DNA of 64,000 nt from Anaeromyxobacteraceae bacterium. Its GTDB lineage: Bacteria > Myxococcota > Myxococcia > Myxococcales > Anaeromyxobacteraceae. Every line of letters starts with the position of its first letter. The stretch's first letter is position 1. The stretch is from contig JASGHJ010000001.1 in assembly GCA_047602405.1 (NCBI GenBank), forward strand, positions 864,001 to 928,000, in the 5' to 3' direction. The position numbers and the translations under genes are program-made. A model generated the notes under the pieces. The model was given only the letters and a program-made list of their open reading frames with translations. It made no database searches and was not told the DNA's origin. Below are positions 1 through 64,000 of this stretch, one piece after another.

Positions 1-108
1 CTCACCCGGGGCGCCGCGCTCGCGATCGCGGGCGGCCTCGTCGCGCTCGCGGCCACGGACGCGGTCATCGGCGCCCGTTACGTCGGGCGGTGCCGGGTCA
101 CCCGCCGC

Positions 109-1473
109 GTGCTCCCGGCGGTGGCGGCGCTCCTCCTCCTCGGCTTCACCGAGCGCGTCTACGGGCAGGTGCTCGCCTACCGCGGCGGGCCGGCGCTCTT
201 CGCGGCGGGGGGCGTGTTGCCGCTGCAGGTGCCGATCCGGATGGGCCACCTCCTCGGCCTCGTGCTCGGGCAGCGCGACGTGCCCGGCACGCTCGCGGCG
301 GCGCAGCCCGGCGGGGCGCTGCCGCCGGGACTCCCGCCCGGCGAGGTGCGCTTCACCCGCACGCCGGACGTGCTCTTCGTGCTCACCGAGAGCCTGCCGC
401 ACGATCACCTCGACGCCCGGACGATGCCCCACCTCTGGGAGCGGGCCGCCCGCGGCGCGCGCTTCACGCGGCACTACAGCTCCGCGCCCGCCACGGCGTT
501 CGCCGTCTTCTCGACCTTCTACGGGCTGCAGGCGCAGAAGCTCGAGGCCACGGTCGGGGCCGGCCGCCGGCCGCTCGTCTTCGACGCGTTCCGCGCGAAC
601 GGCTACGACGTGCACGCGCTCGCGGCCTCCTGCGTGGACTGGATGGACCTGAAGCAGACCGTGTTCGGCGGGCTGTCGTCCCGGCTCGAGACCTGGTGCG
701 ACGCGCCCGGGCTCGGCCGCGACCTCGAGATGGTCGCACGCGCGCGCGCGATCGCGGCGGACACGCCGCCGGACCGGCCGCTCTTCCTGTTCCTCTTCTT
801 CAACGCGACGCACTTCACCTACCCCCGGGCGGACGAGGACGTGGTCTTCCTCCCGGAGTGGGACGGATCGGGCGGCTTCAAGTCCACGACCGCCGACCCC
901 GCCACCATCCGCAACCGCGCCCGCAACGCGGCGCACACCGTGGACCGGCTGCTCGACGGGCTCCTCGCCGACCTCGAGCGCGGCCGGGGCGCCGCGCCGC
1001 TCGTCGTCTTCACCGGCGACCACGGCGAGGAGTTCCGGCAGAAGGGCCACCTCGGCCACGGCTCCGACGTCGACGACGAGCAGATCCACGTCCCGCTCGT
1101 CGTCACCGGGCCCGGCGTGCCGGCGGGTGTGTTCACCGCGCCGACGAGCCACGTGGACCTCGTGCCGACGCTCCTCGCGCTGCTCGGCGACCGGCACCCG
1201 CCCGCGCGCTACGCCGACGGCCTCGACGCGTTCGCGGCGGCGCCGGACCGGTTCGTGCTCGCCACGGTGGGCTGGGAGCCGCGCTACGCGGCGATCGGGG
1301 CCGACCTCAAGGTGCGCACCTGGGCCGGCTCGCCGGCGCCGGACTACACCGACCTCGACGACCGGCCCGTCCCGGACGGCGGCGCCCGGGCCGCGGCCCG
1401 CGCCGGGGCGATCCTGAGGGCGCTGCGGGGCGGCGGCGGAGCGGAGAGCGGCGCGGACTACTCGCCGAGGTAG
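109..1473 (+). CDS. Sulfatase-like / alkaline phosphatase superfamily membrane-associated hydrolase (YejM/LTA-synthase-like); true start probably lies upstream of the window
   Basis: Motifs FVLTESL..D, HYSS, GDHGEEF..GHG and TSHVDLVPTLL; hydrophobic N-terminus; frame is open back to the window edge. Confidence 0.75.
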   Translation: MLPAVAALLLLGFTERVYGQVLAYRGGPALFAAGGVLPLQVPIRMGHLLGLVLGQRDVPGTLAAAQPGGALPPGLPPGEVRFTRTPDVLFVLTESLPHDHLDARTMPHLWERAARGARFTRHYSSAPATAFAVFSTFYGLQAQKLEATVGAGRRPLVFDAFRANGYDVHALAASCVDWMDLKQTVFGGLSSRLETWCDAPGLGRDLEMVARARAIAADTPPDRPLFLFLFFNATHFTYPRADEDVVFLPEWDGSGGFKSTTADPATIRNRARNAAHTVDRLLDGLLADLERGRGAAPLVVFTGDHGEEFRQKGHLGHGSDVDDEQIHVPLVVTGPGVPAGVFTAPTSHVDLVPTLLALLGDRHPPARYADGLDAFAAAPDRFVLATVGWEPRYAAIGADLKVRTWAGSPAPDYTDLDDRPVPDGGARAAARAGAILRALRGGGGAESGADYSPR

Positions 1474-2228
1474 GCCCTGCGGACCTCGGGGCTCGCGAGG
1501 AGCTCCTGGCCGGTGCCGGTCATCACGACGTTGCCGGTCTCGAGCACGTAGGCGCGGTGCGCGAGCTGGAGCGCCTTGTGCGCGTTCTGCTCCACGAGGA
1601 GCAGCGCGACGCCGGCCTGGTTCACCTCGCGCAGCACGCCGAAGATGCGCTCGACGACCTGCGGGGCGAGGCCGAGCGACGGCTCGTCGAGCAGGAGCAG
1701 CTTCGGCCGGCTCATCATCGCCCGCGCGACCGCGAGCATCTGCTGCTCGCCGCCGGAGAGCGTGCCGGCGACCTGCGCGCGGCGCTCGGCGAGGATGGGG
1801 AAGAGCGCGTACTGCTTCTCGGCGTCGGCGGCGATGCCGGGCTTGTCGCTCCGGAGGAACGCGCCGAGCTCGAGGTTCTCCTTCACCGTGAGGTTCAGGA
1901 AGATCCCGCGCCCCTCCGGCGCGTGCGCCATGCCGCGCGCGACGCACGCGTGCGAGGGGAGCCCGGTGATCTCCTCGCCGCGGAAGGTGATGGAGCCGCC
2001 GGACGGGCGGAGCATCTTGGAGACCGCGCGGAGCGTGGTGGTCTTGCCGGCGCCGTTCGCGCCGATCAGCGCCACGACCTGGCCCTCGTCGACCGTGAGG
2101 GAGACGCCGCGCAGGGCCTCGATGGCGCCGTAGTGGACCTTGAGGTCCTTGACGGTGAGGATCGGACGCCCCTCGTCTCCGGCCTGCTTCGCAGGCCTAC
2201 GCTCGGGGCTGACGGGGGTGGTGTTCAT
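1458..2228 (-). CDS. livF: Branched-chain amino acid ABC transporter ATP-binding protein LivF
   Basis: Walker A GANGAGKTT, LSGGEQQM signature, LLLDEPSLGLAP, C-terminal AYLG; last gene of liv operon. Confidence 0.93.
   Translation of the reverse strand: MNTTPVSPERRPAKQAGDEGRPILTVKDLKVHYGAIEALRGVSLTVDEGQVVALIGANGAGKTTTLRAVSKMLRPSGGSITFRGEEITGLPSHACVARGMAHAPEGRGIFLNLTVKENLELGAFLRSDKPGIAADAEKQYALFPILAERRAQVAGTLSGGEQQMLAVARAMMSRPKLLLLDEPSLGLAPQVVERIFGVLREVNQAGVALLLVEQNAHKALQLAHRAYVLETGNVVMTGTGQELLASPEVRRAYLGE
2170..2215 (+). repeat. REP-like palindromic element, copy 1 (inside the 5' coding region of livF)
   Basis: CCCTCGTCTCCG-GCCTGC TTC GCAGGC-CTACGCTCGGGGCTGACGG; matches the other copies. Confidence 0.7.
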
Positions 2229-2259
2229 GGGGTTGCGCCGCCCGGCACGGTGTCGGTGT

Positions 2260-3087
2260 TCATGGGGTTGCGTTCCCCGGCGCGCCGCCCGGCACCGCGA
2301 GCTTCTTCTCCTCGAGGTAGGCGTCGCCGAGGTACGCCTCGATGACCTTCGGGTCGCGCCGCACCGCGGCCGGGTCGCCGCGGGCGATCGTCACGCCGTG
2401 GTCGAGCACGAGCAGGCGCTCGGAGACGCCCATCACGAGCTTCATGTCGTGCTCGATGACGAGGATCGCGAGGCCGAACCGGTCGCGGATGGACCGGATG
2501 AGCGCCATGAGGTCGTTCTTCTCGGCGGCGTTCATGCCGGCGGCGGGCTCGTCGAGGCAGAGCACCTTCGGGCCGGTCGCGAGCGCGCGGGCGATCTCGA
2601 GCCGGCGCTGCTCGCCGTAGGGGAGGTTCTTCGCGAGCTCGTCCCGGCGGTGGGAGAGCCCCATGACCCCGAGGAACTCCTCGGCGCGGGCGAGGATGCG
2701 GGCCTCCTCGACGCCGTGCTTGCCGGTGAGGAAGAGCGCGTGGAAGAAGCCGGTCGCGGCCTTCGCGTGGCAGGCCACCCGCACGTTGTCGAGCGCGGTG
2801 AGCTCCTTGAAGAGCCGGATGTTCTGGAAGGTGCGGGCGACCCCGCGCCCGCAGATCTCGTGGGGCCGCAGGCCGTTCACGAGCTCGCCGCCCACCCGGA
2901 CCTCGCCGGAGGTGGGCGCGTAGACGCCGGTGATGGCGTTGAAGGCGGTGGTCTTGCCGGCGCCGTTCGGGCCGATGAGCCCGACGAGCTCGCCGGGCTG
3001 CATGACGAGGTCGAACTCGGCGAGGGCCTTGAGCCCCCCGAACTGCATCGTGACGCCCTTGACCTCCAGCGGGGCGGGCGCGCTCAC
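2260..3087 (-). CDS. livG: Branched-chain amino acid ABC transporter ATP-binding protein LivG
   Basis: GPNGAGKTT, RTFQNIRLF, LPYGEQRRLEIARAL, VIEAYLG; GTG at 3087 overlaps the livM stop (GTGA). Confidence 0.93.
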   Translation of the reverse strand: MSAPAPLEVKGVTMQFGGLKALAEFDLVMQPGELVGLIGPNGAGKTTAFNAITGVYAPTSGEVRVGGELVNGLRPHEICGRGVARTFQNIRLFKELTALDNVRVACHAKAATGFFHALFLTGKHGVEEARILARAEEFLGVMGLSHRRDELAKNLPYGEQRRLEIARALATGPKVLCLDEPAAGMNAAEKNDLMALIRSIRDRFGLAILVIEHDMKLVMGVSERLLVLDHGVTIARGDPAAVRRDPKVIEAYLGDAYLEEKKLAVPGGAPGNATP

Positions 3088-4085
3088 GCGGCACCTCCCG
3101 GCTTCGCCCAGGGCAGCCGCTTCCAGACCGGCAGGTGCCACAGCTCGCGGGTGCCGAAGAGCCCCTGCGGCCGCGCGAGCATGAGCACGATGAGAAGGGC
3201 CGCGTAGCCGACCATGCGGTACTGGTCGACGCCGCGCAGGCGCTCGAGGAGCCAGGTGAGGGTCACGGCGGAGATGATGGAGCCGGTGATGGAGCCGAGG
3301 CCGCCGAGCACGACGAAGACCACGACCTCGATCGACTTCACGAAGTTGAAGGAGCGCGGCGTCGCGAGCTGGAGGAAGTGGACGAGGAGCCCGCCGGCGA
3401 GGCCGGCGTAGGCGGACGAGATTACGAAGGCCCGCACCTTGTAGCCGACGGTGTCGACGCCCATCGCCTCGGCGGCGATCTCGTCCTCGCGGATGGCGAA
3501 GAGCGCGCGCCCCTCGGAGGAGGCCGAGAGCCGCCGCGCCATGATCACGGTCGCGATGACGCCGGCGCCCACCCAGGTGAGGTTCGTGTGCTTCGGGAGC
3601 CCGGAGAGGCCGGTCGCCTGGCCGAGGAACTTCAGGTTCTCGATGATCGACCGGATGATCTCGCCGAAGCCGAGCGTCACGATGGCGAGGTAGTCGCCGC
3701 GCAGGCGGAGCGACGGGAGCCCGACGAGGAGCCCGGCCAGCGCCGCCATGCCCATCCCGGCCGCGAGCGCGAGCGCGAAGATCACGTGGTCGCTCATCGC
3801 CTCGGGCAGGAAGGCGAGCTGCACGTCGGCGAGCGCGAGGGTGATCTTCGCCGAGGTGTACGCGCCCACCGCCATGAAGCCGGCGTGGCCGAGCGAGAAC
3901 TGCCCGGTGAAGCCGTTCACGACGTTGAGCGAGACCGCGAGGATGACCGCGATGCCGATGTTGACGAGCTCGTAGACGAGCGCGGTGGCCCCCGCCGCCT
4001 CGAGCGAGCGCTGGGCGAGGAGCAGGATCGGGATCCCGACCAGGAACGGCAGCGTCGAGCGGAGGAAGACCTTGAGGGACGCCAC
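3084..4085 (-). CDS. livM: Branched-chain amino acid ABC transporter permease LivM
   Basis: GQFSLGHAGF, LRLRGDYLAIVTLGFGEI, AIREDEIAAEAMG. Confidence 0.92.
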   Translation of the reverse strand: MASLKVFLRSTLPFLVGIPILLLAQRSLEAAGATALVYELVNIGIAVILAVSLNVVNGFTGQFSLGHAGFMAVGAYTSAKITLALADVQLAFLPEAMSDHVIFALALAAGMGMAALAGLLVGLPSLRLRGDYLAIVTLGFGEIIRSIIENLKFLGQATGLSGLPKHTNLTWVGAGVIATVIMARRLSASSEGRALFAIREDEIAAEAMGVDTVGYKVRAFVISSAYAGLAGGLLVHFLQLATPRSFNFVKSIEVVVFVVLGGLGSITGSIISAVTLTWLLERLRGVDQYRMVGYAALLIVLMLARPQGLFGTRELWHLPVWKRLPWAKPGGAA

Positions 4086-5018
4086 CTAGACCTTCTCCAC
4101 CGTGACGCGGCCGAAGAGCCCCTCGGGCCGGAAGAGGAGGACGAGGATCAGGATCGTGAAGGCGATCGCGTCGCGGTACGAGGACAGCGCGTAGCCCGCG
4201 ACGTACTCCTCGGCGAGCCCGAGCATGAGCCCGCCCGCCATCGCGCCCGGCACGCTGCCGATGCCGCCGAGCACCGCGGCGACGAAGGCCTTCAGGCCCG
4301 GCATGAGCCCGAAGAGGGGATCGATCTTGTAGCGGGAGACGCCGTTGATGATGCCGGCGGCGGCGGCGAGCATCGAGCCGAGCACGAAGGTGCCGGAGAT
4401 GATCCGGTTGACCGGGATCCCCATCAGCCCCGCGACGTTCGGGTCGAACGAGACCGCGCGCATCGCGGTGCCGAACTTCGTCCGGTAGACGATGAACTGC
4501 AGCGCGATCATGAGCCCGACCGCGACCGCGAAGCCGACGAGGTCGTAGTTGGACACGTTCACGCCGCCGAGGATCGTCCAGGACCGGTACTCGACGAGCG
4601 ACGGGAAGAAGCGCGGCGTGGGGCCGGGCGGGAACTCGATCGGGCCCGAGGTGAGCGGCCGCAGCTGGAAGCCGTACTCGAGCAGGAAGGAGACGCCGAT
4701 CGCGGTGATGAGCGAGGTGAGCCGCGGGCGCGAGCGGAGCGGCCGGTAGGCGAGCCGCTCGATGAGGTACCCGAGGAGCCCGCAGACGAGCATCGAGCCC
4801 AGGGTGACCGCGAGCGCCTTCGACAGGCTGGGCGCGTCGGTCACGCCGAGGCCGGTCGCGAGGTAGTACCCGGCGAAGGCGCCCACCATGTAGACGTCGC
4901 CGTGGGCGAAGTTGATGAGCTTCAGGACGCCGTAGACCATCGTGTAGCCCAGCGCGATGAGGGCGTAGATGGTCCCGAGCGAGAGCCCGTTGAAGAGGTG
5001 CTGGAGGAACTCGGTCAC
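4086..5018 (-). CDS. livH: Branched-chain amino acid ABC transporter permease LivH
   Basis: YALIALGYTMVYGVLKLINFAHG, KAFVAAVLGGIGS; GTG at 5018 overlaps the livK stop. Confidence 0.92.
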   Translation of the reverse strand: MTEFLQHLFNGLSLGTIYALIALGYTMVYGVLKLINFAHGDVYMVGAFAGYYLATGLGVTDAPSLSKALAVTLGSMLVCGLLGYLIERLAYRPLRSRPRLTSLITAIGVSFLLEYGFQLRPLTSGPIEFPPGPTPRFFPSLVEYRSWTILGGVNVSNYDLVGFAVAVGLMIALQFIVYRTKFGTAMRAVSFDPNVAGLMGIPVNRIISGTFVLGSMLAAAAGIINGVSRYKIDPLFGLMPGLKAFVAAVLGGIGSVPGAMAGGLMLGLAEEYVAGYALSSYRDAIAFTILILVLLFRPEGLFGRVTVEKV

Positions 5019-6238
5019 TTGGTCGCGGTGGCCGGAGCGTCCGGCTGGATCGTCGCCACGTACTTGCCGACCCCGTCCTTGATGCCGAGGACGACGGCGG
5101 GCTTCACGGCGTTGTGGTCGGCGTCGATGGTGATGACGCCCGTGACGCCCTGGAAGTCCTTCGTGGCGGCGATCGCGGCGGCGAGCGCCGGGCCGGAGGC
5201 GTCCTTCGCGCGCCCGAGCGCCTCGATCGCGATCTTGGCGGCGTCGTAGCCGGTGGCGGCGAGGCCGTCCGGGACCGCCTTGTAGCGGGCCTGGTACTTC
5301 TTCACGAAGTCCTGGATGCGCGGCGCGGGATCCTCGGGCGAGTAGTGGTTCGAGAAGTACGAGCCCTCGAGCGCCTTCCCGCCGATCTCGAAGAGCTTCG
5401 GCGAGTCCCACCCGTCGCCGCCCATGAGCGGCGCCTTGATGCCGAGCTCGCGCGCCTGCCGCGCGATGAGGCCGACGTGCGTGTAGTAGCCGGGCACGTA
5501 GATGCCGTCGGGGTTCTTCGCCTTGATGGCGGTGAGCTGCGCCTTGAAGTCGGAGTCGGTGTCCTTGTAGCTCTGGTCGTCGACGATCGTCCCGCCGAGC
5601 TCCTTGAACTTGGTCAGGAAGAAGTCGGCGAGCCCCACCGAGTAGTCGCTGCCCACGTCGCGGAGCACCGCGACCTTCGAGAGCTTCAGGTTCTCGCGGG
5701 CGAACTTCGCCATCACGGTGCCCTGGAAGGGGTCGATGAAGCACACGCGGAAGACGAACGGCCGGGTGCGCGCGCCGTCCTTCGTGACCTTCTGGTTGGT
5801 CGACGAGGGCGTGATCATCGGGACCTGGTTCGCGTCGGCGATCGGCGCCATCGCGAGCGAGCGCGTGGAGGCGACCTCGCCGAGGAGGACCGCGACCTTG
5901 TCCTGGACGATGAGCCGGGTGGCCGCGACGGCGGACTCCTCCGGCTTGCCCTGGTTGTCGTAGGTCTTCACCTCCAGCGTACGGCCGTTCACGCCGCCTT
6001 TGGCGTTCACCTCGTCGACCGCGAGGGCGATGCCCTTGTCGGTCGAGTCGCCGAAGGTCGCCTCGGTGCCGGTGAGGGACGCGACGTGGCCGATCAGGAT
6101 GCGGCCGGTGCTCGGGGCGGCGGACGGGGCGGCGGCAGCGCCGGGCTCGGGCGTCGCGCCGGCGGACTTCTTCTGCTCGCAGGCCACGAGGGCGACGAGC
6201 GCCACGGCGAGGGCGGGCAGCGCACGGGGGTTGCGCAT
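5015..6238 (-). CDS. livK: Branched-chain amino acid ABC transporter substrate-binding lipoprotein (LivK/LivJ family)
   Basis: Lipobox-like LVAC; SLTG..A.FG, FRVCFIDPFQG and GGDGW motifs; first gene of operon. Confidence 0.88.
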   Translation of the reverse strand: MRNPRALPALAVALVALVACEQKKSAGATPEPGAAAAPSAAPSTGRILIGHVASLTGTEATFGDSTDKGIALAVDEVNAKGGVNGRTLEVKTYDNQGKPEESAVAATRLIVQDKVAVLLGEVASTRSLAMAPIADANQVPMITPSSTNQKVTKDGARTRPFVFRVCFIDPFQGTVMAKFARENLKLSKVAVLRDVGSDYSVGLADFFLTKFKELGGTIVDDQSYKDTDSDFKAQLTAIKAKNPDGIYVPGYYTHVGLIARQARELGIKAPLMGGDGWDSPKLFEIGGKALEGSYFSNHYSPEDPAPRIQDFVKKYQARYKAVPDGLAATGYDAAKIAIEALGRAKDASGPALAAAIAATKDFQGVTGVITIDADHNAVKPAVVLGIKDGVGKYVATIQPDAPATATK

Positions 6239-6325
6239 CGGGTGCCTCCGAAGGGACCGAAAGGACCTGGAAATCGAGGCTACTTGTTAGCACGGGGTGG
6301 GTCCTTCGGCCACCCTCGACGCACG

Positions 6326-6354
6326 TTGATCCCCCGCCCACACGGCCGTATCGT
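6326..6354 (+). promoter_or_regulatory. Putative sigma70-type promoter for the response regulator gene
   Basis: TTGATC (6326-6331), 17-nt spacer, TATCGT (6349-6354), 9 nt upstream of GTG 6364. Confidence 0.5.
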
Positions 6355-6363
6355 GCGGGCTCC

Positions 6364-7735
6364 GTGGCGCACCGGATCCTCATCGTCGACGACAACCAGG
6401 AGCTGCTCAACCTCCTCGCCCGACTCATGGAGGCGGAGGGGTGGATCCCCGTGCCGGCCGCGAAGGGGCGGCTCGCCATCGACAAGATCGCGACGGAGCG
6501 GCCCTCGGTCGCCATCGTCGACGTCCTCCTGCCCGACATGATGGGCTACGAGGTCGGCCAGGCGCTCAAGCAGGCCGGGGTCCCGTACGTCTTCATGACC
6601 GGCGTCTTCAAGGGCGGCCGGGCGGCCACCGACGCGCGCACCCAGTACGGGGCGTCCGGCTACTTCGAGAAGCCCTTCGAGGCGAAGAAGCTCGTCGACG
6701 CACTGCGGGTCCTCATGCCCGCCCTGACCCCCGCGCCGGGTGTGGACGAGGAGCCCGCGCGGGCGGACTTCGACGTCGAGGTCGCGGTCGACAACGACGA
6801 GCCGGTCCAGGGCATCGACCTCACCGGCAAGGTGACGGTCACCGAGGACGGGAAGATCTCGGCGGTGCTGTCCGGCGACACGGTGCGGGTGAGCGCGGTG
6901 CCGATGCGGCCCGGCGCGAGGCCGACCCCGGCGCCCGAGCCCGAGCCGCCCGAGGTGGAGCTCGAGCTCACGCCCGCCGACGACGAGCCCCCGGGTCCCG
7001 CTCCGGCCGCGGCCGCGAGGGCGTCCGCGCCGAACGTCGCCGCCGAGGGCCGGCTGCAGGACAACCTGCCCGAGCTGATCACCGCCTTCTACCTCGCCCA
7101 GCAGACGGGTGAGCTCACGCTCCAGCGCAACAAGGTCAGGAAGACGATCTACTTCGAGAAGGGGCGGCCCTGCTTCGCCATCTCGAACCTCGTCTCCGAC
7201 CGCTTCGGCCCGTTCCTCGTGCGGGTCGGCAAGATCAGCTCCGCGCAGCTCGAGCTCTGCCAGGCCGCCGCCGACAAGACCGGCCGCCGCACCGGCGACG
7301 TGCTCGTGGAGATGGGGCTCCTCAAGGACACCGAGAAGCTCTACTACGTCGCACAGCAGGTGAAGGCGATCGTCTACTCGACCTTCGGCTGGGAGACCGG
7401 CGAGTTCCGGATCCACTTCGCCGACAAGGCCGCGCAGGAGGCGATCAAGAATCGACCTCCACCCCGCGAACCTGATCACCCGCGGCGTGAAGAAGCTCTA
7501 CAAGCCCGAGCGGCTGTTCCGGCTGATCTCGCCGGAGGACCACCTCATCCCCTCCCAGCAGCCGAACTACGCGCTCTACGAGGTGGAGCTCGATCGCTGG
7601 GAGGCGGAGCTGCTCCCGAAGATCGACGGGACGCGCACGGTCGCCGAGCTGATCCACCTCGCCCAGCGGCCCGAGCACGCGCTGTACGGGTTCCTGGTCG
7701 GGATGGTCGCGCTCAAGATCCTCGAGCGCCGGTAG
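6364..7735 (+). CDS. Response regulator: receiver domain, Pro/acidic linker and DUF4388-like C-terminal domain; apparent +1 frameshift at ~7450
   Basis: RILIVDD...IVDVLLPDMMG...YFEKPF receiver; TGELTL..K.IYFEKG output region; removing one A at 7449-7453 joins ORF 6364 to ORF 7487-7735 (AIKIDLHPANLITRGVKKLY). Confidence 0.8.
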
Positions 7736-8327
7736 CGCGCTCGACCTTGCGGAGCGAGAGCTCCGCCTCCTGCCGCACCTGGGCGTCGGCGTCGTGCGTG
7801 AGCTCCCGCAGCCGCGCAAGCGCTCGCGCCCGGAGGTCCTCCCGCCCGCAGCCCACGATGAGCGTCTCCAGTCCGTGCGGGACGAGGGCGCGCGCAGACG
7901 TCTGCGCGGTGCGAGAGAGCTCGACGAGCGCTGCGAGGGCGGGCTCGTCGGAGTAGCGGCGGCCGAGGAGCTCCGCGATGACGAAGGCGCCCATGAAGTC
8001 ACCGTGCTCGTCAAAGGCAGCGACGAGTGGCCCGCGGAGCGCCTCGCGCTGCGGGCCGGTCAGGAGCGGCCAAGCGTCGTCCAGGAAGTAGCAGAGCTTC
8101 CAGGAGTCCTCGAGGGCCAGGTAGTCCGGGCGCGCGAGGAGCCCGCGGATCCGGTCGATGGCCGCGTCGGGCAGCTCGGCGCACAGGCTCGCGTTTGTGC
8201 TCAGCTCGAGGGCGAGCGCGTGGAGCAAAGCGGACTCGTGTGCGTCGGCCGCCGCGGCGAGGTCCACCAGGATCGTCTCGATGTCACGCATCGTGGTGGA
8301 CGGGGTCAGCCAGGCTGCGCCTTCCAT
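7713..8327 (-). CDS. Hypothetical helical protein with a HEAT-like C-terminal repeat
   Basis: ORF 7713..8399 with ATG 8327 preceded by GAGGAAGG; ends LRELTHDADAQVRQEAELSL. Confidence 0.6.
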   Translation of the reverse strand: MEGAAWLTPSTTMRDIETILVDLAAAADAHESALLHALALELSTNASLCAELPDAAIDRIRGLLARPDYLALEDSWKLCYFLDDAWPLLTGPQREALRGPLVAAFDEHGDFMGAFVIAELLGRRYSDEPALAALVELSRTAQTSARALVPHGLETLIVGCGREDLRARALARLRELTHDADAQVRQEAELSLRKVERATGARGS

Positions 8328-8740
8328 GCGACCCTTCCTCCTCGAGCCGGTGTTCCGGTCGTCGGTGACGAACGAGCGCCTCCGGTCGCTCGGGAGCACG
8401 CGTCCTCACATGCAGCGTACTCCTTCGCGCCGAGCCCTGCGACGAGCTGGCGGAGCTCTCGGCCGAGGTCATCGAGGACCGGGGTGACCTCGGTGCGCGA
8501 GGCCAGCAGGTGGTCAGGCTGGCCGTCACGGATCCCATGCTCCGCGGTGAGTACTTCGAGGTCGAGGTGCCGGTGGAGTGGCTGGCCAATCCACCGGCCC
8601 GCGCTCGCCAGTAGTCACGGCGGCGCTCATCACACAGTCAGGCCCGCTCGCGTCCCAAGAGCGCTCCTCGGCGAACTGCCAGCTTCGTCCACTGCCCCGG
8701 ACCGTGCGCACGACCAGTGCAATGCGCACCTTTCGGGGCG

Positions 8741-9757
8741 GTGCAGCTCCTCGACCTCGTCTTCGGCCTCTGGGCCGGCGGTCCACGGTTCTTCGCCGAC
8801 GGCTGGGGCGACGTCGCGGTGTACGAGCGGCTCGCGCCGCAGATGCTCGCGGCGCGGAAGATCCCGCCGGCGCGGATGACCCTCGGGCCGGCGCGGCCCT
8901 CGCTCGGCGGGCTCCTCGCGGAGGGCACCTTCCCAAGCCCGGAGCGCAGGCTGCCGAAGGGCTCGCGCACGGCGCGGGTGCGGCTCCTCCTGCCGCGCGG
9001 GAAGGTCCGGGGCGTCGCGCTCTACCTCGCGGCCTCGGGCGATCAGGGCTTCGCCGTGCGCCTGCCCTTCGCGGCGCCGCTCCTCGAGCACGGGCTCGGC
9101 GCGCTCGTGCTCGAGAACGCGTTCTACGGCTCGCGCCGGCCGGCGGCGCAGCACGCACACGCGGTCAGGTCGGTGCGCGCGCTCGGCCTCATGGCCGCGG
9201 CGACGCTCCAGGAGGGCCGCGCGCTCCTGCGCTGGCTGCACGAGGTCCGCGGCGTCGAGCGCGTGGGCGTCACCGGCTACAGCATGGGCGGTCAGCTCGC
9301 GGCGATGGTGGGCGCGGCGACACCGTTCCCGGTGGCGATCGTCCCGATCGCGGCGAGCTTCTCGCCGGACTCGGTGCTGCGCGAGGGCGTGCTCCGGGAC
9401 GTGCCGGACTGGACCGCGCTCGGCGGCCGGGACGTCCGCGAGCGGCTCCTCGAGACGGTGGCGCCGTTCTCGGTGGGCGCGCTGCCGCCGCCGGTGGAGC
9501 CTCGCGCGGCGATCGTGGTCGGGACCGCGTTCGACGGCGTCGTACCGCCGCAGGAGATGGTGAAGCTCGCGCACCACTGGCGGGGCTCGGAGCTCCGGTG
9601 GCTGCCCGCGGGGCACGTGAGCGCGGTGCTCCGGCACCAGCCGGCGATGCGGGAGGCCGTGCGGGACGCGTTCGAGCGGCTGGAGCAAACGGCGGTCGGC
9701 CGGGGCACGGACCTCCGGACGCGGCGCGGACGTCCATCGGCGACGCCCTCCTTGTGA
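8741..9757 (+). CDS. Alpha/beta hydrolase (ABHD18/DUF2048-like)
   Basis: FFADGWG, LENAFYGSRRP, nucleophile elbow GYSMGG, DGVVP, GHVSA. Confidence 0.8.
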   Translation: MQLLDLVFGLWAGGPRFFADGWGDVAVYERLAPQMLAARKIPPARMTLGPARPSLGGLLAEGTFPSPERRLPKGSRTARVRLLLPRGKVRGVALYLAASGDQGFAVRLPFAAPLLEHGLGALVLENAFYGSRRPAAQHAHAVRSVRALGLMAAATLQEGRALLRWLHEVRGVERVGVTGYSMGGQLAAMVGAATPFPVAIVPIAASFSPDSVLREGVLRDVPDWTALGGRDVRERLLETVAPFSVGALPPPVEPRAAIVVGTAFDGVVPPQEMVKLAHHWRGSELRWLPAGHVSAVLRHQPAMREAVRDAFERLEQTAVGRGTDLRTRRGRPSATPSL

Positions 9758-9851
9758 TCTCGGTAGCTTCCCCTGGCACGGTCCGTGCGATCGCCCGGGA
9801 CTGGGGGCGGGTATGCCGCTCCGCACGCCCGGAGCTAGAATGAATCTCTCG

Positions 9852-10097
9852 ATGCGCGCCTTGAAGGCACACGTGAAGTCCGGCCGGCTGATACTCGACG
9901 AGCCTACGGATCGGCCCGAAGGCGAGGAGGTCCAGCTCGTTCCCCTCGACGAGGTACTGCTCGCCGGCGGCGACGGACTGGACTCGGCCGAGCGCGAGCG
10001 GCTTCACGAGTCGCTGCGGGAGAGCATCCGCCAGATGAGGGCCGGCCAGACCATCGACTCGGCCACGGTGCTCGAGCGTCTTCGCTCCCGGCGATGA
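9852..10097 (+). CDS. Putative antitoxin
   Basis: Small protein MRALKAHVKSGRLILDEPTD...; stop overlaps the toxin start (ATGA); TAGAAT 10 nt upstream. Confidence 0.65.
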   Translation: MRALKAHVKSGRLILDEPTDRPEGEEVQLVPLDEVLLAGGDGLDSAERERLHESLRESIRQMRAGQTIDSATVLERLRSRR

Positions 10098-10391
10098 ACG
10101 CACGGTGGACTCCCCGCGCACTCGTCGAGGCCGAGCGCGCAGGGGACTGGTGGCGGGCTCATCGGCCCGCTGCGCCGGACCTCTTCCAGCTGGAGCTCGC
10201 AGAGGCGGTGCGACGCATCTCGGTGTTTCCAGGGTCCGGCCAGCCGTACTCGCGCGACGACTCCGGCCTGGTCGTTCGGCGTGTGCTGCTCACCGGGACC
10301 TTGAACCACCTCTACTACGCAGCCGAGGCAGGCGAGAATCACGGTGTTGTCCGTCTGGGGAGCGCTCCTGAAGGAGGGTCCAGACGTCTGA
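10094..10391 (+). CDS. RelE/ParE-family toxin; apparent +1 frameshift at ~10338
   Basis: WTPRA..E...WW...P.SG..Y...VRRVLL...HLYY; removing one A at 10336-10340 gives the typical ending EITVLSVWGA..* (98 aa). Confidence 0.7.
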
Positions 10392-10406
10392 CCTGCACTC
10401 GCGCCT

Positions 10407-11510
10407 CTACGCCGTCGGATCATGCCCCGCCGCGAGCGCGGGGATCCGCGCGGCGAGCGCGAGGTGCCGCTCCGAGCGGAGCACGGCGCGCGCCGCCGCC
10501 GGGTCCGGCGGCGGGCCGGCCCAGCGCAGGAGGCCGGCGACGCGGGCGCGCGCCTCCTCCAGGCGGCCGGCGGGGACGCGGCGGGAGGCCACCGCCTCCC
10601 GGACGAGGTCGATGGCGCGGTGCTGAACCTCGGCGTGGTGGCAGACGAGGAGCGCGTCGACGCCGGCGGCGACCGCGCCGGGCGCCGACTCCTCGAGCGG
10701 GAAGTGCTCGGCGACCGCCTTCATCTCGAGGTCGTCGGAGATGACGCAGCCCTCGAAGCCGATCCGGCCGCGGAGCAGCATCATCACCTCGGGCGACAGC
10801 GTCGCCGGCCGGCGCCGGTCGAGCGCCTCGAAGACGACGTGGGCCGTCATGACCGAGGCGACCCCCGCGCGCGCGAGCGCGCGGAACGGCACGAGCTCCA
10901 CCTCGTCGAGCCGCGCGAGCGAGTGCGGCAGCCGGGGCAGGTCCTTGTGCGAGTCCTGGCTCGTGTCGCCGTGGCCGGGGAAGTGCTTCGCGCAGGCGGC
11001 GACGCCGGCGTCCTGCAGGCCGTGCGCGAGCGCGGCGCCGAGCGAGCCCACCTCGAGCGGATCGGCCGAGAAGGCGCGGTCGCCGATGACCGGGTTCGCG
11101 GGGTTGGTGTCGACGTCGACGACCGGCGCGTAGTCCTGGTCGATGCCGACCGCGCGGAGCTCACGGCCGAGGAGGCGTCCCACCTCGAGCGCGAGCCGCT
11201 CGTCGCCCGCCTGGCCGAGCGCGCGCATCGGGGGCAGCTCGGTGAAGCCCTGCGGCGCGCGCAGGCGGGCGACGCGGCCGCCCTCCTGGTCGATCGACAC
11301 GAGGAGCGGCCGGCCCGCGGCGCGCTTCAGCTCGGCGACGAGCGACGCGACCTGCTCGGCGTCGACCACGTTGCGCGAGAACAGGATGACCCCGTGCACG
11401 CCGCGCCGGATGAGCTCGAGCACCTCCGCGGACGGCGAGGTGCCCTGGAACCCCACGCAGAAGAGGCCGGCGACCTCGCGGTCGAGGGCGGCGGACGTCG
11501 TGGTGGTCAT
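10407..11510 (-). CDS. nagZ: Beta-N-acetylhexosaminidase (GH3)
   Basis: IDQEGGRVARL, KHFPGHGDTSQDSH, ISDDLEM. Confidence 0.92.
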   Translation of the reverse strand: MTTTTSAALDREVAGLFCVGFQGTSPSAEVLELIRRGVHGVILFSRNVVDAEQVASLVAELKRAAGRPLLVSIDQEGGRVARLRAPQGFTELPPMRALGQAGDERLALEVGRLLGRELRAVGIDQDYAPVVDVDTNPANPVIGDRAFSADPLEVGSLGAALAHGLQDAGVAACAKHFPGHGDTSQDSHKDLPRLPHSLARLDEVELVPFRALARAGVASVMTAHVVFEALDRRRPATLSPEVMMLLRGRIGFEGCVISDDLEMKAVAEHFPLEESAPGAVAAGVDALLVCHHAEVQHRAIDLVREAVASRRVPAGRLEEARARVAGLLRWAGPPPDPAAARAVLRSERHLALAARIPALAAGHDPTA

Positions 11511-11523
11511 GCGGCTCCGGCGG

Positions 11524-13674
11524 TCATGAGATGAGCAGCCCTTCGAGGAAGAACGCGGCGAGGCCGAGCGCGAGCAGGATCGTCCAGAGCGGCACGGCCT
11601 TCCCGCCCGCGGAGGCCTGGGCGTCGCCCTCCACCTTCGCGTGCTGCGCGCCGCCGAGATGCGCCGCGAGCTCGTCGGGCGAGAGGCGCCGCGTGTCGGA
11701 CTCCCGCGGGTCGAAGGTGGCCGAGAACGCGAGCCGCGGCTCGAGGCGGGTCGCGCCGTTCGCGGCGACCTCGGCCTGCCAGAGGCCGGGGACGTCCGGC
11801 CGGAACACCGGCGTGCCGTCGCCGTCCTTCCCGAGCGCGCGCTCGAGCGGGCGGCCGCGCAGCTCGCGGCCGTCGGGCGCGAGGAGCCCCGCGAGCGCCT
11901 CGCCCTCCTCGAGCACGAGGCGGCGCGGCTCGCCCACGGCGACCGGCGTCTCGCGCCGCTCCTCGAGGCCCCCCGCGAGCCAGCCCGCGAAGCGCTGCAT
12001 CGCGGGCAGGTAGGAGGTGCGGATGGGCCAGTCGGTCCAGTCGCGGTCGGCCGTGGAGGTGAAGAGGAGCACCCTGCCCTTCCCGCGCCGGGCCTCCACG
12101 AGCGCGGGCGAGCCGTCGTCGAAGCGGGCCATCACGTGCGCGGCCGGGCCCTTCGAGATCGGCTTCACCGTGAGGTAACGGTACGTCCGCACGCCCATGA
12201 GGCCTTCCCGCGCCTCGCCGCCGAAGATCGAGAGCGCCGGGTGCTGGAAGTCGACCTCGTCGAAGCGCGCGGCGCGGGCCGAGGCGTCGGGCTGGCCGCG
12301 CTCGGCGGCGGTCTTCTCGACGTTGAGCGCCATCGGGAGGAGCGCCGGCAGCGCCTTCGCCCAGGCGTCGACGTCGACCTGGTCGCCGACCGAGACGAAG
12401 AGCCCACCCCCGCCCTCGACGAAGCGGACGAGGTCCGCTGCCTTCGCGGCGGGGTCGCGGACGTTGAGGAGCAGGACCACGTCGACCTTCGAGAGCTCCT
12501 CGGCGGGGAACGCCTCGGCGTCGACCACCCGGGCGCGCACCGGCGAGGCCGGTGACGCGAGCGCCTGGTCCACGAACGTGGCCTCGTCGCGGAAGCGCAC
12601 GGGCGAGGGCGAGCCGTCGACCACCAGCGCGCGGACCTCGCGCGGCACGAGCACCGGCAGGGCCCGGGTGTCGTCCTCGACGAGGCCGTCGGCGGGCAGC
12701 GCGACGCGCACGAGCGCGGGGCCACCTTGCGGGAAGGAGAGCGCGAGCGACTTCTTCGCGGCGGCGTCGGCGGGGAGGTCCACGAACGAGCGGATGACGG
12801 TGCGGGCGTCCTTGCCGGCGCCCAGGGTGAGCGCGAGGGAGACGTCCTTCCGGGCCTCCCCGGCGTTCGAGAGCTGGACGTTGACGCGGTAGCCGCGCGG
12901 GCCGGCGGAGAAGTCCGGCACGACGCCCAGGCCGGAGATCGAGCTGTTCGGCAGCGCCGCGCCGCGGGCGGCGTCGAGCACGGTCACCTCGGGGACCACG
13001 GGACCGTTCGGGCCGTCCACCTGCGGCGGCTTCGCGTCGAGGCGCCAGGCAGAGGCCGCGAGGTCGGTCGCGACGACGATCCGCTTCCCCAGGCCGGCCT
13101 GCGCCGGGTCGGCGCCGAGCGCGCGGGCGGCCTCGGCGACGCAGTTCGTGAGGTCGGCGTAGGCGGCGGAGGGCGCGGCGGCCTCGAGCGCCCGGCGGAG
13201 CACGTTGCGGTCGAAGGAGGGCGGCTCGCCGCGCGGGGCCTCGGCGCCGCAGACGACGAGCGTGGCGGGCTCCTCCGGCGTGAGCTCGGCGAGCGCGCCG
13301 AGCGCGTCGGAGCGGGCGCGCTCGAAGAGCGCCTTCCCGCCGAGCCGGTAGCGCATGGAGCCGGAGGCGTCGAGCACGATGGCGGTCGCGCGCGGGCCGA
13401 CCGGCACGGCCGCGGTGGCGGCGCCGGGCGACTCGAGCTTCGGGCGGAGCAGCGCGGCGGCGACGGCGAGGAGGAGCAGCGTGCGGGCGGCGAAGAGGAG
13501 GATCTTCCGCAGGCGCAGCCGGCTCTCCTGCTCTCGCCGGGCGCGCAGCACGAAGTCGATCGCCGGGAACGGCGTCGGCCGCGGGCGCCGGCGGAAGAAC
13601 AGGTGCACGAGGAGCGGGATCGCCGCGGCGAGGAGGCCCCACAGGAGCGCCGGGTTGCCGAGCGCGAGGTTCAT
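11524..13674 (-). CDS. BatA N-terminal domain / vWA-containing membrane protein
   Basis: NPALLWGLLAAAIPLLVHLF..R BatA motif, vWA MIDAS-like DASGSM, C-terminal ESD..LW..LL...LE; ATG 13674 overlaps the DUF58 stop. Confidence 0.85.
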   Translation of the reverse strand: MNLALGNPALLWGLLAAAIPLLVHLFFRRRPRPTPFPAIDFVLRARREQESRLRLRKILLFAARTLLLLAVAAALLRPKLESPGAATAAVPVGPRATAIVLDASGSMRYRLGGKALFERARSDALGALAELTPEEPATLVVCGAEAPRGEPPSFDRNVLRRALEAAAPSAAYADLTNCVAEAARALGADPAQAGLGKRIVVATDLAASAWRLDAKPPQVDGPNGPVVPEVTVLDAARGAALPNSSISGLGVVPDFSAGPRGYRVNVQLSNAGEARKDVSLALTLGAGKDARTVIRSFVDLPADAAAKKSLALSFPQGGPALVRVALPADGLVEDDTRALPVLVPREVRALVVDGSPSPVRFRDEATFVDQALASPASPVRARVVDAEAFPAEELSKVDVVLLLNVRDPAAKAADLVRFVEGGGGLFVSVGDQVDVDAWAKALPALLPMALNVEKTAAERGQPDASARAARFDEVDFQHPALSIFGGEAREGLMGVRTYRYLTVKPISKGPAAHVMARFDDGSPALVEARRGKGRVLLFTSTADRDWTDWPIRTSYLPAMQRFAGWLAGGLEERRETPVAVGEPRRLVLEEGEALAGLLAPDGRELRGRPLERALGKDGDGTPVFRPDVPGLWQAEVAANGATRLEPRLAFSATFDPRESDTRRLSPDELAAHLGGAQHAKVEGDAQASAGGKAVPLWTILLALGLAAFFLEGLLIS

Positions 13675-14577
13675 GCGGCCGTGCGCTCCCGGCGCGCGAG
13701 GAACGGGAGCAGCACGTCCTCGAGCGGGCGATCGGTGCGGCAGAGGGCGTAGTCGACGTCGGCCTCGGCGGCGGCGCGGCGGGTGTCCTCGAGCCACCGG
13801 CCGAGGACCTCGAGGTAGCCCTTCCGGATGTCGCGGCCGTGGGCCTCGACCTGCCGCGAGTCCTCCATGGAGAGGAAGAGCGTCGGGTCGTCGAACGGGA
13901 ACTCGAGCTCGGCGGGGTCGAGCGTGTGGAAGAGCGTGACGTCGTGCTTGCGCCGGCCGAGCTGGGCGAGGCGCTTCACGATGGTCTCGTCCTTGTCGAA
14001 GAGGTCGCTGAAGACGAGCACGGACGAGCGGCGCGGCGCGTGCTCGATGATCCAGTCGATGGCGGCGCCGAGCCGGGTCTCGCCCTCCGCCTTCGCGTGC
14101 TGGAGCGCGTCGACCACCGGCTGCAGGTGCGCCGCGGAGGCCCGCGGCGGGATGGCACCCTTCACCTCGCCCTGCACGAGCAGGAGCCCCGCGGCGTCCT
14201 GCTGGCGCACGAGCAGGTAGCCGAGCGAGGCCGCCATGGAGGCCGCGAGCTCGAGCTTCGACCACGGCGCGGGCTCGGAGCGGTAGCCCATGGAGCCCGA
14301 GGCGTCGACGACGAGGTACGCGCGGAGGTTCGTCTCCTGCTCGAACTTCTTCACGTAGTACTTGTCGAACTTGCCGTAGGCCTTCCAGTCGATGTGCCGG
14401 ATTCTCGTCGCCGGGCGAGTACTCCTTGTGCTCCGCGAACTCGACCGACTGCCCGTGGTGCGGCGACTTGTGCAGGCCCGACAGGATCCCCTCCGTCACC
14501 GCGCGCACCCGGAGCCGGAGCGTGTCCAGGCGGGCCAGCACGGCAGGGTCGAGGAGGGGGGGCTTCGGGTCGGGCAC
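13671..14577 (-). CDS. DUF58 family protein; apparent +1 frameshift at ~14402
   Basis: GLHKSPHHGQSVEFAEHKEYSPGD(E)IRHIDWK restored by deleting one base at 14400-14404; YVKKFEQETN, DASGSM. Confidence 0.85.
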
Positions 14578-14594
14578 GGGGGTTCGCTGGGGCT

Positions 14595-14739
14595 TCGTGA
14601 ATCGGGCGTGTCGTGAATCGGCGTGTCGTGAATCGGCGTGTCGTGAATCGGCGTGTCGTGAATCGGCGTGTCGTGAATCGGGCTGGTGTTCGTGAATCGG
14701 GCTGGTGTTCGTGAATCGGGCTGGTGTTCGTGAATCGGG
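14595..14739. repeat. Mixed-period tandem repeat: nine copies of core TCGTGAATCGG (one 16-nt, four 15-nt and three 19-nt units plus a final core)
   Basis: Read directly from the sequence; intergenic between the MoxR and DUF58 genes; degenerate copies follow at 14746-14777. Confidence 0.95.
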
Positions 14740-14800
14740 TCGGGGCCGTGAGTCGGTTCTGGAGCCGTGAACCTGGGTCTGGAGTGGTCCCCGAATCCTA

Positions 14801-14849
14801 CCGTTCGTCCCGAGCGTAGCCACCGCGAAGCGGTGGCGGAGACGAGGGA
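14801..14849 (-). repeat. REP-like palindromic element, copy 2 (intergenic)
   Basis: Reverse complement CCCTCGTCTCCG-CCACCGC TTC GCGGTGG-CTACGCTCGGGACGAACGG. Confidence 0.75.
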
Positions 14850-14891
14850 CGATCCCGGATCCGATCAGACATCTGGGCTCCGAGCTCCGCC

Positions 14892-15901
<1,010 letters not shown>

Positions 15902-15905
<4 letters not shown>

Positions 15906-17455
15906 GGGTGCTTCTCCCCGGACAGTATCCTCGCGAACCCCTGCTCGCGCGAGGCGCCCGCGGGGTCGCCCAGCTTCTCGAGCGCGAGCGCGAGGCCGGC
16001 GTGGATCTCGGGGTCGAAGGGGTCCTGGCGGTTGGCCTGGATGAGGTGGTCCCGGGCCCGCGACGCATCGCCGCGGTCGAGGAGCAGCCGGGCGAGGCGG
16101 ACGTTGAGGGCCGGGTAGTCCGGGTTCCACTCGAGCGCCTCGGCGAGGACCTTCTCGGCCTCGCCCTTCGAGCCGGACATCATCGCGGCGAGCGCGTACT
16201 GGTTCGCGAGGATCGGCACCCGCGGGCCGACCTTCTGGTACGCCTTCTGGTATTCCAGGCGCGCGGCGGTCCAGCGGCCGCGCTCCCGGAAGAGCTCGCC
16301 GAGCCGCGCCCAGCCCTTCGCGCGCTCGTCGCCGAGCTCGGCCCACTCCGACCAGGTGCCGCCGTGCTTCGGGTCGTCGCGGAAGCGCAGCCGGTCGAGC
16401 TCGTGCTGGCCGCCGCGCGGCAGCGGGCGGGCGGCCATGTACCTCCTCCACTCGCCGAGGAACCGGTCGAAGGGCAGCCCCATCGCCTGGGCGACCGCGT
16501 CCGGCGTCGACCTCCCCTCCCCGACGAGCTCGAGCACGCGCCGGAGCACGTCCGGCCCGCGCTGCTTCACCATGTACTCGACCGCCATCGCGACCTGCGC
16601 GTAGGCGAGCGCGGCGCGCTCCTGCGACGGGAGCTTCGCGAGCGAGGGGTGCATCTCCTCGAAGGTGACGAGCCTGTTCTTCTGCACCGCCTCGCGGACG
16701 AGCGCGGCCGAGAACGGCGACACCGGCTCGCCGCCGCCGCGCCAGTCGTCCTCGAACCACTTCGCGAGCCCCTCCTGCAGCCAGATGGGCGCGTGGTTGC
16801 GCGAGACGCGGGTGAGGACGAGGTGCGTGTACTCGTGCGCCGCCGTGTCGAGCCAGTCGTAGCCCTTGAGGAGGGCCTTCGGCGACAGGATCATCAGCTT
16901 GTTGAACTTGCAGACCGCGACCGTGCCGGAGGTGCGGATCTCCTCGTCCGAGAGCGTCGAGACCTTCGCGAGCGCGGAGGGCGTGTCGACGAGCTCGACC
17001 GTGAAGCGGCCCGGCGGCTCGTAGCCGAGCGCCTTCCCGAGCACCGCGCGCTGCGCCTCGAGCGCCTCGGTGAGGTAGGGGACGAGCACCGCCTCCTTGC
17101 CCTTCGAGTGGGTGATGACGAAGTGCTGCGACTCGACCCGCACGGCACCGGCCGTGACGCCCTTCGCGGCCCTCGCGAGGGCGAGGTAGCCCGTCGGGTC
17201 GCCCAGGCCCGAGGCCTCCATGAGCGCGACGGCCTCGTCGTAGCGCTGCTCGTGGAAGCGGAGGATGCCGGCGGCGAGCTGCACCGAGGGATCGTCCGGG
17301 TCGGAGGCGAGGAGCGGCTCGACGAGCGAGCGCGCCTGGTCCACGTCCTCGGCCGCGAGGGCCTCGATGGCGGCCGAGACGCGCGGGTCGGACTTCCGCG
17401 GCGCGGCGAGGGCGAGCGCGGGGACGAGCGCGACGATGGCGACCCAGGCCCTCAC
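15902..17455 (-). CDS. Secreted TPR-containing zinc metallopeptidase (peptidase MA-like)
   Basis: Signal peptide; AHEYTH...[12 protein letters not shown]-like helices at both ends; GTGA overlap with the upstream gene. Confidence 0.85.
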
Positions 17456-20400
17456 TTCACGAGCTCCTCGTAGTACCGCTGCACGTCGGCCCGGTAGCGC
17501 TCGGGCGCGCCCTGCTTCATCGCCTCGAGGAGGTCCTTGCGGAACTCCTCCGGCACCTTGTGCGCGTCGGCGCCGGGGATCTCGACGCGGTCGTGCGAGA
17601 GCTCGTTGCCGTCGCCCTCGTCGGAGCCCGGGCCGTTCGAGGCGAACGGGAACGGGAAGCCCTCGCCGCCGGAGCCGCCCTTCTGCGCCTGCTTCGCGGC
17701 CTCTTCCAGCCCCTTCTGGAACCGGTCGAGCGCGTCCATCGCGAGCTCCTGCTCGCCGTGCCCGCGCTGGGGGTTCTTCATGCCGAGCTCGGCCGAGGCG
17801 CGGCCCATGTGCCCGCGCGACTCGCCGAGCTGCGACTGCGCGTCGGGCGGGAACACCGGCGCCTGCTGCATGAGCTGCGAGAGCTGCTGCTGGAGCCCCC
17901 CGGCCCGCTTCTCGAGCTCCGCCTGCCTCCGGGAGAGCCCCTCGAGCTTCTTCTGCGACTCCTGCCCGAGCATCTGCCGCGGGTCCGGGAACAGCTTCCC
18001 GAGCTGGTCGCGCACCTCGCGGGCCTTCGGCGCCGCGCGCCGCACGTGCTCGGTCGCGTCGCGCACCTTCTCGGCGTCGCCCGGCTTCGAGTACGGCGAC
18101 TCCGCCGCGATGCGGTCCTCCTCCAGGCTCTGCAGGAGCCGGTCGGTGGACGCCGCGGCCTGCTGCGCGGTCTCCCACGCGCCACCGAGCTCCTTCATCG
18201 CGAGCGCGCGCTCGAGCCCGGCGAGCATCTCCTTCGCGCGATCCTGGTCCATCTCGCCGCGGAAGCCCACGCCGGGCTGCGCCTGCTCCACCTCGCGCTT
18301 CGCGTCGCCGGCGAGCTTCTCGAGCCGCTTCAGCTCGCCCTCGGCGCCCTTCAGGCGGTCCTGCAGCTTCTTGCGGTACTCCGAGCGGATCTGCTCGGTC
18401 TCCTCGGCCGTCTTCTGCTGGTCGGCGCGGATCTGCTCGAGCTCCTCCTTGAAGGCGAGCATCTGCTTCATGAGCTCGCGGTTCTGCTCGCCCGGCCGCC
18501 CGGCGGTCTTCTCGAGGCCCGCGACCATCTTGTCGAGCTGGGACGCCATCTCGTCGAGCGCCTTCATCGCGCCCTCGACGTCGCCCTGCGCGAGCTTCTG
18601 CTCGACCTCGTCGAGGCCGCCGAGGAGATCCTTCGAGCGCTGCATCTCGGCGAGCGCCTCGGCGTTCATGTGCTCGTCCTGGAAGCCCTTCGAGAGCTCC
18701 GCCATCCGCGCGAGGAGATCCTTCACGCGGTCCTTCATGCGCTGGACCTGCGCGAGGAGCTCCTGCTTCGCCTGCTCGGTGGGCGCCCGCCGGTACTTCT
18801 CGACGGTGTCGGCGAGCTCGCGGCGCCGGTCCTTGAGCTGCCTCGCGAGCTTCACGAGCTCGTCGGCGCGCTCCTTGTCCATCAGCTGCTCGAGGTAGAG
18901 GATCCCCTTCTCGAGCTCGCGGTCGAGGGCCCCGTCGTAGACGTTCATCGTGCGGACGATCCCGGCGTCGGGCCGCAGGCGCATCTTCACCGCGCTCGCC
19001 ACCGCGGTGCGCACGCCGGAGAGCCGCACCTCCGCCTCGCGCACGAGCCCTGCGACGTTCGCGAGCGCGCGGGAGAGCGGGGCCGAGCCGGCGCGGTCCT
19101 TGCCGATCTCGCGGGCGAGCTGGCGCAGGCGCTCGTGCACCTTGCGGGTCCTCGCGTCGAGCGCCATCGCGAGCGGCAGGCGCTGCTCGGTGGCGATCGA
19201 TCCGGCCGCGAAGGTCTCGAGGCGGTCGGCGAGGAGGACGATCATCTCCTCCTGGGCGGCCTTCACCTGCTCGACGAGCTTCCGGCGGTGCTCCGCCTCG
19301 GAGTAGATGCGGACGACGTGCGTCTCGGAGGCGGAGCGCTTCGGCCCGGAGATGGTGTCGCCGTCGGAGGCCTCGACCCAGTAGGTGAGCGCCTCGCCCT
19401 CGCCGAGCCGCTCCGGCGCGAGGTCGAGCAGCTTCTCCCCGCGCTCGCGGCGCGCGCCGGCGGCGGTGCGGAGCACCTCGCGCTTCTCGGCCGCCCGGCC
19501 CGGCGCCTTCGTGACGAGCGCGATCTCGCCGAGGCCGACGTCGTCCTCGGCCTGCCACTGGATGCGGACGACCGCGCCCGGATCGACCTCGAGCTCGCGC
19601 TCGGGCGAGGTGATGCGCACGACCGGCGCCTCGTCCGCCTCGACGGCGATCGGGATCCTGGGGCCCTCGGCGACCGGCTTCCCGCGCCCGTCGAGGAAGC
19701 GGAACCGGTACGTCCCGGCGGAGTCGACGAGGAGCTTGCCCGCGAGGTCGCGCCCGCCGGTCACCGCGAGCGACACCTGGCGCGCGGCGGCCTTGCCGTC
19801 CGCGCCCACGCCCTCCACCGCGAGCTCGGCCGCCTTGACCTCGCGGTCCGCGCGCGTCCTGAGCTCGACCTCGGTGCCCTTCGGCGCCTTCACCTCGCCG
19901 CCGGTGCCGGAGGCCGTGCGCGGCTCGCGCCGCATGTAGGCCGGGTAGCGGTAGGTGAGCTCGATGTCGCCGGTGATGGGCTCCATGTCGGCGACGAGCG
20001 CGCCGGGCGGATCGCCGGCGACCACGCGCGCGTAGGCCTTCGTGAACGCGCCCCGGCCGACCGCGAACGCGACGAGGTGCAGCGCCGCCACCGCCGCGAG
20101 CGCGAGCATGCCGCGGCGGGCCCAGCGGTCCGGGATGGCGCGAGGGACGTCGAGCGTGCGCGCGCGCGCGGCCGTGCGCTCGAGGTGGCCGTCGACGAGG
20201 GCGACCGAGTAGTCGCCGCGCTCGGCGATGCGCCCGCGGTCGCGCGCGAGCTCGATGGAGGAGAGGAGGTCGCTCCGGAGCGCGGGCTCGTCCTTCGCGA
20301 GCGTCCGCGCCGCCGCCGCGTCCGACCAGGCGGTCCGGAGCGCCGCGCGCACCGCGAGTCCGATCGCCACGAGGGCGCCGGCTCCCGCGAGGCCGAGCAC

Positions 20401-20571
20401 CCACGGCCGCACCCCGAGGCGGGCCCCGAGCGATACCGCCACGGCCCCGAGGAGGAGCACGAGCAGGACCGCCGCGAGTCCGAAGGCACCCGCGGCCGAG
20501 GCGATTGTGGTCGCCTGCCGGCGGCGCGCCGCGGCGAGGACGGCGGCGATCTCGCCGAAAGCGGGGTTCAT
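17452..20571 (-). CDS. DUF4175-like membrane-anchored long coiled-coil protein
   Basis: N-terminal TM segments, YPAY and DDVGL motifs, Q/E/K-rich coiled coil, C-terminal [15 protein letters not shown]; usual partner of MoxR/DUF58/BatA genes. Confidence 0.8.
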
Positions 20572-20729
20572 GGCGGTGATGTCTGGCAAAACCGGGGCCT
20601 CGGCCCGTCATTCCGGGCGGTCCAGGGAGGATAACCTCCAACCGTCCGCCGCGCGCCCTCGTCGGCCGGAAAGGGGTCGTTCGGGTCGGGGACGCCGGCC
20701 CGGGGTGTGCTAGCGTCCCGCCCGGACCC

Positions 20730-21377
20730 GTGAATTCGCCCCGGCCGCCCACCGTCCCTCCCGAGGAAGCCGACGACCTCGCCCTGGTCTCCCGGGCGCA
20801 GGGCGGCGACCAGGACGCCTTCAGGACCCTGGTCGTGCGCTTCCAGAGGAAGGTCTACGCCGTGGCGCTCGGCATCGTGAAGGATCCGGATCTGGCCTGG
20901 GACGTCGCCCAGGAGGCGTTCGTGCGGGTGCACGGGCGGCTCTCGACGTTCGAGGGCAAGTCCGCCTTCTCGACCTGGCTGTTCCGGGTGACGACCCACC
21001 TCGCCATCGACGCGGTCAGGAAGGAGCGGACGGCCCGCAAGGACCAGCTCGAGGACGTCCTCGAGTCGGACCTCGAGGGCGGCAGCGAGGGCATCCTGTC
21101 GACCGCGCTCGGGAACGACCCGCGCGAGAACGCGCTCCGCAAGGAGCTCGCCGGGGAGATCGAGCGGGCGCTCGGGACCTTGAGCGCCGAGCACCGCGCC
21201 ATCATCGTGCTGCGGGAGCTGGAGGGGCTCTCGTACGAGGAGCTGGCGGAGCGGCTCGACATCCCGAAGGGCACGGTGATGAGCCGGCTCTTCCACGCGC
21301 GCAAGAAGCTGCAGGCGGCGCTCCGGGAGTACTCCGGGCTCGTGCCCGCCGACGAACGGAAGGAAGACGAGTCATGA
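20730..21377 (+). CDS. ECF RNA polymerase sigma factor (sigma-70 group 4)
   Basis: DVAQEAF, FSTWLFRV, LSYEELAERLDIPKGTVMSRLFHAR. Confidence 0.93.
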   Translation: MNSPRPPTVPPEEADDLALVSRAQGGDQDAFRTLVVRFQRKVYAVALGIVKDPDLAWDVAQEAFVRVHGRLSTFEGKSAFSTWLFRVTTHLAIDAVRKERTARKDQLEDVLESDLEGGSEGILSTALGNDPRENALRKELAGEIERALGTLSAEHRAIIVLRELEGLSYEELAERLDIPKGTVMSRLFHARKKLQAALREYSGLVPADERKEDES

Positions 21378-21838
21378 ACCGCGGCACGAACTGCGCGCGC
21401 TGGGCGCCGATGATCGGCGCCATGGAGGGCGAGCTCACCGCCGAGGAGGCGCGCGGCCTCGAGGTGCACCTCGCCGGCTGCGACGCCTGCCGGGCGCTCG
21501 CCGCCGATGTGGCGGCCACCGAGGGGCTCGTCGCCGAGGCGCTGCTCGCGAAGGCGGCGCGGCGCGACTTCGCCCCCTTCGTGGACCAGGTCATGGCCCG
21601 GGTGGCGCCTCCCGCCCGGCCGGGCCTCATCGAGTGGATCCGGGGTCACCGGCGGGCCGTCGCCGCCCTGCTCGCCCCGGGATTGGCCGCCGCGGCGCTC
21701 GTCGTGTACCTTTCGACCGGGGCTGGCGAGCAGGCGAGCGTCGCCTCGCTGGAGGTCGACTCCGAGGGTGAGGCCACCACCGTGATCCAGACCAACGACG
21801 GTCCGATCGTGCTCCTGGCGCCGGAGGACGCGACGTGA
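21374..21838 (+). CDS. Zinc-binding (ZAS / zf-HC2) anti-sigma factor with TM helix
   Basis: HLAGCDAC motif; ATGA-coupled to the sigma gene; hydrophobic segment. Confidence 0.85.
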   Translation: MNRGTNCARWAPMIGAMEGELTAEEARGLEVHLAGCDACRALAADVAATEGLVAEALLAKAARRDFAPFVDQVMARVAPPARPGLIEWIRGHRRAVAALLAPGLAAAALVVYLSTGAGEQASVASLEVDSEGEATTVIQTNDGPIVLLAPEDAT

Positions 21839-22281
21839 TCGCGCCCGCGCGCCGCGCCCGCGCGTGGACGAGCCTCGTGCTCGCGTTCGCGCTCGCCCTG
21901 CCCTCCGCCGCGCTCGCCGAGGTGCCGGTGGGCATCCGCGTCGTGCGCGCCTCGAAGAAGGGGCCGGCCCAGATCGACCCCCGGCTCGGCGACCTCAAGC
22001 GGCAGATCTCCCCGCTCGCCTACGTGCGGTGGGACCAGGTGTCCGAGAAGAAGGTCGACCTCAAGCCCGGGAAGACCGAGTTCGTCGACCTGCCCGGCGG
22101 CGAGACCGTGGGCGTGACGCTGCAGGAGGCCCGCGGCAACACGCTCACGCTCGAGGTCGCGATCACCCAGCGGAACACGCAGAGCCGGGTGACCGTCGAG
22201 AAGGGCCAGCGGATCGTCCACGGCGTCGTGCCCGAGAAGGGCGGCGAGGCCGTGTTCATCGTGCTGACGGGGTGGCCGTAG
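21835..22281 (+). CDS. Hypothetical exported protein in the ECF operon
   Basis: Signal peptide ending ALA-E; GTGA overlap; strong GC3 bias. Confidence 0.75.
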   Translation: MIAPARRARAWTSLVLAFALALPSAALAEVPVGIRVVRASKKGPAQIDPRLGDLKRQISPLAYVRWDQVSEKKVDLKPGKTEFVDLPGGETVGVTLQEARGNTLTLEVAITQRNTQSRVTVEKGQRIVHGVVPEKGGEAVFIVLTGWP

Positions 22282-22328
22282 CCCTTCGACTTCGGCCCGC
22301 CTCCGCGGGCCCACGCTCGGGATGAGCG
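22282..22328 (+). repeat. REP-like palindromic element, copy 3 (fills the gap between convergent genes; may act as a terminator or stabiliser)
   Basis: CCCTTCGACTTCG-GCCCGC CTCC GCGGGC-CCACGCTCGGGATGAGCG. Confidence 0.7.
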
Positions 22329-24089
<1,761 letters not shown>

Positions 24090-24093
<4 letters not shown>

Positions 24094-25040
24094 GGGAGGG
24101 CCTGTCCTAACACGCGCCCCGCCGTCCGCACCGGATTCGCCAGGAGGTCCCGCCCGAGGTCTGCCTCGAACGTGCGCGCGCCGTCGGCCACCGCGCCGAG
24201 GAGCGCGAGGTGCGCCCGGACGCCGGGGAGCGCGCCGACCGCGACGAGCGCGGAGGACTCGGCGAGACGACCCAGCGCCGCCGCGGGCGAGAGCGGGTGG
24301 AGCGCCGTGTCGTCGCGATCGGCGACGCGCGGGAAGACGAGCGCTGCGGGAGCGCCGGCCTCGTGGCGCTCCCGGCCCGGGAAGAGCGCGCGCGGGTCGA
24401 GCGCGAGCTTGCCGAGCGCGGTCGTCCGATCCGAGGGGACGGCCGGGGCGCCGGGGATGGCGGCGGCGCTCCGCGGCGCGAGGTGGAACGCGCGCGGCAG
24501 CGCGAGCACGCGCGGACCCGCGGCGAGGAGCACGACGTCGTCGCCGAGGTACGCGCAGCCGGCCGCGACGAGCGCGGCGACGAGCGTGCTCTTGCCGCAG
24601 CCGGACGGGCCGGGGAGGAGCAGCACCCGGCCGCCGGGATCCACCACCGCGCCGGCGTGGAGGTGGTGGAGGCCGCGCTCGCGCAGGACCGCCGAGAGCG
24701 CGAGGAGGAGCGGCAGGTGCGCGACCGCCCAGGCCTGGGCCTCGTCGAGCGGCGCCGGGACCTCGATCCGGAGGTGCTCCGCGCGCCTGGTGACGGTCGC
24801 GAGCGAGGTGTCCACGCGGAGCGCGCCGCCTTCGCGCAGGCGCAGCTCGGCGCCCTGGAACGTCTGATCGGGCGGGCCCTCCGGCCTGGTGCGCGCGGCG
24901 ACGACCTCGGTCTCGATGACGAGGCCGGCGGGCGCCCCGGGCGCGGCCGCGGCGACGTGCCCGAGCAGGAGCTCCGCCGGATCCACGCCGGCGGCGCAGC
25001 GGTGCTCGAGGACGAGCCCGTGGAGCGCGCGGCGGGCCAC
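24090..25040 (-). CDS. HPr kinase-like P-loop kinase (lasso-peptide kinase / HprK-related type)
   Basis: LHAGAV...LLLPGPSGCGKSTL...YLGDD. Confidence 0.85.
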
Positions 25041-25044
25041 GGCG

Positions 25045-25789
25045 TCAGCCCGCGTTCTCGACGATGACGCCGTCCTCGCGGAGCTCCCTCACGAGCGTCT
25101 CCACGTGGCGGCGGATGTCGGACGGATTCGATCTCGGGGAACTCGGCGGCGAGCCCCTGCGCGATGGCGGCCTCGTCCGAGGCGCCGGCGGCGAGGAGCT
25201 TCCAGGCGATCACGCCGGTGGCGTTGAGCGTGAGGTAGCGGCGCGTGCCGAGGTGGAGCAGCACGCCCGTCCCGTCGCCGAGCTCGGTGAGGATCGCGTC
25301 CCCGGAGGGCCTGAGGCCTGGCATCGTCGCGCGCTCCCGCGCGGCGAGGAGCGTACCCGGATCCGCCGGCCAGGCGAAGGCGATCGCGAAGCGGCCCGGC
25401 GGCGGCGCGCCGATGGAGGGCTTCCCGTCGCGCAGGAGCCAGGCGTGCGCCCGGTAGTCGCCGGGCATGTGGGTCCGGCGGCGCAGGCCGATGAGGAATT
25501 TCACGTCCGCACCCGCCGCGCGCAGCACCGCGTAGCCCGCGAGCGCACGCCACAGGCAGGTGGTGGGCCAGAGGCGCAGGGGGCGCATGAGGAGGGCGCT
25601 CAGGGACTCGACGGCGAACGTCCCCTGGTCGCCCCTTCGCCCTTCGACAGGCTCAGGGCGAACGGAGACCGGCGCGCCCGCGTCGAGCTGGCGCAGCAGG
25701 TCCGGCAGCGCCTCGCGCCGGAACTGGAGCGGCAGCGTGAGCCGCAGGCGCAGGAGCCGGAGCGCGGTGCGGAGCGAGGCCCGGGCCAC
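25045..25789 (-). CDS. Lasso-type leader peptidase (B2, transglutaminase-like) fused N-terminally to a PqqD/RRE domain; apparent +1 frameshift at ~25127
   Basis: TCLWRALA...IG...AHAWL catalytic motifs, then in frame GVLLHLGTRRYLTLNATGVIAWKLL...IAQGLAAEF; deleting one base at 25125-25129 restores IDPSDIRRHVETLVRELREDGVI. Confidence 0.85.
25640..25665 (+). repeat. REP-like element, short copy 4 (inside the B2 peptidase gene, encoding SVRPEPVEG)
   Basis: CCCTTCGACAGGCTCAGGGCGAACGG shares both arms with the other copies but lacks the internal stem. Confidence 0.65.
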
Positions 25790-25800
25790 GCGCGGTCCCG

Positions 25801-26724
25801 TCAGCGCACCCAGGACGGCGCGCCGTCGATGCCGGGCGACCAGGTGAGGCGCACGGAGAGCACGCCGCTCACCGCGTCGCGCACGATCACCTCGGCGTCG
25901 CCGAAGCTCGTGTTCATGACGGCGATCGAGTTACCGTCGGGGCTCCACGAGGGCTCGACGTCCGCCGCGTCGGCGAGGATGCGCTCCTGGCCCGTCGCGA
26001 GATCGAGCACGATGATGCGCGCGTCCTGCGCGGGCGTCGCGCGGGCGAACGCGAGGCTCTTCCCGTCCGGCGAGGGCGCCGGGCGGCCGAGGATGCGGCA
26101 CGCGACGGCGCCGCAGCGGAGCGGCGAGGCCGCCTCCTGCGAGACCTGCACCGGGTCGCCGCCGGCGACGGGCACCTTCCAGACCTGGTAGCGGCCGGTG
26201 CGGTTGGAGGTGAAGTAGAGGGTCTCGCCGTCGGGAGACCAGGCCGGCTGGACGTCGTCGGCCGGGGCCGCCGCGAGCGCGACCGGGACGCCGCCGTGGA
26301 GCGGCATCACGTAGACGTCGGCGGTGCCCGCGTCGGGCGACTTGCCGGAGAAGGCGACGTGGGTTCCGTCCGGAGAGACCTGCGGGCTCCCGACGGCGAG
26401 GTCGCCGGTGTCGAGGAGCGTCTCGTAGGGCGCCGCGATGGGGCGGTAGACGAGGCGGCCGCGGCCGTATCGGAAGGCGCGGTAGACCGCCCCCTGGGCC
26501 GCGGTCGAGTAGGAGGGGTCGGTCTCGTCGCCCGGGGTCGCGGCGAGCACGACGTCGCAGGCGCCGTCGGCGCGGATGATGCGGACGTCGTACTGGTCGC
26601 CGCGGCGGGAGGTGTAGGCGAGCCAGCCTCGCTCGGGCGCACCGCACACGTCGGCGCAGCCAGCCGCGCAGACGAGCGCCGCCGCGGCGAGCGCGAGGGC
26701 GCGGACGGGGCTCGTCGGGGACAT
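25801..26724 (-). CDS. TolB-like PD40 beta-propeller lipoprotein
   Basis: Lipoprotein-like signal (CAAGC); repeated P.WSPDG/SPDG..LAF motifs; ATG 26724 is 4 nt after the precursor stop. Confidence 0.85.
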   Translation of the reverse strand: MSPTSPVRALALAAAALVCAAGCADVCGAPERGWLAYTSRRGDQYDVRIIRADGACDVVLAATPGDETDPSYSTAAQGAVYRAFRYGRGRLVYRPIAAPYETLLDTGDLAVGSPQVSPDGTHVAFSGKSPDAGTADVYVMPLHGGVPVALAAAPADDVQPAWSPDGETLYFTSNRTGRYQVWKVPVAGGDPVQVSQEAASPLRCGAVACRILGRPAPSPDGKSLAFARATPAQDARIIVLDLATGQERILADAADVEPSWSPDGNSIAVMNTSFGDAEVIVRDAVSGVLSVRLTWSPGIDGAPSWVR

Positions 26725-26728
26725 CGCG

Positions 26729-26890
26729 CTATTCGCCGCCGATGCCGCCGCCGGGGCCGCCGTCGCCGCTGAAGAGCGTGGCGTGCTCGACGCGTCGGCG
26801 CGCGAGGACGCGCGGCGGCTCGTAGGCGGGCCGCTGCGGCGGAGCCGGCTTCGCGGCGGGGAGCTCGGGCTGGGTCTTCTTGGGATCCAT
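26729..26890 (-). CDS. Putative RiPP precursor peptide with lasso-type leader (53 aa; not in the supplied ORF track)
   Basis: Manual translation MDPKKTQPELPAAKPAPPQRPAYEPPRVLARRRVEHATL|FSGDGGPGGGIGGE*; Y(-17) P(-14) V(-12) T(-2); GC3-biased codons; fills the gap between two co-oriented genes. Confidence 0.8.
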   Translation of the reverse strand: MDPKKTQPELPAAKPAPPQRPAYEPPRVLARRRVEHATLFSGDGGPGGGIGGE

Positions 26891-26906
26891 GGTGCGAGGT
26901 CCGAGC

Positions 26907-28349
26907 TCAGGGAGCGGTGGTGAACTTGAACGGGGCGACGTACTCGCCGTTGCGGCCGGCGAAGTGGTTGCGGGCCGACCAGAAGTAGTCGGTCCCCGCG
27001 GTGAGCCCGGTTAGGTCGGCCGTGAACGTGTAGGTCCACGTGTTGGCTGGCCCTTCGGCCGCGGACGTGGTGGTCACGGCATCGAAGATGGGGTCACCCA
27101 GGGCCGAGCAGTCGGGCGCCTTGCAGAGGATGAACACCCGGTCGCTCGAGGGGACCGTTTCGTACGGATAGTCCACGGTCCACGTGAACGCGGTTACACC
27201 ACGCAGGACGTCCGTTGCGTTGTCGGCCGGGGTCTTGAGGACGGGCGGGCCGGTCACGATGAAGCTCTCCTGCTGCGCGAAGGTGCCGTCGATCACCCCG
27301 CCACCCGGATTCCAGTGGGTCCGCGCCTCCAGGTAGTACCGCTGACCCACAGTGAAGATGAAGTCGCCCAGGTACGAATCGTACGAACCCCAGCCGGCGC
27401 CCGGCGCGGCCCTGTCCACGAAGCCGTTCGAGGGGACGTTGAAGTCGTCGAGCACGAACGGGATGCCGCTGCAGCTGCCGTTCACGAACGGCGCCGAGCA
27501 GATGGTCGCCCGCATCTGCGTGACCCGCGGTTGATGAAAGTCGTCCTTGTTGTCGTAGAGGAACCAGTGGAGCGTTTCGTTGCCCTCCACACGGTCACCG
27601 AGCGTGTCACCGGCCACACGTGGTGCGTTCGGGAACGGATCCGCCCAGATCGCGCCCTTGATGACGAAGGGGCCCGAACCGACCGGCGGGTAATTGAGGT
27701 TCCAGTCCTTCACGATCGGCAAGGCACCGGGTGCGGAGCCGTCCGCCACCGCCGAGCCGGCGAGGCTCTCGTACGGATAGGTGAGGACGTCCGTGTAGTC
27801 GATGTAGCTGCCGTACGGGCTGATCGCATCGTTGCCGGGTGGCACGAAGGTCACGGTCCCCGGGAAGTCCGGGTCCTCGTAAGCCTTGTTCCCGCCCACC
27901 GGCAAGACGCCGGGGTCGCATACGGCGTAGGTCGAGCTCGTCAAGGACGTGATCGTCACGAACAGTCCGGCCAGCCGCTCCGGCAGGTAGTTCGTGATGC
28001 GGACCGGCGTCTGGATCGCGTTCTCGTCGCAGCCCGGCGCGACCGGACCGACGTCGATGAAGGGCGTGACCGAGGCGATCTCCACCGTGCGCGGCGGGTT
28101 CGTGCCCGCATTCTGATCCGTGCCCTCCGGGATCACCGTCCACAGCGCCGACCCGCGCGACCCGCCGGGCCCCGGCGTCGGCGGCTCGATGACCGCCTCG
28201 AACGTGGCGATGCGCTGCGGCCGCGAGGGCGGCAGCGGCTCGACGACCTGCCGCGCCGGCTTCGGCCGGTCGGCGCAGGCGGCCGCGAGCAACAGGGCGA
28301 GGCCGCCGAGGGCGACACGAACACGCATCCTGGAATTCTCCGTGATCAC
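26907..28349 (-). CDS. Hypothetical beta-rich surface lipoprotein with a C-terminal FN3/Ig-like segment (start 28349 or 28328)
   Basis: LLAAAC lipobox; rich in T/G/P/aromatic residues; PVLKTPADNAT...LTAGTDYFWSAR; visibly less GC-rich than neighbours. Confidence 0.75.
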   Translation of the reverse strand: MITENSRMRVRVALGGLALLLAAACADRPKPARQVVEPLPPSRPQRIATFEAVIEPPTPGPGGSRGSALWTVIPEGTDQNAGTNPPRTVEIASVTPFIDVGPVAPGCDENAIQTPVRITNYLPERLAGLFVTITSLTSSTYAVCDPGVLPVGGNKAYEDPDFPGTVTFVPPGNDAISPYGSYIDYTDVLTYPYESLAGSAVADGSAPGALPIVKDWNLNYPPVGSGPFVIKGAIWADPFPNAPRVAGDTLGDRVEGNETLHWFLYDNKDDFHQPRVTQMRATICSAPFVNGSCSGIPFVLDDFNVPSNGFVDRAAPGAGWGSYDSYLGDFIFTVGQRYYLEARTHWNPGGGVIDGTFAQQESFIVTGPPVLKTPADNATDVLRGVTAFTWTVDYPYETVPSSDRVFILCKAPDCSALGDPIFDAVTTTSAAEGPANTWTYTFTADLTGLTAGTDYFWSARNHFAGRNGEYVAPFKFTTAP

Positions 28350-28450
28350 GCGACGCCGGGCCAGGAAACCAGGGCCTGCACTCGGGGTCGTTCCGATGAC
28401 TTACGCGCCTTCGGAGCCGTGTAGCAAGCGGCCCCGTATCCCACCTTACC

Positions 28451-29548
28451 TCACCCGCGGTGCCCGCCGCGACGGCCTCGCCAGCCCAGGACGGCCAGCG
28501 GCTGATCCACGAGGAGCCGCCGCACGTGGAGCAGCGGCAGCCACCAGGTCTCGTCCGGCACCCCGTAGCTCGCGGCGAGGTAAGCCCGCGACGGGAAGAG
28601 GGAGATCCAGCCCTTCCGCGAGAGGAGGCGGAGCCGCCCCACCGCACGCTTCCGGAAGCCCGGAGCCCAGCCCGCGGGCTCGAAGGCCTGCCCCAACCGG
28701 GTGGGCGCCGGCGCACGGCTCGCGGCCGCGCTCCGCGCCTCCTCCACGAGCGCGAGGCCCTCGGCCACCGCCGGGCTCCGGCCCGGCTGCGCGAGCGCGC
28801 CCCGCGCGCCGAGCCGGACGAGATCCGCCGCCAGCCGGGGCAGGAAGGCGGGATCGCCCACGTGGTGCACGAGCGCGTGCTCGCACGCGATCACCGCGAG
28901 GTCCTCGAGCGCGGGCACCCGCACCGCGACGCCCTGCACCTCGGCGTGGATCGCTCGCGCGAGGAGCCCCTCGGTGCCGCCCTCCACCTCCGCCGGCGGC
29001 GCGACGTGCAGGTCGAGCTTCACGCCCGTCGTGTCCACGTAGCCGCCGACGCCAGTGGCCACCGGCTCCGCCGCGGCGGCAGCGAGCCCGTGCGCGCCCT
29101 CCAGCGTGGGCCTGCGCGGCAAGGGGCGCGCGCCGTCGGCCCGGAGCACAGCGTCGGCCTTGCCGGCGTCGGCGCCGCGCACCAGGAGGTCGAGGTCGGA
29201 CACGTGTCGGAGCGGCCCGTAGCCCGGGTCGTGCACGCAGAGTGCGACGCCCTTCAGCGCGAGGCAGGGCACGCCCGCCGCCGCAAGCGCGCGGGAGGCC
29301 CGCGCGAAGGCATTCACGGTGAGCGCGGTCTGGGCCGCGTCGTCCTCCGCGTGGCGGCGGAGCGCGGCGTAGCCGGGAGGCGCCGGCGAGAGGCCGAGCG
29401 GCGCGGCCGCGCGCCACGCGAGGCCGGAGACACCGAGCGTGCGCGCGCGGTCGGCGAGCGCAGTCCAGTCGAGCGCTCCGACGGGCTCCGCCGGCAGCTG
29501 CAGCACGGCGCGCAGCAGGAAGCCCTGCTCCGCCTCGCCGAGGCTCAT
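28451..29548 (-). CDS. Nucleotidyltransferase family protein (NTP_transf_5-like)
   Basis: LALKGVAL...LRHVSDLDLLV...LDLH; ATG 29548 overlaps the stop of the WecA-like gene (ATGA). Confidence 0.82.
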   Translation of the reverse strand: MSLGEAEQGFLLRAVLQLPAEPVGALDWTALADRARTLGVSGLAWRAAAPLGLSPAPPGYAALRRHAEDDAAQTALTVNAFARASRALAAAGVPCLALKGVALCVHDPGYGPLRHVSDLDLLVRGADAGKADAVLRADGARPLPRRPTLEGAHGLAAAAAEPVATGVGGYVDTTGVKLDLHVAPPAEVEGGTEGLLARAIHAEVQGVAVRVPALEDLAVIACEHALVHHVGDPAFLPRLAADLVRLGARGALAQPGRSPAVAEGLALVEEARSAAASRAPAPTRLGQAFEPAGWAPGFRKRAVGRLRLLSRKGWISLFPSRAYLAASYGVPDETWWLPLLHVRRLLVDQPLAVLGWRGRRGGHRG

Positions 29549-31029
29549 GCGCCCTGCGCCGGGAGGAGCCCGCGGGCGCGCGCCTCCGCGAGGCGATCGA
29601 GCCGGTCGAACGCGCCGGACACGTGCTCGCAGAGGAGCTCCACCGCGATCTCGGTGTCGCGGTCGATGGAGAACCGGCCGTCGTCGAAGCCGAGCTCGAG
29701 GTGGTGCTCCCCGGGGCGCTCCGCGACGAGCCCGTAGCGGGCGCGGAAGAGCGGCCCCTCCGCCTCCTCGAAGCCGTCCTCGAAGGGCTCGGAGCCCGCG
29801 AGGGCGCGCGGGCCCGCGAGGCGCAGCGCGACGCCCGAGGCGCCGAGCTCGCGGGAGGCGCCGCGCACGATCCCCCAGATCTCCTCGACCGACTCGGCGG
29901 TGCGGAGCGCCTCGCCCGCCCGCCGGACCGAGGCGCGGCGATCGAGGTTCCGGCGCCGCGTCTCGAGCAGGCGCTGGGCGCGGGAGAGGTCGAGGTAGCC
30001 GAGCCGGCGGAGCGCGAAGAAGATCACGACCGACATCCCGAGCAGGAGGCCGGCCGCCTGCAGGCCGGTCGTCACGAACGACATGCCGAGCGCGACGACC
30101 CCGAGCGCGACGGACGCGCCGTAGAGCACGAGCACCGCCTGCCGGTGGCTGAGGCCGAGCTCCATGAGGCGGTGGTGGATGTGGGCCCGGTCGGCCTGGA
30201 AGATGGGGACACCCTTCATCATCCGGCGCACCATCGCGAGGAAGGTGTCGGCGATGGGGATGCCGAGCGCGATGATGGGGACGACGATCGCGACCGCCGT
30301 GGAGGACTTCTGGTTCTTCATGATCGCGGTGGCCGCGAGCACGAAGCCGAGGAACATCGACCCCGCGTCGCCCATGAAGATGGTGGCGGGGTTGAAGTTG
30401 TAGAAGAGGAAGCCCGCGACGGCGCCGGCGAGGGTCGCCGCGAAGAGCATCATGAGCGGCTCGCCGCGCCACGCCGCGATGACGAAGGTCGTGGAGATCG
30501 CCGTGAGCGCGACGCCGCCGGCGAGCCCGTCGAGCCCGTCGATGAGGTTCATCGCGTTGATGACGCCGGTGATCCACAGCACCGTGAACGGCAGCGCGAG
30601 CCAGCCGAGCTGGATCGGGTCGCCGAACGGGTTCGTGATCTCGGTGACCCGCGCGCCCATGCCGAAGAGGAAGAGCGCGACCGCGAACTGGATCGTGAAC
30701 TTCAGCCCCGCCTTCATGCCGCGGAGGTCGTCCCAGACCCCGAGCACCGCGATGGCGAGGCCGCCCGCGAGGAGCGCGATCGCGTTCGTGCGGTCCGCCC
30801 AGAACCGGCGCCCGACCTCGGAGTTCGCCAGGAGGAGGGCGAGCAGCGGCACGTAGAAGCCGATGACGATGGCGACGCCGCCGAGCCGGGGCACCGGGCG
30901 GCCGTGGACCTTCCGGGCGGAGAGCGCGTGGTCGAGCCAGCCGCGGCGCAGCGCGAGGTTGCGCACGAGCGGCGTCAGGATGGCGGCGACCACCATCGCC
31001 GCGATGAACGCTGCGAACACGGTCCTCAA
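29545..31029 (-). CDS. Undecaprenyl-phosphate HexNAc-1-phosphate transferase (WecA/MraY family) with C-terminal cytoplasmic extension; start TTG 31029 or GTG 31062
   Basis: RKVH..PVPRLGG, GVWDD, NAMNLIDGLDGLA, NFNPATIFMGDAGS, ADRAHIHHRL. Confidence 0.9.
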   Translation of the reverse strand: MRTVFAAFIAAMVVAAILTPLVRNLALRRGWLDHALSARKVHGRPVPRLGGVAIVIGFYVPLLALLLANSEVGRRFWADRTNAIALLAGGLAIAVLGVWDDLRGMKAGLKFTIQFAVALFLFGMGARVTEITNPFGDPIQLGWLALPFTVLWITGVINAMNLIDGLDGLAGGVALTAISTTFVIAAWRGEPLMMLFAATLAGAVAGFLFYNFNPATIFMGDAGSMFLGFVLAATAIMKNQKSSTAVAIVVPIIALGIPIADTFLAMVRRMMKGVPIFQADRAHIHHRLMELGLSHRQAVLVLYGASVALGVVALGMSFVTTGLQAAGLLLGMSVVIFFALRRLGYLDLSRAQRLLETRRRNLDRRASVRRAGEALRTAESVEEIWGIVRGASRELGASGVALRLAGPRALAGSEPFEDGFEEAEGPLFRARYGLVAERPGEHHLELGFDDGRFSIDRDTEIAVELLCEHVSGAFDRLDRLAEARARGLLPAQGA

Positions 31030-31168
31030 GCGGCGTCCTGCTCCCGGGCCAGCGGCAGCCACTCCCCGTCGCTGCGATGGCGTCCGGGGACGTTACCACG
31101 GGTGCGACGGGCCCCGAAATCGGGACCCCGCCCGCGCGGACCCGACCGCGGGTTCCCGGGCGGGTCGT

Positions 31169-32356
31169 TCACCGAGCGTCCGTGAGCACCCGGGCGATCG
31201 CCGCGGTGCGCACCCTGCGTTCGTGGCGCACCTCGAACGCGCTCCGGACGTGCGCGGAGGTGGGAGCGCTTCGAAGCAGGCGATCGAGCGCCGCGCGCGC
31301 ACCCTCGACGTCGCCGTTCGCCACGACCTCGCCGGCGCCCTCGCGGACGATCGTCCGCGCCACCTCGGAAGCCGGCGGCCCGACGTACAGCGCCGGCCGC
31401 CCCGCCGCGAGGATGCCGTAGAGCTTCGACGGCTCCATCAGCCCGAGCGTCTCCGGAGTCTGCGAGACGAGGTGCACGTCGCCCGCGGAGAGCGACTCGG
31501 CGAGCCCTTCGCGCGGGACGAACGGCAGGAGCCTCACGTTCGGGAGCTCCCGCGCGGCGGCCTCGACGACCCCGCGCCGCCCACCGCCGCCCACGAAGAC
31601 GAACGCGAGGTCGTCGCGCTCACGGCAGCGCCGGGCGAGGCCGACCAGCGTGTCGAGGTCGTGCGCGCGCCCCATGTTGCCGGAGTAGAGGACGACGCGC
31701 CGGTCGCCCAGGCCGAGCCCTTGCCGGAACGCGTTCACCTCCGGCGGCACCGGCCGGACGTTCTCGCCGTCGGCCCAGTTCGGCAGGACGTGCACGCGCG
31801 CGGGGTCGACGCCCTTCGCCGCCACCCGCGCCTTCATCGGCTCGCCGGGGACCACGACGGCGTCGGCGCCGCGCAGCGCCGCGCGGGACACGCGCTCGGC
31901 GAGCCAGGTCGCCGGCGAGCGCGCGCCGAGCACGCCGAAGGCCACCGCGAGCTCCGGGTAGAGATCCTGGAGCCAGTAGACGAGGCGCGCGCCGCGCAGC
32001 CGCTTCACCGCGAGGCCGACCGAGGCGAGGAGCGGCGGGGCGCTCGTCGCGACGACGACGTCTGGCCGCGGCAGCGTGAGCGCGGTGGCGAAGGCGGAGG
32101 CGAAGTAGGTGGCGTAGTCGGCGACCCGGCGGACGAGGGCGCCCTTCCCGAGCACCGTGTTGCGGGTGCGGACGATCCGGACGCCGCCCCAGGCCTCCTC
32201 GTGCAGGAGGCGCGTGCCGCCGGGCCCGGTGCCGGACGAGGCGAGCACCGTCACCTCGTGGCCCGCGCGCGCGAGGTCCTCGGCGAGGTCGGCCGCGAGC
32301 AGCGCGAGCGCGTCGTCGTACGGCCAGAAGTAGTGGTTGAGGAGGAGGACCTTCAT
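31169..32356 (-). CDS. GT4 glycosyltransferase (WcaI/WbuB-like)
   Basis: YWLQDLYPE, LPNWAD, YSGNMGRAH, PSKLYGILAAGRP. Confidence 0.88.
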   Translation of the reverse strand: MKVLLLNHYFWPYDDALALLAADLAEDLARAGHEVTVLASSGTGPGGTRLLHEEAWGGVRIVRTRNTVLGKGALVRRVADYATYFASAFATALTLPRPDVVVATSAPPLLASVGLAVKRLRGARLVYWLQDLYPELAVAFGVLGARSPATWLAERVSRAALRGADAVVVPGEPMKARVAAKGVDPARVHVLPNWADGENVRPVPPEVNAFRQGLGLGDRRVVLYSGNMGRAHDLDTLVGLARRCRERDDLAFVFVGGGGRRGVVEAAARELPNVRLLPFVPREGLAESLSAGDVHLVSQTPETLGLMEPSKLYGILAAGRPALYVGPPASEVARTIVREGAGEVVANGDVEGARAALDRLLRSAPTSAHVRSAFEVRHERRVRTAAIARVLTDAR

Positions 32357-32925
32357 CCGGCCCGCTCGGCGATGACCCGTTCCTTCACCTTCACCGCCGG
32401 TACTCCTGCGTAGACGCCCCACGGCTCCGTGTCGCCGGAGAGCACCGAGCCCGCCCCGAGCACGGCGTGCGAGGCGAGCCGGCTGCCCGGGAGGAGCAGG
32501 GAGCCCACCGCGGCCCAGGCGCCGTCCTCGATGACGACCTCGCGGACGACGAGATCGAAGGTGGCCTTCGACCAGTCGTGGTTGCCCGTCTCGACCATGC
32601 AGCCCTGCGAGAGGCACGCGTGCGCGCCGATGCGAACGTCGGCGAGCGTGTCGAGCCAGACACCCTCGCCGAGCCACGTGTGGTCGCCGACGTGGAGGCG
32701 CCAGGGGTACTTCACGTTGAGGCGCGGCTTCAGCACGACCCCGGCGCCTACCTCCGCGCCGAACGCGCGCAGGAGCGCGGCCTTCAGGCCCGACGGCCAG
32801 GGGAACCAGGTGAGGAAGAACGCCGCGTTCACGACGAGCCAGAGCAGGCGCACCGGCAGCGAGCGGCCGGGGCGGTACCAGGCGTTGTCGAAGCGGTCCA
32901 GGCGGACCGGGCTGCGTTCACTCAC
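32353..32925 (-). CDS. wcaF: WcaF-family polysaccharide acetyltransferase
   Basis: LLRAFGA.VG..V...P..NVKYPWRL.VGD..WLGE, CLSQG....TGNHD; hexapeptide repeats. Confidence 0.85.
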   Translation of the reverse strand: MSERSPVRLDRFDNAWYRPGRSLPVRLLWLVVNAAFFLTWFPWPSGLKAALLRAFGAEVGAGVVLKPRLNVKYPWRLHVGDHTWLGEGVWLDTLADVRIGAHACLSQGCMVETGNHDWSKATFDLVVREVVIEDGAWAAVGSLLLPGSRLASHAVLGAGSVLSGDTEPWGVYAGVPAVKVKERVIAERAG

Positions 32926-34097
32926 CGCATCACCTCGACCGAGGCTGGCCGAGCGCCGCCTCCGAGGAGCCAAGCATACACGGCGATCAGCGAGGCCGCG
33001 ACCGAGGGCCACGTGTACGCGCGCTCCACGAGGGCGCGCCCTGCGGCACCGAGCGCGGCGCGTTCCGCCGGGGAGCGCGAGAGCAGGGTCTCCAGCGCCG
33101 CCGCGACGGAGGCCGCGTCGGCCTCGCACAGCAGGCCCGCGCCCGGGGCCTCGACGTCGAAGTTGCACGCGCGCGTGATGACCACCGGCAGCCGCCAGGC
33201 CATCGCCTCCAGCACCGCGATCGAGAAGCCCTCGGTGTACGACGGGAGCGCGAAGGCGTCCGCTGCCGCGAAGGCCTCGGCCTTCGCCTCGCCCCAGAGC
33301 GGCCCGACGAAGTGCACGCGGCCCCCGAGGCCGCGCGCCTCCGCGTCCCGGCGGACCTCGGCCTCGTGGCCCAGCTGATCGGGGCCGGCGACGACGAGGC
33401 TCCAGCCTTCGCGGTCGAGGGTCCCCGCCTTCGCCAGGCGCGCCCACGCGTCGACGAGGACGTGCAGGCCCTTCTTCGGGTGGAGGCGCCCGAGGAAGAG
33501 GAGCAGTCGGCCCGGTGACAGCGAAGGGAACCTGCGCCGGAGCGCGTCCCGCGGCGGCGCCCCCGCGATGTCCGGCAGCTCGACGCCGTTCGGAACGATC
33601 GCGACGGGGCTGGTGAGGCCGAACGCCCGGAAGCTCCTCGCCTCCTCGGCGTTGAGCGCGTGCAGGCAGGCGGCACGGCGCAGGTTGTCGTCCTCGACGA
33701 AGGCTCGAAAGACCCGCTTCTTCCAGGCGGAGCGCGCGAGCGCCGGCGCCTCGAGCATGCCGTGCGGGCTCACCACCACGGGCCGCCCGGTGCGCCGGCC
33801 GAAGTCGCATGCGTCCTTCGAGGTCCAGGTGAAGAGGCCGTGGAGGTGGAGGAGCTCGGGCGGTGCCGCGGCGAGCGCGCGGGCGAGCCCCGGGGCGCGG
33901 CCGAGCGCGAGCGGCCCCGCCGCGGGGTGGACGCGCGGCGATGGTATGCCCTCCTGCGGGCGCTCCGCGGGGTCCTCCACGCCGAGCACCTCGACCGATG
34001 CGCCGGCAGCGGCCTGGGCGCGCGCGAGCGCGCCGATCACCGGCGGGATGCCGCCGCCGCGGTTCGAGAGGAGCCAGGTGAGGTGGGTGACCTTCAC
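32922..34097 (-). CDS. GT4 glycosyltransferase
   Basis: SPHGML, FLGRLHPKKG, PSYTEGFSIAVLEAMA. Confidence 0.9.
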   Translation of the reverse strand: MKVTHLTWLLSNRGGGIPPVIGALARAQAAAGASVEVLGVEDPAERPQEGIPSPRVHPAAGPLALGRAPGLARALAAAPPELLHLHGLFTWTSKDACDFGRRTGRPVVVSPHGMLEAPALARSAWKKRVFRAFVEDDNLRRAACLHALNAEEARSFRAFGLTSPVAIVPNGVELPDIAGAPPRDALRRRFPSLSPGRLLLFLGRLHPKKGLHVLVDAWARLAKAGTLDREGWSLVVAGPDQLGHEAEVRRDAEARGLGGRVHFVGPLWGEAKAEAFAAADAFALPSYTEGFSIAVLEAMAWRLPVVITRACNFDVEAPGAGLLCEADAASVAAALETLLSRSPAERAALGAAGRALVERAYTWPSVAASLIAVYAWLLGGGARPASVEVMR

Positions 34098-35281
34098 GGC
34101 AACCACCTCGCGAGGCTGAACGCGCTCGCAGGGCCGCGCTCCCGCGCGAGCGCGACGGTGCGGACGAGGGCTTCCGCGAAGGTCTCGGGTGTGAGCGCGG
34201 CGACGAGCCGGCGAGAGGCCTCACCCATTACGGCGAGCGCGGCATCGGGCAGCGCTGCCATGCGCTGGAGGCGCTCCCCGAGCTCGCCCGGCCGGGACGG
34301 ATCGAATAGGAAGCCGTTCTCGCCGTCCCGCACGAGCTCTGGCGCGCAGCCGGCCCGCTCGGAGACGACGAGCGGGAGGCCAGCGGCCGCGGCCTCGTTC
34401 ACGACGAGCCCCCACTGCTCGTGCGTGCTCGGGAGGACGAACGCCGAGGCGAGGCCGAACCAGGCCGGGAGCTCGGGGTACTGGACGAAGCCGGGCAGGC
34501 GCACCGCATCGGCGAGGTGGTGCCGGTCGATAGCGGCCTCCAACGCCGCGCGCTCCTCACCGTCGCCGAGGAGCACGAGCCCCCAGGGCGCCTGGGCTGC
34601 CGCGCGGTAGCCGGCGTAGGCATCGACCAGCGCCGGGAGGTTCTTCTTCGCGATGAAGCGGGCGGAGGCGAGGAAGTAGCGCGCGGGGAGCCCGAGCCGC
34701 GCGCGCAGGGCGGGAGCGTCTGCGCGGGCCGCCGCCGCGCCGCTCGCGAAGTGCGCGTTGTCGACGACGTCGTACCCGGTGACGATCCGGTCGGCCGGCA
34801 TGCCGAGCCTCGCGAGGTACTCCGCGTGGCGGCGGCCCGCGACGAGCGCCGCCGCGCAGGCGCCGACGACGCCGCGCTTGAGCGCCTCTCGCCAGGCGAC
34901 GCGGGGTGCGTCGCGCTCGTGGCTGTCGGAGAAGATCGCGGCGGGCCTGCCGTTCGCGGCGGCCCAGGCGATGGCGGCACGGGACTCGGGAAAGCCCCAG
35001 CCGTTCGCGACGACGACGGCCGGACGGAGCTCGGCGAGCGCGGCGCGGGTGGCCCGGCGGAGCTCGGCCGGACGGAGCGCGAGGTAGTCGGCGCCAGGAA
35101 AGAGCGGGTGGGTGCGAAACGAGGCCGCCTCGCCGCCGGACCAGGCGTACCGCGTGGAGCCGGCGGCGATCTCGAGCACCGTGAGGTCGAGCGCGTCGGT
35201 CCGGCGGGCCACCGCGGCGAAGCGTGCGGCGTGGTAGGGCCCGAGCCGCTCGACGAGGACGGCGACCCGGGGCGGGCTCAT
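34094..35281 (-). CDS. GT4 glycosyltransferase
   Basis: GPYHAARF, ARFIAKKN, PSTHEQWGLVVNEAAAAGLP. Confidence 0.9.
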   Translation of the reverse strand: MSPPRVAVLVERLGPYHAARFAAVARRTDALDLTVLEIAAGSTRYAWSGGEAASFRTHPLFPGADYLALRPAELRRATRAALAELRPAVVVANGWGFPESRAAIAWAAANGRPAAIFSDSHERDAPRVAWREALKRGVVGACAAALVAGRRHAEYLARLGMPADRIVTGYDVVDNAHFASGAAAARADAPALRARLGLPARYFLASARFIAKKNLPALVDAYAGYRAAAQAPWGLVLLGDGEERAALEAAIDRHHLADAVRLPGFVQYPELPAWFGLASAFVLPSTHEQWGLVVNEAAAAGLPLVVSERAGCAPELVRDGENGFLFDPSRPGELGERLQRMAALPDAALAVMGEASRRLVAALTPETFAEALVRTVALARERGPASAFSLARWLP

Positions 35282-36606
35282 GCAGGGGACCGGGCTCCGC
35301 CTTCGGGCTCGGCGTTCTCGAACCGGCCGAGCCCGGCGTACCACCAGACCCACCCGACCGGCGCGAGCATGAAGAGCACGCGGAACAGGAACGCCTCGAG
35401 CGACTGCATGATGAGGTAGATGGAGAGCGCTAGCGCGACGCCGTAGACGACGATCCAGATCCCGCCCTTCGTGACCGAGTTGCGCCAGCTCCGGCCGTAG
35501 AAGTATCCGAGCCCGAACATCACGGCGACCATGCCCCACGAGAACTCGATGAACATGTCAGCGACGATGCCGGTGGCCGCGCCGAACGCGCCCACCCAGC
35601 CCATGATGTGAGTCATCGCGTCGATGTCGACGCCCATGTTGACCTCGACGTCGGCGCCGAAGGTCTTCTTCGCGAACTCGTACTTCTCGGGCCAGATGGA
35701 GCGCGGGATGGGGCGGATGAAGAGGACGGTCGCGTAGCGGCCGCCCCAGTAGTACTGCCCCGTCTCGGATGCCGTGTAGACGGAGCCCGCGCCGTAGATG
35801 AATTCGTTGCCTGACCCGGCGCTCAAGACCTCGGTGGGATCACCCTCGAGTCGGAACTCGGATCCGATGTAGATATTCTGCCGGTTGGCGACGAGCAGGA
35901 GCAACAGGACGCCGACCGCCGCTCCACCTCCGAGGACCTGCAGGAGCAGTGGACGACGGCCGCGAATGAGGTAGACACCCGCGAGGATGGTGACGAGCAC
36001 GACGAAGGTGGGCCCTCGCCGCGCACCCAGCAGCCCCTGAATTGCAAGCGGTGCTCCAAAGAGCGCAACCCACGTCCAACTCTGGATGCTCCCGACGACG
36101 CGCCCGGAGGCGAGCAGGAGCAAGATGGCGGGCGAGGTCATCAGGTACAGCTCGCGCACGTAACCGGAGTCAGACCAACCTCCGCCGTAGGCGACGCCGT
36201 AGGCCCGCGAGAACCCGCCCATCGCGAGGATTCCAGCGCCGTAGCCCCAGACTCCAGCAAGGCCAACGATGATCGCGGCGTTATAGACGCGAGGCCCTTC
36301 CGGCAGGAGCCGGACGAAACCCTCACGAAAAGTGCCGCCGTACGCACCGATCGCGACGCCAAGCACGAGTGCAGCGATGCCGACAAGGTTCACGAGCTGA
36401 CCGAAGACGAGCTGTCGCTCCGTGAGGTATCCGAAGAACCCGTCCTCGGCCGCGATTTTCAGCGGCATGAGAACGTACAGGAACAGCGCCATCGCACCCA
36501 GGACGAGCGCCGGGTGGAGGGAGTCCCGCTGGCCACGCACGCCCGTCCAGATGGAGAGGCCGATGATGAGGGCGATCGCGATCGTGTAGCTGTAGAAGAT
36601 CGTCAT
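35278..36606 (-). CDS. Polysaccharide polymerase (Wzy-like integral membrane protein)
   Basis: About ten hydrophobic segments, GARRG, FIRPIPRSIWPEK, D.FIEFSW; located among GT genes. Confidence 0.7.
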   Translation of the reverse strand: MTIFYSYTIAIALIIGLSIWTGVRGQRDSLHPALVLGAMALFLYVLMPLKIAAEDGFFGYLTERQLVFGQLVNLVGIAALVLGVAIGAYGGTFREGFVRLLPEGPRVYNAAIIVGLAGVWGYGAGILAMGGFSRAYGVAYGGGWSDSGYVRELYLMTSPAILLLLASGRVVGSIQSWTWVALFGAPLAIQGLLGARRGPTFVVLVTILAGVYLIRGRRPLLLQVLGGGAAVGVLLLLLVANRQNIYIGSEFRLEGDPTEVLSAGSGNEFIYGAGSVYTASETGQYYWGGRYATVLFIRPIPRSIWPEKYEFAKKTFGADVEVNMGVDIDAMTHIMGWVGAFGAATGIVADMFIEFSWGMVAVMFGLGYFYGRSWRNSVTKGGIWIVVYGVALALSIYLIMQSLEAFLFRVLFMLAPVGWVWWYAGLGRFENAEPEGGARSPA

Positions 36607-37715
36607 GCGCGCGGCCAGAGCGCCTGAAGCCGGGTGACGGCTTGGTCCCAGGTCAGCTCGCCCGAGCGGGCTCGAACGGCGGCGAGCAACCCGTCGTAAC
36701 GCATCGGCTCCCAAAGGTCGAGCAGCCCAATCGCCACCGCTCCGGGGGTGGCCTGGGCTGGCGCGAGCAGGCCCACGCCCGCATCGATGCAGTCGGGGAT
36801 GCCGCCCAAGTCGACGCCCGCCACCGGCACGCCGAGCCGAAGGAACTCGAGCGTCGAGATCCCCAGCGCCTCCGCGAAGGAAAAGAGACAGCCGAAGTGC
36901 GCGCGCCGCGCTGCCGTGGCGAAGCGCGCAAGGTCTCGGGTCTTGTCGAAGTAACCGAGTGGCTCCAGCAGCCGGTGGGCCGGCACGTCGGCAGGTGATG
37001 GACCGAGCGCGAGCACGCGCACCCGCTGCCCCCGCGCCTCGATCGCCTCGGCCACCTCGAGCAGGAACGGCAGTCCCTTCCTGCGCCAGTCCTTGCCCAC
37101 GAACCCGAGCCGGAGCTCGGAGCGGTCGACCGGCCCGTGCGGCGGGAGGCTCGCCACGGCGACCTCGTCGAGGTTCGCGCCCGCGCGGACTACGTGGACC
37201 TTCGCGGCGGCGATCCCGTAGGCCTCGACCACCGAACGCGCCGCCCAGCGCGACATGCAGACCACCCGCTCGGCGCGCTCGTACGCGGCGCGCTCGCGCG
37301 CCAGCGCGTCGGCCCGCACCCGCGACGAGACAATAGCCGCAAGCCCGTACTCCTCGAAGTTCTGGCGGAGGGTGGCGTCGATGTAGCAGCTCATGCGCTC
37401 GACGCGCGCGGACTCGGGCGGGAGCAGGGCAAAGTGGGTCAGGATCTCGGCGCCCTCCGCCTCGCCGGCGCGCTGGGCCCAGAGCGCGTCCAGAAAACCG
37501 GCTGTGTACTGGAAGCCGCCACGCTCGCCGGTCGTGAGGAGCTGGCCGAGGTTCCAGAGCGCTCTCCGGCCGCGAAGCCGCTCCGGAGCGAGCGCGAGCC
37601 CGCCCTGGAGGAAGCCGCGCGGCCGCGCCGCCTCGAGGAGATGGCGCGGGATCCCGCTCCACGTCGCCTCGCGCGTGGCGTCGCCGACCACGGCGAGCAG
37701 ACGCGGCGGGCTCAC
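36603..37715 (-). CDS. GT4 glycosyltransferase
   Basis: TWSGIP, FVGKDWRRKG, AEALGISTLEFLRLGVP. Confidence 0.85.
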   Translation of the reverse strand: MSPPRLLAVVGDATREATWSGIPRHLLEAARPRGFLQGGLALAPERLRGRRALWNLGQLLTTGERGGFQYTAGFLDALWAQRAGEAEGAEILTHFALLPPESARVERMSCYIDATLRQNFEEYGLAAIVSSRVRADALARERAAYERAERVVCMSRWAARSVVEAYGIAAAKVHVVRAGANLDEVAVASLPPHGPVDRSELRLGFVGKDWRRKGLPFLLEVAEAIEARGQRVRVLALGPSPADVPAHRLLEPLGYFDKTRDLARFATAARRAHFGCLFSFAEALGISTLEFLRLGVPVAGVDLGGIPDCIDAGVGLLAPAQATPGAVAIGLLDLWEPMRYDGLLAAVRARSGELTWDQAVTRLQALWPRA

Positions 37716-38866
37716 GACCAGTCGGCCTCCAGGGCGTCGAGCCAGTGGCCCGCGCAGGCCACGGCGGAGAACTCGGGCGCCCCGCGCGCCGCCTTCGCGG
37801 CCCAGCGGTCGTAGTTCTCGACGTTGGTGATGAGCTCCAGGATCGCGTCGGCCATCGGCCTAGGGTCGCGCGGCGGGACGAGCCTGCCGTAGCCCGCCTC
37901 GAGCACCTCCCGGCAAGCGGGGACGTCGGAGGCGATCACGGGGATGCCCGCCGCCAGCCCCTCGACCACCGCGATCCCGAAGCCCTCGTCCCGAGTGGTC
38001 GAGAAGACGTAGACGTCCATCTGACCGAGGAGCTCGGGCACGTCGGCGCGCTTTCCCCAGAACCTGGCGACCTGGGCGATCCCGAGCTCCCCCGCGAGGG
38101 CCTCGAGGTGCTCCTTCGTCTCTCCTTCACCGACGATCCAGAGCCGCGCGTCCGGCCGAACCTCGTGGACGAGCGCCATCGCGCGGACGAGCGTCTCCTG
38201 GTCCTTGATGATGCTGAGGCGCGCCACCATGCCGATGACCGGCGGACTGTCCTGGCGCTGCGCCCGGGAGCGTTTCACGCGCTCGGTGACGGCCGCCACG
38301 TCGATGCCGTTCAGCACGGGCACCGACCCGCGCGGGAGCACGCCGGACAGCCCGATGAACTCGTCGTGAACGTACTTCGAGCAGGAGATGATCGGGGTGC
38401 GCAGGATGCGCGAGGCGCGGACGATCCAGCGCCAGAGGCGGCGGCGCTCCTCCGATTCGGGCGGCGGGTTCCCGGCGTGCACGAGAACGGTGGGGATACC
38501 GGTCAGCCGCGCCGCGATCGCCACGAGGACGTGCAGCCCGAACGGGTAGACGACGATCGCCCGGGGGCGAAGCTCGCGGAGAAGACGGGCGACCTCCCGT
38601 ACGAAGCGGACGCGCGCGTCGCGGTGGTAGACGATCTGGAACAGCCGCGCGTTCGGCAGTCCCTGGAAGCGCTCCCGCATCCCGCCGTCCGGCCCGATGT
38701 TGAGCAGGAGCCGCTCCTCGAACGGCAGGTTGGTCATGAGCTGGTAACAGAGCGTCTCGTTCCCGCCGAACGGCAGGCCGTTGAGCACGTGGAGGACCCG
38801 GTCACCGGGGCGCGCGCTTCCTTTCCGCGAAGGCGGCGCCGCCTGGGCTATCGTGTCGGCGGACAT
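37712..38866 (-). CDS. GT4 glycosyltransferase
   Basis: GGNE, GMVARL..IKD, EGFGIAVVEGLAAGIP. Confidence 0.88.
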   Translation of the reverse strand: MSADTIAQAAPPSRKGSARPGDRVLHVLNGLPFGGNETLCYQLMTNLPFEERLLLNIGPDGGMRERFQGLPNARLFQIVYHRDARVRFVREVARLLRELRPRAIVVYPFGLHVLVAIAARLTGIPTVLVHAGNPPPESEERRRLWRWIVRASRILRTPIISCSKYVHDEFIGLSGVLPRGSVPVLNGIDVAAVTERVKRSRAQRQDSPPVIGMVARLSIIKDQETLVRAMALVHEVRPDARLWIVGEGETKEHLEALAGELGIAQVARFWGKRADVPELLGQMDVYVFSTTRDEGFGIAVVEGLAAGIPVIASDVPACREVLEAGYGRLVPPRDPRPMADAILELITNVENYDRWAAKAARGAPEFSAVACAGHWLDALEADWS

Positions 38867-40139
38867 GCAGCGAGGAGTGAACCCCATCGGCGGCGCGGAC
38901 GCCAGCGCACGGCGCTTCGCCGTGCTCCAGCCCGGCGCGCGGCTCCACTACGCGGTCCCCGCCGTGCTCGCTCGCGCGGGCCGGCTGGCGCGCCTGTACA
39001 CCGACGCCCACGCCCGTTCGGCCCTTCCGTTCCGGCTGCTCGAGCTCGCGCCGCGCGGGAGCCTGCCCGGGCCGCTCGCCCGGCTGGCCGGCCGCCGGCT
39101 CCCGCCGGAGCTCGAGCCGCTCACGATCTCCCTGCCCTGGGCGACGCTCGCCGAGTTGCTCGCGCGCAAGCTCCGGACCGGCGGCGGGCTCGTGTCGGTC
39201 CCCGGCACCGAGGCCAGGCTCCGGCGGACCGCGCTCGCCCGGAACTTCGACGGCGCCGGCGGGCTGTACGTGCTCTCGAACGGCGACCTCGACCTCGTCC
39301 GCGAGGCGAAGCGGCGAGGGCTCTTCGTCGCCTACGAGCAGATCATCAACCCGCACGTCGGGCGCATCCTCCGCGAGGAGCGCGCGCGCCACCCCGACCT
39401 CGAGCCGCAAGACACCGAGGCGGAGGTCGAGGAGGGCCTGCGGCGTGACGAGGAGGTCTGGCGGCTCGCCGACGTGGTACTCGGCGCCTCCGGGCACGTG
39501 CGCGGCGAGATCCTCGAGCACGGCGTCTCCGCCGAAAAGGTGCGCGTCGTCCCGTACGGCATCGGCGCGGGCTGGCTGGAGCTCGCGCCTCGTCCCGTCC
39601 CCGGGCGCGTGCTCTTCGTGGGCTCGGTCGGGCTCCGCAAGGGCGTGCACGTCCTCGCCGCGGCCTCCCGCGAGCTCCGCCGCCGCGGCGTGCAGCACGA
39701 GCTCCGGGTCGTGGGGCCCATCGAGCTCGCCGCCGCGCGCGCCGCCTGGTCGAAGCGGCTCGCGAGCCCGGAATTCGAGAGCGTCACGTACCTCGGTCAG
39801 GTGCCGCGCGCGGAGGTCCGCGCCGAGTTCGCGCAGGCGGACATCTTCGTGCTCCCAACCCTCTCCGACAGCTTCGCGCTCGTGCACCTCGAGGCGATGG
39901 CTTGCGGCGTGCCGGTCGTGACGACGCCGAGCTGCGGCTCGACGGTCCGCGACGGCTTGGACGGCTTCATCGTGGGCACTCGCGACGCCATCGGGCTTGC
40001 CGACCGGATCGAAGCGCTGATCTCGGACCGTGCGCTGAGGGAGCGCTGCTCCAGGAATGCGCGGGCGCGCGCTTCGGAGTTCACCTGGGACTCGTACGCG
40101 CAGCGGCTCCTCGGCGCCGTTTCGCAGGACGCCTTCTGA
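38865..40139 (+). CDS. GT4 glycosyltransferase (paralogue of 47794-48951); start uncertain
   Basis: GARLHYAVP, FVGSVGLRKG, DSFALVHLEAMACGVP. Confidence 0.85.
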   Translation: MQRGVNPIGGADASARRFAVLQPGARLHYAVPAVLARAGRLARLYTDAHARSALPFRLLELAPRGSLPGPLARLAGRRLPPELEPLTISLPWATLAELLARKLRTGGGLVSVPGTEARLRRTALARNFDGAGGLYVLSNGDLDLVREAKRRGLFVAYEQIINPHVGRILREERARHPDLEPQDTEAEVEEGLRRDEEVWRLADVVLGASGHVRGEILEHGVSAEKVRVVPYGIGAGWLELAPRPVPGRVLFVGSVGLRKGVHVLAAASRELRRRGVQHELRVVGPIELAAARAAWSKRLASPEFESVTYLGQVPRAEVRAEFAQADIFVLPTLSDSFALVHLEAMACGVPVVTTPSCGSTVRDGLDGFIVGTRDAIGLADRIEALISDRALRERCSRNARARASEFTWDSYAQRLLGAVSQDAF

Positions 40140-40165
40140 GCTATGCCCGGCTCCGCGCCGTTCGA

Positions 40166-41305
40166 TCACCGGGCCGCGGACGAGAGCCCCAGCCGACGCG
40201 CGTAGCCCTCGGCCATCGCCTCGACCGAGAACAGCTCGGCGGCCCTCCGCGCGCCGGCGTCGACCCGCTCCGGCGCCGCGCCCTTCTTAGCGAGCGCCAC
40301 CAGCGCAGCGGCCATCGCTGGGGCGTCGCGGTATGGCACAACCGAAGCCGGCGCGTGCACGCCGAGCACCTCGCGGCAACCGCCAACGTCGGTCGCGACG
40401 ACCGGCACGCGCGCGGCGAGCGCCTCAACGAGCGAAATCCCGAGCCCCTCGTCCGGCTTCACCGAGAAGGCAAAGGCGTCGAGCTGGCCGAGCAGCTCGG
40501 GCACGTCGCGCCTGCTCCCGAGGAAGCGCACGCGCGCTCCCAGCCCAAGCGCGCTCGCCTTCGCCTCGAGCTCACCTCGGCGGCTCCCGTCGCCGATGAG
40601 CCAGAGTTCGATGTCAACCTCCCGGGAAGCCGCTGCGGCAGCATCGACCAGTGTGTCGTGGTCCTTCGAGTGCTCGAGCCGCGCCACCATGCCCACGCGG
40701 AAGGGCCCGCCCGCCGGGCGTGCCTTCCTCGCCGCAGCGGCGCGGACAGCAATACCAGCGATGTCCACGCCGTTGTAGACGACCGACGTAGGACCGTGCA
40801 CGCCGGCGAAGTGCTCGCGCACGCCGTCCTCGACGTAGCGTGAGCAGCACACAAGCTCGGTCGTGAACGGGCGGCCGAGCATCACCTCGACCCTAAACTT
40901 CCAGAAGGACCGTCCCTGCCAGTGAGGCGGGTAGCTGCCCACGTGCGCCACCCGTACCGGCACCCCTGCCGCGCGGGCGCCCATCGCCATGAACGCGTGC
41001 CAGCCGAAAGGCATCGAGAGGAAAGCGTGGGGCCTCGCCTCGCGGCAGATCCGGGCCGTCTCACGGACGAGCGCGGGGTAGCGACCGAGGCGCGCCCCGG
41101 GGATCTTCGCCCGGTACACCGCCACGCCGAGGTCGCGCAGTTCGGCCGCGAGTTCGTCCGGCTCGTCGTACAGCGTCATCACAGCGGGGTGGAGGCCCCG
41201 CGCGCGCCACGCGCCGAAGAGCGCGAGCGTCATGACGGGCGTCCCCTCCGCGACGAGGGAAGTCAATGCGACGAGGACGTCGACCCGGGCCGACCCATGG
41301 CTCAC
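40166..41305 (-). CDS. GT4 glycosyltransferase
   Basis: GMVARLEHSKDH, EGLGISLVEALAARVP. Confidence 0.88.
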   Translation of the reverse strand: MSHGSARVDVLVALTSLVAEGTPVMTLALFGAWRARGLHPAVMTLYDEPDELAAELRDLGVAVYRAKIPGARLGRYPALVRETARICREARPHAFLSMPFGWHAFMAMGARAAGVPVRVAHVGSYPPHWQGRSFWKFRVEVMLGRPFTTELVCCSRYVEDGVREHFAGVHGPTSVVYNGVDIAGIAVRAAAARKARPAGGPFRVGMVARLEHSKDHDTLVDAAAAASREVDIELWLIGDGSRRGELEAKASALGLGARVRFLGSRRDVPELLGQLDAFAFSVKPDEGLGISLVEALAARVPVVATDVGGCREVLGVHAPASVVPYRDAPAMAAALVALAKKGAAPERVDAGARRAAELFSVEAMAEGYARRLGLSSAAR

Positions 41306-41530
41306 AAGCCGACCATCCGCTTCAGTAACGGCATCGCATCGAGGACGTGCGTCGCAGCGTTCACGGACCCGTCCCAGCCCCCCGCGTCCAGCGAATGCCG
41401 GGCATTCAGCTTCCGCTCCGTCATCCCGGTCAGGTCTTCCGCGATCAAGCTCGCCTCCGCTCTAGGGCAGCCTACAGCCTGACCGGCCGCTCGCGAAGCG
41501 GCGCCTCGCGTCGTATGCTGCGAACGTCTC

Positions 41531-42856
41531 ATGCGCTGGCTGTCGTTCGGCATGCTCCACGCGAGCGAGCACGTGGGCGGGACGGAGGTCTTCGTCCATC
41601 GCCTCGACCGCGCGCTCCTGCGCAACGGGGTGGAGCCACACGCGGCCTTCCACAGCCGCAGCCCGGGCCGCCGCCAGTTCGAGGGCGTCCCGTGCATTGG
41701 AGTTCCTCTCCCCGCACCCGCGCGCTCACGCCTGGATCACTGGGCGTGCACGCCACCCCACCTCGGCTGGTGGGAGGCTCTCCTGGACGAGGTGCGGCCT
41801 GACGTCGTCCACGTGCACGCCACCTTGCAGGTGAACCCCCCGGAGCTCCTGCAGGCTGCCCGCGCTCGGGGCGCGCGCACCGTCTGGACGTTCCACGCCG
41901 CGGGGCAGACCTGCCTGCAGACGGCGTTGCAGCGAGACGGGGTCGTTCCGTGCGATGGCGAGGTCCTGCCGGGGCGCTGCACGCGCTGTGGGCTCGTCTG
42001 GTCCGGCGTGCCCGGGCCGCTGGCGTCCATCTTCGGCGCGCTCGATCTCCACGCCCTCGCGCCCGCCGTCCCGCCTTCGTTCCGCCACCCCTTTGAGCGC
42101 CGCTACGGGACGGAACTCTTCCAGGCTCGGCTTGCCGAGGCCTTCGACGCGCTCGATGTGGTTACGGTGCACGCGCGCTGGGCCGAGCAGCTGCTCCTCG
42201 CGAACGGCCTGCCCGCCTCCAAGGTCCACCGACTATCGCTGCCACCACCGCACGCTATCGATCCCGTCCCCGACTCACGCCCGTGGGAAGGGCTGCCGGG
42301 TAGGGTGCGCGTGCTTTACGTGGGCAGGCTGCAAGACATCAAGGGGCCGCACGTGCTCCTCGAGGCGCTGCGTGGGCCGCTCGCCGGCGTGGGTGACCTC
42401 GCCGTAGCGTTCCTGGCGGCCCCGGGTGAGCTCGATTACGGGGAGCGCTTCGCCCGCGGGGTAGCCGCGGAGCCGCGCGCGCGCCTGCTGCTCGGCTCGG
42501 GAGTGGAGCCGCTGCGCGCGATGGCCGCCGCGGACGTCGTCGTGGTCCCGTCGCTGTGCCTCGAGACAGGGCCCTTCACGGTGCTGGAGGCGCGCTGGTC
42601 GGGGGCGACCGTTGTCGGGTCTGCCCTCGGTGGGATCGCCGAGCAGCTCGCCGATGCGGCGGAGGCGCGGACCTTCGCGCCCGGAGACACCCACTCCCTC
42701 GCCGCCGTCCTGGCGGAGCTGAGCTCGGCTTCTCCGCGCCGGCCCGATCCCACACCGCTTCGGAGCGCGGTCTCTACCCGCTTCGAGGCGGAGCTGCTGA
42801 GGCTCGTCAGCCGGCTGTCGTCGCCTCCGGCGGCAGAGAGGCCCGCAGACACGTGA
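41531..42856 (+). CDS. GT4 glycosyltransferase with Cys-rich insert (paralogue of 57926-59275)
   Basis: GGTEVF, TFHAAGQTC...PCDG...RCTRC, KGPH, PSLCLETGPFTVLEA. Confidence 0.85.
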   Translation: MRWLSFGMLHASEHVGGTEVFVHRLDRALLRNGVEPHAAFHSRSPGRRQFEGVPCIGVPLPAPARSRLDHWACTPPHLGWWEALLDEVRPDVVHVHATLQVNPPELLQAARARGARTVWTFHAAGQTCLQTALQRDGVVPCDGEVLPGRCTRCGLVWSGVPGPLASIFGALDLHALAPAVPPSFRHPFERRYGTELFQARLAEAFDALDVVTVHARWAEQLLLANGLPASKVHRLSLPPPHAIDPVPDSRPWEGLPGRVRVLYVGRLQDIKGPHVLLEALRGPLAGVGDLAVAFLAAPGELDYGERFARGVAAEPRARLLLGSGVEPLRAMAAADVVVVPSLCLETGPFTVLEARWSGATVVGSALGGIAEQLADAAEARTFAPGDTHSLAAVLAELSSASPRRPDPTPLRSAVSTRFEAELLRLVSRLSSPPAAERPADT

Positions 42857-42970
42857 TGACCCGGTCGCGCGCCTTGAGCGCGGGCCGCTCCAACATACAG
42901 CTCGGGCGAGCACGAGCCCGTCGAGCGACCGAATCCGGGGGCCGCTTAGCCTAGCCCTCGGACGGCAATA

Positions 42971-45193
42971 TCATGCGGCGCTGCCGCGAGGAGCCTGCTG
43001 CGAGGCCTTGGGGCCGCCGTCCTCGTAGTAGCCGTACTTGTAATAGTAGGCATACGAGTCGTAGCGGTGGTCGGCGAGGTTCAGGTCGTTCAGGATCGCG
43101 CCGACGAGGTGCGCGTTGACGTCGCGCAACTGGCGCACCGCGTGGCGAGCCATGTCGATCGAAGTCGCGCCGGCGCGGAGGACGAACACCGTACCGTGCG
43201 CGTAGGTCCCGAGCACGAGTGCGTCGGCGACCACACCGACCGGCGGCGAGTCGATGATCACCCGATCGAAGCCGTCTGCCATCTCGTCAATGATCCGCTT
43301 GAACGCCTTCGCGTGCAGGAGCTCGGAGGGGTTCGGCGGTACCGGGCCCGAGGTGAGCACCTTCAGGTTGGGGATCGGCGTGGAACGCACGAGCTCCGAG
43401 AGCGTGCCTTCGCCAAGCGTGAGCGAGGAAAGGCCGGCGCTGTTCGAATGACCGAAGATGCGGTGCATACGCGGGCGTCGCATGTCGGCATCCACGAGCA
43501 GCACCTGGTTGCCGCTCATCGCCATCGTGATAGCGAGCGCGGTCGCGGCAGTGGTCTTGCCCTCCTGCGGGCCCGCCGAGGTGACCACGATGGTCTTTAG
43601 CGGCTTCTCCGGCATCATGAAGAGGATGTTGGTCCGGATGGTCCTGAGGCACTCGGCCGCGACGGACTTGGGCTGCGCGAAGACCTCGAGGTCTCGGGCG
43701 ACGAGCCCGTCCTTGCTTCCCTCGATGCGGGGGTAGATGCCCAGGAACGCGAGCTTCAGGCGCTCCTCGATGGGCTCCTGGCTACGGACGGTGCGATCGA
43801 GGAACTCGGCGCCGAATGCGACTCCGATGCCGCCGATCAAGCCCACGAGCAACGTGACGAGCAGGTTCTGCGGGACGTTCGGCCGGATCGGCCCGCCCTT
43901 CGGCCGGGCGCGGTCGAGCACGCGCACATTGGACAGGCGCAGCATGCTCGAGACGCTCGTGTCCTTGATGCGCTTCAGGAGCAGCTCGAAGATGCGCTCG
44001 TTGTTGTCGTAGGAGCGCTTGAGCTCGAGGTACTCGCGCTCGTACTGGTTGAGACCGAAAGACTCGTCTTTCGTCTGCTGGAGGAGCCGCTCCAGGTTCT
44101 GCTCCTCGAGCCGGGCCTGCTCCGTGTCGCGCCTCACGACGAGCTGTGAGGCGCGGACCTCGCTGTCGAGCGCGGCCTTCGAGGCGGCGAGCTTCTCGTT
44201 GCACGCCGCGAGCGCCGGGTGGCCTGCAAGGTACCTCACCCTGAGATCAGTGCAGCGGAGCTGCTCGTCAAGATAGCGAGTCTTGAGAGCATCCACTGCC
44301 TCCCCCGGCTTCACAGGCACCACCGTTTCATCCTTCTTGAGTCCCCCAGACGCCAATTCTTCTGCAACGAACTGGAGTGCCTTGTTACGAGCCTCAAGCC
44401 CAGCCCTCTTGATCCTGGCCTGCGTCAGCGCGTCGTTGATGGAGGTGAGCCGCTGGGTAACCATGCTCTGCCGGTCCTCCCAGCGAGTCGACACGATGTC
44501 GTGCTCGCGCTTGAAGGCGAAGAGTTGCTTCGAGCTCTCGTCGAGCCTGCGCTGGGCCTCCTCGAGCTGGCCCTCCAGCCACTCCGATGCGCTCGCGTTG
44601 GTCGCGGTGCGCGCGGCCTGGTTCTCGGCGATGTAGGCGTCGGCGAAGGCGTTCGCGATGAGGGAAGCGAGTTCGGGGTCCGACTCCTCGAAGCGGATGC
44701 GGACGATGCGGGATTCCTTGATGGGCTCGACCTTCAGGCGGTTCAGGAGCACACCCGCGACATCCCGCTTCTGCCGGCTCTCCTCCCGCTTCGCCTCGTC
44801 GGCGACCTTCTCGAGCCCCATGAACTTGTCGTTCTGCCGGAGGCCCAGACGATCCGCGACGCGCTGAGCCACTGCGCGGCTGGCGATGACGCGGTACTGC
44901 GTTTCGGAGTATTCGCGCGTCGACCAGTAGTTCGAACCTGCGCCTGCCTCGGCGATTTCTGTTATCTGATCCTTCTCGAGCACACGCGGCGCCTGCACAT
45001 CGATGATGATCGTGCACGTAGCGTCATAGACCTTGGGTTGCCGAAGGGTCTGTACCGTCCCGATGGCGAGGACCGAGAGGAAGAAGGCAGCGGTCAGCCA
45101 GCGGCGGCGCCGCACCACCCTCCAGATGTTGTCGAGGTTGAGGACCTCGGACATCGAGGCCGAGGACTCGCGGGTCGCGTTCTGCTGCTCCAT
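42971..45193 (-). CDS. wzc: Polysaccharide co-polymerase / tyrosine autokinase (Wzc family)
   Basis: Two TM helices flanking a coiled coil, AECLRTIRTNI, Walker A GPQEGKT, DADMRRP, IIDSPP, C-terminal Tyr cluster YAYYYKYGYY. Confidence 0.92.
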   Translation of the reverse strand: MEQQNATRESSASMSEVLNLDNIWRVVRRRRWLTAAFFLSVLAIGTVQTLRQPKVYDATCTIIIDVQAPRVLEKDQITEIAEAGAGSNYWSTREYSETQYRVIASRAVAQRVADRLGLRQNDKFMGLEKVADEAKREESRQKRDVAGVLLNRLKVEPIKESRIVRIRFEESDPELASLIANAFADAYIAENQAARTATNASASEWLEGQLEEAQRRLDESSKQLFAFKREHDIVSTRWEDRQSMVTQRLTSINDALTQARIKRAGLEARNKALQFVAEELASGGLKKDETVVPVKPGEAVDALKTRYLDEQLRCTDLRVRYLAGHPALAACNEKLAASKAALDSEVRASQLVVRRDTEQARLEEQNLERLLQQTKDESFGLNQYEREYLELKRSYDNNERIFELLLKRIKDTSVSSMLRLSNVRVLDRARPKGGPIRPNVPQNLLVTLLVGLIGGIGVAFGAEFLDRTVRSQEPIEERLKLAFLGIYPRIEGSKDGLVARDLEVFAQPKSVAAECLRTIRTNILFMMPEKPLKTIVVTSAGPQEGKTTAATALAITMAMSGNQVLLVDADMRRPRMHRIFGHSNSAGLSSLTLGEGTLSELVRSTPIPNLKVLTSGPVPPNPSELLHAKAFKRIIDEMADGFDRVIIDSPPVGVVADALVLGTYAHGTVFVLRAGATSIDMARHAVRQLRDVNAHLVGAILNDLNLADHRYDSYAYYYKYGYYEDGGPKASQQAPRGSAA

Positions 45194-45348
45194 CCTGGTC
45201 AGGCCCTCGCGGTCTGTGCGCCCCGTCCCCAATCGGCACGCGCTGGAGGTCAATTCTTACGGCGACTGGCGGGATGAAGTCGAGCGAGCGTCAGCCGATT
45301 TCGCGACGGGCTGGGAGAAGCCGCCAATCTGTGGTTCTTTGATAGGGC

Positions 45349-47797
45349 GTGCGGAGGCGCAGGGCCAGCCGCTGGAGCGACCGCGTGCCAGGGTGGCTGC
45401 TCGCCGCCCTGGTGGTTGCCGCTCCACTCGTTCGCGGAGGCGTGGACCTCTGGGTCGTCACGGCGTTCGCCGTCGCTGCGTTGGGCGCTGCGCTGTCGCG
45501 CGGACACGCGCACTATCCCGCCACCGCCGTCGCGATGCTCCTAGCGGTGCTCGTCGCGCTTCTCCAACTCGCGCCGCTGCCGCCCTGGCTCCACTTCTTC
45601 TCTCCCGGCGCCCGCTCGGTCTTTCAAGCGGCGCTGCAACCGCTCGGGCTGTACCCGAGCTGGCGGCCGCTCTCGCTCGCCCCCGGCGAGGGCCTGAGAA
45701 CCCTGCCGCACGCGCTAGCGCTCCTAGCGACGTTCATCGCCGCCCGCTCCGTAGCCGAACACGGCGCCGACCGGCGCAGGCTCGCCCTCTCGGTCGCGCT
45801 CGCTGGCGTCGGTACCGCGGCTGCGGTCGTGTTCCTCGCGCTCACCGGTGCCACCTCGTTCGTCGAGCCGCACCTCCCCTTCGTAAACCCGAACCACCTC
45901 GCCGCGCTCACCGGGTTCGCGGCGATCACCGCCGCAGGCGTTGCGGCGGGAGAGGCCGGAACGGGGCGGCTACCCTGGCTCGCCGGGGCGGCGCTCGCGG
46001 CAGTGGTCACGCTTCTCACGCTGTCCCGCTCTGGCTTCATGGCACTCCTCGGCGGTGCCGTGGTCCTGCTCGTCCTGGACCGGCGCGCCCGCAGCGAAGG
46101 CATCGAGGAGCGCACCACCGCGGACCGCGGGTGGCCCGCCCGACTGGCTCCCGCAGTGACGGGCGTGGCGGCCGTCGTGATTGCGGTGGCCGTGCTCGCG
46201 TACGAGCCCGTCACTGGTGAGGTCCGCTCCATCGGCGCGTTCTCGGCGGAGGCGAAGCCGAGGCTCTGGCTGACCGGGCTCGGCATGCTGTGGCCCTTCG
46301 CGCTGCTCGGGATGGGCCGGGGCGCCTTCGCGACGGTGTCGAGCGCGCACTGGCTCGAGCCCGCACCCTACACGTACACGCACGTCGAGAACACGTGGCT
46401 GCAGCTCCTGCTCGACCTCGGCATCCCTACTGGAGGGCTGCTCATCGCCGCGCTCGCGTGGACGTGGCTCTCGGCCGCCCGTGACGCAAAGCGCGGCTCC
46501 TCCGATGTCGCCCTGCTTGCGGGCCTGGCGGCTCTGTTCGTGCACGACCTCGCCGACTTTTCGCTCGAGACCCTCGGCGTTGGGATTCCCGCCGCGGCGG
46601 CGCTGGGGCTCCTCTCGCGGAAGGTCCCCAGCTACCGCGTGCCACCCTGGGCGTTCCACCTCGTGGGAGTCGTCGCGCTCGCCGGAGCACTCACCGCCTC
46701 GGTGGCGTACTCGCGAATCGTTGCGCCTGCTCAAGCAGCCGTCCTGCCCGGCGCGGCCGCGCCGGATCCGCGCGTCGCGGGCGCGCGGGCCCTTTGGTAC
46801 GCGCCTTCCGACTACGTGGTCGCGGCGAACGTGGGCGCCTCCTTAGAGGCTCAGGGCCACTGCGCACAGGCTATGCCTTGGCTCTCGTCGGCGACCTTCC
46901 TCGACCCAAGTGCGCCCGAGCCGCACCTTCTTCTCGCAAGGTGCCTGAAGGCTGGCGGGAAGCTCGAGTTGGCCAGGCAGGAGACGGTTCTCACCATCGC
47001 TCTGGGTGATCCTCGAGGCTACCAAGAGGCCATCGAGACCTGGGCGGAACTTGCCGATCTGGTTCGCGCCGTGCCAGCCACGCCGGATCACCTCCTCGCC
47101 CTTGGCGAACGTCTCGGCTTCTCTCGACCCGATGACGCGGCCCATGTGCTTCGAACGGTTCTGGACGAGTATCTCGATGATCGGGCCCTTCTGCCGCTCG
47201 CCCAGGTGGAGCTCATGCGCAAACAGCCTGACGCAGCGCTCGAGCTGGCGAGACGTGCCCAGAGGTCGCGTACGCCGTCGAAGGAGGCTTGGCGACTTGC
47301 CTATTCGGCTCTCGTTACGCAGGGCAACGCAGACGGAGCAGATGAAGAGCTCCCGGGCCGGCGCGATGCGCTTTCCTGGCAGCGCCCTCCTGCTGTCTCC
47401 CCTCGTAGAGCGTGCCCTGACATTTCAGCACTACGCCGAGGCCCGGCGGTTGGCCGAGGAGATCGCACCTGGCTCTTCCGGTGAGGCATCCGGCAAGTAC
47501 CTCCTCCTCGCGCGCGTCTACGCCGCCCAGGGCCGGTTCGCCGAGGCCCTCCAGGAGGACCGCGCGGCCGCCGCGGCCATGCCGGACTCGGCGACGCCCC
47601 TCCTGCAGCTCGCCACGCACGCCCAGAGCGCCGGCCACTTTGGCGACGCCGTCGCAGCGCTCGAGCAGGCCTGCCCGTTGCCCGGGGTCGACAGGGCTGG
47701 ATGTGAGCGGCAGCTCCTCCGCGCACGCGAGCTCGAGAAGGCCGACGAAGAGGCCGCCCGGCAGAAGGCGATAGACCGGCTCGTGGAGCCACGTTGA
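45349..47797 (+). CDS. O-antigen ligase-like (Wzy_C) membrane protein with C-terminal TPRs; apparent +1 frameshift at ~47353
   Basis: FVNPNHLA, TLSRSG, G.GRGAF, THVENTWLQ; deleting one C in CTCCCGG joins to RAGAMRFPGS... (ORF 47006-47797). Confidence 0.8.
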
Positions 47798-48951
47798 CGG
47801 CGCATGGATCCGAGCCGTTGCGCTGGGTCGTGCTCTACACCGGCGCGCGTATGGGCTACGCGGTCCCCGCGATGCTGGCTCGGCGCGGGCTCCTCGAGCG
47901 CTTCTACACGGACGCGCACGCGCCGACGTGGCTGCCGGCGTCCCTCGCGTCCCTTCCCCTTCTGCCGCGCGGAGTCTCGCGGCTGCTCGGGCGGAGGCTC
48001 CCTCCGGAGCTCGAGGGCAAGGTCGCGTCGGTACCCCTCGCCGCGCGCGACGAGGAGCGCCTCCGCGCCCGGGTCCTCGCCGACGGGTTCGGCGAGGCGG
48101 GCGGCCTTTACACGCTGACCGCCGCGGACCTGCCGGTCGTCCGCGCAGCGAAGGAGCGCGGGCTGCGCGTGGTCCACGAGCAGATCATCGCCCCGCACGT
48201 GGGCCGCGAGGTCCGGTCCGAGCGCCTCGCCTATCCAGGCCTCGAGCCGCTCGTCCCCGAGGCCGAGATAGAGGCGGGCATCGCGCGCGACATCGAGCAG
48301 TGGCGGCTCGCGGACGTGGTGCTGGCGCCCTCCGAGCACGTGCGCGAAGAAGTCGCGTCGCACGGGATCCCGCCCGACCGGCTCCGCGTCGTGCCGTACG
48401 GCGTTCCGGAGGCCTGGCTCGAGACCACGCCCACGCCCGAGCCCGGCCGCCTCCTCTTCGTCGGCTCGGTCGTGCTGCGGAAGGGCGTGCAGCACCTCGC
48501 GGCCGCGAGCCGGCTCCTACGCTCGCGCGGCCTCGGGCACCGCGCCCGCGTGGTCGGGCCTGTGGGCGTGGCGCACCGGGCGCACCCGGCGCTCGCCGGG
48601 GTGGAGCTCGTCGGCCAGGTCCCGCGCGCCCGCGTGCGCGAAGAGTTCCTGATGGGCGACATCTTCGTGTTTCCGACGCTCGCCGAGGGCTGCGCGCTCG
48701 TGCACCTCGAGGCCCTCGCGTGCGGCCTACCGGTCGTCACGACGCCAGCGTGCGGCTCGGTCGTGCGCGACGGAGTCGAGGGCTTCATCGTCCCGCCGCG
48801 GGACCCCGAGGCGCTCGCGGAGCGCGTGGCGAAGCTCCTCGGCGACCGAGACCTTCGCGCGCGCATGTCCGCCGCCGCGCGGGCCCGGGCGCGGGAATTC
48901 ACCTGGGCCGGGTACGGCGATCGTTTGTTCGCCGCGCTCCCGGAAGCCTGA
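47794..48951 (+). CDS. GT4 glycosyltransferase
   Basis: GARMGYAVP, FVGSVVLRKG, EGCALVHLEALACGLP. Confidence 0.88.
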   Translation: MTAHGSEPLRWVVLYTGARMGYAVPAMLARRGLLERFYTDAHAPTWLPASLASLPLLPRGVSRLLGRRLPPELEGKVASVPLAARDEERLRARVLADGFGEAGGLYTLTAADLPVVRAAKERGLRVVHEQIIAPHVGREVRSERLAYPGLEPLVPEAEIEAGIARDIEQWRLADVVLAPSEHVREEVASHGIPPDRLRVVPYGVPEAWLETTPTPEPGRLLFVGSVVLRKGVQHLAAASRLLRSRGLGHRARVVGPVGVAHRAHPALAGVELVGQVPRARVREEFLMGDIFVFPTLAEGCALVHLEALACGLPVVTTPACGSVVRDGVEGFIVPPRDPEALAERVAKLLGDRDLRARMSAAARARAREFTWAGYGDRLFAALPEA

Positions 48952-48966
48952 GGTGGGCGGCGGGGC

Positions 48967-50409
48967 TCACGCGCCGGGGAGACGCGCGCGCCAGGTCAGC
49001 TTCAGTTCCGTCGGAAGCGTTCTGAGTGCCCACACAGCCATGCCCACGGCCAGCGACGCTGATGCCGACCAGCCCAGCAGCGGGACGTACGTTTGGAGTC
49101 GGGCGGACACGAGCGCTCCCGCCAACGCCAGGGTAGGAATCCAAAGGGCTCGCGCGCTGGCTTCGAGTACTCCAGCCATCCGGAAGAGCAGCACGGCGTC
49201 GACCGACACTCGAAGCGCCCACGCGACGGCGGCCCCCGTGACTCCCCAGAGCCGGAGCGCAATGGCCAAGGTAGCGAGGTAGCAGGGCAATTCGATGAGG
49301 TGCATTCTCGCGATGCGATCCGGTCGGCCTTTCGCCAGCAGCGCCGAGTGAGCGAGCATCGCCATCCCGTTGAACCAGACCCCGACGAAGAGGACCTGAG
49401 CTGCCGCAGTGGCCTTCGCGGCGAATTCGGGACCGATCCAGAACCCGAGGAACGTTCCGGCTAGGGTAATGCCTAGGACCACCGCTGGCGTCATCACGCT
49501 GGCCACTGCTTTGACGGACTTGTCCATCAGCGTGGCCCTCCGCTCCACCCCCTCGCTCGCCAGCCGAGGCATGAGTGCCCCGGACAGGCTCGCCGGCAGC
49601 ATGAGCGTGCGCGACGTCAGGCCCTGCGGAACACCGTAGTAGGTGACCGCCTCCGTGCCCGAGATGTTTCCAATCACGAGCCTGTCGAGGCTCGTCATGA
49701 GCGGGCCAACAATTGAGCTGACGGTGATCCAGCCGCCATAGCTGAGCAGGCGCTTCGCGGAGCCGAGATCGAAACCGGCGAGATTCCTTAACGGCACTGC
49801 GTTCCTGCACAGCAGAAATCCGAGAAGGCTCGTCACCACACGCGAGGAGAGAGCGGCCGGAATGAGCCACGCGAGCGAGGTGCTGTACCGCCAGGCCACG
49901 AGCAAGGGAGCGCCCTGCGCCACCACCTGGCCAAGAGTCGAGACGATGGCGGCTGCTCCAAAGGCTTCCCGCCCCTGCAGCGCGCCGGAGAAGACGGACC
50001 CGACCATGCTGAGGGGCAGCGCCAGGGCGATCCATGGCAGCGCGGCCAGGCTCTCCGACCGAAGCGCGGCGTCCATCGAAACTACGCTGCCGAGGACGAC
50101 ATGCGCGACCACGAACAGGATGAGCGCGGCCGCCACGCCCATGGCCGCGTTCATGACGAGGGCTGTCCAGACCAGTCGACCGCGTTCTTCGGGGGTCCCT
50201 GACCGGAGGATCGCCATTCTCTGCGACGTCGCCTGTCCCACACCGAGGTCGAACAGTGCGAAGTACCCCAGCAGGACCCACGCGATCAGCAGGACTCCAT
50301 AGCGTGCCTCTCCGATCATCCTGAGGAGCGGCGGGACGGCAGCGAGCGATACCGCGACGGAGATAACCTGGCCCGTCAGGTTTAGGGCCGTATTGCGGCG
50401 AAGGCTCAT
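48967..50409 (-). CDS. wzx: Wzx flippase
   Basis: MSLRRNTALNL.GQ, YFALFDLG, LLSYGGWITVS, DRLVIG; many TM segments. Confidence 0.88.
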   Translation of the reverse strand: MSLRRNTALNLTGQVISVAVSLAAVPPLLRMIGEARYGVLLIAWVLLGYFALFDLGVGQATSQRMAILRSGTPEERGRLVWTALVMNAAMGVAAALILFVVAHVVLGSVVSMDAALRSESLAALPWIALALPLSMVGSVFSGALQGREAFGAAAIVSTLGQVVAQGAPLLVAWRYSTSLAWLIPAALSSRVVTSLLGFLLCRNAVPLRNLAGFDLGSAKRLLSYGGWITVSSIVGPLMTSLDRLVIGNISGTEAVTYYGVPQGLTSRTLMLPASLSGALMPRLASEGVERRATLMDKSVKAVASVMTPAVVLGITLAGTFLGFWIGPEFAAKATAAAQVLFVGVWFNGMAMLAHSALLAKGRPDRIARMHLIELPCYLATLAIALRLWGVTGAAVAWALRVSVDAVLLFRMAGVLEASARALWIPTLALAGALVSARLQTYVPLLGWSASASLAVGMAVWALRTLPTELKLTWRARLPGA

Positions 50410-51419
50410 CTGAACGCCTTTGATGGAAGCGCCGCCGCCCCCACCCGCAGCAGATCCTTGAGCCCGGCACGCCAGCCCAGGCCGCCGCGGCGGTGAGAGG
50501 TGTACGCGCCCCCGAGGATCATCGCCGCGACCCGACCCGCTCGTAGACTGCCTGGAGACGTTCGCGAGCAGAGCAGTGCCCGGCCGTACAACCATTTTGC
50601 CTGCCGTCGATACATTTCGGCTGCTTCTCGCACGTCCCTGGGCTCGCAGATACTCGCTGAACTGGAGTTTCGCTCCAGGTAGTCCGCGATGCGGGTGATC
50701 GTTTCTGCTTGATGTCTGAACTGGTCCTCGAACCTCGAGTCGGTGAGCTCCTCGTTCAGTGGCGGCCTTTCAGTGAACTGCGATGTGTTAGCGTCGTGGC
50801 GCCGGTAGAGCGCGAGCACGTCGGGGACGTAGGCAACGACGCCCAGCGTGCTGGCGAGAACGAACACCCAGCGGTCGTGCGTCTCGATCGGGCGATCTCG
50901 CACAGGCATCTCTCGAACCAGGCGACCGTCGAACGTGGCCGTGAAACCGAGAGGGGGCAGCCAGATTCGCTCCCGCCTGGGCTTCACCAACCTCAGTCGA
51001 TTGAATCGAGGCACCTGCAACAGCTTGCCCGTGGGGCGCAGCGCCGCATCGACGATCTCGGCGCGATGAGCGACGTAGAGGGTAGCGGGGTGCATCCCCT
51101 GGATCCGAGCCACCACCTCCAGCTTCCTCGGTAACCACACGTCATCCTGATCCGCGAAAGCGATCCAGGGTTCTCGACAGAGCGACGCGGCCTTGAAGAA
51201 GTTCTCGGACGGGCCCAGGCGCTGTTCGTTCCGGACGACCCGCACTGGAAATGGTGCGCTGCTCGCGAACTCCTCCAGAATCGCAAGGGTACGATCGGTC
51301 GAGCCGTCATCTGTCACCACGAGTTCCGCCGGCGGGGCGGTCTGAGCGCGGAAGGACTCGAGCTGCTCCGCCAGGAAGCGTTGGCCGTTGTAGGTCGCAA
51401 GCGCGATAGAGACCCTCAC
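50406..51419 (-). CDS. GT2 glycosyltransferase
   Basis: SIALATYNG.RFL.EQL.S, DDGSTD, FADQDDVW. Confidence 0.9.
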   Translation of the reverse strand: MRVSIALATYNGQRFLAEQLESFRAQTAPPAELVVTDDGSTDRTLAILEEFASSAPFPVRVVRNEQRLGPSENFFKAASLCREPWIAFADQDDVWLPRKLEVVARIQGMHPATLYVAHRAEIVDAALRPTGKLLQVPRFNRLRLVKPRRERIWLPPLGFTATFDGRLVREMPVRDRPIETHDRWVFVLASTLGVVAYVPDVLALYRRHDANTSQFTERPPLNEELTDSRFEDQFRHQAETITRIADYLERNSSSASICEPRDVREAAEMYRRQAKWLYGRALLCSRTSPGSLRAGRVAAMILGGAYTSHRRGGLGWRAGLKDLLRVGAAALPSKAFR

Positions 51420-52450
51420 GGACTCTTCTCCGCGACGACGGCCAGCTCTTCACCGCGGCTGCGCACGAGCAGTGCCTCTGCCTCGAGCATCACGAGTTCG
51501 CGCTCGGAGCAGGCCGGGCCCCTTCCCGCCGCGGCGACTCCGGCACGGTGCATCCAGCGGGTTGAGGGATAAGGAGTCACCCAACGCAGCCTCGTAAAGC
51601 CCGACTCCTTCAGCAGCCTCGTGAGGCTCCTCCGGGTGAAGAGCACCACGTGCCTGGGAGGTTCGAGTCCCCGCCAGGATGACCCCATTCGCCGATGAAG
51701 TGGGCTCTCAAGGTTCGGGGTTGCCATCCAGAGCCGGCCCCCTGGCGTCAGAAGCTGCCTCGCCCTGGCGAGAGTCTCCCCGGGCCGGTGCAGGTGCTCG
51801 ACCACATGGGCCATCGTGATCGCGTCGAAGCTCCCGACGGGGAAGGCTCCACTCTCGAGTGGACCTTCCGTGATTTTGAACCCACGGGCACGTGCCTGGA
51901 CCGAGGCCGCGCAATCCACTTCTTGCCCTTCGGCCTGCCACCCAAGCGACGCAGCTTGGGTGAGAAAGGCTCCCGATCCACACCCAACGTCCAAGAGACG
52001 GGCGCCAACCCTTGGCAGCTCAAGGTTTCTCACCGACCAATCGAACGCGACTCGATGCCGTGGGAAGACCAACGGCACGAGCCAGCGGGCTACCGGTAGC
52101 CCGCTGTCCAGTGGAAATCCGTACCGCTCGACGAGGTAGCCTCTTCGCAGCGCAGCCTTCAGCTTCCCCACCAGGGTGGACGACTCGGGGGGCGGCGCGA
52201 ACGATGGGACCTCCTCGTGCGTGTAGTAAGAGCGGTACGCTGCGGCGATCGTCTTCTCTGTAGGGCGCGGATCGAGGTAGGCCGCTCCGCAGCCGGCGCA
52301 CCGGACGAGCGCCCACAGGCCCGGCGCCCCGAAAAGCGTGTCCCTCAGCCCCTCGTAGAGTGGCAGCCTTTTTGGCGAGGCGCACACCGGGCATCGCGGA
52401 ACCGCCTCGAGCTCGAGCCTGTCCAGAGAAGCTGTCGTCTCCTCGATCAT
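51416..52450 (-). CDS. Class I SAM-dependent methyltransferase with N-terminal Zn-ribbon
   Basis: CPVC...CAGC, LLDVGCGSG, HVVEHL, PPRH. Confidence 0.85.
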   Translation of the reverse strand: MIEETTASLDRLELEAVPRCPVCASPKRLPLYEGLRDTLFGAPGLWALVRCAGCGAAYLDPRPTEKTIAAAYRSYYTHEEVPSFAPPPESSTLVGKLKAALRRGYLVERYGFPLDSGLPVARWLVPLVFPRHRVAFDWSVRNLELPRVGARLLDVGCGSGAFLTQAASLGWQAEGQEVDCAASVQARARGFKITEGPLESGAFPVGSFDAITMAHVVEHLHRPGETLARARQLLTPGGRLWMATPNLESPLHRRMGSSWRGLEPPRHVVLFTRRSLTRLLKESGFTRLRWVTPYPSTRWMHRAGVAAAGRGPACSERELVMLEAEALLVRSRGEELAVVAEKSP

Positions 52451-52463
52451 TCGTCGGCGCGCC

Positions 52464-53762
52464 TCACTCTTCTGGCAAGACCTGACGCCCGACCTGCGCC
52501 GGAAGCGCTTCGAAGTAGCGCTTCATCCGGAGCATGCGGGACTCCAAGAGGAACCAACTCGCCCGTGCGAGCCCATAGCTGAGCAACGCTCCGGCGGCGA
52601 TGTACCCCAGGTTCATCAGTCTGCCCTCGACAGCGAACCCGAACCTCGCGAGTACCCGCTGGCCTTCGCTATGGAGCGGCCAATGGAGCACGTAGATCGC
52701 GTAGCTGTACTTCCCTAAGGACCTCGGCAACCTCGAGGCGAGGATCAGGCACACCCAGGCGGTGCGTTGCAGTGCGAGCCAAAGGATGGTGGCGAACGGA
52801 ATCGAGACCAGCGTGTATCCGAAGGTCAGCACCCACGGGTTCTCCCAGGTCCACTGCGACCACGTCAGCGGCAGCGCCACCAGGAGAAGAACGGACGCTC
52901 CTACTAGTGCGTTACGGATCGTGTAACGGAATCGCAGCGTGGCATCACGCATCAGGGCCGCCAGCGCCGCTCCGATTAGCAGACCGTCCATGCGGCAGAC
53001 CGTGAGGCGATGGATGGGCTTGTCGAAGTGTGGGCCCCACAGCAGGTCGCCCCCGAACGACAAGCCTGCGCGACAAGCGATCGCGCAGAGGATGCCTGCC
53101 AGCGCCAGCCACAGCGTTCGGCGCGGCGTTTGCGCCCACCAGACGGCGAGCGCCCAGCCCACATAGAACTGTTCTTCCACCGCTAGTGACCAAAAGTGAA
53201 TCAGGCCGCTGACATCTCGGTTCTGAGCCGCCAGGAGGTTCTGGGTGTAAGTCCAGTAGAAGAACTGGGTCCGGGGCTGGATGACGTTGTCGAGAAGCTC
53301 TCTGTCCCTCCCTTGGAGGACCGCGCCAAGCCCGAAGTACAGCAGCACGAACCAGCAGAACAGGACCGCATAGTACAGAGGGAAAATGCGGAGGGAGCGA
53401 CGCGCAAAGAAGGACGAAAAGTAGTTCGGCGCTGCTCGGGTATCCAAGAGGATGCCCGTAATCAAGAAGCCAGACAGCACGAAGAACAAGTCCACGCCAG
53501 CCCACCCGAAGCCGATCAACGTGGACGGCAGTGCGTCGAAACCCGTCTGGTAGCGAGCTCGGTAGCCAAGGCCGAAGTGGAAGATGACCACGAGCGTGAT
53601 CGCCAAGCCACGCAGGCCGTCAAGCTCGGGGAGCTGTGTTCGACGCTCATCCAGAGCCGACGAACGCCGCTCCACAACCGCGCGTTCTTCTGCCCAACGA
53701 GACGGGTCCGTCACCAAGGCATTCTCCCACATGCCCGGGGTTTGCTCGAACCGCGGCATCAT
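52464..53762 (-). CDS. Acyltransferase 3 family (OafA-like O-acyltransferase); start uncertain
   Basis: LDGLRGLA, GVDLFFVLSGFLI, RR.LRIFPLY, HFWSLAVEEQFY, SYAIYVLH. Confidence 0.9.
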   Translation of the reverse strand: MMPRFEQTPGMWENALVTDPSRWAEERAVVERRSSALDERRTQLPELDGLRGLAITLVVIFHFGLGYRARYQTGFDALPSTLIGFGWAGVDLFFVLSGFLITGILLDTRAAPNYFSSFFARRSLRIFPLYYAVLFCWFVLLYFGLGAVLQGRDRELLDNVIQPRTQFFYWTYTQNLLAAQNRDVSGLIHFWSLAVEEQFYVGWALAVWWAQTPRRTLWLALAGILCAIACRAGLSFGGDLLWGPHFDKPIHRLTVCRMDGLLIGAALAALMRDATLRFRYTIRNALVGASVLLLVALPLTWSQWTWENPWVLTFGYTLVSIPFATILWLALQRTAWVCLILASRLPRSLGKYSYAIYVLHWPLHSEGQRVLARFGFAVEGRLMNLGYIAAGALLSYGLARASWFLLESRMLRMKRYFEALPAQVGRQVLPEE

Positions 53763-53863
53763 GGGCTCGATGCGTTGCTGTCGCTGAGCGCCGCCCCTTG
53801 AAGCGCTCTCTACTGCCTCGACGCTGAGCTTCGGTCGCTCCTCACGTCCGCTGCCAGGTTTGG

Positions 53864-54646
53864 CTAGGCACGCGGTCTGCCCGACAGTAGCAGATGGATC
53901 GTGCCCGTCTGGGTGAGCAGATCGACCGGTTGCCCGGTCGGCCCCGTCACGTTCCTGTACCCGAGCGAGGCGACGAGCTCTACGAACTCCTGCCGCGAGA
54001 CGCCGAGTTCCCCCCAGCTCGCGCAGTGGCACTCGATCACGACCGTGGGGTGATACCGGCGCAGGGTCTCCCGCGCGCCGCGCAGCACCTCAAGCTCGTG
54101 CCCCTCAACGTCGATCTTCATCGCGTCCGGGACAAGCTGCGGATGCTCGAGCAGCCACCCGTCGATGGAATGGGTCTTCACCTCAATTTGTGGGACTGCC
54201 TTCGAGGGATCCGGCACCCAGAAATTGTTCCAGGCTCCTGGATAGTTGGATAAGCGCAGCGTTCCCGGACCGCTCGAGACCGCCATCTGCTCGACCGTCA
54301 CCGTCGTGGTTCCGTTGAGGTCAAAGGTCTGCCTCATGACGTCAACGGTGGATGGAATGGGCTCGAACGTCACGGACCGGAGACGCCCTCCCTTGGCCTT
54401 CGTAAGAGCCGTTACGTAGAGCCCGACGTTACCGCCCACGTCCAGGTAGACGCCGTCGTCCGGCAGCGCAGTAGCCAGGAAGTCGAACAGGACGACGTCC
54501 TCGTTACGGCCGGTCCAGAAGAAGACGCCGACCGACCGAGGTAGCAGCATCTCCTGTCCCAGGGCACCTGGAACTCGGTACCCACGGAACCCGCCCCGCG
54601 CAAGCGCGAAGGCCTTCTGGGCCCGGTGCAGCCAGCGAGAGTTCAT
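53864..54646 (-). CDS. FkbM-family methyltransferase
   Basis: DVGGNVG, FEP, MKIDVEGHE..VL.GA. Confidence 0.88.
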   Translation of the reverse strand: MNSRWLHRAQKAFALARGGFRGYRVPGALGQEMLLPRSVGVFFWTGRNEDVVLFDFLATALPDDGVYLDVGGNVGLYVTALTKAKGGRLRSVTFEPIPSTVDVMRQTFDLNGTTTVTVEQMAVSSGPGTLRLSNYPGAWNNFWVPDPSKAVPQIEVKTHSIDGWLLEHPQLVPDAMKIDVEGHELEVLRGARETLRRYHPTVVIECHCASWGELGVSRQEFVELVASLGYRNVTGPTGQPVDLLTQTGTIHLLLSGRPRA

Positions 54647-54760
54647 CCCCACCGAATACGACGCTCCGCGAGCCCTGCGCAATGAGTCGTCCGAGGCTTC
54701 TGCACGGCGCTCGTTAGGCCACTTCAATCCCTCCTCCGTACCGACTTCTTCAAGAAACTG

Positions 54761-55387
54761 CTAGCCGGGGGCCGCAAGTGGACGCGCCTCCTTTTCCAGG
54801 CGCGACACGAAGTGGAGCCCTCGCTCGAAGATGAGATCTGCTGGGAAAGGATAGAGGCCGACCTGCGTCTGGTAGGCGCTGACGTGAAGGCCCAGCTTCT
54901 CCCACGCGGAGCTCCACGTCGCGGCGCTCATGTAGTTGTACGGAAGCACGACGCCATGATGGGCGTTGCCCACCCAGTCCATGAAGCGGAGACGTACGTT
55001 CCCGAGCGGCGGATCGTTGGTGTGATCCTTGATGACCAAGCAGCCCCGGCTCACCCGGCATGCCTCGGCCAGGAGCTTCTCCGGGCTGTTCGTGTGATGC
55101 AGGACATCGACGAACATCACGACGTCGAAGGCCGCGTCTTCGAACGGGAGAACCTCGCCATCAAATTTCTGCACAGGAATCTTGGTGCCGGGACGCACCA
55201 GTACGTCGACGCCCTGGATCGCCACATCCGGACGACTCTGCTGGATCAAACCGTCGATCGAGCCATCGCCACAGCCGACGTCCAGCACCCGCGCGTTGGG
55301 AGGTATCAGATCGGCGATGGCGCGGCTGAGCGCACGAACCCGCCTACCGAAGACGACACGCTCGTGCAGCGCTCCGACGACGGTCAC
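54761..55387 (-). CDS. Class I SAM-dependent methyltransferase
   Basis: VLDVGCGDG, FVDVLHH, DWVGN; GTGA overlap with the GT2 gene. Confidence 0.85.
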   Translation of the reverse strand: MTVVGALHERVVFGRRVRALSRAIADLIPPNARVLDVGCGDGSIDGLIQQSRPDVAIQGVDVLVRPGTKIPVQKFDGEVLPFEDAAFDVVMFVDVLHHTNSPEKLLAEACRVSRGCLVIKDHTNDPPLGNVRLRFMDWVGNAHHGVVLPYNYMSAATWSSAWEKLGLHVSAYQTQVGLYPFPADLIFERGLHFVSRLEKEARPLAAPG

Positions 55388-56616
55388 GCGCCCTCCTCCT
55401 GCTCGGACTCGAGTGGGCGTAGCTTCAGCTTGAGGATCGACACGAAGAAGCTCGCGAGTACGAGTTCGAGCCCCACGAGACCGGCGGTCGTGGACGGAAT
55501 GACGGCGCGGAGCGTGTGGGACGGGCTCAGGGGCCCGAACCCAATGGATCGCCAGCCGAGGACCGCGGAGATGGAGCCGCCGAGCCCGAGCGCGATCAAC
55601 ACCAAACCGAGCAGCAGACCCCACTCCAGCTTGAAGTGGGACAGGAATTGAGTGGTGGCGCGCGCTGGAATCAGACGTTCGATGGCCGCGAACAGGGTCG
55701 CGAGGGCTCCGAAGACGATCATCTGTGTTCCGATGAGCACGCCCAGGGAGCAATAGAGAAGCGTGTGTACATCCAGCTCCACGTGGCCCACATTTCGTGG
55801 CCCGGGCAGCAACCATCCACCTGTTGCGGTACCAGCAACGACGAGCAGCAGACCCGGATATAGAAACAACCACCGAGGGCTGTAGAGCAACATGAACCGA
55901 AGGTGTCGCCAGCCGTCTCGCCACGGCCTTAGGTGCGGCGGTCTAGATCGACCGTCCTTGCTGAGGGTGGTCGGAACCTCGGTCACCTTCATCCCGAGCA
56001 GCGTCGCCTTGATGACCATCTCGGAGGCGAATTCCATCCCTGTCGTGCGAAGGTCCATGCTCTTGAAGGACGCCGCGTTAAACGCCCTGAGACCGCAGTG
56101 GAAGTCCCGCACTGGCGCGCTGAAGAGTACGCGACCGAGTCCGGAGAGGACGGGGTTGCCGAGATAGCGGTTCTTCCATGGCATCGCGCCCGGCTGGATA
56201 CCTCCTTCGAACCGGTTGCCCATGACGAGGTCGAATCCTTCTCTGAGCCGGTCCAGGAAGTCCCCAAGCTCCGAGAAGTCGTAGCTGTCGTCCGCGTCGC
56301 CCATGACGACATACCGCCCCTTGGCCGCCAGGATCGCGTGGTAGAGCGCGGCCCCGTAGCCTCGGATCGGCACATGAATGACGCGGGCTCCCTCGCTGCT
56401 AGCGATCTCCTGTGATCCGTCCGTCGACCCGTTGTCGCCGATGACGATCTCTCCGTGGATTCCCTCAGACTCCAGGAAGCCACGAGCCTTCCGTATGCAT
56501 TTCGCGATCGTCTCCGACTCGTTGAGGCACGGCATGACGATCGAGAGTTCCAGCTCAAGGGCCGCGGTCGAGGGCGCCTGCGGTGCGGCAGATCCGGAGG
56601 CCGTTCCTCCACTCAT
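55384..56616 (-). CDS. GT2 polyprenol-phosphate glycosyltransferase (DPM-synthase-like) with C-terminal TM helices
   Basis: SIVMPCLNE, DNGSTDGS, GDADDSYD, DFHCGLR, GMEFASEM, WRDGWRHLRF. Confidence 0.88.
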   Translation of the reverse strand: MSGGTASGSAAPQAPSTAALELELSIVMPCLNESETIAKCIRKARGFLESEGIHGEIVIGDNGSTDGSQEIASSEGARVIHVPIRGYGAALYHAILAAKGRYVVMGDADDSYDFSELGDFLDRLREGFDLVMGNRFEGGIQPGAMPWKNRYLGNPVLSGLGRVLFSAPVRDFHCGLRAFNAASFKSMDLRTTGMEFASEMVIKATLLGMKVTEVPTTLSKDGRSRPPHLRPWRDGWRHLRFMLLYSPRWLFLYPGLLLVVAGTATGGWLLPGPRNVGHVELDVHTLLYCSLGVLIGTQMIVFGALATLFAAIERLIPARATTQFLSHFKLEWGLLLGLVLIALGLGGSISAVLGWRSIGFGPLSPSHTLRAVIPSTTAGLVGLELVLASFFVSILKLKLRPLESEQEEGA

Positions 56617-57809
56617 GGGGTCGCCTCAGCGTCGGTCGGTTTGAAGGTCTCACCTGAGCGCTGGCACGCCACGACGAAGAACGCGAGCCCGAGCCAGACG
56701 AGACGGAAGGCCTCCGGTACGATCGGCATAAAATCGAACCTCGACATATAGGGAGTCCAGAAGCTCACGCATCCCGCCGCAAGTGCCATCCAGCTCCTGT
56801 TGGAGTTCTCGAGCGCGACGAGTTCGATCAGCGCGAGGACCACGAGGCCAATGGCGATCAGATCGTGTGTGTGGTGGTAGGCCCAGAGCTTCGAGACGGC
56901 CGCCATGCCCGCCAACGCCGCGAGGGCGGTCGCGTGGCGAGAGTACACCGCGAGTACAATGGCGAGCAGACCTCCACCAACGAGTCCGGCAGTGGTCACC
57001 AATTGCGTGCTCGCTCCCATGGACCGAAGCGGGTTCAGCAGGCCGAGGTAGGCGTTCTCGTAGGTCACGCCCTCGCTGAAGAGGCCCCGCAGCATGCGAA
57101 TCGGGTCCACTCCCGTTCGGAACCAGACCGCCGCGGCAGCAAGGGCGATCAGCCCACCCGCGATGCCGAGGGGTGTCCACTTCCGCCGCACGAGCGGAAC
57201 CAGGAAGAAGAGTGCTCCGAAGTGCGGCTTGATGGCGACCATCGCGAGGAAGACGCCAGCCAAGGCCTCTCTGCCCTTCCGGAGCTGAAGTGCAAACGCA
57301 ACCACCGCCGCCGTAAGCAGGAGTCCGTAGTTCAGGTGGCGGAGGCCGATCGCGAGGGGCAGTGTGGCTAGCGGAGCCACGGAAGCGAGCCTGAGCAGGT
57401 TCGGTTCGCCGCTGGGGATCAACTGGGGCGCGGACCGAACCATCCACACCACCGCGAACACGTTCCAGAGAACGAACACAAGGATGGCGGCGTTCCTGGA
57501 GACCGGCCAAACGAACGGAAGAGCTAGCGCGTAAGACCACGGCGGATACACGCCTCCCGGGCGTCCGATTTCGTCCAGGACACGAGTCTGGTCATGGAGA
57601 ACCGTGTACGGATCAACTCCCCGCACCACGTACGAAATTTCCTGCCAGCGCCATTCGAAGTCGGTGGAAGAACCCGAGCGAATAAAGCTCCATGACCACG
57701 CGAGCCCGATCAAGATGTACGCAACCACCAAGACGCCGAGCAGGGCCCGCACGGCTCTCGTAGCGAGAACGCGCTCGGTAAGGCGGGCCGCCTGCATGAA
57801 CTCGCGCAT
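56613..57809 (-). CDS. GT87/DUF2029-like membrane glycosyltransferase (GT-C)
   Basis: DF...W, VYPP, IKP, YHHTHD; polytopic membrane protein coupled to the GT2 gene. Confidence 0.75.
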   Translation of the reverse strand: MREFMQAARLTERVLATRAVRALLGVLVVAYILIGLAWSWSFIRSGSSTDFEWRWQEISYVVRGVDPYTVLHDQTRVLDEIGRPGGVYPPWSYALALPFVWPVSRNAAILVFVLWNVFAVVWMVRSAPQLIPSGEPNLLRLASVAPLATLPLAIGLRHLNYGLLLTAAVVAFALQLRKGREALAGVFLAMVAIKPHFGALFFLVPLVRRKWTPLGIAGGLIALAAAAVWFRTGVDPIRMLRGLFSEGVTYENAYLGLLNPLRSMGASTQLVTTAGLVGGGLLAIVLAVYSRHATALAALAGMAAVSKLWAYHHTHDLIAIGLVVLALIELVALENSNRSWMALAAGCVSFWTPYMSRFDFMPIVPEAFRLVWLGLAFFVVACQRSGETFKPTDAEATP

Positions 57810-57925
57810 CGTAAGAGTTCATCATAGGTGACCCTGTGCCTCGAGAGAAACGAGCGTGCTATGAGTCACGCGCCCGGCTCGGCTCAAGGTGGAAACTTCA
57901 CGATGTCCCTGTGCGCTCCCAGCTC

Positions 57926-59275
57926 ATGCCGCCCCGCCCCCCCCTGAAGTGGCTGTCGTTCAGCGCGGCTCTGCTTCCGCAAGCCCGCGGCGGGACCGAG
58001 GTGTACGTCGCCCGGCTGGCGGAAGCACTCGCGAGCCTCGGCGTGCGCGTCACGCTGGCGTCCTACGGAGAACAGGAGTCCCCGTCGGAGCCCATGCCGC
58101 GTCGCGCGCTACCCCCGATCCCTTCGACTCCATCCCGTTGGCAGCGATGGAGTTGCCATCCTTTCCGTGAGGCGGAGTTCGCCAAGCTCCTTCGCGAGGT
58201 CGAGCCGGACGTCGTCCATTTCCATGGTTCGTTGGTCACGAACCCGCCCGAGTTCATGGCAGCGGCCAAGAGCCGCGGAGCGGTGGTTCTCTGGACCTTC
58301 CACGCCCCGGGCCAGACCTGTCTCCAGACGGCCCTTCTTCGCGAGGGTAGAACTCCCTGCGATGGCCAGGTGATCGCGCACCGTTGTGCTCGCTGCACGC
58401 TTGTCGCCGCAGGCATTCCGACGCCGCTCGCCCAACTTTTCGGAGCCGTCGACCTGCACGCGGTCGCAGGCCTCGTTCCACCTCCCGTTCGCCATCCGTT
58501 CGAGGTCAGGCGCGGAGTCGTCAAATTCCAGGAACGTCTCAACCGAGCGGTGGCCGAGGTCGACCTGAACATCACCCACGCCGATTGGACTCGGGAGCTC
58601 CTTCTGCGGAACGGAGCACTCCCCGAGTCCATTCGGCACCTGGCACTCCCGCCTCCGTCCGAGCAGGAGCTGGGCCTCAACTTCGGCGAGGCGGGCCCTG
58701 TGACACCGTCGGAAGGTCCTGGAGCTGCCTTCCGCCTGCTCTTCGCTGGACGCTTCATCGACGTGAAGGGGCTCCACCTCATCGCACGCGCCTTCGCTGG
58801 ACCTCTTCGACACGACCGAAGCATCACGCTGACCGTACTCGGCATCCCTGGCGTCGCGGCATACGAGACGAAGCTGCGAGCGCTCGTTGGGGGAGATCCG
58901 CGGGTGACCATCCTCGAATCTGCCGCGACGCCCACTGTCTTCAGGCACATGCGGGACGCCGACGCGGTGGTCGTGCCATCGACCTGGCTCGAGACCGGCC
59001 CTTACACCGTCCTCGAAGCCCAGCTCGCCGGCGCAGCGGTCGTCGGGACCGACCTGGGGGGCATTCGGGAGCTGACAAGGGAAGACCCTGAGGCCTACCT
59101 GTTCAAGCACGGAGACGTCGAATCACTGGCCGACTCGATCCGTGCCGCCGCAGGTCGGCGCCTCAGTCCATCTGCACGGCTGGAACGGTCGATGACGATG
59201 GCAAGCCGTCACCGAGGCCGCTTCACCGAGTCCCTCCACCTCCTCCTTCGCGAGTTGGCGTCCGCTCGGCCTTGA
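57926..59275 (+). CDS. GT4 glycosyltransferase with Cys-rich insert; start uncertain (57836 or 57926)
   Basis: GGTEVY, TFHAPGQTC...PCDG...RCARC, PSTWLETGPYTVLEA. Confidence 0.85.
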   Translation: MPPRPPLKWLSFSAALLPQARGGTEVYVARLAEALASLGVRVTLASYGEQESPSEPMPRRALPPIPSTPSRWQRWSCHPFREAEFAKLLREVEPDVVHFHGSLVTNPPEFMAAAKSRGAVVLWTFHAPGQTCLQTALLREGRTPCDGQVIAHRCARCTLVAAGIPTPLAQLFGAVDLHAVAGLVPPPVRHPFEVRRGVVKFQERLNRAVAEVDLNITHADWTRELLLRNGALPESIRHLALPPPSEQELGLNFGEAGPVTPSEGPGAAFRLLFAGRFIDVKGLHLIARAFAGPLRHDRSITLTVLGIPGVAAYETKLRALVGGDPRVTILESAATPTVFRHMRDADAVVVPSTWLETGPYTVLEAQLAGAAVVGTDLGGIRELTREDPEAYLFKHGDVESLADSIRAAAGRRLSPSARLERSMTMASRHRGRFTESLHLLLRELASARP

Positions 59276-59355
59276 TCACGAGCGGCGATCTTGCCGGTGG
59301 GGGCACGTTCACGTGTGCAGGTAGGTGTAGAGGCTAACCAGGCCGATGAGCGAGC

Positions 59356-59427
59356 CTAGAGGGCCCGGAATCCGCCCCGCGCGAGGGCGAACGCCTTCTG
59401 GGCCCGGTGCAGCCAGCGGGAGCTCAT
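59356..59427 (-). pseudogene. Truncated 5' remnant of an FkbM methyltransferase paralogue
   Basis: Translates MSSRWLHRAQKAFALARGGFRAL*, versus MNSRWLHRAQKAFALARGGFRGY... at 54646; upstream DNA is also similar. Confidence 0.8.
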
Positions 59428-59498
59428 CCCCGACGAATACGACGGTCCGGGAGTCCGGGCAACGCGCCGGTGGGATCTGCACTAGAATCTAGGTACGC

Positions 59499-60452
59499 AT
59501 GGCCATCACCTGGGGGAATGAGCGCGTCGTCGTCACGGGGGGCGCTGGCTTCCTCGGCTCCTACGTGCTGGACGAGCTCGCTCGGCGCGGCGCCCGGGAC
59601 GTCTTCGTGCCGCGCTCGAAGGACTACGACCTCGTCGACATGGCCCGGGTCCGGGCGCTCTACGCCGACGCGAAGCCGACGATCGTCCTCCACCTCGCCG
59701 CCCAGGTCGGTGGCATCGGGGCGAACCGCGACAACCCCGGCCGATTCTTCTACGAGAACCTCATGATGGGCGTGCAGCTCATCGAGGTCGGCCGGCAGGT
59801 GGGCCTCAAGAAGCTCGTCGCCCTCGGCTCGATCTGCGCCTACCCAAAATTCTGCCCGGTCCCTTTCAAGGAAGCCGCGATCTGGGACGGCTACCCCGAG
59901 GAGACGAACGCACCCTACGGCATCGCGAAGAAGGCGCTCCTCGTGCAGAGCGACGCTTACCGGCGGCAGTACGGCTTCAACTCGATCGTGCTCTTCCCCG
60001 TGAACCTCTACGGGCCGCACGATAACTTCGACCTGCACACCTCGCACGTGATCCCGGCACTCATCCGCAAGTGCGTCGAGGCGCGCGAGCGCGGCGACAA
60101 GAAGATCGTCGCCTGGGGGACCGGCAACGCCTCCCGCGAGTTCCTCCATGCGCGCGACGCTGCCAACGGCGTCCTTGACGCCGCCGAGAAGTACGAGAAG
60201 TCCGAGGCCGTGAACCTCGGCGCCGGCTTCGAGATCCGCATCCAGGAGCTCGTGCCGCTCATCGCCCGGCTCTGCCGGTTTCAGGGCGAGATCGTGTGGG
60301 ATCCTTCCAAACCCGATGGCCAGCCCAGGCGCATGCTCGACACCTCGAAGGCGCTCCAGGAGTTCGACTGGAAGGCGCAGATCGGCTTCGAGGACGGGCT
60401 CCGCGAGACGATCGGGTGGTACGAGACCGAACGCAGCAGGGCGACGACCTAG
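59499..60452 (+). CDS. fcl: GDP-L-fucose synthase
   Basis: [43 protein letters not shown]...REF, PDGQPRR. Confidence 0.93.
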
Positions 60453-60508
60453 TGCGCTGGGTCCTTCTCGCCCCCACTTCGACCAGCCGGAGGCGTTAGG
60501 ATCGTGAG

Positions 60509-61402
60509 ATGAGTCTGGTTCACCTCGCCTACCGCGGCTTGCGCCGTCTGGGCCTACAGCGTTACGTGAACTGGTCAGGTCGCGTACCGGCCACTTCAGT
60601 GCGAGCGCCGTTGCTTGGCGAGCCACTCGGGTCTGCGCTCATGCTCTACCGGGGCGACTGGAAGGGCGATGCCTTCCGGCGCCTGGCGCAGGCCATCCCG
60701 TTCAAGTCGGTGGTGGACGTTGGCGCCAACGAAGGCCACACGATCCTCGAGCTCCAACGCGCTGGCCTTGGCGCACTCCCGGTACATGTGTTCGAGCCGA
60801 CGCCTGCGTGCGCCTTCTACCTCACGCGCCTGATCGCGGCGAACGAATGGAAGCAAGTTCAGCTGTTTCCGTTCGCGCTCGCAGGCATCGCCGGAGCTGT
60901 GCCGCTCGAGCTCGAGTCGGAGAATTCGAGTGGGGCTTCGATCATCCCGGATCTGCGGCCGGGTCGGCGGATGGCGCTCAGACTCAAGGTGGCCGCCCTG
61001 CCCCTGGACCAGCTCGTTCAGCAGAACTTGGTTTCGCTCGAACGCGGTCTGGCGCTCATGAAGATCGACGTCGAGGGCGCAGAGCTGGACGTGCTTGCGG
61101 GCGCCCGCGAGACGCTGTCAACGAAGCGGCCCATCATCCTCTGCGAGGTGCTTTGGGCTGACGGGCCGACGCGCCTCGAGTTCATGCGCTCTCGCAACCG
61201 CGCCCTGATGGAGCTGCTCCATCAAGCAGGATACGAGGTCCACCAGCTGATTCTCAGCAAGGCCCAGGACCGAGTCCTTGGGCTGCGAGCACTTACGGAC
61301 TTCCCATCGGGCACCTACGGGCCCAACAACGCGCACGAGTGCGACTACATCTTCTTGCCGCGGGAGGTCGCCTCCTCGGTCATCCCCCACCTGAGCGGGT
61401 GA
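60509..61402 (+). CDS. FkbM-family methyltransferase
   Basis: DVGANEG, FEP, MKIDVEGAE..VL.GA. Confidence 0.85.
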   Translation: MSLVHLAYRGLRRLGLQRYVNWSGRVPATSVRAPLLGEPLGSALMLYRGDWKGDAFRRLAQAIPFKSVVDVGANEGHTILELQRAGLGALPVHVFEPTPACAFYLTRLIAANEWKQVQLFPFALAGIAGAVPLELESENSSGASIIPDLRPGRRMALRLKVAALPLDQLVQQNLVSLERGLALMKIDVEGAELDVLAGARETLSTKRPIILCEVLWADGPTRLEFMRSRNRALMELLHQAGYEVHQLILSKAQDRVLGLRALTDFPSGTYGPNNAHECDYIFLPREVASSVIPHLSG

Positions 61403-61412
61403 GGCGTCGCCG

Positions 61413-63624
<2,212 letters not shown>

Positions 63625-63630
63625 GCCCAC

Positions 63631-63948
63631 GTGCTCGCGAAAGGGGAACATCGCTGCGAGTCCTGCGGCGCGAAGCGCATCCGCCGGGCGCGGTCGCACA
63701 CGCCCTGGCAGAAGACAGTCGCGTGGCTGACGCCGCTCGAGCGCTACGCCTGCGGCGAGTGCAGCCACCGCGGCTGGCGGATCCCTTCCGGCGAGCGCCA
63801 CCTGGTGAACGTCGGGCTCGCCCCACGGCCGATCGAGAAGCGCGACCGGCGCAAGGCCCGCAAGGCCCGCACCGAGATCGTCCGGAGCGTGCTGATCGCC
63901 GTCGTGCTCGGCGCGACGGCCGCCCTGGTGTTCGTCCTCGGTAGCTAG
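63631..63948 (+). CDS. Small hypothetical Zn-ribbon protein with C-terminal TM helix
   Basis: CESCG...YACGECSHR and hydrophobic C-terminus; 6 nt after the gmd stop. Confidence 0.65.
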   Translation: MLAKGEHRCESCGAKRIRRARSHTPWQKTVAWLTPLERYACGECSHRGWRIPSGERHLVNVGLAPRPIEKRDRRKARKARTEIVRSVLIAVVLGATAALVFVLGS

Positions 63949-64000
63949 GCGCCCGCCCGCCCGTTCTGTAATTTTCTCCCACCCTCCGTCCCTGCTAGAA

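Follow-up and report, generated by a model that had tools for sequence, protein, structure and literature searches.

A short precursor peptide with a lasso-type leader in a cyclase-free kinase cassette of Anaeromyxobacteraceae, and two lipoprotein families as its candidate partners

The window, that is, the whole stretch of 64,000 nucleotides of Anaeromyxobacteraceae DNA that was analysed, carries on its minus strand a row of genes in the order NTP_transf_5 nucleotidyltransferase (NTase), 473-aa lipoprotein, short precursor peptide, PD40 lipoprotein, B2 leader peptidase with an RRE (B2-RRE), HprK-like kinase and ABC exporter, directly adjoining a large polysaccharide cluster at its WecA end. 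The precursor gene encodes 53 aa at 26729..26890 (minus strand; ATG at 26890, TAG at 26731-26729). Its translation had been given exactly in an earlier note, in which the strand was left unstated. When Phe40 is taken as +1, a core boundary inferred from the spacing of lasso leaders, the leader covers residues 1-39 (26774..26890) and places Tyr23 at -17 (codon 26824-26822), Pro26 at -14, Val28 at -12 and Thr38 at -2 (codon 26779-26777), exactly the lasso-type spacing described in that note. The predicted 14-aa core, FSGDGGPGGGIGGE (26732..26773), has acidic residues only at positions 4 and 14, the last residue being Glu, and a single Ser at position 2 (codon 26770-26768), which is the putative phosphorylation site.

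Several lines of evidence bear on the reality of this short ORF. A strict YxxPx[LVI]x9T scan over the 14,884 short ATG ORFs of the window's genome (G000) returned four matches, and two of them adjoin the only two RRE genes of the genome, each of which is accompanied by a B2 gene. A codon-usage gene caller picked the ORF with a score of 19 (GC3 0.92). In G010, a relative that is 99% complete and carries an orthologous cassette, 7 synonymous and 4 non-synonymous changes are found over 32 codons between Tyr(-17) and the stop; the core has five synonymous changes and a single substitution, Asp4 to Gln, and the stop is kept. Because of the motif scan, the gene caller, the codon changes in G010 and the 383 proteins retrieved by a precursor profile (see below), the ORF is more than a product of chance, and on sequence grounds it is a genuine gene under purifying selection; the conservation on which the earlier note had made its reading depend is thereby borne out. 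It had also been thought that routine annotation would miss the ORF. In fact, the precursor and several relatives exist as called proteins, although those that are named are "hypothetical", and neither the precursor nor the five relatives scanned have a match among Pfam or NCBIfam families.

The B2 gene (25045..25789, minus strand) carries the RRE, of the PqqD family, at its C-terminus, scores over the cut-offs of PF13471, PF05402 and NF033537, and retains the catalytic Cys and His. The solved structures closest to its RRE profile are the lasso RREs TbiB1 and TfuB1. The B2-RRE fusion is intact in G010 and 14 other loci (15 aligned proteins), while it is split in some loci. In the kinase (24090..25040, minus strand), His126/His128, the P-loop and Asp167-Asp168 are conserved, and no solved close relative was found for it. 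Its best NCBIfam match belongs to the HPr-rel-A cassette (TIGR04352/TIGR04353), yet it reaches only 56 bits against the TIGR04352 cut-off of 200; likewise, a related RRE scores 15 bits against the TIGR04353 cut-off of 35, and the RRE scores better with lasso RRE models. The ABC exporter (22329..24093, minus strand; ABC_membrane + ABC_tran) has homologues of at least 64% identity at 8 of 25 maturase-bearing loci. The NTase (28451..29548, minus strand; PF14907, E 2.8e-25) has an intact Asp118-x-Asp120; its phylogenetic profile is uninformative because NTP_transf_5 genes occur in 62 of the 66 genomes of the family, and none was found in G010. A scan of metagenome contigs with the B2 protein gave no confirmed relative. 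A third B2-like match in G000 (C1:1640961) was set aside, as it falls in an unrelated gene that lacks an RRE.

Two of these genes are broken in G000: one extra base at about 25127 puts the last RRE helix out of frame, and another lies at about 22983 in the exporter gene. The cassette could accordingly be decaying, with the ORF as a non-functional remnant, but this is very unlikely. The two breaks consist of an identical +1 change, in which GATC has become GATTC on the plus strand, and neither is seen in G010, for which reason a systematic assembly error is favoured and the frameshifts are likely to be assembly errors; moreover, the precursor is under purifying selection and the catalytic motifs of kinase, NTase and B2 are intact. 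The frequency of GATTC is slightly higher genome-wide (14.1 per 100 kb) than in the relatives' loci (11.1). G000 has a second cassette at a contig end (L001, G000:C1:2374500-2394422), consisting of a methyltransferase, a precursor with an acid-free, Met/Thr-rich core, a frameshifted radical SAM gene, split B2/RRE, a kinase and Wzc, with an NTase and an Rhs-type gene upstream. GC3 of this locus is below that of the rest of the genome, which may point to an island or a mis-joined end.

The neighbours of the precursor genes are lipoproteins of two kinds, PD40 propellers and proteins with a domain here called LND. In the window, the PD40 (TolB-like) beta-propeller lipoprotein (25801..26724, minus strand; PF07676, E 1.6e-27) starts 5 bases past the precursor stop. 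A second system-type PD40 lipoprotein is encoded in G000 at C1:1198644-1199552, distant from both cassettes, and the same is found in G010. On the other side, the stop codon of the predicted 473-aa lipoprotein (26907..28328, minus strand; no Pfam or NCBIfam match) stands 16 bases ahead of the precursor start. This protein is a divergent LND member (LND at about 27615-28259), which matches an LND HMM built without it at E 6.6e-8. Its full model is of mediocre quality (pLDDT 62.9) and matched generic FN3/Ig arrays only, and the FN3/Ig-like C-terminus predicted from it is a lead only. In general, LND is an unannotated N-terminal domain of about 160 aa followed by variable domains such as RCC1, Vgb/NHL-like, DUF1554, Big_5 and metallophosphoesterase; it forms 519 clusters at 50% identity, and a lipobox-like Cys is present in 119 of the best 150. 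The model of the domain (pLDDT 84.7, pTM 0.81) has strands at 9-19 and 24-29, a disordered linker at 33-55 and then a beta-sandwich. A PDB sequence search with the LND profile found nothing, ESM Atlas gave no usable match and Foldseek none at E<=0.001. The best fold match in VIA is WSSV VP37, a non-pilin, with a Z of 8.7 and an rmsd of 3.3 over 115 residues, which is near background level.

The precursor belongs to a family whose size was estimated with two profiles: one built on 8 precursors matched 383 proteins at E<=0.01, and the other, built on 14 divergent precursors, matched 103, of which 92 were new. The 212 members examined are the best 120 of the 383 and these 92. Their leaders follow Y[EQ]PPR[IVL]xK[KR]R[SA]V[SA]R[AV]TL, where the full conservation of Tyr, Pro and the -12 residue is partly by construction, as these residues anchored the alignment. 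Thr(-2) is found in 207/212 and Phe(+1) in 155/212. Ser or Thr stands at +2 in 200/212 and at +3 in 9/212, and one lies within +1 to +3 in all 212. Together with the precedent of Ser3 in LppA and BsfA (see below), this supports, by analogy, the proposal of Ser2 as the likely kinase target. The cores are Gly-rich and 11-30 residues long (median 15), position 3 is Gly or Ala in most of them, and the C-terminal residue is Gly in 106/212. Adenylation of a C-terminal Gly was considered as a modification, but the window core ends in Glu and no ThiF-like gene was seen among the scanned ORFs of the window cassette. Where a source is named, it is mostly Anaeromyxobacter or Anaeromyxobacteraceae. Among 401 genomes drawn from the phylum, 23 gave a precursor match, one of them (G296, E 8e-4) lacking the motif and treated as false; 19 of the 22 matches outside G000 fall in its own family. 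Literature on the precursor family or its lipoproteins was not found in a search that left aside most subscription papers and the supplements on LPP, which could list such clusters. By its sequences, this is a large, undescribed peptide family of Anaeromyxobacter-type myxobacteria, and the window precursor is a conserved member of it. A tandem duplication in G010 (L014:1-2911) has the order precursor-PD40-LND-precursor-PD40 with two different cores.

The distribution of the parts was followed in 66 family genomes of three genera, the same set in each search; these are related genomes and not independent samples, and the profiles were seeded partly from genomes that were then counted. B2-RRE is present in 23/66 and LND in the identical 23, whereas precursor, kinase and the PD40 subfamily are each present in 22/66, all within the same 23. 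The three single misses (precursor, kinase and PD40) concern assemblies of 460-580 contigs. The other 43 genomes have none of precursor, B2-RRE, LND, kinase, PD40 subfamily and radical SAM. Pairing is also seen at the level of genes: the end of an LND gene lies within 600 nt of 37 of 46 precursor genes, always on the same strand, while PD40 lies within 3 kb of 20/46. Of the 46 precursors, 14 have an LND at a distance of up to 5 kb and none of the enzymes within 8 kb, indicating duplication of the precursor-LND pair without the enzymes. The copy numbers of precursor and LND follow each other (7/11 in G246, 6/7 in G217, 3/5 in G252 and 3/4 in G267), while B2-RRE stays at 1-2. AraC-family regulators (Arabinose_bd + HTH_18) are found beside several precursor-LND units (L058, L061, L062, L063, L071).

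Exceptions to close linkage are known as well. The second precursor locus of G000 has no LND nearby, the system parts of G022 are spread over four places with all retained, and in G080 and G125, both outside the family, precursor and LND are encoded at separate loci. LND and B2-RRE are both found in G166 and G175, and G177 (89% complete) has LND only. G166 was found through LND alone, and a divergent precursor with the core FSGTVNPDGGTVDFGD was then seen directly behind its LND. LND can exist without the pathway, because the Myxococcaceae genomes G308 and G373, the latter complete, have LND and no B2-RRE match. The co-occurrence may reflect nothing more than movement of the cassette as a block, which can account for part of it; block transfer accounts less easily for G022, G031, G080 and G125, where the parts are scattered.

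With leader motif YxxPx[LVI]...Thr(-2), RRE and B2 peptidase, the window locus has features of a lasso system, while Asp/Glu at core positions 7-9 and a cyclase in the cluster are both missing. According to RRE-Finder, about half of lasso-type RRE matches come without the full peptidase-cyclase set. The notion that the product is nevertheless a true lasso peptide, with an asparagine-synthetase homologue from another locus as its cyclase, could appeal to this canonical leader with its RRE and B2, to Asp7 in 40 cores of the best 120 of 383 and to Asp/Glu at 7-9 in 73/212 examined cores, but it is largely refuted. Positions 7-9 of the window core are free of acidic residues and G010 has Gln in place of Asp4, and 118/212 examined cores lack Asp/Glu altogether. 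Queried with the genome's AsnB, 62 fetched stretches gave no Asn-synthase homologue. PF00733 is matched in 49/66 family genomes, with no match listed close to a B2-RRE gene; at E<=1e-10, 6 of the 23 system genomes lack a match, including G246 and G217, which are 98% complete and carry 7 and 6 precursors, respectively. The two Asn-synthase homologues of G000 are above the AsnB cut-off and far under the lasso-cyclase cut-off, which makes them AsnB-type. Judged from the sequences, the precursor would not yield a lasso peptide, and the earlier claim of a non-lasso core stands.

Cyclase-free kinase/NTase cassettes are already known from the linear polyphosphorylated peptides (LPP). The cluster lppA-K-B-S-D-N of Paenibacillus alginolyticus (Popov et al., 2026, PMC13381572) represents clusters with an RRE together with an HprK-like kinase, an NTP transferase, an exporter and a signal-peptidase-like protease. 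LppK polyphosphorylates Ser3 of the LppA core with the assistance of the RRE, while LppN was inactive in a heterologous test, and the roles of LPP and paeninodin are stated there to be unknown. The system described here is similar in its YxxP leader, RRE, HprK-like kinase, NTP transferase, MsbA-like exporter and lack of a cyclase, in a hydroxyl residue near the core N-terminus, and in a frequent polysaccharide-locus context. It differs in the protease (signal-peptidase-I-like LppS in LPP, a B2 cysteine peptidase here with no signal peptidase among the scanned cassette ORFs), in the RRE (discrete there, at the B2 C-terminus here), in the target residue (Ser3 against Ser/Thr at +2), in the core (45 aa against 11-30 Gly-rich aa), and in the leader, where only YxxP is shared with YxxPxVLxHQxIxFETxxS. 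The hosts are Bacillota in the case of LPP and myxobacteria here, with an optional radical SAM enzyme and two putative partner lipoprotein families; the words "lipoprotein" and "Myxococc" are absent from the main text of the LPP paper. By sequence comparison, the window system would thus be a variant of the LPP kind and not a member, differing in protease, discrete RRE and motif, and the putative lipoprotein partnership is its new element. At L071:11912-12793, an S24/S26 peptidase-GNAT fusion is encoded inside a cassette with a discrete RRE, an echo of the LPP signal peptidase.

A second close relative is the phosphorylated lasso cluster bsfA, K, B1, B2, N, C, D of Bradymonas sediminis, a related deltaproteobacterium, in which BsfK phosphorylates Ser3 of the BsfA core with the help of the RRE and cleavage is carried out by BsfB2 together with BsfB1 (Duan et al., 2023, PMC10368454). 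The leader with Tyr at -17, Pro at -14 and Leu at -12, B2 cleavage, RRE-assisted kinase action on a Ser near the N-terminus, NTase and exporter are alike, whereas bsf has a lasso cyclase and Ile(-2) in place of no cyclase, Thr(-2) and a fused B2-RRE. Paeninodin and pseudomycoidin share the HprK-like kinase and nucleotidyltransferase, and in pseudomycoidin the NTase adds one or two hexoses to the phosphate (reviewed in PMC8498205). These peptides are cyclised and modified at a C-terminal Ser; such a PadeK-type target was rejected here, as only 3/212 examined cores end in Ser.

The polysaccharide cluster next to the cassette (29545..63624) is of the Wzx/Wzy type, with WecA-like, GT4/GT2, Wzc, Wzx, Wzy_C and GDP-mannose dehydratase genes, and is regarded as context only. 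Roughly a dozen glycosyltransferase genes lie in it on both strands, along with methyltransferases, acyltransferases and a GT87. Possibly the peptide is a primer or anchor for this exopolysaccharide (EPS), its phospho-Ser2 receiving sugars from the EPS glycosyltransferases. The contiguity with the WecA end would suit such a role, as would the Wzc gene adjoining the second G000 locus and the occurrence of LPP and paeninodin clusters in capsule loci (PMC13381572), but EPS-type homologues lie near only 3 of 24 other maturase loci (counted with the window EPS proteins as queries, which divergent genes could escape), and the idea is improbable.

A further enzyme with a restricted distribution is a system-specific radical SAM protein with extra C-terminal Cys residues, present in 14 of the 23 system genomes and 0 of the 43 others; in G000 it is encoded at the second locus. 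It might act in trans from there on the window precursor and install, as the class-defining modification, a cross-link, e.g., an aromatic-x-Gly/Ala cyclophane on F-[ST]-[GA], for which the Gly/Ala at position 3 of most cores would be fitting. This is hardly likely, as the enzyme is missing from the window cassette, from G010 and from 8 other system genomes, Phe1 is replaced in 57/212 examined cores, and no named maturase was matched above its cut-off; rather, it may tailor other subfamilies. A Cys5-Cys12 pair is found in 20/212 examined cores. Two-Cys cores (L079, L082, L083, L085, L086, L087) come mostly from genomes without a detected system radical SAM (G398, G315, G199, G259, G262), which suggests that a disulfide may replace the enzymatic cross-link in them, G217 being an exception.

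The cores have some likeness to the N-terminal beta-hairpin of LND, first noticed by eye and tested afterwards. The hairpin consensus is F-[TE]-[GA]-x-V-D-P-x-x-G-T-[LF]-T-I and that of the cores F-[TS]-[GA]-x-G-P-x-x-G-G-[LV]. Among 241 offsets, the core profile fits LND best exactly at the hairpin Phe, with +2.9 bits against -6.2 for the next, and in 125/200 precursors the best window for the hairpin profile is at core position 1. The likeness is high in certain divergent cores: FTVCADPAAGTIVPCP scores 21.2 bits, FSGTVNPDGGTVDFGD 18.2 and FSCAFDPELGEVVCR 10.5, where true hairpins have a median of 25.4 and a 5th percentile of 13.4, so that the first two are inside their range; scores of at least 15 bits were reached by 27 of 175,122 background windows, true hairpins included. 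The G166 core is identical to its own LND hairpin at 7 of 15 residues. Family-wide tests were less clear. A column-shuffle null equalled the likeness in 34/1000 trials, and the corresponding null gave 2/400 for LND alone and 84/400 when all six system families were allowed. Most of the signal lies in the first three residues, and only 28/200 cores beat tail-shuffles at p<=0.05. Core and neighbouring hairpin show no cognate co-variation (39 pairs, mean quantile 0.51). The pair in the window itself ranks among the poorest, its core scoring 3.3 bits and 98% of other hairpins matching as well. The resemblance, strong in two or three divergent cores and weak over the family, is thus to be taken as a sequence-based lead. 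The Cys5-Cys12 pair may be of the kind expected of a closed hairpin.

Short beta-elements supplied in trans are familiar from chaperone-usher and type V pili, which use donor-strand complementation, and type V pilins are also lipoproteins. By analogy of mechanism only, a short element would here, too, complete a beta-sandwich surface protein or exchange in it, although fold searches did not group LND with pilins. We know of no ribosomal modified peptide in a donor-strand-type role.

Taken together, the precursor with its leader motif, the RRE-B2 fusion, the kinase, the NTase and the exporter are encoded with two lipoproteins in a single cassette, and across genomes these parts are found together. 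By analogy with the biochemistry of lasso, LPP and bsf systems, the RRE would bind YEPPRV of the leader, the kinase would phosphorylate or polyphosphorylate Ser2 on the precursor, and B2 would cut after Thr-Leu to free FSGDGGPGGGIGGE; that the cassette co-occurs as one unit and acts in these three steps is probable. Less firmly, the NTase would put a hexose on the phosphate as in pseudomycoidin, possibly with sugars from the adjacent polysaccharide cluster, and the ABC exporter would secrete the product. From the genomic pattern, the product would then bind the LND lipoprotein at about 1:1, and the PD40 lipoprotein would serve as a loading or receptor factor, one per system; a direct partnership of the peptide with LND or PD40 has even odds. 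The overall reading, a cyclase-free pathway to a short, linear, Ser2-phosphorylated and perhaps glycosylated peptide that is exported and acts with surface lipoproteins, is given a probability of roughly 0.5. The most likely mode of action would be that the core serves as a free copy of the LND hairpin, swapping with it or capping it, and this mode is itself doubtful. It is equally doubtful that the modified core is a structural part, whose hairpin copy swaps into a family of outer-membrane lipoproteins carrying variable cargo domains to cap, anchor or release them with PD40 as the loader.

Or the product may be a linear phosphopeptide signal or antagonist, with PD40 as its receptor or immunity protein and the LND proteins as co-regulated passengers. 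The gene with the closest tie to the enzyme cassette is that of PD40, AraC-type regulators stand ahead of several precursor-LND units, LPP and paeninodin show a patchy, conflict-like spread (PMC13381572), and two genomes have LND without B2-RRE, all of which would fit. Yet a diffusible product needs no near-identical precursor copy by almost every LND operon, and the core-hairpin likeness in G166, G398 and G080 stays unexplained. A signal or antagonist is an unlikely but serious candidate.

If the structural-part reading were true, it would be a new role for a RiPP and the first function for phospho-Ser/HprK/NTase peptide pathways. If the peptide binds LND, RiPP chemistry would be building or controlling the display of cell-surface proteins and not making an antibiotic or a signal. 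The family offers a handle on the role of LPP and paeninodin, as the core is short and easily made, one hydroxyl is conserved, the enzymes are minimal and there are two candidate partners, to which a nearly perfect phylogenetic profile and the pairing of the genes point. Even without LND binding, linear phosphopeptides would be extended to myxobacteria, where the protease is a different one and the B2-RRE fusion is reversed, and the unannotated lipoprotein domain LND is defined. The linker after the LND hairpin (e.g., L099:9228-9857, L101, L109) often ends in QAL/AL-x-x-[IV]P, which from its sequence is a possible processing site that would release the cargo domain from the lipid anchor.
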